NCBI RefSeq assembly: GCF_002075285.3
Contig: NZ_CP021983.2
Coordinates: 4,200,001 to 4,232,000 of the forward strand
From: Halomicronema hongdechloris C2206
GTDB taxonomy: Bacteria > Cyanobacteriota > Cyanobacteriia > Phormidesmidales > Phormidesmidaceae
Length of the DNA stretch: 32,000 bases
Direction: 5' to 3'
The notes under the pieces: generated by a model
What the model saw: only the letters and a program-made list of their open reading frames with translations
Told to the model about the DNA's origin: nothing
Databases searched by the model: none
Shown: one piece after another, positions 1 to 32,000 of the stretch
Position numbering within the stretch: position 1 is the first letter of the stretch
How the letters are laid out: every line of letters begins with the position of its first letter
Translations under genes and position numbers: made by a program

Positions 1-2172
1 ACCCACCTCAAGGGGGAGGCCCGCACCCTGCGCGCCGATGTGGCCGACACCATTGCCCTACGGCGACGTAAGGGCACCTTGGATGCGATCGCATGGTTGA
101 CCTACAACCTCAGCGGCTGGGGCGTCCACGGGGTGGAGCTACGGGAAAATCTGCTCTGGACCCAGCACCTAAACCACCAACGGCCCGATGCCGGCGGTGT
201 CCCCCCCTATAGCCTGCCTGGGGTCAGCCGCTTTACTCCCATTCGCGGCGGCACCGTACCGGTGCGGGATGCCGCCATGCTCAGCCTGGTCAACACCCCC
301 TTCGATCCTTTCGGCCACACGGTGGATGTAAAACCGCCCGGCCTCGACGCGGTGCGCTACAACCTGCCCAACCTGGCCATTTTCCTCTGGCGGCTGGCGG
401 CCTATCGGGTCACCGTGTCACCCCCCGTCATCCGGGACGTGATCGACAACAGCGCCGCCGGAACCGGAGCCAGCTTTATCCTGCGAGTGGATGTCCATCC
501 CCTGGGGCAGCCGCTGCGGCTGTTTAACACCAGCCGCTTCGACCCCAACCAGAGGCCACCGGTGGTATCGCAGTTGGATCAGACCCCTGGCCCCATCCCC
601 CCAGCCCGCTTGAACCAAGGCTCCGCCGCCGGGGTCCCTGAGGCCTATGTGCAGGTGGACACCTACGACCCAGCCAGCCTCAGCAATCCCGATCTAGACA
701 CCGTCGACCGCCTCGACATCGGTGCGGTGGGCCTGCAGCTGCATCTGCCCGAACCCGAGTTTACCAACCGCTCCTGGCCCCGCTCAGAGCCGCCGCCACC
801 GCCTGCCTGGACCCTGCGAGGAGATAATCTCTGCGCCTGGGAAACCGGCCTGGCTCGCCCCCTGCAGAATAACGAGATCGCCGTCGATCCGGTGATTGGC
901 CGCCTGCTGATCGGGGTGGAGACCGCCGCCGCGGCCGCCGCCCTGGAGACGGGATTGCTGCTGACCCACACCTATGGGGCGGTGGGACCAGTGGGGGCCC
1001 ACCCGCTGTCCCGCCAGCCGCTGCCGGACACCTGGCAAGGGGAGACGGTGGCGGTGCGTCCGGTGAATTTTCACAGTGACCCCAATGGCTTGCAGGCGGC
1101 CCTACATGATATCCAGACCGCCACCGCCCCCATCGTCATCGAGATTCGAGACAGCATGGTGCATGAGCTGGATTTAGGGGCCATTGCATCCCCCCTCGAC
1201 GAAGCCGGGGGCTTCAACCTGCGCCTCAACCGCAGCCTGATCATCCGGGCCGCCAGCGGTCAGCGCCCCCTGATTCGCCTCAGCCAACCGTTGCGATTTC
1301 GCCCCAGCCGAGTCTTCGATCCCGATCCCGAGGTGCAAACTCAGTTGGATGCGGTGATGGACCGCCTCACCGTGCGCCTAGAAGGACTCTATCTGACCCG
1401 AGCAGCGGGCTTCCCCGCCGGGGACCCCCTGATTGCCCGAGCCGCCCTGCACAGCCTGGAACTGGTGGACTGCATCCTGGATCCCGGTGGTTTCCAGCAA
1501 CTGGACGGCAGTCGTGCCCCCATCCGCCCAGCCTTAGAACTAGCCAATTTCTATGGCTTTCCCCCCGGCTCCGACCAGGAGGTCGCCTTCAACCAAACCC
1601 CCGAAATTCACCTGCAGCGCACCATCAGCGGCCCCTTAACCATCGACACTGACTACCGCCTCTTTCTCACCCACGCCCTGCTCGATGCCGGCAAGGGAGT
1701 GGGCGATGCCCCCGATGACAGCTTTGCCGTGGCCGGGCCGGGGTCCCTACCAGAGGGACGCTGGGGGCCGCCTACCGTCGTGAATGGCCTCACCGTTTTC
1801 GGCCGCATGCGGGTAGATGAGATTCGCGGCCAGGGAGGCATCTGGGTCCATGCCCTAGAGGTATTGCACAACCAAACCGGCTGCCTCAAGTTCAGCTATT
1901 TCTCTGGCCAGGGGGACCGATTGCCCCAGCACCATGGCTGTGTCACTGGCCCGGAGGCGCGGCTGCGCTTCATCAGTGAGATCTGCGGCCAACCCGCCTA
2001 CGGTCAACTGGCCCGCAGCAGCGACTTTCGCATTCGCGAACGCGGCCCCGGAGACGACGCCATGGGGGCCTTCGGATTTTTGCTAGAGGCCCATAAATGG
2101 CGAAATCTGCAGATTCGCTACCGCGAATTTATGCCCCTGGGCGTGAGCCCCCTATTAATTCCGGTGACCTGA
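1..2172 (+). CDS. Phage-tail/eCIS baseplate wedge protein, P2 gpI-like (Afp12 position), 5'-partial with a long C-terminal extension
   Basis: Frame 1 has no stop from nt 1 up to the GTG at 40 used by the ORF track, so the gene probably begins upstream of the window. Stop is TGA 2170-2172. The first visible residues (..TLRADVADTIALRRRKGTLDAIAWL..) resemble, from memory, the conserved R-x-KGT block of the Tail_P2_I family. The remaining ~680 aa has no motif I recognise. The next gene starts 10 nt later, with GAGGAG (2171-2176) overlapping this stop. Confidence 0.6.
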   Translation, partial: THLKGEARTLRADVADTIALRRRKGTLDAIAWLTYNLSGWGVHGVELRENLLWTQHLNHQRPDAGGVPPYSLPGVSRFTPIRGGTVPVRDAAMLSLVNTPFDPFGHTVDVKPPGLDAVRYNLPNLAIFLWRLAAYRVTVSPPVIRDVIDNSAAGTGASFILRVDVHPLGQPLRLFNTSRFDPNQRPPVVSQLDQTPGPIPPARLNQGSAAGVPEAYVQVDTYDPASLSNPDLDTVDRLDIGAVGLQLHLPEPEFTNRSWPRSEPPPPPAWTLRGDNLCAWETGLARPLQNNEIAVDPVIGRLLIGVETAAAAAALETGLLLTHTYGAVGPVGAHPLSRQPLPDTWQGETVAVRPVNFHSDPNGLQAALHDIQTATAPIVIEIRDSMVHELDLGAIASPLDEAGGFNLRLNRSLIIRAASGQRPLIRLSQPLRFRPSRVFDPDPEVQTQLDAVMDRLTVRLEGLYLTRAAGFPAGDPLIARAALHSLELVDCILDPGGFQQLDGSRAPIRPALELANFYGFPPGSDQEVAFNQTPEIHLQRTISGPLTIDTDYRLFLTHALLDAGKGVGDAPDDSFAVAGPGSLPEGRWGPPTVVNGLTVFGRMRVDEIRGQGGIWVHALEVLHNQTGCLKFSYFSGQGDRLPQHHGCVTGPEARLRFISEICGQPAYGQLARSSDFRIRERGPGDDAMGAFGFLLEAHKWRNLQIRYREFMPLGVSPLLIPVT

Positions 2173-2182
2173 GGAGACCACG

Positions 2183-2383
2183 ATGAAAGGCGACTTTTCC
2201 AACTGGTATTTTGACCCCAACGACAACTTCAGTGGCGTTCTAGAGCAACAGGGCCGGGTGCGTCTCGACCGCGATGGGCTGGCCCAGACTCAGATCACCA
2301 CCCACTGGCAAGACACCACTGGCCAAGCCGTCCTGGGGCCGGGGGGTGATGGCCATTCCCGCCAATGCCATCGACGGCTTTAA
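2183..2383 (+). CDS. Fragment 1/3: DUF6519-like N-terminus
   Basis: ATG at 2183 sits 7 nt after a GGAG. The N-terminus MKGDFSNWYFDPNDNFSGVLEQQGRVRLDRD matches, from memory, the very conserved MKGDFSR..fdp...Y.gVl.QQGRV.LD.D start of DUF6519 proteins. The frame ends 37 nt after the G6 run. Confidence 0.55.
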   Translation: MKGDFSNWYFDPNDNFSGVLEQQGRVRLDRDGLAQTQITTHWQDTTGQAVLGPGGDGHSRQCHRRL

Positions 2384-5030
2384 GGTCACCGCCGCCAGCG
2401 TCGACGCTGGCCAGGTGGTTCTGACCCTGCAGCCTGGGCACGGCTGGGCCGATGGGCGCCTGGTGCACCTCAATGGCAGTGACCCTGTCATGCGGCTGGC
2501 CACTTACCTAACCCCCCCGATTCAAACCCCAGGGGCCACCGTCGACAGCCTTGAGGTAGGGGTGCGCGACGCCGTGGTGCTAGACGTGTGGCGCGAGGCC
2601 CTGAACGGCTTTCAGCGACCCGACACTCTGATTGAACCGGCCCTGGGTGGCCCCGACACCAGCGAGCGGCTGCACACGGCCATGGCCCTGCGGCTCTACC
2701 GGCTCAGCCCGGGGGAAACCTGCTGCACCATCGCCACCGCCTTGCAAGATCCCCTGGCCAGCCAAGGCAAACTCACGGTCTCGCTGCAACCTACCGAGGT
2801 GATCGACGGCGACTGCCCGGTGGTGGCTGGTGGCGGCTACACCGGCTTCGAACATTTGCTCTACCGCATCGAAATTGCCCAGGTCGATACTGGCATCCCC
2901 AGCTTCAAATGGTCCCAATTCAATGGCGGCTTGGTGGGCCGGGGCCGGTTTAATGCCGCCACTCGGCGGGTGATGATTACCGCTAACCTGCAAGCCATCA
3001 GCACCGCCAGACTCGATCAGTTCTATTTAGAGGCCATCCAGTACGACCCCCTGTCACCGGCCACCCCGGGCCGGGGCCACTGGCGGGTCACCTATGGGGC
3101 TCAGGCCACCTTAAATAGCGATAACGAGCTGGAACTAGCCGATACACCGTTATTTGGCACCATTCCCAGCGGTGACAGCCCCGTTTTCTTCCGGCTGTGG
3201 AATGGTATTGAGCAGATCGGCGATTTTCTCGCCCCCGTGCCCGGCAACGAGCCGGTTGAACTCCTGGACGGCATTCGCCTGGTGTTTGAGGCTCCGGCCG
3301 CCGCCAACTACCGCCCTGGAGACTACTGGACCTTCCCGGTACGGGCGGGGGAGGTGGGCAACCCCGAAACCCTGATCGATGCCCAGCCCCCAGCAGGAAT
3401 TCACTACCAGCGGGTGCCCCTGGCGGTGCTCACCTGGAATGAGGCGCAAACCCTCAGCTTTGACAATGCCGACATCGAAGACTGCCGGGAGATTTTCAAC
3501 CCCCTGACTAACCAACGGGTATGCTGCACGTTCACCGTAGGCGATGGTCGCTCCAGCCACGGTGACTTTGATGCTATTGAGGAGGCCCTGCGTCATCTAC
3601 CGGCCTCGGGGGGCGAGATTTGCCTGTTACCGGGGCTGCACGAAACCAATGCCCAGCTTGACAATCGGCACCATATCAAGATCAAGGGCTGTGACAAGCA
3701 CACCCGGGTGGTGCCCCGCGACCGGGAAGCCCCGATCTTTCAGGTGGTCGACAGCCGGTGCATTGTTTTAGAGCATATGGATTTGGTCACCCTGGGCGGG
3801 GTAGCCATGGCCCTGCACGGCAGCGAAGCCGGTTCCCTGCAAGACATCGACATCGGCCACAATCGCGTTATCGCCTGCCAGCAAGCCATTGTGGTACAGC
3901 AGGGCCAGGGGATTCACATCCACCACAACCTGATCCGCATGCTCGACAAGGCCGGAGCCGGGGTGGCTATCTATCTCGCCGCCGACGATAGCCGCATCGA
4001 CGCCAACGACATTGGCGTCATCCCTGCCCCTAGCCTGCCCCCCGTCGATCAACCCGGGGAGGAGCCAGTGCCAGACCCCACCGATCCCTGTGCCCAGTTA
4101 GAGCTGATTTATGGCAATATCCCGGTTTTCACCGCCTATATCGCCCAGATCTGGGCCATTAGCCTGCTGTTTTTGCCCAGTAATCCCTTCAATGCCCTAG
4201 GGGGGATTCAAATCGCCGGTGGTTCGGAGCGGGTAGCCATTCTCGATAATCAGATTACTGGCGGAGCCGGTAATGGCATTGCCCTGGGCACCTCCCTGGC
4301 CGAGTTTCTGGCCGGCTTAGACCTAGAGGGCGACGCCACACCCCCCACCATCAACCATGATGGCCCCGAGCTCTGGGGGGGAGTACGCTTAGCCGGCAGC
4401 CCCCAAGCCAACCTGACTCTCCAGTTTGAGCCCAGTGATGGCACCCGACTCACCGCCCTAACAGACACCGCCGGCACCTTCTTGATCGAGGCCACCCCTG
4501 GCACTTACCAGGTGTCGGTGCTCTCGCCAGGCTATCAAATCGCCGCCATTACCCCCGAGAGTCGGGGCGAATTCGGCACCTTTTATCAGATTGAATTAGA
4601 GCGCTCATCCCTGGATCTGAGCGATCTGATTGCCTTTCTCTACGACCTGTCCATTCACCACAACACCATCTCGACTATGGGGCTTGCGGGCATTGGCCTG
4701 CCCACCATTGAGGTGCCTGACGACCTAGCTAGCAACAATCAGACACTCTCGCGGCTGCTGGGATTCTATGCCCAGGTGCTGCGGATCTTCGGCAACCCCG
4801 TCCTGGGGCTCGATATCACGGACAACCATATCTTCCAATGTTTTCAGAACCCCCTCACCCAGGCCCTGCGGGACCTCATCGGCCAGCGCGGCCTCGGGGG
4901 CATTTCCCTGGGGCTCTGTGCCGACGTGACCATTCACCGCAACCGCATCGAGAAAAATGGTGGCGTCTACACCAAACCCACCTGTGGCATCTGGATTACC
5001 TATGGCGAAGAGGTGGATATCACCCCATAA
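2349..5030 (+). CDS. Fragment 2/3: right-handed beta-helix repeats plus a CarboxypepD_reg-like beta-sandwich (fibre/spike-like)
   Basis: The ORF-track frame is 2274..5030, and the first ATG in it is 2349. Beta-helix-type repeats include IDIGHNRVIACQQAIVV, IHIHHNLI, RIDANDIGV, ILDNQITGGAGNGI, LSIHHNTI, LDITDNHIF and VTIHRNRIEKNGG. An inserted segment GTFLIEATPGTYQVSVLSPGYQ is typical of the carboxypeptidase-regulatory-like fold. Confidence 0.7.
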   Translation: MAIPANAIDGFKVTAASVDAGQVVLTLQPGHGWADGRLVHLNGSDPVMRLATYLTPPIQTPGATVDSLEVGVRDAVVLDVWREALNGFQRPDTLIEPALGGPDTSERLHTAMALRLYRLSPGETCCTIATALQDPLASQGKLTVSLQPTEVIDGDCPVVAGGGYTGFEHLLYRIEIAQVDTGIPSFKWSQFNGGLVGRGRFNAATRRVMITANLQAISTARLDQFYLEAIQYDPLSPATPGRGHWRVTYGAQATLNSDNELELADTPLFGTIPSGDSPVFFRLWNGIEQIGDFLAPVPGNEPVELLDGIRLVFEAPAAANYRPGDYWTFPVRAGEVGNPETLIDAQPPAGIHYQRVPLAVLTWNEAQTLSFDNADIEDCREIFNPLTNQRVCCTFTVGDGRSSHGDFDAIEEALRHLPASGGEICLLPGLHETNAQLDNRHHIKIKGCDKHTRVVPRDREAPIFQVVDSRCIVLEHMDLVTLGGVAMALHGSEAGSLQDIDIGHNRVIACQQAIVVQQGQGIHIHHNLIRMLDKAGAGVAIYLAADDSRIDANDIGVIPAPSLPPVDQPGEEPVPDPTDPCAQLELIYGNIPVFTAYIAQIWAISLLFLPSNPFNALGGIQIAGGSERVAILDNQITGGAGNGIALGTSLAEFLAGLDLEGDATPPTINHDGPELWGGVRLAGSPQANLTLQFEPSDGTRLTALTDTAGTFLIEATPGTYQVSVLSPGYQIAAITPESRGEFGTFYQIELERSSLDLSDLIAFLYDLSIHHNTISTMGLAGIGLPTIEVPDDLASNNQTLSRLLGFYAQVLRIFGNPVLGLDITDNHIFQCFQNPLTQALRDLIGQRGLGGISLGLCADVTIHRNRIEKNGGVYTKPTCGIWITYGEEVDITP

Positions 5031-5901
5031 CACCGTTGCCGACAATGCCCCCGTTACCGCAAATGCCACGGCAACGCTGCAACCCGGCCAGCGCAGCGGC
5101 ATTGCTGCGTTTGCCTCGGCCTTCTCAATTCTCAACGTTCTCTTGGCCGAAAACCGCGATCCCGCTGCCCTGGTGAACCGCCGCCCCGCCGCTCGCATTC
5201 AAGATAACAATGTCGATCAGCCGGCCGGTCGGGCCCTGACCCTGTTGGCTTTTGGGCCAGTCACCCTGCTCAACAACCAATTCAATAGTGAACGCTCTGG
5301 CCTCACGCCGCTGGAGCGCTATGTGGGCAGCGTGCTGGTGCTGAATCTGGGGGGCTTGAACCAAGCCGGCAGCTTCATCGGCAGCCCTGGTTCGAGCGCC
5401 AGTAATGATTTTAATAACATCGCCAGCCGCCGGCCCAACTTCCAGCGCGAGACTCTCTTTCGCCTGCCCAATGGCCTCACCCTCTTTAATAGTAATCAGA
5501 CTCGCCAGGGACTAGAGCATCAAAGCCTGCTGTCGCAACTGCTGTGGAGCGCCGATGATCTCGGCTTTGACGGCAACCAATCGGAAGCCCTGTCCCCCGG
5601 CTTTCCTTTAGGCGATAACATTGGGGCATTAATTAATACTGGCCTGCTGGCCGCCACCCTGCGAGCCAGCGATAGCCGCTTCAAAGAACCCCTGCGCTCT
5701 AGCCAATCCGCCTTCCATTTTTCGCTGTTCACCTTGAGTACCCTGATGAATACCACCACGCTGAATCAGGGCAGCCATTGCATGGTTGCCAGTAATCTGG
5801 CCCCAGGCCGCGATGCGATCGCAAGGGGTAACCAGGTGCTCGACACCACCTTCTGCCCCCGCTTCAACGACACCCAGGCCTTTGCCCCCATCGATGATTA
5901 A
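5026..5901 (+). CDS. Fragment 3/3: C-terminal part of the fibre-like protein
   Basis: The ORF-track frame is 4957..5901. Sense continuation begins at HNTVADNAP (nt 5026) directly after the C4 run. Stop is TAA 5899-5901. There is no independent SD or start signal. Confidence 0.55.
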   Translation, partial: HNTVADNAPVTANATATLQPGQRSGIAAFASAFSILNVLLAENRDPAALVNRRPAARIQDNNVDQPAGRALTLLAFGPVTLLNNQFNSERSGLTPLERYVGSVLVLNLGGLNQAGSFIGSPGSSASNDFNNIASRRPNFQRETLFRLPNGLTLFNSNQTRQGLEHQSLLSQLLWSADDLGFDGNQSEALSPGFPLGDNIGALINTGLLAATLRASDSRFKEPLRSSQSAFHFSLFTLSTLMNTTTLNQGSHCMVASNLAPGRDAIARGNQVLDTTFCPRFNDTQAFAPIDD

Positions 5902-5918
5902 TGCCGTATTCAGAATTC

Positions 5919-6053
5919 AAAACTCAAAACTCAAAACTCAAAACCCAAAACTCAAAACTCAAAACTCAAAACTCAAAACCCATTCCCATCCCCCATCACT
6001 CCATCACCCCATCACCCCATCACTCCATCTCCGCCCTCCGCCCTCCGTCCTCC
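5919..6053 (+). repeat. Composite short tandem repeat block: (AAAACTC/AAAACCC)x9, (CCATCACY)x5, (GCCCTCC/GTCCTCC)x3
   Basis: Counted unit by unit. Heptamers run 5919-5981, octamers 5993-6032 and heptamers 6033-6053. The block fills the gap between the TAA at 5899-5901 and the ATG at 6066. It resembles the STRR-type heptamer repeats of cyanobacteria. Confidence 0.95.
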
Positions 6054-6065
6054 GCAGAACCTGCC

Positions 6066-7469
6066 ATGTTTAACTCACCCCGCGCCAATGCCCGCCAAAG
6101 TGACCTGAGCCAACTCGGCCATGAGCTGCTACAGGCCTTAGCTGCCGCCGCCGATGGTCAGATGGAGGGGTTACAACAAACCCGTGACACCCAAGTGGCG
6201 ATGACCGCCCTACTGCAAACCGAAGCCCAGCGGTTACAGCACAAATATGGCCCTGACCACAGCCGGGTGCAGCAAATCAACACCACCCTGCAGCGCAACA
6301 CCGCCATCGTCAATGACCTGGCGGTGGAGCTGGAAATTGCCACTATTCGTCAGCCCGACGTCGATGAAAAATCAGCCTTGGTGCAGGGGCGAGTAGTGGA
6401 TCGACGCTACCGGGGCATGGCTGGCCTGGTAGTGTACTTGGGCAATGAGCAACGGCAACCGCTGCGGTTTTTGGGCACGGCCGAGACCGATGGCTCTGGG
6501 TACTACGCCCTGACCATTGCCCCGGAAACCCTGGCCAAACTGGCAGAAGCCGCCCCCGATGGGGTGTTTCTGGGGGTGTGTACCCCCCAGGGCAGAGTAG
6601 TCTACCAGCGCCCCGAGGCCATCTTCCCCCAGGGGGGCGATCGCCTCACCTTGGAAGTCGTGCTGCAGCGCGACGATCTCAGCCCCGTCGATGGCGGCAA
6701 ACCGGTGGAACCGCCTGCTGCCAAAGCTTGGGTAGTACGAGGTCAGGTGGTCGATGCCAACACCAGTGAGGCCATTGCCGGGGTCCAGGTCAGCGCCATT
6801 GACAATAACCGCCGCTTTGACGACAAACTGGGCTCCGCCATCACCGATGCCAAGGGAACCTTTCGCATCACCTACGACTTTCAAAGCCGCCATGATGCCC
6901 CGGAAGACCGCGGCCCCGATCTCTATGTCACCGTCATTGATGAGGCCGGGAACCAGCTGTTTTCGTCTCAGTCGGAGCTGCGGCCCAATGCCAGCCGCGA
7001 GGAGGAATTTAAAATTGCGATCGCAGCTTCAACCACCCCTGGTGCAACGGAGCTGCCCTTGAATGGCTCTGTCCTCTGGTTCGCCACTGGGTCCACCAAA
7101 TTCCGCCAAGACGACGACCGCCTGAATGGAGAACGCCTGCTCAAACTAGCCATCCGCCGGACCCAGCAATTTATTCGCCAGAACCCCAACGGCCAGATTG
7201 CCCTGCAAGGCTATGCCAGCAGCGAAGACGGGACCCCAGAAGAGGCGCTCTCCCTGGCAGAAAAACGGGCCGAGGTCGTGCAAGCGATGCTAGTTCAGGC
7301 CAATCTACCCGCCAATCAACTCTCCGTCGCTGCCCAAGGCATCGATGACAGCTACGCCGAGGTGTCACTCAACCAACGCGTCGACATTGTACTGTTGCCA
7401 GGACGTCTAGGACGCGATCGCATCGGCAACCGCCCGCGCGGCAATCGGTTCGATCCTAGCCGCTTTTGA
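6066..7469 (+). CDS. Coiled-coil / beta-sandwich (CarboxypepD_reg or transthyretin-like) protein with a C-terminal OmpA-family peptidoglycan-binding domain
   Basis: The start is set to ATG 6066 (MFNSPRANARQ..), because the ORF-track start at 5901 only translates the repeat block. Beta-sandwich-like segments include VQGRVVDRRYRGMAGLVVYLGN, VRGQVVDANTSEAIAGVQVSAIDN..KGTFRITY and DLYVTVIDEAGNQLF. The C-terminus, F.TGSTKF..(n)..IALQGYASSEDGTPEEALSLAEKRAEVVQAMLVQANLPANQLSVAAQG..NQRVDIVLLP, follows the OmpA_C pattern (GxxS/D..G....N..LS..RA..V...L.......G.G....NRRV.I). Confidence 0.8.
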   Translation: MFNSPRANARQSDLSQLGHELLQALAAAADGQMEGLQQTRDTQVAMTALLQTEAQRLQHKYGPDHSRVQQINTTLQRNTAIVNDLAVELEIATIRQPDVDEKSALVQGRVVDRRYRGMAGLVVYLGNEQRQPLRFLGTAETDGSGYYALTIAPETLAKLAEAAPDGVFLGVCTPQGRVVYQRPEAIFPQGGDRLTLEVVLQRDDLSPVDGGKPVEPPAAKAWVVRGQVVDANTSEAIAGVQVSAIDNNRRFDDKLGSAITDAKGTFRITYDFQSRHDAPEDRGPDLYVTVIDEAGNQLFSSQSELRPNASREEEFKIAIAASTTPGATELPLNGSVLWFATGSTKFRQDDDRLNGERLLKLAIRRTQQFIRQNPNGQIALQGYASSEDGTPEEALSLAEKRAEVVQAMLVQANLPANQLSVAAQGIDDSYAEVSLNQRVDIVLLPGRLGRDRIGNRPRGNRFDPSRF

Positions 7470-7478
7470 GAAAGTACC

Positions 7479-9323
7479 ATGGCCCATGCATTGGCGAAGC
7501 TATCAAACACGAAAGACTCGGCTCAAGGGCATCAGAAGCCAGCGCTAAAGGCCCGACAGGTCTCCTCCCCATCCACGGGTCTGCCCTTAATACAACCCAA
7601 AGTGGGGTGTGCTTGCGGCGGCGGCTGTCCTCGCTGTCAAGCAAAGAATACTATACAAACCAAACTTCAAATCAGCGACCCTGGGGATCAATACGAACGC
7701 GAAGCCGATCAAATTGCTCAGCAAGTGCTCCATAGCGAGTCTGAGAAATCTCCACAGAATTCTCAAGAACCTCCTCAATTTCATTCTGAAAAGTTGCCAC
7801 CTGAAGGAATACAAACAGCATATCGACAGGCTATGGAAGAGGAAGAAGATGAGGATATCCAACTTAAGCAACGAGAGATAAATGCACCAACAGCTAGTAC
7901 AAATCTTGCTGCATCTGTAACCGCTCAGAGTGGTCGACCATTATCGCCTGCTGAACGGGCATATTTTGAGCCGCGATTTGGGCAAAATTTCTCGAGTGTG
8001 CGTATTCATGACGAATCCCATGCCCACGCTGCGGCTAAGGCGATTCATGCCCGGGCTTTTACGTTAGGTAGCCACATTGCTTTTGGCTCAAGTGAATACC
8101 GACCAGAGAGCTTTGATAGTCGTCTACTCCTAGCCCATGAACTAGTTCATACACTACAGCAACGTTCTGGTATCCAACCTCAGTTGATTCAGCGACGACA
8201 AATCCAGGTTAGGGGACGTACCTTTGAAGTAGGGGATGCAAAAGTTGCTAATCGAGATGCTGAGAGAGATATTCTGGGGCAAGGCGTACTGTTCCCTGGA
8301 TCGGATCAGAGACACATTCTCGTAAGTGGTGATGATCGATTAGGGTATGAAGTCTCGCACACCGATCCGGAAGATCCGTTCCGCTGGTCTAAATTCAAAG
8401 ATATTGTTGATAATGGCAAAATCGATATCAAGGCAGTATCTTTGGCAGATACCTTTCCTACCTTGATAGTCCAAAATAGACAATCACGACAGCAAGACAT
8501 TTCTCTGATTTCCCTAGGGGGCAGTGGTATCACCTTAGTACGTGAGTCTTTACTCCGACAAATTTCGCCGAATGAACCGACTATCACAGCGAGTAATGAC
8601 CCCAATCGCGACAAAATTTTCTACGTGCCTCGGGGATCTGGGCGAGGTGCACTGTCCAGTAATTCTCTGGCCCATGAGTTATTTGGTCACTATTGGCTCG
8701 CACTGCAGGGAGTTCCTTTCTTGCATCCACCCTCACGGCAGGATCTGCTGAGGCAAATACAACAGGGTAGAAACATTTCAGGCGAGGCATTCCGCAATGC
8801 GGTTGGCAGGCATCAGCGCCTAGGCGTATTAACTGAAGCTCATGGAATTCGAGGTCCCTTTGGTCATGTCTTTGAGGGGACAGTACGTGACTACATCGAT
8901 CGGCTGGTAGGGTCAGAAACAGGACGGGTTGAATCTCCGACTCGTCGAGTGAGCAACGAGCACTTGATGGCCGAACTGCAAGCACTCTACGACGAGTTGC
9001 AAAATCCCGGGGGGTTGGTTCTACAGGCTGGTGGTCGCGGTGTAATATCGGCTGACGTGGCAAGACACTGGAGCTTTGTCGCCAATAGTTATGAGGTTCT
9101 AAGGCATATACCCGCTGGACCTCCCGGGAGTAGTTTCAGCGCGGGTATGCTTTCTGAGGGAGTTCGCGACCTAATTGTAGAGTGGTATCGGGACATACTT
9201 TCTGAGGACCAACAGCGCGCTTTTAGGAATATTTTGGGGGCCGCCGGCTCTCGCTTCCGAAGTGGCATGCCTCCCAACTTAGCTCGCGATGTTCTTGCCG
9301 AAATTAATCGACGTGAAAGGTGA
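7479..9323 (+). CDS. DUF4157 domain protein (HExxH) with an unassigned ~385-aa C-terminal domain; candidate eCIS-associated effector
   Basis: ATG is 9 nt after the previous stop. The N-terminus has the Cys-rich GCACGGGCPRCQ and DQYEREADQIAQQV. Residues ~153-228, RPLSPAERAYFEPRFGQNFSSVRIHDES..AFTLGSHIAFG....LLAHELVHTLQQ, are the classic DUF4157 signature (HELVH at nt 8136-8150). The C-terminal domain contains HELFGH (nt 8673-8690). Hand-counted GC of single 60-nt lines inside the gene is 35-58%, against 60-70% in the flanking genes. Confidence 0.85.
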   Translation: MAHALAKLSNTKDSAQGHQKPALKARQVSSPSTGLPLIQPKVGCACGGGCPRCQAKNTIQTKLQISDPGDQYEREADQIAQQVLHSESEKSPQNSQEPPQFHSEKLPPEGIQTAYRQAMEEEEDEDIQLKQREINAPTASTNLAASVTAQSGRPLSPAERAYFEPRFGQNFSSVRIHDESHAHAAAKAIHARAFTLGSHIAFGSSEYRPESFDSRLLLAHELVHTLQQRSGIQPQLIQRRQIQVRGRTFEVGDAKVANRDAERDILGQGVLFPGSDQRHILVSGDDRLGYEVSHTDPEDPFRWSKFKDIVDNGKIDIKAVSLADTFPTLIVQNRQSRQQDISLISLGGSGITLVRESLLRQISPNEPTITASNDPNRDKIFYVPRGSGRGALSSNSLAHELFGHYWLALQGVPFLHPPSRQDLLRQIQQGRNISGEAFRNAVGRHQRLGVLTEAHGIRGPFGHVFEGTVRDYIDRLVGSETGRVESPTRRVSNEHLMAELQALYDELQNPGGLVLQAGGRGVISADVARHWSFVANSYEVLRHIPAGPPGSSFSAGMLSEGVRDLIVEWYRDILSEDQQRAFRNILGAAGSRFRSGMPPNLARDVLAEINRRER

Positions 9324-9513
9324 TTTGCAGATTACTTGGACATGAACCAGAGTAAGCTTTCAGAGAGATGGTGATATATCTATTCAAGATTGCCCAATTC
9401 CTGAAAGGCCTCACATCAATACTCTAAATTATGGTTAAAAATATTGTTCTCAACTTTCCAGCAGCTTTCGTACCTCGCTAGCTGCAAAACTGCTGTCGGC
9501 TGATTTTGTCTGT

Positions 9514-10506
9514 TTATTCGTGATTGGGGAAGTGGCAGGCGGCCCAGTGGTTGGGATCTAGCGCTTGCAGCACTGGCATCTCTTGCTGACAGCGGTCTTC
9601 ACCTTTGGGGCAGCGGCCATAGAGGCGGCATACGCTGGGGTCGGGGTTAATCGGGCTGCGGGGTTCACCGGTTAGGGGAATCGGGTGGGGTTTAGCTTCG
9701 AAGCTGGGGATGGCGGAAATCAGGGCCTCGGTGTAGGGGTGGCGAGGGTGATCGAACACGGCTTCCACCGGACCAGCTTCAATGATTTTGCCCAGGTACA
9801 TAACCAGGATGCGATCGCACAACAACCGCACCACATTCAAATCATGGGAGACGAATAGATAGCTCATGCCCAGCCGCCGCTTCAGGTCCGCCAGCAGATG
9901 TAGAATCACCGCCTGCACCGAGACATCCAGTGCCGACGTTGGCTCATCCAGCACCAGCAGCTTGGGATTGAGGGCAATGGCGCGAGCGATGCCCACCCGT
10001 GCCTTCTGCCCCCCTGAGAGTTGGTGGGGAAAGCGGCTCAATAACTCCTGGGGCAGGCCTACCAGGTCTGCCAATTCGGCTGCCCGCTGCTGCAATTGCC
10101 CCTTGTCCTGCTGGTGGCCCAGCCGCCGAATCGGTTCTGTGATGGTGTCATAGGCGGTAAAGCGAGGATTGAGGCTGTCGGTGGGGTCTTGGAACACCAA
10201 CTGAATCCCGGCCCGGTAAGCGCTCTGAGGAAACTGCCGCACCGCCACCGTGCTGAGGATGATGTCCTCGAATCGGATTTCCCCGGCCGTGACATCCAGC
10301 AGGCGGGTAATCAGGCGAATCAACGTGGACTTGCCACAGCCCGACTCTCCCACCAGCCCCAGGCTTTCTCCTGGTTGAATGTCGAAGGACACGTGATCCA
10401 CTGCACGGAGATGGGTCTGCTTGCCCACGGGGAAGGTTTTGCAGAGATCGCGCACCTGTAACAGGGGAGTCGCGGGGGTTGGCGGGGGTTGGGTGAGTGG
10501 GGACAT
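9514..10506 (-). CDS. ABC transporter ATP-binding protein, oligopeptide/dipeptide (OppF/DppF) type
   Basis: Motifs present: Walker [10 protein letters not shown], signature LSGGQKARV, Walker [14 protein letters not shown]-loop FVSHDL, and the Opp/Dpp C-terminal region [12 protein letters not shown] plus a Cys-rich tail. The start is set to ATG 10506 (MSPLTQPP..), because the ORF-track start at 10569 runs through a repeat block. Confidence 0.9.
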
Positions 10507-10563
10507 AAGCTGGAGAGAGGTGGATGGGTAATGGGGTGTTGGGGGATGGGAATGAGTTTTGAA
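10507..10563 (-). repeat. C-rich (on minus strand) repeat-derived leader sharing cores with the blocks at 5919-6053 and 15586-15932
   Basis: The reverse complement reads TTCAAAACTCATTCCCATCCCCCAACACCCCATTACCCATCCACCTCTCTCC. The core AAAAC(T/C)CATTCCCATCCCCCA also occurs at 5975-5995. The core TTACCCATCCAC also occurs at 15729-15740 and 15860-15871. Confidence 0.7.
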
Positions 10564-10568
10564 TAACA

Positions 10569-10843
10569 AACTTTACCACCCAAGATCATTTTCAGGCGAA
10601 ACATGGTGGTTTCAGCAATCGAACGGCGATGGTAATGCGACTGTCGTTTCCACGCCCTGCGTCCGTGTTGGCGAATCGCCCGCAGGTTTTCATCGCGGGG
10701 ATGGGGGGCGCTTTGCAATTACCGTGCTGCCAAAATTTGGCAGTCTTCTGCGGCAGAATCCCGGCTTTGGCTTCCCACTCCTGCAGCGCCTCATAGCAGC
10801 GGCGTTTGTCGTAGGCACCATCGGCGGATACTTGCTCGTTAAC
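10569..10843 (-). pseudogene. IS5-family (IS903-group-like) transposase C-terminal remnant, frameshifted and truncated at both ends
   Basis: Minus-strand translation gives VNEQVSADGAYDKRRCYEALQEWEAKAGILPQKTAKFWQHGNCKAPP. After a frame change in the G6 run at 10703-10708 it continues HPRDENLRAIRQHGRRAWKRQSHYHRRSIAETTMFRLKMILGGKV. From memory this parallels the IS903 transposase tail (ADGAYD..., Y.RRSIAETAMYRVKQLFGG). There is a stop immediately upstream (10844-10846). The last ~35 aa and the whole N-terminal two thirds are absent. Confidence 0.75.
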
Positions 10844-10864
10844 TCATGTTAGAGAAATTTCAAT

Positions 10865-10904
10865 GATTGTCCTGCGGATTGTCCTGCGGATTGTCCTTAG
10901 GACA
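10865..10904. repeat. 12-bp tandem repeat GATTGTCCTGCG x2 plus GATTGTCCTTAG, ending in the perfect palindrome TGTCCTTAGGACA
   Basis: Read directly: units at 10865-10876, 10877-10888 and 10889-10900, and the palindrome at 10892-10904. Confidence 0.9.
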
Positions 10905-10906
10905 TG

Positions 10907-11146
10907 TTAGAGTGTCCATAGAAAGACTGAAGGGCTCAAGGAGACTGCCTCCACTGGTGGGCAAAGCTCCTGCTGGCGAACATAGGCCAGAGTGGTTAAC
11001 AGTCCATCGCCAAAATAATTGGTGATGCCAGTGCTAACACCAACATCACCAAAGCTACTAAAGCTAAAGTAACCAAAAAGTAAACGCGTTAGAGCCAGTT
11101 GCCGCTGGCTCTTTTCATTGTAAGCCTTCAGCAGCACGCCAGCCAA
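10907..11146 (-). CDS. Hypothetical small protein (79 aa), doubtful
   Basis: This is only an ORF with a TTG start abutting the stop of the upstream gene. There is no motif, no SD, and the region is low GC. It is listed because it sits in an otherwise unexplained 240 nt. Confidence 0.2.
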   Translation of the reverse strand: MAGVLLKAYNEKSQRQLALTRLLFGYFSFSSFGDVGVSTGITNYFGDGLLTTLAYVRQQELCPPVEAVSLSPSVFLWTL

Positions 11147-11719
11147 CTAGGCTTTGGTCACCCGCCAGGCTAAAGCACCGTCGACTCGATAGCCCATGCG
11201 GGTGAAGACGAATCCGGCTTCTTTGAAGCGGTCCCCTTGACGCTGCACTTCGGCCTCTGGGATTTCTAGCAGGTAGGCAACGTCTGAGGTTCGGAGTAAC
11301 CAGCCATGGCGGGCAGCGTCTTCCAGTTCTCGATAATTACGCAGGCGTTCGGGTGGCGAGGGAGTCAGTTGCATACGGTCCAGCAGTTCTGACACCACCA
11401 TGGAGACCAGGCTGACAAGCTCTGGGGTCACTCTAGACAGTCCTGAGGACATACCTGAGGACGATGGGGCGGTCATGCCATTGCCTGCTGATAACCCTCG
11501 CATTTCTAGGAATTCAGCGGTGCTGGCCCCCTCCCGTTGCAGGAACTGGTGCAACTCATCCATTAAACGCAGCTGGTCGGAATTGATAAAAGCGCGGTTG
11601 CCAACTTTCTGAGGCTTAATACCCAGGGCGTCCATGCGCGTGTACACAGCACTTCTGGCCAGTCGATAGCGATCAGGCAGCTGGCTAACTGGGATTTTGT
11701 CAATGTTGGCACCGTTCAT
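11147..11719 (-). CDS. Hypothetical protein with a putative helix-turn-helix region (mobile-element-like context)
   Basis: Clean ORF. The segment YRLARSAVYTRMDALGIKPQKVGNRAFI looks like an HTH / excisionase-like DNA-binding stretch (weak call). The start is set to ATG 11719 (MNGANIDK). The alternative ATG at 11764 would place one copy of a 24-bp direct repeat inside the codons. Confidence 0.6.
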   Translation of the reverse strand: MNGANIDKIPVSQLPDRYRLARSAVYTRMDALGIKPQKVGNRAFINSDQLRLMDELHQFLQREGASTAEFLEMRGLSAGNGMTAPSSSGMSSGLSRVTPELVSLVSMVVSELLDRMQLTPSPPERLRNYRELEDAARHGWLLRTSDVAYLLEIPEAEVQRQGDRFKEAGFVFTRMGYRVDGALAWRVTKA

Positions 11720-11721
11720 CG

Positions 11722-11793
11722 TGTCCTCTGGACGGTCCTCAGGATATCTCTTAGTATGGCGCATTTTGATGTCCTCTGGACAGTCCTGAGGAT
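11722..11793. promoter_or_regulatory. Two 24-bp direct repeats TGTCCTCTGGAC(G/A)GTCCT(C/G)AGGAT, 48 bp apart, at the 5' end of the HTH gene; candidate operator
   Basis: Copies are at 11722-11745 and 11770-11793, with 22/24 identical. Each contains the palindromic core TCCTNAGGA. Related TGTCCT/AGGACA motifs are at 10865-10904 and 11441-11462. Confidence 0.35.
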
Positions 11794-11821
11794 GAAGTAT
11801 TCTGCGATCTTGTGTCTGAAT

Positions 11822-13039
11822 CTATGGACAAGGCGGTTCTGCAGCCAGGGCCCAGGCTAGAAATCGCTCCGTGTGATAAAGGGCCAGTTGATTGCTGACT
11901 CCATGGAATACGGTATCGAAAGCGTGGTCAGCCCAGGGGATAGATAGCCAGACTACCCGATTGCCAGTGGCTTTAAGTTTTTGGTAGAGGTCTTGCCCAT
12001 AGCTAGGTTGGACGATATGGTCACGGCCGGCATAGACCAATAGGGTGGGAGGTAATTCTGGGCGCACGTAGTGGATGGGAGAGGCCTGATGGTAGAGATG
12101 GGGGACCTGCTGGGGAGTGCCCCCCAGGAAATCTTCTAATACGGCTCGAGTATCGATGGGATCGGGAATGGGGGGACGTTCATAGCCTGCTCGCAGGTCA
12201 ACGGGACCGTAGTAGTCGATCACAGCCCTTAGGGGCAAGGGACTGGTGTTGTAGGTTGCGATCGCAGCTAGCTGGGCCCCAGCCGATCGGCCCATGATGG
12301 CAACGCGAGTGAGATCTATGGCCAGGTCAGCAGCGTGGTCTCGAATGTAGGCCAAGGCCGTCTGCACATCCTGGAGCTGGCTCGGGAAACGGTAGCGAGG
12401 GGCATGGCGATAATCGAGGGCTACCACGGTATAGCCTTGGGCCGCCAGGTAACGGCCGAGGGATTCGTAGTCGTTGGGGCTACCACTGCGCCAGGCACCA
12501 CCATATACCGCTACTAGAGTGGGATGGGACCCCGGTAGAGATGGGCCATAGACTGTCAGAGTTAGAGGCACGCCATCCGGTTGGGCGAAGACAATATCCT
12601 GCTGCACCGCCACCGAGGAGGGTGCAATCCCCCGAAACGCGTCTACCCATATTAGCGGGCGGGGCCGAAATCGCTGTTGCAGGTCAGCTGGAATCCTGGC
12701 TAAATAATCCTGGCCTAGAGCTGTTTGCATGGCCAGCGTTACTTGTTGGTGAGTGCTGGGTAGTTGGGCCAGCGGCAGTAGACTGAGACTGAGGCCAATG
12801 AGGCTAGCGAGTAAGGTCAGGCGCTGCGGCCAACCTAGCCCACTACCCCAGCGGCCAATCCAAAGGGTGATGGACAGGATGAGGCCTTGGATGGCGAGCA
12901 GCCAGGGGCTAATTTCCGGGGCGCCTACACTCAGGGGCAATAGCCTCGCCGTTGGAGCCGGGATCACGATCCAAAAGCTGAGGAAGAGGCTGCCTAAACT
13001 CGCCACCAACAGCATTAAGGGTCCTAGATAATGTGCCAT
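11822..13039 (-). CDS. Membrane-anchored alpha/beta hydrolase (esterase/lipase-like)
   Basis: The N-terminal ~100 aa is hydrophobic with several predicted TM helices. Catalytic-type motifs are the oxyanion-type VYGGAWRSG, the nucleophile elbow GRSAGAQ (GxSxG), and later DHIV and WADHAF as Asp/His candidates. Confidence 0.85.
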   Translation of the reverse strand: MAHYLGPLMLLVASLGSLFLSFWIVIPAPTARLLPLSVGAPEISPWLLAIQGLILSITLWIGRWGSGLGWPQRLTLLASLIGLSLSLLPLAQLPSTHQQVTLAMQTALGQDYLARIPADLQQRFRPRPLIWVDAFRGIAPSSVAVQQDIVFAQPDGVPLTLTVYGPSLPGSHPTLVAVYGGAWRSGSPNDYESLGRYLAAQGYTVVALDYRHAPRYRFPSQLQDVQTALAYIRDHAADLAIDLTRVAIMGRSAGAQLAAIATYNTSPLPLRAVIDYYGPVDLRAGYERPPIPDPIDTRAVLEDFLGGTPQQVPHLYHQASPIHYVRPELPPTLLVYAGRDHIVQPSYGQDLYQKLKATGNRVVWLSIPWADHAFDTVFHGVSNQLALYHTERFLAWALAAEPPCP

Positions 13040-13165
13040 GATGCCCTGCCCCTACACGGCCCTACCCTGCAGGGGACTGCACCTGGTAGAGCATTGTAAA
13101 CCAACCAATGACCGCAACTGGATATGCGCCGTTGGGGCGGGGGCGTATGTATCTCGATGCTCCCA

Positions 13166-14170
13166 TTAGGACACCAAGATCAACTTGCCAATGTGCTGTC
13201 CTTGCTCCATAAACTCATGGGCCTGGCGCACATCCTTCAGGGGAAAGGTGGCAGCCACCGGCAGACGATAGCTGCCATCGGCTACTCGTTCTAGCACATG
13301 CCGATAAGCGCCTGCTTCCACGCCACTACCGATAAGTTCATTTAAGAGCCACCCCCGAATTGAGGCTCGCTTACGAATAATCGGGGTGATGTCGACGGTT
13401 CCGGGTCGGCCCAGCAACCCATAAATCCACAGGGCGCCGTACTCAGCCAACAGACGAATTTCTTGGTTCAGGAAGTCACCGGCAGCCACGGGGTCAAAAA
13501 TCACATCGAAGCCTTTGCCCCCGGTGAGTTGTTTGGCTTGGCGATACCAGTTGTCTTGGCTGGTGGCGATCAGGTGGTCGTAGCAGGCCTCTGGCATGGC
13601 TTCTAGCTTGGCCACTTTCTGGGCCTGAGTGGTGGTGCCGACGGCCAAACTGCCGTAGTGTTTGGCAATCTGGGCGGCGGCGATGGCAACGCTGCTGCTG
13701 GCGGCTGAAATCAGTACTCGTTGCCCCGGTTGCAGATTTTGTTTCCAGATCAGGCAACCCCAGGCGGTGAGATAGGGCAGCCATAGAGCGCCCAAGATCT
13801 GATCGGGTAAGGCTTCAGGCGCAGGTAAGGTCTTGCTGGCTGCTACGACATAGTGGGACTGGTAGGTTCCTTGGCCCCTGCCTTTGCTGGTGGGGGCATC
13901 TAGGCTGAGTACGACTCGCTGTCCGGTTTGTCGGTCAGTCACGTTGGGCCCGACGGCGGTGATGATACCGCCCCCTTCTAGCCCTGGTGTGAAGGGGGGA
14001 CTGCCGGAACTGAGTTTATAGTCTCCCCGACGGGCCATGAGGTCGGCGTGGTTCATGCCAATGCTGGTGAGGCGCACCACCACGTCTCCCTCACCTGGTG
14101 AGGGATCTGGCGCTTCGATAATGGAGAGCTGCTCCGGTCCTCCGAAGGCGTTGACGACAACCCGATACAT
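13166..14170 (-). CDS. NADPH:quinone oxidoreductase / zinc-type alcohol dehydrogenase superfamily (MDR) protein
   Basis: MYRVVVNAFGGPEQLSIIEAPDPSPGEGDVVVRLTSIGMNHADLMARRGDY is a typical Qor-like N-terminus. A Rossmann-region stretch VLISAASSSVAIAAAQIAK follows. The ATG at 14170 is preferred over the TTG at 14176. Confidence 0.9.
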   Translation of the reverse strand: MYRVVVNAFGGPEQLSIIEAPDPSPGEGDVVVRLTSIGMNHADLMARRGDYKLSSGSPPFTPGLEGGGIITAVGPNVTDRQTGQRVVLSLDAPTSKGRGQGTYQSHYVVAASKTLPAPEALPDQILGALWLPYLTAWGCLIWKQNLQPGQRVLISAASSSVAIAAAQIAKHYGSLAVGTTTQAQKVAKLEAMPEACYDHLIATSQDNWYRQAKQLTGGKGFDVIFDPVAAGDFLNQEIRLLAEYGALWIYGLLGRPGTVDITPIIRKRASIRGWLLNELIGSGVEAGAYRHVLERVADGSYRLPVAATFPLKDVRQAHEFMEQGQHIGKLILVS

Positions 14171-14275
14171 ACACAAGCCTCACGACAGATTCCAGCAATA
14201 GTTCCAGTATCCTTCAGCCAGGGAACCTGAGAGTGGCTTGATTATTTCTATCGCTCGTTGCTGTACACCAGTCTT

Positions 14276-14292
14276 GTTACAGAAGATGTAAC
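14276..14292. promoter_or_regulatory. Perfect palindrome GTTACA-N5-TGTAAC in the divergent intergenic region
   Basis: Read directly. It lies between the minus-strand oxidoreductase start (14170) and the plus-strand membrane protein start (14377). No known regulator is assigned. Confidence 0.25.
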
Positions 14293-14376
14293 CCGGCTGT
14301 CGTTGCCTCACTGGATTGCCATACTAGGCGCAATTCCATAGTCATGTATCCGTTAGCCAGGAGATGAGATTGCCCC

Positions 14377-15231
14377 ATGCTACGAGATGCCCGCGATTAC
14401 CAGATTGGTTTCTTGGCCCTATTTCTGATACTAGGGGTGGCTACCCGCGATTGGACCCTGCGCCCTGAGGTGGTGGGCAGTGCGATCGCAACTTGTCTAG
14501 CCAGCCAAGTCATCCTGCAGCAACTGGTAGACAATCGCCCAAGTTGGATAACCATGATAGGAGGCAGGGAAGCTAGGGGGCTAGGGAGCTGGGGCGCAAA
14601 CTGGTCAGCCAACTGCCGCCATAGTGACTTCGAGACCCGTCAACGCTTACTCCCCCTCTCCCCGGTTAGTCTCAATTGGCGCAGCCCCCTGATCACCGCC
14701 TTGGGCCTGAGCCTACTACTACGGGTGGAGCACCCTGGCACCATGGTGTTGGTCTCGGCCCTGGCCATCGCCAGTAAGTTTGTCATCCAAAGCGAGGGCA
14801 AGCACCTGTTCAATCCCGCCAATTTTGGCATCATCGCCGGGCTGCTGCTGACCCAGGATGCTTGGGTATCGCCGGGGCAATGGGGCGACGAGGTCTGGTA
14901 TGCCCTGATCTTCTTGGGGGCAGGCGGCCTGGTGCTGAAACGGGTGGGCCGCTGGGACACCACCGTCGCCTTTCTGGGGGCCTACGCCGGCCTGGAGGCC
15001 CTGCGTAATCTCTGGTTGGGCTGGGCCTGGGACGTTTGGAGTCACCGCCTCATGAGCGGCTCCCTGCTGCTGTTCGCCCTGTTCATGGTCACCGACCCCC
15101 GCTCCATCCCCAATGCCCGCCCGGCTCGGCTGCTTTGGGCCATGGCCATTGCCCTGCTCACCTTTGTCTTGCGCAACTACGCCTACTTGCCCACCGCCGT
15201 CTTCTGGGCCTATTTGCCCTGGCTCCCCTGA
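14377..15231 (+). CDS. Polytopic membrane protein, possibly NqrB/RnfD-like
   Basis: Multiple hydrophobic helices. The motifs HLFNPANFGI and SPGQWG recall NqrB/RnfD-like proteins from memory, so the family call is weak. A hydrophilic insert at nt ~14555-14670 includes an octamer tandem repeat. Confidence 0.7.
   Translation: MLRDARDYQIGFLALFLILGVATRDWTLRPEVVGSAIATCLASQVILQQLVDNRPSWITMIGGREARGLGSWGANWSANCRHSDFETRQRLLPLSPVSLNWRSPLITALGLSLLLRVEHPGTMVLVSALAIASKFVIQSEGKHLFNPANFGIIAGLLLTQDAWVSPGQWGDEVWYALIFLGAGGLVLKRVGRWDTTVAFLGAYAGLEALRNLWLGWAWDVWSHRLMSGSLLLFALFMVTDPRSIPNARPARLLWAMAIALLTFVLRNYAYLPTAVFWAYLPWLP
14566..14597 (+). repeat. Octamer tandem repeat AGGGAAGC TAGGGGGC TAGGGAGC TGGGGCGC inside a coding region
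   Basis: Read directly as four consecutive 8-mers. It translates as part of the ..GGREARGLGSWGAN.. loop of the membrane protein. Confidence 0.8.
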
Positions 15232-15585
15232 CTCCCCTGCTCGATCGCCTCTGGCCTGCTGAGGCGTTTTGTCTGGCGCTGGAGACGGGTAGGAGAATGT
15301 TAACGATATGACCAGGGCGGCTTGTGGTGAGCGATGTCGAATCACTGCCTGGATTCTGATGAGGCTTGTTAGTCGATGGTGATGGACTTCGATAAGACTA
15401 CGCTTAATCGGGTAGCTCAGGGATCTCACCCGAGGGGATCTCGTTCCCCCTCGGACTCCTACGACCAGGGCGTTCCGCCGCCCTGGACCCCGCGGAAGGG
15501 CTTGTCGGTTAGTCGTCCAAGATCGCGTTGCATCGGTGAGGAGCCGGTTTTCTGCATTGGGCGCGGCAACCACGCCCCTACCCTG

Positions 15586-15932
15586 TCCCCTGTTCCCTTT
15601 ACCCACCTACTCGCCTACCCGCCTACCCATCCATGTCTCGTGGGTCCTTCTTTGGCCACACATTGCTTTCCCTGTTTCAAGCGGCAAGACCCACGCTACT
15701 CCCCATCACCCCATCACTCCATCACCCTTTACCCATCCACTCGTCACTCGTCACTTCCCCCCTTCCCGTCCTCCGCCCTCCACCCTCCGTTTTCCTTTTC
15801 CCCATCACCCCTAAGCCCTCCGGGCAGGCTCCGCCACCACCCCATCACTCCATCACCCTTTACCCATCCACTCGTCACTCGTCACTCGTCACTCCTCACT
15901 TCCCCCTTTCCCGTCCTCCGTTCTCCGTTTTG
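15586..15932 (+). repeat. Composite C-rich repeat region with a 47-nt perfect direct duplication
   Basis: CCCCATCACTCCATCACCCTTTACCCATCCACTCGTCACTCGTCACT occurs at 15709-15755 and again at 15840-15886. Both copies continue into TTCCCC..CCCGTCCTCCG..CTCCGTTTT, giving full copies of ~15701-15794 and ~15840-15931. A partial third copy (CCCTTTACCCACCTACTCG) is at ~15594-15612. The internal unit is the heptamer (CACTCGT)n. The block ends 3 nt before the ATG at 15935. Confidence 0.9.
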
Positions 15933-15934
15933 CC

Positions 15935-17278
15935 ATGAATCGCCTCTTAACTATCCTCTTGATCGGTCTCGCGTTTCTCCTGCTGGCACCGCCAGCGGAG
16001 GCCTTCTGTGGCTTCTATGTGGCTCAGGCCGACAGCAGTTTGTATAACCAGGCCTCTCAAGTTGCGATCGCACACCATCATCACCACACCACCCTGACCA
16101 TGGCCAATGACTACCAAGGGGATGTCTCAGAATTTGCCTTGGTGGTGCCAGTGCCGACGGTAATTGCACCAGAGCAGGTGCAGATTGCCGATCCTGCCAT
16201 CATGCAGCGGTTGGATAGCTTCAGTGCTCCCCGGTTGGTGTACTACCCCGAGACCATCGCCCCCTGCAGTGAGCTCCAACATTTACTGTGGCCTTACACC
16301 CTCGCCTCTGGCGGGATAGCCCAACTGGAAAGCCGACGCGACCAAGCCGCCTCAGCCTTGGGCGTGACGGTGGAATCGCGCTTTACCCTAGGAGAGTACG
16401 ACATTCTGGTGTTGAGTGCTGAAGCATCAGACGGGCTAGAGACCTGGCTGCGACAGAACGACTATCGCTTGCCTCAGGGAGTCAGTCAGGTATTAAAGCC
16501 CTACATTCGTCAGGGCATGAAGTTCTTCGTGGCCCGGGTCAATTTGGCTGAATTTGACCGCCTCGGCTACCAGATCCTGCGGCCGCTGCAAATTAACTAC
16601 GAGTCTCCCCGGTTCATGCTGCCCATTCGTCTGGGCATGGTGAATGCCGACGGTGAGCAGGATCTGATTGTTTACCTACTATCTTCCCGGGGACGGGCCG
16701 AGACCACTAACTACCGCCTGTTAGAGATTCCGACCGATGACACCCTGCCTGGCTTTGTGGCCGACGATTTTGGTGCTGTGTACCCGACCATCTTCCGGCA
16801 CGCCCATCAACGGGCTGGGGGCAACGTCGCCTTCCTCGAATATGCCTGGGACATGAGCTGGTGTGATCCTTGCGCCGCTGATCCCCTCAGCCGCGACGAG
16901 CTGGAGCAGGCTGGCGTCTCCTGGTTAGACCATCAAGGGGGCCCCCCCAATGTCTATCTCACCCGGCTGCATGTACGCTACCGTCGCGACACCTTCCCCG
17001 AAGATCTGGTGTTTCAAGAAACCGGCAATCGTCGCAACTTTCAGGGACGCTATGTGATCAAACGCCGCTCCGTCAGCGACACCGATGCCGGAGCATGCCT
17101 ACAGCAGACGCTGAGCCACCTGCGAAGTGACTGGCAGCGAACTCGGGAAGCCGATTCCACCTCGAATGACTTTCCCACCTTCCTGCGACATTATCTGCTG
17201 AATGAGGCCGGGTGGACGACGCCAATCGCTGGAGTGGCCGTGTCTATCCCAGTTTCGATGCCGACGCCGATCCGCTGA
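15935..17278 (+). CDS. DUF2330 domain protein (secreted/periplasmic), possibly continuing in the next ORF
   Basis: Signal peptide MNRLLTILLIGLAFLLLAPPAEA followed by FCGFYVAQADSSLYNQASQVAI...TLTMANDYQGDVSEFALVVPVP. I recognise this from memory as the DUF2330 N-terminal signature. Confidence 0.8.
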   Translation: MNRLLTILLIGLAFLLLAPPAEAFCGFYVAQADSSLYNQASQVAIAHHHHHTTLTMANDYQGDVSEFALVVPVPTVIAPEQVQIADPAIMQRLDSFSAPRLVYYPETIAPCSELQHLLWPYTLASGGIAQLESRRDQAASALGVTVESRFTLGEYDILVLSAEASDGLETWLRQNDYRLPQGVSQVLKPYIRQGMKFFVARVNLAEFDRLGYQILRPLQINYESPRFMLPIRLGMVNADGEQDLIVYLLSSRGRAETTNYRLLEIPTDDTLPGFVADDFGAVYPTIFRHAHQRAGGNVAFLEYAWDMSWCDPCAADPLSRDELEQAGVSWLDHQGGPPNVYLTRLHVRYRRDTFPEDLVFQETGNRRNFQGRYVIKRRSVSDTDAGACLQQTLSHLRSDWQRTREADSTSNDFPTFLRHYLLNEAGWTTPIAGVAVSIPVSMPTPIR

Positions 17279-17472
17279 CCTATCTGAAGCAGTTGACCAT
17301 CGATGTCTATCGCCAGTCAAACCAACGCTTCCTCGAGGCCCTACAGCAGGAGGCTCGTACCCTAGCTGACCTAACCGGCTGGGATCTCGATCAGGTACGG
17401 CAGCGGATGGCCACATCTTCTCAGCCCTTACCGGCCGCCTGGCGACTGCGGTACAGGGACCTGGAGGAGTGA
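17212..17472 (+). CDS. Either the C-terminal continuation of the DUF2330 gene (frame break at GGG 17210-17212) or a separate overlapping 86-aa gene
   Basis: The translation looks protein-like (..DPLTYLKQLTIDVYRQSNQRFLEALQQEARTLADLTGWDLDQVRQRM..). It overlaps the previous ORF by 67 nt and has a GTG start. Adding one G at 17210-17212 fuses the two frames (..LLNEAGVDDANRW..). Confidence 0.45.
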   Translation: MDDANRWSGRVYPSFDADADPLTYLKQLTIDVYRQSNQRFLEALQQEARTLADLTGWDLDQVRQRMATSSQPLPAAWRLRYRDLEE

Positions 17473-17556
17473 GGAGTGAAGAGCTTGCCCTGAGCTTGCC
17501 GAAGGGTGAAGAGTGATTACTCGTTACTCGCCACTCCCCCACTCCCCCACTCCCCC
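17464..17556 (+). repeat. Short tandem repeats: (GAGGAGT)x2-3, GAGCTTGCC x2, (ACTCCCCC)x3
   Basis: Read directly: GAGGAGT at 17464-17470 and 17471-17477, and ACTCCCCC at 17533-17540, 17541-17548 and 17549-17556. The G-rich 5' arm and C-rich 3' arm are partly complementary (GGAGTGAGGAGTG versus CACTCCCCCACTCC). Confidence 0.85.
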
Positions 17557-17698
17557 GCACCGGAACTCAGCTGACACCAGCCCCAGTCTAGGGAAAGGAG
17601 GCTCAACTACGGATGGAAATTTGGTTGAAGCTGTTATAGTGGTCTCCGTTGCGTTGGCAAAAACGCCGATTCCTTTGCTCTAAGGGGGCTTTTGCGGT

Positions 17699-19213
17699 TT
17701 GCATAGTCACTGGCTAATTCCCAGCAGCTTGGGTGCTATGAGTGCCCTGGTGGTGACTCTACCGGTCCAAGCAGCCCAGCTGCAATCCTGGTGGTTTGAT
17801 AGTAATACGAACCGGTTGAGCTTCCTCACCGATGTGGGGGTGCAACCCAGGGCCCAAATGATTTTCAACCCCACCCGCATTGTGGTGGATCTGCCTGGCA
17901 CTACTCTGGGACGCCCGACAGCCCATCAAACTTTCTCGGGAGCCGTGCGGGAGGTGCGGGTAGGCCAATTTGATCCTCAGACTGCCCGTCTTGTCATCGA
18001 GCTTGACCCTGGCTACAGCGTAGATCCTCAACAGGTGGAAATTCGAGGGATTCGGGCCAATCAATGGATCGTTCAATTACCCTCGCCTCAACCCCAAGCC
18101 AGGAGTAATCGTCCCAGTTCCCCACCGGTTCAAAATCAGATCACGGGCCAGACCGTAGAGGCGACGACCCGGTTAGAGAGCATCGTTACTACCCCCGATG
18201 GCTTCTTTTTGCGGACCCAGGGACCAGTCCCGGAGCTATCACTGCAGCGACGCGATCGCAAAGATGGCCCTCGTCAAATCACCATCGACTTGCTGGATAC
18301 CTCGATTTCAGAGCGGCTGCGCTCAGTGGGATTGCCGGAAAATCGCTACAGTATCCGCTCCTGGGAGGTCCAGCAGCTGGCATCATCACCGCCCCAAGCC
18401 AGAATCACCCTGACCCTGGATGACGCCAGTCCCGATTGGCGAGTGACCGCCAGCAACTTGGGAGGCATCATTGTCGTGCCCCCGGCTGGGGTGTCCATCA
18501 ACACGATTCCGGATCAGGCCCCGACAGTAGCAGCCAGCACCACGACCACCGAGCCGGCCCCCAGCGCAGCATCACAGTCACCGGCGGCAGTTCCCATCGT
18601 ACCCACGCCAGCTGCGGATGAGCCGCCGAGGCCGACCCCCAACGTCCAAGCTGCCACCGTGCCCAATGAACGGGTGGTGGTGGTCATCGATCCGGGCCAT
18701 GGGGGGCGTGATCCAGGGGCGGTGGGTATTGCTGGGTTACAGGAAAAGCAGGTGATTTTCCCGATCTCGCTGCGGGTGCGGGAGCTGCTGGAACAGCAAG
18801 GCGTCCAGGTGGTGATGACTCGCTATGATGATCGCACCCTGGAACTGCAAACCCGGGTGGATATTGCCGAGCGGGCCGATGCCGACCTGTTTGTCAGCAT
18901 CCATGCCAATGCCATTAATCTGAGTCGACCCGATGTCAATGGCATCGAGACCTACTACTTTTCAGCGGCGGGGCGACGGCTGGCCGAGGTGATGCACGCT
19001 AGTATGCTAAGTGCTTCCGGCATGAATGACCGTGGGGTCCGCCAAGCCCGGTTCTTTGTGCTGCGACGGACTTCTATGCCAGCCACCCTGTTGGAGGTGG
19101 GCTTTGTCACCGGTGCCCAAGATGCCCCCCGGCTATCGGATCCGGCCTGGCGGGAGCGGATGGCTGGCGCCATTGCCCAAGGAATTTTGCGCTATATTCA
19201 GCAGAATTTTTAA
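17699..19213 (+). CDS. amiC: N-acetylmuramoyl-L-alanine amidase with two N-terminal AMIN domains (AmiC type)
   Basis: C-terminal Amidase_3 motifs are VVVIDPGHGGRDPGA, FVSIHANA, ETYY and LLEVGFVT. The N-terminal QLQSWWFDSNTNRLSFLTD..VVDLPG and a second similar module match AMIN domains. The TTG start at 17699 is the only start in the open frame and sits ~11 nt after AAGGGGG. Confidence 0.9.
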   Translation: MHSHWLIPSSLGAMSALVVTLPVQAAQLQSWWFDSNTNRLSFLTDVGVQPRAQMIFNPTRIVVDLPGTTLGRPTAHQTFSGAVREVRVGQFDPQTARLVIELDPGYSVDPQQVEIRGIRANQWIVQLPSPQPQARSNRPSSPPVQNQITGQTVEATTRLESIVTTPDGFFLRTQGPVPELSLQRRDRKDGPRQITIDLLDTSISERLRSVGLPENRYSIRSWEVQQLASSPPQARITLTLDDASPDWRVTASNLGGIIVVPPAGVSINTIPDQAPTVAASTTTTEPAPSAASQSPAAVPIVPTPAADEPPRPTPNVQAATVPNERVVVVIDPGHGGRDPGAVGIAGLQEKQVIFPISLRVRELLEQQGVQVVMTRYDDRTLELQTRVDIAERADADLFVSIHANAINLSRPDVNGIETYYFSAAGRRLAEVMHASMLSASGMNDRGVRQARFFVLRRTSMPATLLEVGFVTGAQDAPRLSDPAWRERMAGAIAQGILRYIQQNF

Positions 19214-19253
19214 GCCTAAGGAGAATCCTAGGAAAGAAAATACCCCCATGTAG

Positions 19254-19275
19254 GGGCGCAGGGCCTGCGCCCTTT
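19254..19275. terminator. GC-rich hairpin between convergent genes (candidate terminator)
   Basis: GGGCGCA (19254-19260) pairs with TGCGCCC (19266-19272) around a 5-nt loop, followed by TTT. The U tract is short. Confidence 0.4.
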
Positions 19276-19328
19276 GGTGATGCTTTCCAAATATCCTCTA
19301 AGCAGATTAGGGAGCAAGGGGGACAAAA

Positions 19329-20729
19329 TCATAGCCAGAGCCAGAGCGGGAACCAGGTTCTACGGTCACCCAGTTGCATGGCCTGGTTGCGATCCCCGGA
19401 CGGCAAGAATCGAATCGGTCCCGTGGCCCCCTCGACTTGAAAGCTAGGCGCTGATAAGGCCTGCTGAACTCCCTCGCGGCTAGGGGCTTGCTCCAGGGCA
19501 GCGGCTAGGGCCAAGGTGGCATCGTAGGCCATGGCCGTGCGCCAATTGACATCGCCGCCCCAGAGTTGGCGGGAGGTGGTGACAAAATCGCTATTGGGGG
19601 TCGACAGCAGCATCCAGGGCACCGCCACCACCATGCCAACGGCGGCTTCGCCACCAACTTGTAGGGTTTTGGGATTGTAGACACTATCGCCGCCCAGCAT
19701 GGCCAGCCGTTGGCGATTGACGGCAACTACCTGTAGGGCCTGGTCTAGGGTGGCCGTATTTGAGGCCAGCACAATCACCTCAGCCCCTTGCTGAATTGCC
19801 GACTCCAGTGTGTTGCCAGCGCTGAAATCGGGCGCCGCCAAGTCATACTCGGCTAGCACTTGGCCGCCATCGCTATAGAGAGCGGTGGTAAATTCCTCCT
19901 TCAAGGATTTGCTGTAGTCACTCTCGGCGTTGAAGTAGATGACGGCATTTTGCCGACCCAGATCACCGACGAGATAGCGAGACAGGGTAGTGGCCGTAAA
20001 ACTATCACTGGGGACGGTGCGAAATACATAGTCGCCAGCCCCAGAAATGCTGACGGAGGTACTGGTGGGGGAAATAACAGGCACCCCTTCGGCCTCGTAG
20101 ACTTCGCTGGCGGCTAGGGTGGTGGCACTGCCAAAGTGACCCACGACGCCGAGGATGTCTGAGTGCTCGGTCAAGGCTGGGGCCACCTCGGCAGCCACCT
20201 CTGGGCTGTTGTCGTCGCTGACGATCATCACCTTAATCGGGGTACCATTGACGCCCCCGGTTTGATTCAGGGTGGCTTGAGCCTGGGCCACCCCCCGTAG
20301 AATCTCCTGGGCCGGGTCAACGGCGGTGGCCGCGGGTACAGCGACGGCTAGGGTAAAACTATCGCCCTGGCCAATGCGAGCATTGTTGAGATAGATCAGG
20401 GCCTCTGGGTCGTTGCGGTTGGCCTGCAATGACGCCTCGAGCTGCTTAACAGCCTGGTCATAATTCTCAGATGCGATCGCATCCACGCCGGCCAGTTTCT
20501 GCGGCGACGATTGATTAACCACCAAGATCCGCTGCCCAGTGCTCAGCCTTTGGGGGACAGGGATGGCTGAAGCTGCCTGATCAGACTGGGCAGTCGGCGC
20601 TGGTGACCCCGGCAACACTCCCCCTAAAAATCCTTGCTTATTCAACCACCAAGTCATTCCGCCCAGGAGTGCTGCGGTTGTAATCAAGGCCAAAATCAGG
20701 GCTGGGGCTTCATTCTTTCGCTGCGACAT
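19329..20729 (-). CDS. ABC transporter substrate-binding protein, LivJ/Peripla_BP_6-like, with an N-terminal membrane anchor
   Basis: Start is set to ATG 20729 (MSQRKNEAPALILALITTAALLGG). The body (..GTPIKVMIVSDDNSPEVAAEVA..ILGVVGHFGSATTLAASEVYEAEGVPVISPTSTS..YVFRTVPSD..) is typical of branched-chain-amino-acid-type binding proteins. The last 14 codons look out of frame. Removing one C from CCC at 19369-19371 gives ..NQAMQLVTVEPGSRSGSGYDFVPLAP with a stop at 19307-19309. That tail resembles the usual family C-terminus as I remember it. Confidence 0.85.
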   Translation of the reverse strand: MSQRKNEAPALILALITTAALLGGMTWWLNKQGFLGGVLPGSPAPTAQSDQAASAIPVPQRLSTGQRILVVNQSSPQKLAGVDAIASENYDQAVKQLEASLQANRNDPEALIYLNNARIGQGDSFTLAVAVPAATAVDPAQEILRGVAQAQATLNQTGGVNGTPIKVMIVSDDNSPEVAAEVAPALTEHSDILGVVGHFGSATTLAASEVYEAEGVPVISPTSTSVSISGAGDYVFRTVPSDSFTATTLSRYLVGDLGRQNAVIYFNAESDYSKSLKEEFTTALYSDGGQVLAEYDLAAPDFSAGNTLESAIQQGAEVIVLASNTATLDQALQVVAVNRQRLAMLGGDSVYNPKTLQVGGEAAVGMVVAVPWMLLSTPNSDFVTTSRQLWGGDVNWRTAMAYDATLALAAALEQAPSREGVQQALSAPSFQVEGATGPIRFLPSGDRNQAMQLGDRRTWFPLWLWL

Positions 20730-20876
20730 AGGGATCTTTAATCGTCTGTGCCCTACCTTAGCGAGTCTCCATGGTCCATGAGCGGCTTGCCAAGACATCT
20801 TTACGCTGAGAACGATGGTTCGCTACCGCTGACCTTCCCAATCAGTCATAATCGTTTACAATAGTTAATATTGAAG

Positions 20877-20942
20877 TGGTGCGTTTTTGGCTCCTTGTGT
20901 AAACGCACCCGCTGCTCCAGTCTGGGGGGACTGGAGCTTTTT
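20877..20942 (+). ncRNA. Candidate small RNA: two stable hairpins, the second an intrinsic terminator
   Basis: Hairpin 1 pairs GGTGCGTTT (20878-20886) with AAACGCACC (20901-20909) around a 14-nt loop. Hairpin 2 pairs GCTCCAGTC (20914-20922) with GACTGGAGC (20929-20937) around a 6-nt loop, followed by TTTTT (20938-20942). A -10-like TAATAT lies at 20866-20871. Both neighbouring genes are on the minus strand, so no plus-strand CDS needs this terminator. Confidence 0.4.
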
Positions 20943-20946
20943 CTTC
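20914..20946 (+). terminator. Rho-independent terminator (9-bp GC-rich stem plus T5)
   Basis: Perfect 9-bp stem, 6-nt loop and TTTTTCTTC tail on the plus strand. On the minus strand the hairpin is followed by AGCGGG, with no U tract. Confidence 0.6.
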
Positions 20947-20994
20947 TAGGCGCAGGATATGTCCTGGGGTTAGTCCTCTCAGGGGGCAGTGCCA

Positions 20995-22476
20995 TCACGA
21001 TTGGAGCTCAGAGGGGCTTATCTCCATCAGGGGCTGCAGCCAGGGTTTTGGAGCCAGGGTCCGCTGTTCTGCCGCCAGATCAACGCTGGGATCCACTAGA
21101 AGTTGGGGGGAACGACCGTTGAGAGACTGCATGACTCTAGCTCTCACCTCAACCCCTGGATACCCAGAACGCTCAGCCGCCGCTGCCAGGAAATGACTAA
21201 ATTGCACGATCAAATCGGGACGGCTACCGATTTTACGCGCCTGCCAACGGGCCAAATAGTCTTCTGGGGTTACCGTCCAAGCGGTCTGGCTATCGGGATG
21301 GAACACCCAAAACTCAACCTCTGTGCGTTTGCTCAGCAGCTTCATGTGCCACGAGTATTGATGACCCTCATAGGTCCAATTAACGTTGCCGGGATAGAGA
21401 AAATGGCGCAGCGGAAAGAGCAGTTGCCAGCCTAAATACAGGCCCAAGCCAGCCAAAATGGCTGAGCGTTTCATGCGGATAGGGGCCACGCGAGACATCT
21501 GTCGTCGGTTGGGTGGCCTGCCAGCTTGGACTGAATCGAGGCCTAGCCAACCACGCAGATGGGCCAGAAGCTGGCGGGGAAAAGAGGGCGGAAAGAACAG
21601 AGCCGTGGCGGCAATCATGAACCAGGGAAAGATACCAATGGAGAAGAGGCGGACATTCATCAGGTGAAACAGCACCACACAGCCAAAGGCTACCGGACGA
21701 GTGCGGCGCCATAACAGGAAGGGAGTTGCCCCCAGATCCAGGAGCAGGCCGCCATAACTCAGCAAATAGACCATCCATTCGGTGGTGAATAGATGACCAA
21801 TCACGGGAAAGTCAGTGCGGGCAGCTAGCCAAGTGCGCAGGGGTTCTCCGGCAAACCAATCGGGGTTGAGTTTAGCCACCCCGGCATAGAAATAGACCAA
21901 ACCTAATTGAGCCCGTAACAGCCATAGGGTCCAGGCCGAGGCTGCCTGGGCGGCGATCTCAGGTCGCCGTCGGGCGTCCACCGAAAAGGCTCGATGGGCG
22001 GGCAGCCAGATCATCAAAAAGCTGATGAGACAGATGAGGTAGAAATGATTCAGGTAGCGTGCCTGCTCCAGTAAGAAGCTGTAGGTAAAGCCCAGGAAGA
22101 ATAATAGGGCGCTGAGGCGATAGTGCCAGCCCACCATGATCGCCAGGGCTAGAATGCCCAAGCCTGCCAATAGAATGTACATGCCGGGACCCGGCAGGGG
22201 CGTGACCCAGTCGAAGCCGTAGTAGGTAAAGTTCATCACTGGATCGATCCAGTAACGACTGATCCAGCCCTTACTGAAGTAGCGCCAGATCTCCCACAGC
22301 ATGATGGCACCAAAGGCGATGCGGAAATAGACTAGGCTGGCAATGTCGATGGGGGTAAATAGATGTTGGATCAAATGTTGGACCAAGGGCCGAAGCCACG
22401 CCGTAGGAGATGCCGCGATGAATACCTGACGGGAATGGAGACCAGGTCTAGCCATGGGAACAGACTGAGTCAACAC
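20995..22476 (-). CDS. HTTM domain protein (vitamin K-dependent gamma-carboxylase-like)
   Basis: The N-terminal polytopic region SLVYFRIAFGAIMLWEIWRYF..W..RY.DP..NFTYYGFDWV.P..G matches the HTTM domain from memory. The C-terminal soluble part (..YSWHMKLLSKR..PDLIVQFSHFLA..SLNGRSPQLLVDPSVDL) resembles the VKGC lumenal region. Confidence 0.85.
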   Translation of the reverse strand: MLTQSVPMARPGLHSRQVFIAASPTAWLRPLVQHLIQHLFTPIDIASLVYFRIAFGAIMLWEIWRYFSKGWISRYWIDPVMNFTYYGFDWVTPLPGPGMYILLAGLGILALAIMVGWHYRLSALLFFLGFTYSFLLEQARYLNHFYLICLISFLMIWLPAHRAFSVDARRRPEIAAQAASAWTLWLLRAQLGLVYFYAGVAKLNPDWFAGEPLRTWLAARTDFPVIGHLFTTEWMVYLLSYGGLLLDLGATPFLLWRRTRPVAFGCVVLFHLMNVRLFSIGIFPWFMIAATALFFPPSFPRQLLAHLRGWLGLDSVQAGRPPNRRQMSRVAPIRMKRSAILAGLGLYLGWQLLFPLRHFLYPGNVNWTYEGHQYSWHMKLLSKRTEVEFWVFHPDSQTAWTVTPEDYLARWQARKIGSRPDLIVQFSHFLAAAAERSGYPGVEVRARVMQSLNGRSPQLLVDPSVDLAAEQRTLAPKPWLQPLMEISPSELQS

Positions 22477-22568
22477 TGGGGGGATCGACGGATTTCAGCT
22501 GAAATTGGTTCATTATCAGTGAGTCTTTGCGTAGCAAGATTCTAATCCTGCCTTTCCTATGCATTTTA

Positions 22569-23854
22569 GGGCACCTCGAAAAATAGCCAGAGCGATCTCA
22601 GTATGAGATCATAAGGTCGGTTTTGTTGAAGCACGCAGGCCATGGGACAGCAGGGATTCTGGGATATCGAAGAGCGCCAGCAAAAACTGGAGCAAAAGAA
22701 GGCGGTACTGAATCGGTTGAATCAACTGGTGCCGTGGGAGACCTTTCGTCCGATTCTGATGCAGATTCGAGAGAAACCGCGCAAAAGCCAGGCCGGTCGT
22801 AACCCCACCGATGTCCTGTTACTCTTCAAGATGCTGGTGCTGCAAAAGCTATACAACATCAGCGATGACGAACTGGAATATCAGGTCAACGACCGACTGT
22901 CCTTCATGCAATTTCTCGGTTTGGGGCTTGAGGATAGAGTCCCGGATGCAACGACGGTGTGGCTCTTCCGAGAACAGTTGCAGCAGCACGGCTTGGTGGA
23001 GGCGTTGTTCGAGCAGTTTGGAGCCTATCTGCAAGGGGCAGGCTATGCCGCCAAGGATGGGCAAATTGTGGATGCGACCTTGATTCCAGTTCCCAAACAA
23101 CGCAACACCCGTGAGGAGAACCAAACCCTCAAGCAGGGTGAGGTTCCCGTTGAGTGGCAAGAGACCCCTCATCAGCTCGCGCAAAAAGATGTTGACGCCC
23201 GATGGACGAAGAAAAATGGAACGTCCCACTACGGCTACAAAAACCACATCAATAGTGATGCCGGCTTTAAGCTCATTCGCCGTTACAGCGTCACCGATGC
23301 GTCGGTCCATGACTCGCAGGTCTTGGGCGAGTTGCTCGATGCGGATAATAGCGGCGATGGACTTTGGGCCGATAGTGCGTATCTCTCCGTGCTGATTGTC
23401 GAGGTGCTGAAATTGATAGGGTTTGAGCCGCATATAAATGAACGGGCCTATCGCAATCGCCCCTTAAGCGAGGCCCAGAAAACCGCGAATCGAGAGCGCT
23501 CCAAAACCCGTGCCAGAGTGGAGCACATCTTCGGAGATGTCGTCACCAGCATGGGTGGCAAGGTGGTGCGCAGCATCGGGTTAGCCCGTGCCCAGACCCA
23601 GCTAGGTCTGAAAAATCTGGTGTATAACCTGAAGCGGTTTGTGTGTCTCGAAACCCAACGTGCTGCATCGGCTGAACTGGCAAGATAATCGGACCTAAAG
23701 CCGGGAAATCGACTTAAACGTGGTCTTCCAACCCTATTTTTTTGTCAAAATGGGAAGCTTTTTTCGGTGGAATGTCTCGGACTCTCTTTGAGTCACCTTG
23801 ACGGTCTCAAATGAGACGCCATTAGCTAAAGAAAACTGATTAATCGAGGTCCCC
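22569..23854 (+). mobile_element. Intact IS5-family (IS5-group) insertion sequence, ~1.29 kb, with imperfect terminal inverted repeats and target-site duplication
   Basis: The left end is GGGCACCTCGAAAAAT. The reverse complement of the right end is GGGGACCTCGATTAAT (13/16 identical). Both ends are flanked by TTTAG(G), at 22565-22570 and 23855-23860, which is consistent with a 4-bp duplication. Exact boundaries are ambiguous by about 1-3 bp. Confidence 0.8.
22642..23688 (+). CDS. IS5-family transposase (DDE), full length
   Basis: The N-terminal InsH-like region is LLFKMLVLQKLYNISDDELEYQVNDRLSFMQFLGL. DDE-region motifs are IVDATLIPVP, LWADSAY and SKTRARVEHIFG. There are no internal stops. Confidence 0.92.
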   Translation: MGQQGFWDIEERQQKLEQKKAVLNRLNQLVPWETFRPILMQIREKPRKSQAGRNPTDVLLLFKMLVLQKLYNISDDELEYQVNDRLSFMQFLGLGLEDRVPDATTVWLFREQLQQHGLVEALFEQFGAYLQGAGYAAKDGQIVDATLIPVPKQRNTREENQTLKQGEVPVEWQETPHQLAQKDVDARWTKKNGTSHYGYKNHINSDAGFKLIRRYSVTDASVHDSQVLGELLDADNSGDGLWADSAYLSVLIVEVLKLIGFEPHINERAYRNRPLSEAQKTANRERSKTRARVEHIFGDVVTSMGGKVVRSIGLARAQTQLGLKNLVYNLKRFVCLETQRAASAELAR

Positions 23855-23995
23855 TTTAGGAAGATGATTAGCTAATCCTTGAAAACAAGTGGTTTATCAA
23901 AAAGAGTGTCATAAACCTTGAGCCTTAAGTCCTCTGACATCTCCATTGGGGCAGAGTCTGAGTTGGACAAGATATAGATTTTAGAGAGTAAAATT

Positions 23996-26386
23996 ATGGC
24001 ACAGCCGGACTATATCCTGTGGTTTGATAGCCTCAATAACCAAGACGTAGACCGCGTCGGTGGCAAAAATGCCTCCCTAGGAGAACTGATCAGTGGGCTC
24101 AAGTCCCAGGGAATCCAGGTGCCCGACGGGTTTGCCCTCACCGCCACTGCCTATCGGTCATTTTTAGCCGCCAACGATCTAGAACCTCAGATCCAGACCC
24201 AGTTGCGGGCCTTCAGTCAGGAGCGGCAAAGTCTAGCGAAGACTGGGAAAACAATTCGGCGGTTGTTTCAGCATGCTGCGTTTCCCCAGGAGCTAGAGAC
24301 TGCTATACGCCGGGCCTACCGAGACCTCAGCCGTCGCTATCAGGTGGATGAGGCCGACACTGCCGTGCGCAGTAGTGCCACCGCTGAGGACCTCCCCGAT
24401 GCCAGCTTTGCCGGCCAGCAGGAAACCTTTCTCAACGTCAGTGGTGACGCTGAGGTGTTGGATGCCTGCCGCCGCTGTTACGCATCGCTGTTTACCAATC
24501 GGGCCATCAGCTATCGGGAAGAAAAGGGATTTGACCATCTGCAGGTAGCCCTGTCGGTGGGGGTGCAAAAAATGGTGCGGGCCGATCAGGCCTGTGCTGG
24601 GGTGATGTTTTCCATCGATACCGAAACTGGGTTCCCCGATGTCACCCTGATTACTGGCTCCTGGGGGCTGGGGGAAACTGTGGTGCAGGGCGCCGTCACC
24701 CCCGATCAGTTCACCGTCTTTAAGCCCTTACTGCAGGAAGGATTTCGCCCCATCATCGAAAAAACCAAGGGCAGCAAGCTGCAAAAGATGGTCTATGGCG
24801 ACGACGCCGGTAAAGACACGATTCAGATTGTCGAGACCACCGGCAAAGAGCGCCAAGCCTTTGTCATCAGCGATGATGAAATCTTACAACTGGCTCGCTG
24901 GGCCGTGGTGATCGAGGACCACTACGGTCGTCCCATGGACATGGAATGGGCCAAAGATGGCAACACTGGCGAGCTGTTTATCGTACAGGCTCGACCAGAA
25001 ACCGTACAGTCTCAACGCCAGGCGGGCACCCTCAAGACCTACAAATTGAAGCAGGCTGGTGAGGTTCTGTTGACGGGGTTAAGCATTGGGGATGCGATCG
25101 CATCTGGCAGAGTCTGTCGCGTCCTCAGCACCAAAGACATCGACCAGGTGGAAGACGGCAGCATCCTAGTCACCGAGATGACCGATCCTGACTGGGTGCC
25201 GGTGATGAAGCGAGTCGCTGGCATCGTCACCGACTACGGTGGCCGCACCTGCCATGCCGCCATCGTCAGTCGCGAACTGGGCATTCCGGCCATTGTCGGC
25301 ACCGGCGATGCCAGCCGCACCCTACACTCTAACCAAGACGTCACCCTATCCTGCGCCGAAGGGGACCAAGGCAAACTCTACGCCGGGCAACTGGAGTTTG
25401 AAGCCATCGACGTCACCCTCGACGACATCCCCGCTACCCGCACCAAAATCATGATGAACATTGCCAGCCCTGCCGCCGCCTTTCACTGGTGGCAGCTACC
25501 GGTTGAGGGCATCGGCCTGGCCCGGATGGAATTCATCATCAACACCCTGATCAAAATACACCCCATGGCCCTGGTCAACTACGACAATCTCCAGGACCGC
25601 GACGCCTGGAAAACCATCCGTGACCTAACCAAGGGCTACGGCGACAAGCGAGAATACTTTGTCGACAACCTCTGCCGGGGCATCGGCAAAATCGCCGCCT
25701 CCCAATATCCCCACCCCGTCATCGTTCGCCTCAGTGACTTCAAAACCAACGAATATGCTGACCTCATCGGTGGCCGCGAGTTCGAAGGGGCAGAGGCCAA
25801 CCCAATGCTAGGGTTTCGGGGAGCAGCCCGTTACTACAGTCCCCGCTACCGGGAAGGGTTTGCTCTCGAATGTCAGGCCATCAAGCGAGTGCGGGAAGTC
25901 ATGGGCTTCGACAATGTGATTGTCATGGTACCCTTCTGCCGCAAAGTGGCCGAGGCCGATCGGGTATTACAAGTGCTGGTGGAAAATGGCCTCAAACAAG
26001 GGGTCTATAACCTGCAAATCTACGTCATGTGTGAGATTCCCGCCAATGTACTGCTAGCGGAGCAGTTTGCCCAGCGCTTCGACGGTTTCTCCATTGGCTC
26101 CAACGATTTAACTCAGTTGATCCTCGGGGTCGATCGCGACTCCGGCGAGTTAGCAGACCTCTTTGACGAAACCGATGCCGCTGTGACACTAGCCATTACC
26201 AAGGTAATCACAGCAGCTCACAAGTATGGCCGCAAGGTTGGCATCTGTGGTCAGGGTCCCAGCGATAAACCTGAATTCGCCGCCTTCCTAGTCAAGGCTG
26301 GTATCGACTCCATGTCACTCAATCCCGATAGTGTCGTCCAGGTGAAACGCCTGGTGGCAGAGCAAGAAGCTCAGCTGAGCGCCTAA
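23996..26386 (+). CDS. ppsA: Phosphoenolpyruvate synthase (pyruvate, water dikinase)
   Basis: N-terminal VGGKNASLGE, the phosphohistidine swivel motif GGRTCHAAIVSRELGIPA, and a C-terminal PEP-utilising TIM-barrel region (..FSIGSNDLTQL..). At 796 aa the length fits PpsA. Confidence 0.97.
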   Translation: MAQPDYILWFDSLNNQDVDRVGGKNASLGELISGLKSQGIQVPDGFALTATAYRSFLAANDLEPQIQTQLRAFSQERQSLAKTGKTIRRLFQHAAFPQELETAIRRAYRDLSRRYQVDEADTAVRSSATAEDLPDASFAGQQETFLNVSGDAEVLDACRRCYASLFTNRAISYREEKGFDHLQVALSVGVQKMVRADQACAGVMFSIDTETGFPDVTLITGSWGLGETVVQGAVTPDQFTVFKPLLQEGFRPIIEKTKGSKLQKMVYGDDAGKDTIQIVETTGKERQAFVISDDEILQLARWAVVIEDHYGRPMDMEWAKDGNTGELFIVQARPETVQSQRQAGTLKTYKLKQAGEVLLTGLSIGDAIASGRVCRVLSTKDIDQVEDGSILVTEMTDPDWVPVMKRVAGIVTDYGGRTCHAAIVSRELGIPAIVGTGDASRTLHSNQDVTLSCAEGDQGKLYAGQLEFEAIDVTLDDIPATRTKIMMNIASPAAAFHWWQLPVEGIGLARMEFIINTLIKIHPMALVNYDNLQDRDAWKTIRDLTKGYGDKREYFVDNLCRGIGKIAASQYPHPVIVRLSDFKTNEYADLIGGREFEGAEANPMLGFRGAARYYSPRYREGFALECQAIKRVREVMGFDNVIVMVPFCRKVAEADRVLQVLVENGLKQGVYNLQIYVMCEIPANVLLAEQFAQRFDGFSIGSNDLTQLILGVDRDSGELADLFDETDAAVTLAITKVITAAHKYGRKVGICGQGPSDKPEFAAFLVKAGIDSMSLNPDSVVQVKRLVAEQEAQLSA

Positions 26387-26587
26387 TCCTATGGCTCCTA
26401 GACGCCTTAATCTTGGCAGCCTTGCCTTGCGCGCCTGTGCCCTATGGGGACGCTGAGGGGCAGGGAAGCTGGATTGGTTCATTGGCCTTAGAGAATCAGT
26501 GTAACTCCTCTGCTATCCCGCCACCCTAGCGACTGGTAGACCAACTTACCTACCCGTAGATTACCGGCATAAGGGCACTCTTAACAG

Positions 26588-26619
26588 TCGAAAAGGATAT
26601 ATTTCGAATATTTTTTTTT
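26588..26619 (+). terminator. Weak AT-rich hairpin followed by a T9 run (possible ppsA terminator)
   Basis: TCGAAA (26588-26593) pairs with TTTCGA (26602-26607) around an 8-nt loop. ATA and T9 (26611-26619) follow. The stem is short and AT-rich, so this is tentative. Confidence 0.3.
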
Positions 26620-27293
26620 GGGAAGAGATTGTTAACTTGTTAGAACTTTGCTTACTAGAGAGTCCCGATATTCTGTAGTTTGATACTTAATCCAACTGCC
26701 TACTCAAGTTGGGCAAAGCCAAGGGAAATCCCCCTAGAGTAGCTGTCCGGTTTGAGTAGAGAGGGCGGTCATTAATGATGATGCCCCGCTGCATCTGGCC
26801 TGGGAAACCGCTGCAACGGGGCTAGCCCTCAATCTACGTCGAGAAGCTGTAGTCTATGGTAGCGCACAGATATACCTCCAAGCGGGCTGTCCCGTTTGGG
26901 TTATTTGTCTACAGCAGAGGGGCCATTGCTAGTCGATGGTCGCCCTTGATGCTAGTTCCGAACGATGGTGTTAGTTGGCATCGCCAAGGAGATCGCTACC
27001 CTAGGCTCAAGGATTCGAGAGCACCCATGGTCCTCTGGCTGTTTAGCCATTGCTGGCTGTGGGCGTTTTATCAATGCAGGGAAGCTATGTTTCCGGGACG
27101 GTCGGTTAATTTCCCCCTAGGTGCTAGGGCGGCTTACCCATCACGGTTGGTGATAGATACATAGCTTGTTCTATCTAGCTGTCTCGTGTCCAGCTATCTC
27201 GTTCTCATGCCGATACGGTGACTTACCTCGGTAAGCATCGTGCGGTTTTGCTTCCATCCACTCTGTTTTGTCAGTAGTAGAGAGGAGAGTCCC

Positions 27294-29588
27294 ATGACCA
27301 TCAGTCCCCCTGAACCGGGACGGAAGGTCAAGGTTGTGGTGGATAGTGATCCGGTAAACACCTCATTTGAACGATGGGCTAAACCGGGCCACTTTGAGCG
27401 CTCACTGTCGAAGGGTCCCAAAACAACTACCTGGATTTGGGATCTTCACGCTGATGCCCACGACTTTGACAGTCATACCAGTGATTTAGAAGATATTTCG
27501 CGCAAGATCTTTAGCGCCCACTTCGGTCACCTGGCAGTTATCTTCATTTGGCTCAGTGGCATGTATTTCCACGGAGCTAAGTTTTCTAATTATGAGGCCT
27601 GGCTGAGCAACCCCACGGGCATAAAGCCCAGTGCTCAGGTGGTTTGGCCTATCTTTGGCCAGGAGATCTTGAATGGCGATGTGGGAGGTGGCTTCCACGG
27701 TATTCAGATCACATCTGGACTATTTCAGATGTGGCGAGCCAATGGCATTACCAATAGCTTTGAGCTCTATTGCACAGCTATTGGTGCCCTGGTAATGGCA
27801 GGGCTAATGCTGTTTGCTGGCTGGTTTCACTATCACAAGAAAGCGCCCAAGCTGGAATGGTTCCAAAACGTGGAATCGATGATGAACCACCACTTGGCAG
27901 GACTCTTGGGGTTAGGGTGTCTCGGCTATGCGGGACAGCAAATCCATGTGTCATTGCCAATTAACGCTTGTCTAGATGCCATTGATGCCGGCAAGCCTCT
28001 GACCGTGGGCGGTAAGGTAATCGATTCGGTGGCGGCGATTCCGCTACCCCACGAGTGGATCTTGAATCCCAGCCTGATGACCGACATCTATCCCAGTTTT
28101 GCGGAAGGGTTGAAGCCCTTCTTCACCCTGAACTGGAGTGTCTATGCCGATTTCCTCACTTTTAACGGCGGTCTTAATCCCCAAACCGGCGGCCTTTGGC
28201 TGACGGATACAGCCCACCATCACTTAGCGTTGGCGGTGCTGTTCATTGTGGCGGGCCATTTTTACCGCACAAATTGGGGCATTGGTCACAGCTTTAAGGA
28301 GGTGCTGGAAGCTCATAAGGGTCCTGTTACTGGGGAAGGCCATAAGGGCATGTATGAGATCTTCACCACCTCTTGGCATTGCCAGTTGTCGTGGAACCTG
28401 GCCTGGATCGGCTCCCTGTCGATTCTGGTGGCTCACCACATGTATTCCATGCCCCCCTATCCGTACATTGCGACGGATTATCCCACTCAGTTGTCGTTGT
28501 TTACCCACCACATGTGGATTGGTGGCTTCTTGATCGTGGGAGCAGGTGCCCATGCCGCCATCTTTATGGTGCGGGATTACGACCCGGCTACCCATATCAA
28601 CAACTTGTTAGATCGGGTGATTCGGCATCGGGATGCCATCATTTCCCATCTGAACTGGGTCTGTATCTTCCTGGGCTTCCATAGCTTTGGGCTCTATGTC
28701 CATAACGACACTATGCGGGCCTTTGGACGCCCTCAGGATATGTTTTCAGACACGGGAATTCAGCTACAGCCGGTATTTGCCCAATGGGTGCAGAATCTAC
28801 ATGCCGCAGCGGCGGGTGGTACTGCCCCCAATGCCGCAGCAGGGGTAAGTCCAGCCTTTGGTGGCGACATCCTGGCTGTAGTCGGAAAAGTGGCCATGAT
28901 GCCCATTACCCTTGGCACCGCCGACTTCCTGGTGCACCATATTCACGCCTTCACCATTCATGTGACGGTGCTGATCCTGCTGAAAGGGGTATTGTTTGCC
29001 CGCAATTCTCGTCTCATTCCAGATAAGGGTGAGTTGGGCTTCCGCTTCCCTTGTGATGGACCAGGCCGAGGCGGTACCTGCCAGGTCTCTGGTTGGGATC
29101 ATGTGTTCCTGGGTCTGTTCTGGATGTACAACTCCCTCTCGATTGTGATTTTCCACTTCAGTTGGAAGATGCAGTCGGATGTGTGGGGCTCGGTGTCGCC
29201 AGATGGGTCGGTATCCCACATCACGGCGGGGAACTTTGCCCAGAGCGCGATCACCATCAACGGTTGGCTGCGTGACTTCCTGTGGGCGCAAGCCTCTCAG
29301 GTGATTGGATCCTACGGGTCAGCTTTGTCGGCCTATGGCCTGCTGTTCCTGGGTGCCCACTTTGTCTGGGCGTTCAGCCTGATGTTCTTATTCAGCGGTC
29401 GTGGCTACTGGCAGGAGTTGATTGAGTCGATTGTATGGGCTCACAACAAGCTGAAGGTGGCTCCTGCGATTCAGCCGCGGGCATTGAGTATTACTCAGGG
29501 TCGGGCTGTGGGTGTGGCCCACTTCCTTCTGGGAGGGATTGCCACCACATGGGCATTTTTCCTGGCGCGCATCATTGCGGTGGGATAA
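27294..29588 (+). CDS. psaA: Photosystem I P700 chlorophyll a apoprotein A1
   Basis: [38 protein letters not shown].. is a canonical PsaA N-terminus. The FX-cluster loop [12 protein letters not shown] is present. ATG 27294 is preceded by GAGGAGAG. The ORF-track start at 27240 is an upstream in-frame extension. Confidence 0.98.
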
Positions 29589-29699
29589 CCAGGCTCGATG
29601 TTATTGAGCTCGGGATCTTGAGAACTCGATGCTCAGAGCTAACCTGGTTCACTTCCAATGCAGATTTAAGCACTCAAACCTCAATCATCGATTTTGATC

Positions 29700-31928
29700 A
29701 TGGCGACTAAATTTCCAAAATTTAGCCAGGATCTAGCGTCTGATCCGACAACACGTCGGATCTGGTACGGGATTGCCACAGCCCACGACTTTGAAAGCCA
29801 CGATGGCATGACGGAGGAGAATCTTTATCAAAAGATCTTTGCCTCCCACTTTGGCCACTTGGCAATCATTTTCCTGTGGACCTCTGGCAACCTGTTCCAC
29901 GTCGCCTGGCAAGGTAACTTCCAGCAGTGGGTAAAAGACCCACTGAACATTAGCCCCATCGCCCATGCGATTTGGGATCCCCAATTTGGACAGTCTGCTG
30001 TTGAGGCCTTTAGCCAAGCAGGGGCTAACTATCCAGTGGATATCGCTTATTCAGGGGTATATCACTGGTGGTACACCATCGGTATGCGCACGGCTGGCGA
30101 TTTGTACGGCGGGGCGCTATTCCTGATGATTATGGCGGCAGTCTTTCTGTTCGCTGGTTGGTTGCACTTGCAACCGCGATTTCGTCCTAGTTTGGCTTGG
30201 TTTAAGAATGCCGAATCCCGGATGAACCACCATCTGGCTGGTTTGTTTGGGGTGAGTTCTTTGGCTTGGGCCGGGCATTTGATCCACGTGGCGATTCCCG
30301 AGTCTCGGGGACAACACGTGGGCTGGGATAACTTCTTGTTCACTCCACCTCACCCGGCTGGGCTCACGCCCTTCTTCACCGGGAACTGGGGGGTGTATGC
30401 CCAGAATCCAGATACGGCTAGCCATGTATTTGGCTCTAGCACCGGGGCTGGCTCGGCCATTTTGACCTTCCTAGGGGGCTTCCATCCCCAGACGGAGTCG
30501 CTCTGGCTGACGGATATGGCCCACCACCATCTGGCCATCGCCGTGTTGTTCATCGTTGCCGGCCACATGTACCGAACTAACTTCGGCATTGGCCACAACA
30601 TGAAGGAGATCATGAATGCCCACAATCCGCCCCAAGGCACTCCCTTTGGCGGCATGATTGGCGAAGGCCACAAGGGCATGTATGACACCTACAACAACTC
30701 CTTGCACTTCCAGCTGGGCTGGCACTTAGCCTGCCTCGGGGTGATCACCTCTCTAGTGGCGCAGCATATGTATTCGCTGCCCCCCTATGCCTTTCTGGCT
30801 AAGAGCTACACTACCCAGGCCGCTCTGTATACCCACCACCAGTACATCGCTGGCTTCATCATGGTGGGGGCCTTTGCCCACGGGGCTATCTTCTTGATCC
30901 GCGACTACGATCCAGCTTCCAATAGCAATAATGTGCTGGATCGGGTGTTGCAGCATAAGGAAGCGATCATCTCCCACCTGAGCTGGGTGTCGCTGTTCCT
31001 GGGCTTCCACACCCTGGGGCTGTATGTGCACAACGACGTCATGGTGGCCTTCGGTACCCCTGAGAAGCAAATTCTGGTGGAGCCAGTGTTTGCCCAGTGG
31101 ATTCAGGCGGCCCATGGGAAGCTGCTCTATGGCTTTGACACCCTGCTGTCGAATCCTGGTAGCATCGCCAGCACCGCTTGGCCCAACTATGGCAATGTCT
31201 GGCTGTCAGGCTGGCTAGATGCCATCAACAGCGGTGATAATTCCCTGTTCCTGACCATCGGTCCGGGGGACTTCTTGGTGCACCATGCGATCGCATTGGG
31301 GCTGCACACCACCACCCTAATTTTGGTGAAGGGCGCCCTAGATGCTCGCGGCTCCAAGCTAATGCCGGACAAGAAAGACTTCGGCTACAGCTTCCCCTGT
31401 GACGGTCCGGGTCGGGGCGGCACCTGCGATATCTCGGCGTGGGATGCCTTCTACCTGGCGGTGTTCTGGATGTTGAACACCATTGGCTGGGTCACCTTCT
31501 ACTGGCACTGGAAACACCTGGCTATCTGGCAGGGCAACGTGGCCCAGTTCAATGAATCATCCACCTATCTGATGGGTTGGTTGCGGGATTACCTGTGGCT
31601 GAATTCCTCCCAGCTGATCAACGGCTACAACCCCTACGGCATGAATAACCTAGCGGTTTGGGCCTGGATGTTCTTGCTGGGGCACTTGGTCTGGGCCACC
31701 GGATTCATGTTCTTGATCTCCTGGCGAGGCTACTGGCAGGAGCTGATCGAGACCCTGGTGTGGGCCCATGAGCGCACGCCCCTGGCCAACCTAGTGCGCT
31801 GGAAGGATAAGCCCGTGGCCCTCTCCATCGTGCAGGCCCGCTTGGTGGGATTAGCTCACTTCTCGGTGGGCTATATCATCACCTATGCCGCCTTCCTAAT
31901 TGCGTCAACCTCCAGTCGATTCGGCTGA
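29700..31928 (+). CDS. psaB: Photosystem I P700 chlorophyll a apoprotein A2
   Basis: [60 protein letters not shown] is a canonical PsaB N-terminus. [12 protein letters not shown] is present. There is a 111-nt spacer after psaA. ATG 29700 is preferred over TTG 29694. Confidence 0.98.
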
Positions 31929-32000
31929 CGGTTGCGTAGACGAGTTTGAGACGGGTAGGAGACTCTCCGTCTCTCTCGGGTCCTGGTTCATCGGGGTAGT

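Follow-up and report, generated by a model that had tools for sequence, protein, structure and literature searches.

Distal end of a probable lineage-II-type contractile injection system locus, with a putatively detached fibre tip, in Halomicronema hongdechloris

The first 9,323 nucleotides of the window (the whole stretch of DNA analysed, 32,000 nucleotides of the Halomicronema hongdechloris C2206 genome) are best read, with a probability of about 0.8, as the distal end of a lineage-II-type extracellular contractile injection system (eCIS) locus. The layout is already known, and the only new element is a split fibre tip: an OmpA-like gene lying between fibre and cargo most likely encodes a detached distal module of the fibre. 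Two frameshifts interrupt the fibre gene itself, and this copy may therefore fail to work.

Locus identity and gene order

As the earlier note had observed, four genes are co-directional (all on the + strand) and two junctions are tight (stop 2172 to ATG 2183, and an ORF ending at 7469 to the cargo ATG at 7479), while the first gene runs off the window edge, with 723 codons of open frame 1 between nt 1 and the stop at 2172. The cluster ends at 9323, since the gene that comes after it (9514-10569) is convergent. That the cluster forms the 3′ end of an Afp/PVC-like locus, also claimed there, is supported by orthology. Nodosilinea nodulosa PCC 7104 carries the same genes at 79% identity, and the 10 kb upstream of its fibre, OmpA-like and DUF4157 genes hold AAA (an ATPase), Phage_base_V (the spike), DUF4280 (PAAR-like), Baseplate_J and Tail_P2_I genes, these assignments and DUF6519 all being confirmed by Pfam, together with a gp25 homologue whose corresponding gene in locus L081 is GPW_gp25. 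In L081 and L082, sheath (Phage_sheath_1C), tube (Phage_T4_gp19) and Pvc16_N genes lie upstream of AAA, and sheath, tube and Pvc16_N cap precede the ATPase in all 24 further metagenome loci with enough upstream DNA to be counted. Across 80 related genomic loci the shared order is AAA, u229, u90, u371, spike, PAAR, gp25, baseplate J, u862 and gpI, with a DUF6519 ORF directly after gpI in 76 and DUF4157 ORFs after the DUF6519 ORF in about 55. The family order runs from sheath, tube, a tube-like gene, Pvc16_N cap, AAA+ ATPase, three small or unknown genes and spike, through PAAR-like, gp25, baseplate J, a large baseplate protein of ~870 residues and the Tail_P2_I adaptor, to the DUF6519 fibre and one to four DUF4157 cargo genes, between which a distal fibre module may be present. 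The first letter of the window falls within the adaptor gene of this series, and from the orthologues we infer that sheath, tube and baseplate genes lie upstream of nt 1.

Myophage tails also have Tail_P2_I, Baseplate_J, gp25, sheath and tube, and on that score the cluster could be a prophage or R-type tailocin tail module rather than an eCIS. This is hardly credible given the Pvc16_N cap, AAA+ ATPase and DUF4157 cargo genes, which are eCIS markers; capsid, terminase and lysis genes were not seen in the loci inspected, and the flanks are an AMP-binding megasynthase fragment in L081 and an ABC transporter and housekeeping genes in the window.

Much of what the earlier note took to be unusual is the rule for eCIS loci of this kind. 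A gpI-like protein of more than 710 residues is no exception, since such proteins measure about 755-1,000 residues (as ORF lengths) in nearly all 80 related loci; the ATPase and cap genes, missed downstream, both sit upstream in this eCIS class; and the missing tape measure accords with lineage II eCIS, from which Afp14-type genes are reported to be generally absent (Chen et al. 2019, dbeCIS, PMC6899500). With that lineage the locus shares the core set of Afp1/5, 2-4, 8, 9, 11, 15 and 16 homologues, divergent or absent Afp12/13/14 (the Afp14-type tape measure lacking) and a subtype-specific gene order. Nor is the architecture undescribed: comparison with the eCIS catalogue places the fibre in the published eBAP5 class, whose fibres begin with DUF6519, have a beta-helix C-terminus and are encoded downstream of Tail_P2_I (658 genes; Nat Commun 2026, PMC12923769), and DUF4157-headed, eCIS-associated toxin cargo at the operon 3′ end has also been published (Geller et al. 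2021, PMC8213781). The window agrees with eBAP5 in its N-terminal DUF6519, its position directly 3′ of the Tail_P2_I gene, its MG/CarboxypepD_reg-type shaft domain, its beta-helix C-terminal region and its downstream DUF4157 genes. It differs in that its fibre gene is frameshifted, and also in taxonomy, the catalogue linking eBAP5 mainly with Actinobacteriota and naming cyanobacteria for eBAP2 and eBAP4 (PMC12923769), whereas the window locus and those related to it come from cyanobacteria, acidobacteria, proteobacteria and other groups.

The adaptor and fibre genes

1..2172, + strand: Tail_P2_I-family baseplate adaptor, C-terminal 723 codons, frame open to the window edge (orthology)
2183..5901, + strand: DUF6519 (eBAP5) tail-fibre gene with CarboxypepD_reg and right-handed beta-helix regions (Pfam, tblastn, intact orthologues)
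2341..2346, + strand: frameshift 1, six G in a run that has five or fewer in relatives, frame 2 to 3 (comparison with relatives)
5023..5026, + strand: frameshift 2, a run of four C with one base fewer in L083, L085 and L001, frame 3 to 1 (comparison)

Among the profile matches expected of the window proteins, DUF6519, Beta_helix, CarboxypepD_reg, OmpA and DUF4157 were all found, but Tail_P2_I was not, the fragment 1-2172 giving no Pfam match to it even at E<=10. The adaptor, about 800 residues at full length, is 79% identical to L001:9497-12187 and 92% identical in nucleotides to L085. Full-length orthologues score 23.0 bits (L001) and 21.0 bits (L085, residues 33-109), which barely exceeds the Tail_P2_I cut-off of 20.6 bits; the window begins at residue 78 of the L085 adaptor, with the domain almost wholly upstream of nt 1.

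The second gene had been described as a single DUF6519-headed beta-helix ORF, and its domains hold: DUF6519 matches the product of 2183-2383 (Pfam, E 5.8e-8) and again that of 2274-5030, and Beta_helix (E 2.9e-9) and CarboxypepD_reg match as well. The single ORF does not. From ATG 2183, which is preceded by GGAG and lies 10 nt past the stop at 2172, the gene is broken into three ORF pieces (2183-2383, 2274-5030 and 4957-5901) by two +1 insertions relative to intact orthologues, neither of them present in three relatives; a TAA stop at 5028-5030 follows the second. The pieces are colinear across three frames (tblastn) with the intact 1,235-residue fibre of PCC 7104, and the L085 orthologue is intact at 1,238 residues.

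We give somewhat less than even odds to both shifts being homopolymer errors of sequencing or assembly in a gene that the organism has intact. Each adds a single base to a run of G or C, which is the typical error of long-read and some older platforms, and the remainder of the gene is well conserved (92% nucleotide identity to L085), with no further frame-breaking gap against L085. Against this, no other window gene looks broken (psaA, psaB, a PEP-utilising enzyme, HTTM, an amidase and DUF2330 match full-length models), and two random run errors would both fall in the fibre gene with a probability of about 0.03, since it holds 59 of the 366 window G/C runs of 4 or more, a figure that is suggestive only.

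The OmpA-like gene as a candidate distal fibre module

5902..6065, no strand: spacer with three short tandem arrays, TCAAAAC x9 at 5917-5979, CCCATCAC x5.8 at 5985-6029 and CTCCGCC x3.9 at 6029-6055 (repeat inspection)
6066..7469, + strand: probable detached distal fibre module, 467 residues (Pfam, AF2 model, Foldseek, homology to long fibres)
6087-6344, + strand: predicted helical hairpin, aa 8-93 (AF2 model)
6375-6650, + strand: predicted beta-sandwich 1, aa 104-195 (AF2 model)
6729-7022, + strand: predicted beta-sandwich 2, aa 222-319 (AF2 model)
7068-7397, + strand: predicted OmpA-C-like tip, aa 335-444 (AF2 model, Foldseek, Pfam)

The gene had been started at 5901; its start is most likely ATG 6066, where the gene is also called to begin in L083, a 96%-related contig, and which L085 conserves. 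The resulting spacer is longer than in these close relatives, where the fibre stop and the next ATG are about 25 nt (L083) and about 85 nt (L085) apart.

An OmpA-like protein between fibre and effector, one of the features that had been noted as unusual, is the sole real oddity of the locus, but the better reading makes it part of the fibre and not an envelope protein inserted there. OmpA matches it at 36.6 bits (Pfam; cut-off 27.2), and its modelled tip shares the fold of Pal/OmpA C-terminal domains (target-normalised TM-score 0.7-0.8 by Foldseek, rmsd 2.5-3.5 A, 20-26% identity). Unlike those proteins, it has neither signal peptide nor lipobox, nor any transmembrane segment (maximum hydropathy 0.93 over 19 residues), and it is fused to a phage-fibre-type module. 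The LSxxRA Arg is retained in the tip; Ser replaces the Asp that contacts diaminopimelate in the Pal alignment, so that peptidoglycan binding by it is uncertain.

The product is most likely a detached distal module because its conserved N-terminal half is homologous to a stretch of the long single-chain fibres of other loci, at residues ~1250-1490, that comes right after the part equivalent to a short fibre. Over its full length, the short fibre of 1,235 residues aligns with the first ~1,220-1,300 residues of fibres that are 1,500-1,700 residues long, and the module with long-fibre residues ~1,190-1,490 (15 or more loci, E down to 2e-19), the aligned part being residues ~40-250 of the 522-residue ORF 5901-7469, or about 1-195 of the 467-residue protein. 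A stand-alone homologue occurs in about 36 loci, nearly all with fibres of ~1,120-1,320 residues. A phmmer search of 1.84 billion cluster representatives gave 289 clusters at E<=1e-10; the best 150 of these are nearly all stand-alone proteins matched at the N-terminus, and among the matches listed one cluster is fused to DUF6519 plus Beta_helix. Tips among the 149 clusters listed include PASTA (14), HHH_5 (12), PKD (7) and OmpA (1), the OmpA tip being confined to one small cyanobacterial group of 11 clusters, the Nodosilinea group. HhH tips are a DNA-binding-type domain and fit poorly into a simple surface-receptor story. The eBAP5 supplementary domain tables contain long fibres with CarboxypepD_reg plus C-terminal HHH_5 or PASTA, and the main text describes neither a separate distal module nor an OmpA tip (OmpA, PASTA and peptidoglycan have 0 mentions; PMC12923769).

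The fission/fusion relation among these sequences shows that the module is tied to the fibre; its persistence in the mature particle is beyond the reach of that relation. A former intramolecular C-terminal chaperone domain would leave an identical pattern. The gene might accordingly encode a fibre assembly chaperone (phage Tfa/gp38-like or S74-type intramolecular) that helps the beta-helix fibre trimerise and then departs or remains as an adhesin. Its place directly 3′ of the fibre gene, its fusion to the fibre C-terminus in other lineages, as with some intramolecular chaperones, and minimal versions of ~200 residues with only the helical hairpin and one beta-sandwich would suit such a role, but the variable adhesin-type C-terminal domains (PASTA, PKD, Ig-like, OmpA) fit an exposed binding tip better than a transient chaperone, and similarity to Peptidase_S74 or known Tfa families was absent; a chaperone in place of a structural tip is rather unlikely. 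The two roles are compatible with each other, and the gp38 of T2-type phages is both chaperone and adhesin tip.

OmpA-C-like domains are classic cell-wall anchors, and the type VI secretion system (T6SS) uses them as such. It is nevertheless quite improbable that the module anchors the machine to the producing cell's own peptidoglycan, in the manner of the TagL/TssL OmpA-like extensions of T6SS or the fibre/baseplate extensions of Anabaena tCIS, a reading on which the machine would never be a particle free outside the cell. Anchoring of a cyanobacterial CIS via modified fibre and baseplate proteins is documented, and the Anabaena tCIS resembles the window locus as a cyanobacterial system in which lineage-specific extensions on fibre-like proteins decide where the particle attaches (PMC8894136). 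However, tCIS-like systems use the eBAP4 group (Cis19 crown) and keep an Afp12 homologue (PMC12923769), whereas the window fibre head is a DUF6519 domain on a Tail_P2_I adaptor, with no sign of membrane anchoring. With neither signal peptide nor transmembrane segment, the protein cannot reach the producer's periplasm before lysis, and since family members beyond the 11 OmpA clusters bear different tips or none, peptidoglycan anchoring cannot be the general function of the family.

The cargo gene and a proposed mechanism

7479..9323, + strand: cargo/effector, 614 residues (Pfam, predicted structure, homologue comparison)
aa 1-~150, + strand: disordered N-terminal region (predicted structure)
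7608-7637, + strand: CACGGGCPRC, in the N-terminal region
7938-8171, + strand: DUF4157/eCIS_core, aa 154-231 (PF13699)
8136-8150, + strand: HELVH, in DUF4157
8196-9320, + strand: C-terminal domain, aa 240-614, a fold without known match (predicted structure)
8673-8690, + strand: invariant HELFGH, in the C-terminal domain, which also has H416

By analogy with solved eCIS, the fibre would be a trimer with a beta-helix in its shaft, and the C-terminal part of the adaptor would hold its N-terminal DUF6519 (eBAP5) domain. In the window the fibre would be bipartite, the 6066-7469 product serving as the distal segment that elsewhere makes up the C-terminal ~250-450 residues of a single polypeptide, and ending in a lineage-specific tip, here an OmpA-C-like domain of peptidoglycan-binding type, which would determine what the particle adheres to. 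As sequenced, the locus would give a particle with no proximal fibre; this would not apply if both shifts were sequencing errors in homopolymers.

The 614-residue protein would be the payload. PF13699 (the former DUF4157, renamed eCIS_core) matches it at E 3.2e-26, and its predicted structure passes from a disordered N-terminus through DUF4157 to a confident C-terminal domain. This is the architecture of AlgoCIS cargo, in which loading requires the N-terminal region (bioRxiv 10.64898/2026.05.27.728243). The window protein resembles Cgo1/Cgo2 of Algoriphagus machipongonensis and DUF4157 toxins in its disordered N-terminus, its DUF4157 with HExxH, its variable C-terminus and an N-terminal region common to the cargos of one system, its own N-terminal motifs recurring in three other same-system cargo proteins with different C-terminal domains. 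The disordered N-terminus may, on the same analogy, be a system-specific loading signal and DUF4157 an accessory domain. What sets this cargo apart is the C-terminal domain, low in GC and of a family so rare that 5.8 billion proteins contain 44 clusters of it, with no match in Pfam or NCBIfam and no structural neighbour in the PDB, which would carry the toxic activity, its invariant H-E-x-x-x-H ... H possibly being that of a metal-dependent hydrolase. L085, at 92% nucleotide identity, has a different cargo after codon 83, and the GC content of the cargo body is 49%, against 60-65% in the structural genes.

Gene layout and identity of the locus

By ORF analysis, a frame on the + strand is open from nt 1 to a stop at 2172, and an ATG preceded by GGAG follows at 2183, 10 nt past that stop. 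The layout of the first 9,323 nt is largely that of the earlier note (open frame to 2172, ATG at 2183, an ORF end at 7469, ATG at 7479), and the features discussed below are these:

1 to 2172, + strand, gene 1, the C-terminal part of a gpI-family (Tail_P2_I) adaptor
2183-2383, 2274-5030 and 4957-5901, + strand, three ORF pieces of the fibre gene
5901-7469, + strand, OmpA-like ORF
7479 (ATG) to 9323, + strand, cargo ORF of 614 codons

In Pfam searches the first fibre piece matches DUF6519 (PF20129, E 5.8e-8, 32.2 bits against a cut-off of 22.4) and the second matches it again at 24.1 bits (same cut-off of 22.4), followed by CarboxypepD_reg and Beta_helix; ORF 4957-5901 has no match in Pfam or NCBIfam. 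The OmpA-like ORF matches CarboxypepD_reg and OmpA (PF00691, 36.6 bits, cut-off 27.2), and the cargo gene matches PF13699 (E 3.2e-26), now named eCIS_core and formerly DUF4157. Because the neighbouring gene at 9514-10569, which encodes an OppF-like ABC ATPase, is convergent with these genes, the cluster ends at 9323. A promoter and terminator scan of window 5800-9700 gave signal no better than chance.

The earlier note had assigned DUF6519 to ORF 2183-2383 and Tail_P2_I to ORF 1-2172, and within the window only the former has a Pfam match. The gene 1 fragment has no Pfam or NCBIfam match, and Tail_P2_I (PF09684) is not reached even at E<=10, because the window starts at residue 78 of the 800-residue orthologue on the close metagenome contig L085, in which the domain occupies residues 33-109, so that most of it lies upstream. 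Full-length orthologues score at the border of the family, with 23.0 bits for Nodosilinea nodulosa PCC 7104 and 21.0 bits for L085 against a cut-off of 20.6.

A scan with gene 1 against one genome per species returned 111 loci, of which 80 were kept; the closest genomic relative is PCC 7104, at 79% protein identity. With psaA and psaB also present in the window, this identifies the source as a Nodosilinea-like cyanobacterium. The 80 loci span Cyanobacteria, Acidobacteriota, Gemmatimonadota, Verrucomicrobiota, Proteobacteria, Deinococcota, Chloroflexota, Planctomycetota and others, and BLAST labels on every ORF revealed a rigid gene order: an AAA ATPase, genes of ~225, ~90 and ~371 residues (the last with weak similarity to Phage_GPD), then spike, PAAR-like and gp25 genes, a baseplate J protein of ~830 residues, a protein of ~870 residues and the gpI-family protein, with ORFs of ~755-1,000 residues. 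A DUF6519 fibre follows the gpI-family gene in 76 of the 80, and one to four DUF4157 genes follow the fibre in ~55. In Pfam, the PCC 7104 locus matches AAA, Phage_base_V, DUF4280, Baseplate_J, Tail_P2_I and DUF6519, the last at 60.5 bits on its intact fibre.

The region farther upstream was reached through homologues of the ATPase. Two related loci, L081 and L082, carry Phage_sheath_1C, Phage_T4_gp19, two genes of no known family and Pvc16_N before the ATPase, with a GPW_gp25 match as well, and among the matches listed all 24 metagenome loci with at least 7 kb of upstream sequence have sheath, tube, tube-adjacent gene and Pvc16_N; this sheath and tube evidence comes from relatives more distant than L085, which is 92% identical. 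Sheath, tube, spike, gp25 and baseplate J thus occur in one co-directional cluster in the orthologous loci, and no head genes were seen in the flanks inspected. The markers by which eCIS are told apart from phage tails and T6SS are Pvc16_N and AAA upstream in the relatives and DUF4157/eCIS_core in the window itself. By orthology with the PCC 7104 locus, L081, L082 and the 24 further loci, the earlier reading of window 1-9323 as the 3′ end of an eCIS is right.

The AAA+ ATPase and cap, which had been described as missing, both sit upstream in this eCIS class, and lineage II eCIS are reported to lack Afp14-type tape-measure genes in general (PMC6899500). The statement that the architecture is undescribed is out of date, because both the fibre plan and the cargo plan have been published. 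DUF6519 is eBAP5, a baseplate-attachment domain found in 658 fibre genes; such fibres are anchored on Tail_P2_I adaptors in loci mostly without Afp12, and after the domain come MG-type shaft domains and, in many cases, C-terminal beta-helix pectin-lyase folds (PMC12923769). The fibre in the window fits this description, with DUF6519 at its N-terminus and its gene directly 3′ of the Tail_P2_I adaptor. For the cargo, N-terminal DUF4157 is reported on toxins encoded at the 3′ end (PMC8213781), and experiments on AlgoCIS showed a three-part cargo in which a disordered loading sequence at the N-terminus precedes an optional DUF4157 and then a C-terminal domain that varies (bioRxiv 10.64898/2026.05.27.728243). 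The locus is a further cyanobacterial member of the known lineage-II eCIS and eBAP5 fibre class, and as one more such combination of published eBAP5 fibre and DUF4157 cargo it matters little in itself. The main item worth pursuing is the split distal module with its swappable tips, with the cargo domain second.

A frameshifted fibre gene

What had been taken for a single giant fibre gene is three ORF pieces separated by two +1 frameshifts relative to the PCC 7104 locus and the metagenome contigs L083 and L085. The intact PCC 7104 fibre (L001:12197-15904, 1,235 residues) is colinear with the window across three frames: its residues 1-53 correspond to nt 2183-2341, residues 52 to ~945 to nt 2337 to ~5027, and the remainder to the window up to nt 5883. 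The first frameshift is one G too many in the G run at 2341-2346 and the second one C too many in the C run at 5023-5026, after which TAA follows at 5028-5030. L085, with 92.0% nucleotide identity over window 1-5926, has an intact fibre of 1,238 residues and lacks both extra bases; L083, with 92.7% and 90.4% nucleotide identity over window 4729-10517, lacks the second, which is the sole site it spans.

Several origins can be envisioned for these extra bases. Programmed frameshifting was rejected because the relatives lack both of them, and phase variation was thought unlikely because the runs are just 6 and 4 bases long. As for sequencing error, the window has 366 G or C runs of at least 4 bases, 59 of them in the fibre gene, such that two random run errors would both land in it with a probability of ~0.03, and no other window gene checked for truncation looks shortened. 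Real decay is somewhat favoured over sequencing error, and the fibre gene is possibly dead and this copy of the locus possibly defective. As a separate matter, the baseplate genes of L082 (ENA ERZ25039516 contig_76644) are split into many short ORFs, resembling an indel-prone long-read metagenome assembly, which shows that public assemblies of such eCIS loci commonly contain frameshift artefacts.

A proposed distal fibre module with interchangeable tips

Counted from 5901, the OmpA-like ORF has 522 residues; the most likely start of the gene is ATG 6066, which is called in L083 and kept in L085, and from which the protein has 467 residues. In ~36 of the 80 loci a stand-alone homologue of this gene lies between fibre and cargo, and the fibres of these loci nearly always have ~1,120-1,320 residues. 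The stand-alone gene is missing where the fibres are single chains of ~1,500-1,700 residues, which is the case mostly in Proteobacteria and also in Trueperaceae, Longimicrobiaceae and Planctomycetales. Residues ~40-250 of the 522-residue ORF (about 1-195 of the 467-residue protein) match residues ~1,190-1,490 of the long fibres at 31-41% identity (best E 2e-19). Over its whole length, the short fibre aligns with residues 1 to ~1,220-1,300 of those long fibres. On these alignments, the relation of fibre plus module to long fibre is one of colinear gene fission or fusion. Our reading is that the OmpA-like gene encodes the distal subunit of a two-gene modular fibre and bears a variable binding tip. 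Rival readings would make it a fibre chaperone or a cell-wall anchor. Neither a signal peptide nor a transmembrane segment was found in the protein. A Foldseek comparison of the module with viral models returned generic beta-sandwich matches alone, with low TM-scores to baseplate and fibre proteins.

The conserved part of the proposed distal subunit, as judged by alignment and an AF2 model (pLDDT 70.5), is a helical hairpin followed by a CarboxypepD_reg/transthyretin-like beta-sandwich, often with a second sandwich after it. When module residues 1-200 were used as a phmmer query against 1.84 billion cluster representatives, 604 proteins matched at E<=1e-3, of which 289 also pass E<=1e-10. Among the 150 matches listed, nearly all are free-standing proteins, 150-500 residues long, in which the N-terminus matches; in one 1,399-residue protein with DUF6519 and Beta_helix the match falls at residues 1227-1389.

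What follows the sandwiches varies. Among 149 representatives the C-terminal additions are PASTA (14), HHH_5 (12), PKD (7), OmpA (1) and assorted Ig-like domains, and many have nothing past the sandwiches; the OmpA tip is confined to 11 clusters of the Nodosilinea / Phormidium tenue group. A CarboxypepD_reg plus HHH_5 end also occurs on fused long fibres, both in this analysis and in the supplementary tables of PMC12923769. HHH_5, a helix-hairpin-helix domain of a type that is normally DNA-binding, was observed as the distal end of many DUF6519 fibres or distal modules, among them those of L025, L077, L030, L033, L076 and L078. A further observation from the PMC12923769 supplementary tables is an eCIS Baseplate_J with a fused OmpA domain (IMG gene 2523269829), and baseplate or fibre components of eCIS have therefore acquired OmpA-type domains on more than one occasion.

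The OmpA-like tip in the window combines the OmpA_C fold with the PF00691 match and superposes on Pal/OmpA C-domains at target-normalised TM-scores of 0.7-0.8 (Foldseek). The key residues for binding of the diaminopimelate carboxylate in OmpA-C domains are a conserved Asp and Arg. The tip keeps the Arg of LSxxRA (EKRA aligned with ERRA of E. coli Pal) and has Ser where E. coli Pal has the diaminopimelate-binding Asp (GYASSEDG versus GHAD-ERG). A pairing of peptidoglycan tips with peptidoglycan-directed cargo was sought and no pattern emerged: only the PCC 7104 cargo has PG_binding_1, and cargos beside PASTA-tipped or HhH-tipped modules match Aspzincin_M35 or nothing.

Putative peptidoglycan-binding types recur among the module tips, and the recurrent PASTA and OmpA tips provide a testable prediction of target. 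The fullest reading, to which we give roughly one chance in four, is that the modules form a widespread and undescribed eCIS accessory family (at least 289 clusters at 50% identity), encoded right after DUF6519 fibres, that would serve as a detachable distal fibre segment in which the tip, interchangeable between members, is often a domain for peptidoglycan recognition (PASTA in ~9% of representatives, OmpA-C-like in the Nodosilinea group), and that would aim the particles at exposed bacterial cell wall. If so, there would exist a class of injection particles with a two-gene modular fibre and with targets such as Gram-positive, damaged or lysing cells. By our reading of the module as distal subunit, the fibre of this eCIS class is encoded by either one gene or two, and where there are two the second has swappable tips; the junction between them could be a natural place to cut when engineered eCIS are re-targeted, and catalogues that count just the DUF6519 gene miss part of the receptor-binding apparatus.

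Cargo, repeats and neighbouring genes

The cargo has the published plan of a disordered N-terminus, DUF4157 with HExxH and a variable C-terminal domain, and its gene closes the cluster. In an AF2 model built from a 42-sequence alignment (pLDDT 80.4), the N-terminal ~145 residues are mostly of low confidence, and much of the stretch 1-136 falls below pLDDT 50; DUF4157 occupies residues 154-231, with HELVH at 220-224, and the C-terminal domain, residues 240-614, is modelled at pLDDT ~95. This last domain is rare, with 44 clusters in a set of 5.8 billion proteins, stands almost always after DUF4157, and has no match in Pfam or NCBIfam; a Foldseek search of the model against the PDB returned no structural neighbour (best E 0.32). 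Rhodovulum euryhalinum has a homologue in its eCIS locus that is 44% identical over the full length, and the invariant residues of the alignment include H399, E400, G403, H404 and H416. This domain of ~375 residues, whose fold is predicted with confidence but has no solved relative, and which bears the invariant signature H-E-x-x-x-H...H, is a candidate new toxin family.

Closely related loci carry other cargo, with the ~80-residue leader in common:

L085:11498-14845, 1,115 residues, no recognisable C-terminal domain
L001:17560-19386, PCC 7104, DUF4157 plus PG_binding_1 protein
L001:21020-22183, PCC 7104, second DUF4157 gene

The cargos of the window, L085 and PCC 7104 share CACGGxCPxC and E-R/Q-EAD motifs near the N-terminus and differ in their C-terminal domains; nucleotide homology to L085 stops at 7727, which is cargo codon 83, and the cargo body has 49.3% GC versus 60-65% in the structural genes. 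The shared leader, differing C-termini, end of homology and lower GC thus show that cargo cassettes are exchanged while the leader in front of them is conserved, which is what one would expect of eCIS effectors.

The spacer between fibre and module (5902-6065) is made up of three tandem arrays with 7-8-nt units, of the STRR type known from cyanobacteria, namely TCAAAAC x9, CCCATCAC x5.8 and CTCCGCC x3.9. Because it measures 164 nt in the window, ~25 nt in L083 and ~85 nt in L085, the arrays grow and shrink between strains. Further clusters of such 7-8-nt arrays lie at 10472-10560, on the opposite strand and related to the spacer arrays, at 15600-15900 and at 17531-17556. ORFs 5901-7469 and 9514-10569 owe their odd N-terminal extensions to translation of such arrays. 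The 223-codon ORF 15376-16047, which has no family match, sits within sequence of marked strand asymmetry (AT skew -0.30, GC skew -0.26) that holds three short tandem arrays, and it overlaps the start of a DUF2330 gene (15935-17278) by 113 nt.

When window 9514-11800 is compared with L083:4653-10501, synteny stops at 10517, within the repeat patch. Past this breakpoint, genes for a second ABC ATPase, OppC, OppB and a substrate-binding protein follow in L083, and in the window their place is taken by a 205-residue ORF of no known family, a BD-FAE esterase and a zinc alcohol dehydrogenase; since the Opp genes are absent there, the OppF-like ATPase is an orphan. This points to a deletion or rearrangement at the repeats.

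The remaining features of the window are as follows:

17699-19213, AMIN plus Amidase_3 (AmiC-like) cell-wall amidase, full-length model match
20995-22476, - strand, HTTM / vitamin-K-carboxylase-like protein, full-length model match
22642-23688, IS-type DDE transposase (DDE_Tnp_1 plus DUF772), apparently intact
23996-26386, PEP-utilising enzyme, full-length model match
27240-31928, psaA-psaB, full-length model match

The housekeeping genes in this list, psaA-psaB among them, confirm that the locus lies on a cyanobacterial chromosome.

Follow-up and report, generated by a model that had tools for sequence, protein, structure and literature searches.

A candidate contractile injection system cargo gene in Halomicronema hongdechloris with a new putative metallohydrolase domain

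Proteins with a DUF4157 domain, which marks eCIS toxins (PMC8213781, PMC11297309), are the main predicted eCIS payloads, and about a thousand of them have an unnamed C-terminal domain (CTD; PMC11297309). One protein of this layout is encoded in the window, by which is meant the whole 32,000-nucleotide stretch of Halomicronema hongdechloris C2206 DNA analysed here (NZ_CP021983.2:4200001-4232000), and the question is what its C-terminal part does and by which machine it would be delivered. The gene product is probably a cargo effector that a phage-tail-like contractile injection system (CIS; eCIS/tCIS type) would deliver, and it carries a new putative metallohydrolase toxin domain. An earlier note on this DNA had named the protein a candidate injected effector, a reading that is supported by relatives encoded within or beside CIS clusters, by window genes that appear to be the distal end of such a cluster, and by the position of the CTD at the tips of Rhs proteins.

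Layout of the gene and its protein

The open reading frame is a complete gene, as first described, with an ATG start and 614 encoded amino acids (aa; Table 1). Searched whole against Pfam at E <= 0.1, the 614-aa protein matched no family besides PF13699 (eCIS_core, formerly DUF4157; E = 3.2e-26; score 91.8 bits with the cut-off at 22; positions 1-78 of the 79-position profile), confirming the DUF4157 core recognized in the earlier note; the positions assigned there to HELVH and HELFGH are correct and the Cys-rich CxCGGGCxxC segment is present. The DUF4157 domain is related to the VgrG2b effector domain 6H56_A (phmmer, E = 0.0038) and, because VgrG2b is a periplasm-acting zinc-peptidase toxin (PMC6899460), the role of adaptor that had been given to the domain is an assumption, while the domain itself is genuine. 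Residues 163-228 of this part also give a weak M48-like match in PADLOC.

The N-terminal region (NTD) is composed to 52% of Q, S, P, T, A or G, and its pLDDT falls below 50 over aa 1-42, 55-64, 88-119 and 124-136, disorder here being read from model confidence only. A hydrophobic segment is absent from the 614-aa protein (maximum KD(19) of 1.24, located in the CTD), and by analogy with known cargo proteins (see below) the N-terminal region is a candidate loading sequence. Among the 66 family proteins with a long NTD, a CxC..CxxC cluster recurs in 16, reading CACGGGCPIC in the Rhodovulum homolog (L010), and a D/ExxExEAD motif, also seen in the family alignment, is found in 37. Towards the C terminus, the insertion at aa 418-447 (model helices at aa 420-428 and 435-448) corresponds to gapped alignment columns in P0006, P0010-P0021 and others, and the extension is modelled as five helices (aa 493-508, 525-541, 559-573, 576-589 and 600-613). 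The Rhs and short forms of the CTD align only to profile positions ~50-225.

Table 1. Features of the candidate effector gene and its surroundings, in nucleotide positions of the window
Feature	Positions	Strand	Basis and remarks
Distal CIS gene, open at left window edge	1..2172	+	tblastn homologs in CIS clusters
Fibre-like gene (DUF6519, right-handed beta-helix, CarboxypepD_reg)	2274..5901	+	Pfam
CarboxypepD_reg and OmpA-domain gene	6066..7469	+	Pfam, NCBIfam; ends 10 nt before effector gene
Effector gene	7479..9323	+	NTD, DUF4157 and new CTD; candidate CIS cargo effector
N-terminal region, aa 1-153	7479..7937	+	Predicted mostly disordered; hydrophilic, without Sec-type signal
Cys cluster CACGGGCPRC, aa 44-53	7608..7637	+	Read from sequence
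Conserved NTD helix motif KLQISDPGDQYEREADQIAQQVL, aa 62-84	7662..7730	+	Model helix aa 71-85
DUF4157/eCIS_core zincin-like domain, aa 154-231	7938..8171	+	PF13699; HELVH (aa 220-224) at 8136-8150
CTD core, alpha/beta, aa 240-480	8196..8918	+	Putative metal-dependent hydrolase/toxin module; conservation and model
PEDPFRW motif, aa 297-303	8367..8387	+	Second most conserved block of core
HELFGH, aa 399-404, in helix 396-409	8673..8690	+	Proposed metal-binding/catalytic motif
H416, in loop GxPxxH, 12 residues past H404	8724..8726	+	Proposed third metal ligand
Helical insertion, aa 418-447	8730..8819	+	Lineage-specific; missing from many family members
C-terminal helical extension, aa 493-614	8955..9320	+	In long DUF4157-linked forms; not in Rhs tips or short forms
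AT-rich convergent intergenic region	9324..9513	.	GC 0.395; without immunity-type ORF

Genomic setting and base composition

The effector gene is co-oriented with three upstream genes that appear to be the distal end of a CIS cluster whose core genes would lie beyond the window, a linkage judged from homologs of the distal genes, as sheath, tube and baseplate genes fall outside the window. By tblastn, the gene at the left edge has homologs in L002 (17585-18202; 31%), in Rhodovulum L010 (2696-4726; 45% over 720 aa) and in L012 (20474-20944), and in CIS clusters these homologs follow two large baseplate genes. A 1-nt difference in a C-run divides the fibre-like gene into two parts, 2274-5030 and 4957-5901; its homolog is a single ORF in Rhodovulum (1498 aa; 43% and 36% identity) and also in L003, so the injection system of H. 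hongdechloris may not be intact. The OmpA-domain gene probably starts at M55 of the ORF called from 5901, positions 5908-6047 being a repeat insertion and the L003 homolog having 467 aa that match aa 55-521. Scans for promoters and terminators around the effector gene returned sites no more numerous than in shuffled controls, and 9324-9513 contained no terminator-like site.

The same order of genes is found elsewhere. A homolog 93-96% identical to the window protein (P0001) is in the same context, and the window is syntenic with Rhodovulum L010, where baseplate genes are followed by the homologs of 1-2172 and 2274-5901 and then by a DUF4157-CTD gene. In five CIS clusters (L002, L004, L006, L012, L015) a family member has the AAA+ ATPase gene on one side and the second tube gene on the other, in L005 it lies beside the cluster, and in L017 it follows the tape-measure and AAA genes and is accompanied by two more DUF4157 cargo genes and a PoNi immunity gene. 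Members at L007, L013, L014, L016 and L018 are away from any detectable CIS gene.

The GC content of 35-58% that had been counted by hand in 60-nt lines from 7640 to 9500 was reproduced (0.35-0.58, mean 0.48), and the gene does have a lower GC content than its flanks, although the flanking genes lie at 58-65% and not at the 60-70% first given. A GC and codon-usage analysis, as the earlier note had proposed, found the composition strongly atypical against the other ORFs of the window, with a GC of 0.499 (0.583 ± 0.028 for 17 other window ORFs; z = -2.9), a GC3 of 0.411 (0.670 ± 0.051 for 17 other window ORFs; z = -5.1) and the highest codon-usage divergence in the window (KL 0.219, against 0.03-0.17); of all 1845-nt stretches in the 32 kb, the one beginning at 7631 has the lowest GC. 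GC3 is low in the NTD (0.38), DUF4157 (0.35) and CTD (0.44) alike, and the foreign-looking unit is therefore the whole gene, which leaves the atypical composition of the suggested horizontally exchanged cargo module standing but not its restriction to the cargo. The fusion of DUF4157 to the CTD is old, and the two are partly co-inherited (rho 0.36, Mantel p ~0.0025).

It is somewhat unlikely that the low GC3 reflects selection on the gene, for example through rare codons that keep the translation of a toxic protein slow, instead of a trace of horizontal acquisition, a question that bears on base composition only. Gene and flanks share 90% nucleotide identity with L003 in one continuous alignment, so that the gene is no recent arrival relative to strain divergence and yet is unameliorated, and DUF4157-CTD genes are below their neighbours in GC3 in different hosts (L001, L003, L006, L007, L010). 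Uniform selection nevertheless fits less well than varied donors with a gene in L005 whose GC3 is above its neighbours and with the small differences in L002 and L004; the AT-rich tract runs on into the downstream intergenic region, and the very sparse occurrence of the family, scattered across six or more phyla, itself implies horizontal spread. A composite mobile element was rejected as the cause of the GC dip: 44-nt inverted repeats (5973-6016 and 10519-10562) bracket the OmpA, effector and oppF-like genes, GC3 is normal in the two flanking genes that they enclose, the left copy belongs to a 140-nt repeat inserted where synteny is otherwise conserved, and the right copy marks a separate synteny break.

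Conservation, placement and role of the C-terminal domain

The C-terminal part, which could not be assigned at first reading, has no match over aa ~232-614 in Pfam, NCBIfam, PHROGs, PADLOC or PDB sequences. These C-terminal 380 aa belong to a rare conserved family, with ~146 clusters among 1.84 billion representatives and 7 loci in 185,579 species genomes, found in cyanobacterial, proteobacterial, Bacteroidota, Acidobacteriota, Myxococcota and Desulfobacterota contexts. Profile searches with subgroup 2 and with the short forms returned 6 and 8 proteins, respectively, and missed several of their own query sequences. The HExxGH motif noted earlier is real and not a chance occurrence: H399 and E400 are each kept in 134 of 134 members, G403 in 133 of 135 and H404 in 134 of 135, and with H416 (137 of 138) they make up a near-invariant constellation, HE(x)xGH-x11-H (about 135 family members), in which penta- and hexapeptide variants interchange, some relatives having HEFGH in place of the hexapeptide. 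A 27-sequence alignment has G411 and P413 at >=90% conservation and D299, R302 and W303 of the PEDPFRW block invariant; family-wide, this block keeps D299 in 110/118, F301 in 106/119 and R302 in 110/119.

Structure prediction and remote-homology searches of the C-terminal region, suggested in the earlier note, gave a confident model and no homology to any known family. The core-only AlphaFold2 model reaches a pLDDT of 92.6 and a pTM of 0.91, and in the model of the full protein the CTD exceeds a pLDDT of 90; the motif helix comes after a beta-hairpin, and H416 sits in a conserved Gly/Pro loop. Foldseek against the PDB found nothing for the full-length and core-only models (best E = 0.1, TM <= 0.17), nor was there a significant CTD match for the full-length model in BFVD or for phmmer and hmmsearch against PDB sequences, and 22 CTD sequences matched no peptidase family in Pfam at E <= 10, including Tox-MPTase2-5. 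With these searches all lacking a significant match, assignment of the CTD to a known family was rejected. Its origin as a duplicated or diverged DUF4157 was rejected as well, hhalign aligning only five columns (LAHEL) with the protein's own DUF4157 domain, and similarity of the CTD to 6H56 was not detectable by sequence, profile or Foldseek search.

The invariant constellation suggests that the domain is a hydrolase dependent on zinc, with a peptidase most probable, for which H399, H404 and H416 are proposed as metal ligands and E400 as the general base. The word 'peptidase' comes from the motif and its invariance, because the confident model matches no known metallopeptidase fold.

Judged by its placements, the CTD core behaves as a polymorphic toxin domain: two Rhs proteins carry it as their cleavable C-terminal tip, and in polyproteins it is one module among others. 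In the Rhs proteins it follows the Rhs end motif (PxxxxDPxG), which reads ..NPVRLTDPQGT.. in P0109 and ..NSPVNKIDPTGQ.. in P0105; ..YSYVRANPVRLTDPQGT.. leads into the domain at 694-858 in P0109, and ..SYVSNSPVNKIDPTGQ.. into that at 392-604 in P0105. The last profile search returned no Rhs fusions beyond these two. The multi-toxin DUF4157 polyproteins combine the core with Aspzincin_M35, Endonuclease_NS_2 or Peptidase_S8, and about a dozen short forms stand alone. ABC_toxin_N genes are present near P0109.

The observation that no immunity gene follows was upheld, as 9324-9513 has no + strand ORF of >=20 aa and its two ORFs (36 aa and 23 aa) are both on the - strand. No immunity gene was found in the window or in the CIS loci where the family gene occupies the slot after the ATPase. 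A 129-aa ORF that overlaps the stop codon of P0109 carries PG_binding_1 (E = 3.8e-5) and has no homolog in the window or the other loci, nor does the window contain homologs of the small ORFs that precede the family gene in CIS clusters. Peptidoglycan-binding partners recur: P0096 combines OmpA, PG_binding_1 and the CTD, P0078 ends in LysM, and in the window an OmpA-domain gene is directly upstream. Together with the missing immunity gene, these partners would fit a cell-envelope substrate shielded from the producer's cytoplasm, and action on the envelope would explain why CIS-linked copies need no immunity gene. The peptidoglycan idea draws on a few cases in which common domains are found together, LysM being present in DUF4157 toxins of unrelated activity as well (PMC11297309), and a eukaryotic or cytosolic target is possible.

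We tentatively propose that the CTD core (aa ~240-480) defines a new family of metallohydrolases, with a fold absent from the PDB and a metal site of the form HE(x)xGH-x11-H, which would be the second family after M49 with interchanging hexa- and pentapeptide zinc motifs, and that it is a polymorphic toxin module circulating between at least two platforms (CIS DUF4157 cargo and Rhs/Tc-type cocoons) that may act on the cell envelope.

The protein might instead be an accessory enzyme serving its producer, either a protease that matures or releases cargo or an enzyme that remodels or lyses the cell wall for particle assembly, anchoring or escape, and to this we give little credence. The fixed slot directly after the AAA+ ATPase in five clusters resembles that of a core gene, DUF4157 is classed as an eCIS core domain (PMC8213781), and Geller et al. 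considered that such proteins possibly contribute to producer lysis; the recurrent peptidoglycan-binding partners and the absence of an immunity gene from the window and in-slot loci would suit such an enzyme too. However, Rhs tips and multi-toxin polyproteins are places typical of exported toxins, some family members are encoded far from CIS genes, and the post-ATPase slot also hosts cargo with varied CTDs, such as the deaminase-type cargo with its PoNi immunity gene in L017. At 7 loci in 185,579 species genomes, the family is also far too rare for a general CIS component.

It is also improbable that the protein is an injected effector in which HExxGH...H is not hydrolytic or not the toxic principle and serves as a structural metal site or binding surface. 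The His-Glu-(x)x-Gly-His and downstream His are kept near-absolutely across 30%-identical sequences in three delivery contexts, which is the pattern of a catalytic site, and zincins classically use the Glu adjoining the first His as their general base. Such a reading could appeal to a CTD without a recognisable peptidase fold, to the subgroup-2 member P0154, which lacks the third His, and to Cgo1, the one tested DUF4157 cargo with a second metalloprotease motif in its CTD, which stayed toxic to E. coli when both motifs were mutated (PMC8894135). Cgo1 would be a direct precedent only if it belonged to the CTD family.

DPP III is an enzyme of roughly 700 aa with two lobes, against the ~240 aa of the CTD core. 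In the earlier note the HExxGH spacing had suggested peptidase family M49 (DPP III type); that the CTD is a divergent M49 member we reject with near certainty: HELFGH, invariant in the CTD family, fits the M49 signature HEXXGH, and pentapeptide variants occur in both families (PMC5805324, PMC9820243 for M49), but the second M49 motif, EEXR/KAE/D, which holds the third zinc ligand and for which the note had advised a search (as EExR/KxxE/D), was matched by regular expression in 0 of 22 members, the window protein included, the Peptidase_M49 Pfam profile had no match at E <= 10 in 22 members, DPP III was not among the sequence or profile matches in the PDB, and Foldseek with two confident models against the PDB, DPP III structures included, returned nothing.

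For a cargo effector of a CIS, the preferred reading, the remaining cluster would lie just upstream of the window, and the disordered, Sec-signal-free N-terminal 150 aa would, by analogy with AlgoCIS Cgo1 and Cgo2, act as the loading sequence by which the AAA+ ATPase of the cluster threads the protein into the tube lumen. The zincin-like DUF4157 domain would come next, a domain that is dispensable for AlgoCIS loading but is a peptidase toxin in VgrG2b/Tpe1. The C-terminal 380 aa, whose conservation and distribution are observed and whose activity is predicted, would be the payload, an undescribed alpha/beta domain with H399, H404 and H416 as putative ligands beside E400 as putative general base.

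A payload family is now defined by its boundaries, five near-invariant candidate catalytic residues and a confident model without a solved analogue, and it offers a tractable candidate for a new toxin activity and perhaps a new payload or scaffold with which injection systems could be engineered. Should the site turn out to be that of a zinc peptidase, the catalogue of metallopeptidases would gain a family with unusual ligand spacing; the delivery logic is already known, and no new kind of biology is opened.

Comparison with known systems

With M49 the CTD shares the hexapeptide HEXXGH within a helix and the coexistence of pentapeptide variants, and it differs in size and in the likely third ligand, which is His (H416) in the window CTD and Glu in M49. 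The metzincin motif (HExxHxxGxxH) is alike in its three His, in the Glu beside the first His and in a conserved Gly that lets the chain turn back after the helix, but has HExxH-x5-H spacing where the CTD has HExxGH-x11-H, and Foldseek against the PDB found no similarity to any metzincin or zincin.

The VgrG2b CTD and Tpe1, type VI secretion system (T6SS) effectors, are zinc-metallopeptidase toxins that are delivered by a contractile machine and act in the periplasm (PMC6899460). The kinship of the window protein with VgrG2b/Tpe1 (6H56) concerns its DUF4157 part and not the new CTD, and genes for Tpe toxins, unlike the window gene, are immediately followed by a small periplasmic immunity gene. 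The likeness to Rhs/TcC proteins lies in the CTD core behind the conserved Rhs end motif of P0105 and P0109; in contrast to these, the window protein has no Rhs repeats, would use the DUF4157/CIS route and carries an additional helical tail of 120 aa.

The protein resembles the eCIS-associated toxins (EATs) of Geller 2021 (PMC8213781) and Danov 2024 (PMC11297309) in having DUF4157 N-terminal to a variable C-terminal domain, in being encoded inside or at the 3' end of a CIS operon and in the lack of an immunity gene, which is often absent there too. In 983 predicted EATs, DUF4157 is accompanied by no other annotated domain, as in the window protein (PMC8213781, PMC11297309). The validated EAT domains (deaminase, ADP-ribosyltransferase, nuclease, transglutaminase and others) differ from the CTD in that none has an HE(x)xGH-x11-H module.

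Two DUF4157 proteins of the Anabaena CIS have been proposed as cargo (PMC8894136), and Cgo1 (A3HTB0) and Cgo2 fill the tube lumen of AlgoCIS in Algoriphagus machipongonensis (PMC8894135), where loading depends on the disordered NTD but not on DUF4157 (10.64898/2026.05.27.728243). Cgo1 and Cgo2 were shown in the tube lumen by experiment, a location that is predicted for the window protein. The second metalloprotease-type motif reported in the Cgo1 CTD is a further likeness, although it is described as HExxH and the CTDs are compared by description only. The window protein has the same succession of a disordered NTD, a central DUF4157 and a folded variable CTD, encoded like Cgo1 and Cgo2 with a CIS cluster, and a subgroup-2 relative of its CTD (P0120) belongs to an AlgoCIS-like cluster from Bacteroidota, in which it follows the tape-measure and AAA genes.

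Domain architecture and the conserved C-terminal site

The ORF at 7479-9323 (+) is real, and its 614-aa product carries the DUF4157 core, the HELVH and HELFGH strings and the Cys-rich segment where the earlier note had placed them (see table). The DNA is cyanobacterial, as psaA and psaB further along the window show. The eCIS_core family was the sole Pfam domain (E=3.2e-26), and this part of the protein is related by sequence to the solved domain of the effector VgrG2b (6H56, E=0.0038), a zinc metallopeptidase toxin acting in the periplasm (PMC6899460). No hydrophobic signal sequence was found in the 614 residues. In a full-length AlphaFold2 model built from 27 homologs (pLDDT 80.7), an N-terminal part (NTD) and DUF4157 are followed by a C-terminal domain (CTD) comprising a core and a helical tail; modelled separately, the core reached a pLDDT of 92.6 and a pTM of 0.91.

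The CTD represents a real, rare and conserved family. A word-indexed search, patchy in coverage, of 5.8 billion proteins matched 28 clusters, all but three with an N-terminal DUF4157, the exceptions being short proteins (259-411 aa) that are probably fragments. When 1.84 billion representatives were searched exhaustively by profile, 146 matched (81 at <1e-30), and among 185,579 species genomes only seven loci were present, in Rhodovulum, Galbibacter, Sorangium, three Acidobacteriota and one Desulfobaccales bin. Across about 135 family sequences, H399, E400, G403, H404 and H416 are essentially invariant, and PEDPFRW and GTVxDYI form further conserved blocks. In the models, the helix bearing HELFGH is preceded by a beta-hairpin, and H416 sits in a loop with the conserved G411/P413. 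Because HELFGH is replaced by HEFGH in a more remote subgroup, the site is best written HE(x)xGH-x11-H. The last module of the homolog P0078 holds another HExxGH-x11-H string (HELCGH...KH).

Coordinates of features in the protein (aa) and in the window (nt)
Feature	Position	Description
N-terminal part	aa 1-136	mostly low confidence, AlphaFold2 model
Short helix in N-terminal part		single; bears conserved motif DQYEREADQIAQQVL; AlphaFold2 model
Cys-rich segment	aa 44-53	CACGGGCPRC
DUF4157 domain	aa 154-231	PF13699 eCIS_core (formerly DUF4157); AlphaFold2 model and Pfam
HELVH	nt 8136-8150	
CTD core	aa 240-480	compact, alpha/beta; AlphaFold2 model
Helix with HELFGH	aa 396-409	HELFGH at nt 8673-8690
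H399	aa 399	conserved 134/134
E400	aa 400	conserved 134/134
G403	aa 403	conserved 133/135
H404	aa 404	conserved 134/135
H416	aa 416	conserved 137/138
Helical tail	aa 493-614	AlphaFold2 model
Split fibre-like gene	nt 2274-5030, 4957-5901	overlapping ORFs; DUF6519/beta-helix
Extra C in C-run	nt about 5023-5026	relative to L003
Insertion	nt 5908-6047	140 nt, relative to L003
Heptamer array	nt 5918-5980	(CAAAACT)n, within insertion
Octamer array	nt 5991-6032	CCCCATCA, within insertion
oppF-like region	nt 9514-11146	last ATPase gene alone kept
Inverted copy	nt 10519-10562	44 nt, 84%
Strand-composition anomaly	nt 15501-16000	strong; GC skew -0.48, AT skew -0.32; surrounds ORFs 15376-16047 and 15935-17278 (DUF2330)
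HTTM gene	nt 20995-22476 (-)	HTTM (E=2e-92) and lumenal domain of vitamin-K-dependent gamma-carboxylase (3e-41); cyanobacterial context
Transposase	nt 22642-23688 (+)	insertion sequence; DUF772 and DDE_Tnp_1
Second low-GC patch	nt 23501-24000	0.46; behind transposase
psaA and psaB	nt 27240-31928	

The spacing of HExxGH had been likened to M49/DPP III peptidases, and this first M49 motif is indeed present, yet the link passed none of the other tests: the second M49 motif is missing in 22 of 22 members, an M49 profile did not match CTD members even at E<=10, DPP III was not among the PDB sequence or profile matches, and membership of M49 is very improbable. No Pfam peptidase or toxin family matched the CTD. 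Foldseek returned nothing at E <0.1 from the PDB with the full-length and core-only models, or from BFVD with the full-length model; the best TM was 0.17. A reading of the CTD as a second DUF4157 was rejected since hhalign paired only LAHEL.

Injection-system neighbourhood and re-use of the core

At five loci of relatives (L002, L004, L006, L012 and L015), the family gene lies inside a contractile injection system (CIS) cluster, directly behind the Pvc16_N and AAA+ ATPase genes and upstream of a second tube gene, spike and gp25; at L005 it adjoins such a cluster. In an AlgoCIS-like Bacteroidota cluster (L017), a subgroup-2 member stands behind the tape-measure and AAA genes; beyond it are a further pair of DUF4157 cargo genes, one of them encoding a deaminase-type domain, and a PoNi immunity gene. 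The first ORF of the window, cut off by the left edge, has as its homolog in L002 and L012 the gene that comes after the large baseplate genes, and the arrangement is syntenic throughout with Rhodovulum euryhalinum, where a baseplate gene precedes homologs of 1-2172 (45%), of 2274-5901 (43% and 36%) and of the DUF4157-CTD gene (43%). P0001, a homolog 93-96% identical, is found in matching surroundings on a contig from a metagenome. Thus the window, as read from the distal genes only, appears to begin in the distal end of a CIS cluster with 7479-9323 as its last member. As the earlier note had stated, no immunity gene follows: the 190-nt downstream region holds no plus-strand ORF of at least 20 aa.

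Relative to contig L003, one extra C splits the fibre-like gene, which is one continuous ORF in L003 and in Rhodovulum (L010 4713-9209, 1498 aa). Sequencing error, pseudogene formation and slippage are all conceivable explanations; if the extra base is real, the injection system of the window strain may lack an intact fibre. The 140-nt insertion interrupts sequence 90-93% identical to L003, and synteny stops exactly at the inverted copy. Because the ORF called from 5901 and the one called to 10569 extend into these repeats, the N-termini given by both calls are probably artificial; the OmpA-domain gene itself probably starts near 6066. In L003 (4653-10501, compared with 9514-11146 of the window) the opp-type ABC transporter operon is complete, with five genes; the window retains only its final ATPase gene, which is oppF-like, and its sequence departs from L003 beyond the inverted copy, as at a breakpoint left by rearrangement or deletion.

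Two RHS-repeat proteins, P0109 and P0105, also end in the core (profile positions about 50-225), which in both comes directly behind the canonical Rhs end motif; these are the only two such fusions found. The core is, in addition, a module of giant proteins that combine multiple DUF4157 domains with Aspzincin_M35, Endonuclease_NS_2 or Peptidase_S8, and it stands alone in about a dozen forms (170-330 aa). Peptidoglycan-binding modules are repeatedly beside or fused to the domain: a 129-aa PG_binding_1 ORF (L008 3449-3838) overlaps the stop codon of the P0109 gene, a PG_binding_1 gene (L005 13596-13970) lies 2 kb from the family member P0028, P0096 combines OmpA, PG_binding_1 and the CTD without DUF4157, and P0078 has LysM at its end. 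In the window, the gene upstream of 7479-9323 has an OmpA domain. A subtilase (Peptidase_S8) gene (L001 2751-4130) lies directly behind P0002, the closest non-cyanobacterial homolog, and P0067 joins S8 and the new domain in 1425 aa; a functional link is possible, though absent from the window.

Base composition and exchange

The GC counts of 60-nt lines from 7640 to 9500 were reproduced exactly (0.35 to 0.58). Among gene-sized stretches of the 32 kb, the gene is lowest in GC (GC 0.499 and GC3 0.411, against 0.583±0.028 and 0.670±0.051 for the 17 other ORFs; z=-5.1 for GC3), and its codon usage is the most deviant in the window. The proposal of a horizontally exchanged cargo module on an adaptor stands for the foreign-looking composition, but the atypical unit is the whole gene, since GC3 is low in the NTD (0.38), DUF4157 (0.35) and CTD (0.44) and the AT-rich tract extends into the downstream intergenic region. 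DUF4157-CTD genes are also below their neighbours in GC3 in L001, L003, L006 (0.45 versus 0.61-0.79, within an operon), L007 and L010; the gene in L005 is not. Pairwise identities of DUF4157 and CTD show a moderate correlation (rho 0.36; Mantel p about 0.0025), indicating partial co-inheritance. Nucleotide identity to L003 is 90% in the gene as in its flanks, which places acquisition before the divergence of the two strains. Given this early acquisition and a patchy distribution over several phyla, exchange of a whole-gene cassette is favoured; alternatively, the low GC3 may reflect selection favouring rare codons in a gene for a toxin.

Proposed action and relation to known systems

[quoted passage not shown] A substrate in the cell envelope is a first guess on thin evidence, suggested by the recurrent peptidoglycan-binding partners and by the lack of an immunity gene. 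Toxicity of Cgo1 in E. coli is independent of either metalloprotease motif (PMC8894135), and by analogy the protein could be an effector whose HExxGH motif is not its toxic principle, which is unlikely beside the invariant His and Glu residues. Equally unlikely is a producer-side accessory or lysis enzyme.

CIS with DUF4157 cargo effectors, the type of system to which this injected effector would belong, are already known, and Danov et al. listed 983 predicted effectors with DUF4157 and without another annotated domain (PMC11297309). Not represented by a profile in current libraries or by a structural analogue in the PDB, the payload family is new in its defined boundaries and unusual invariant HE(x)xGH-x11-H site, and appears from its gene contexts to be used on two delivery platforms, CIS and, in two fusions, Rhs.
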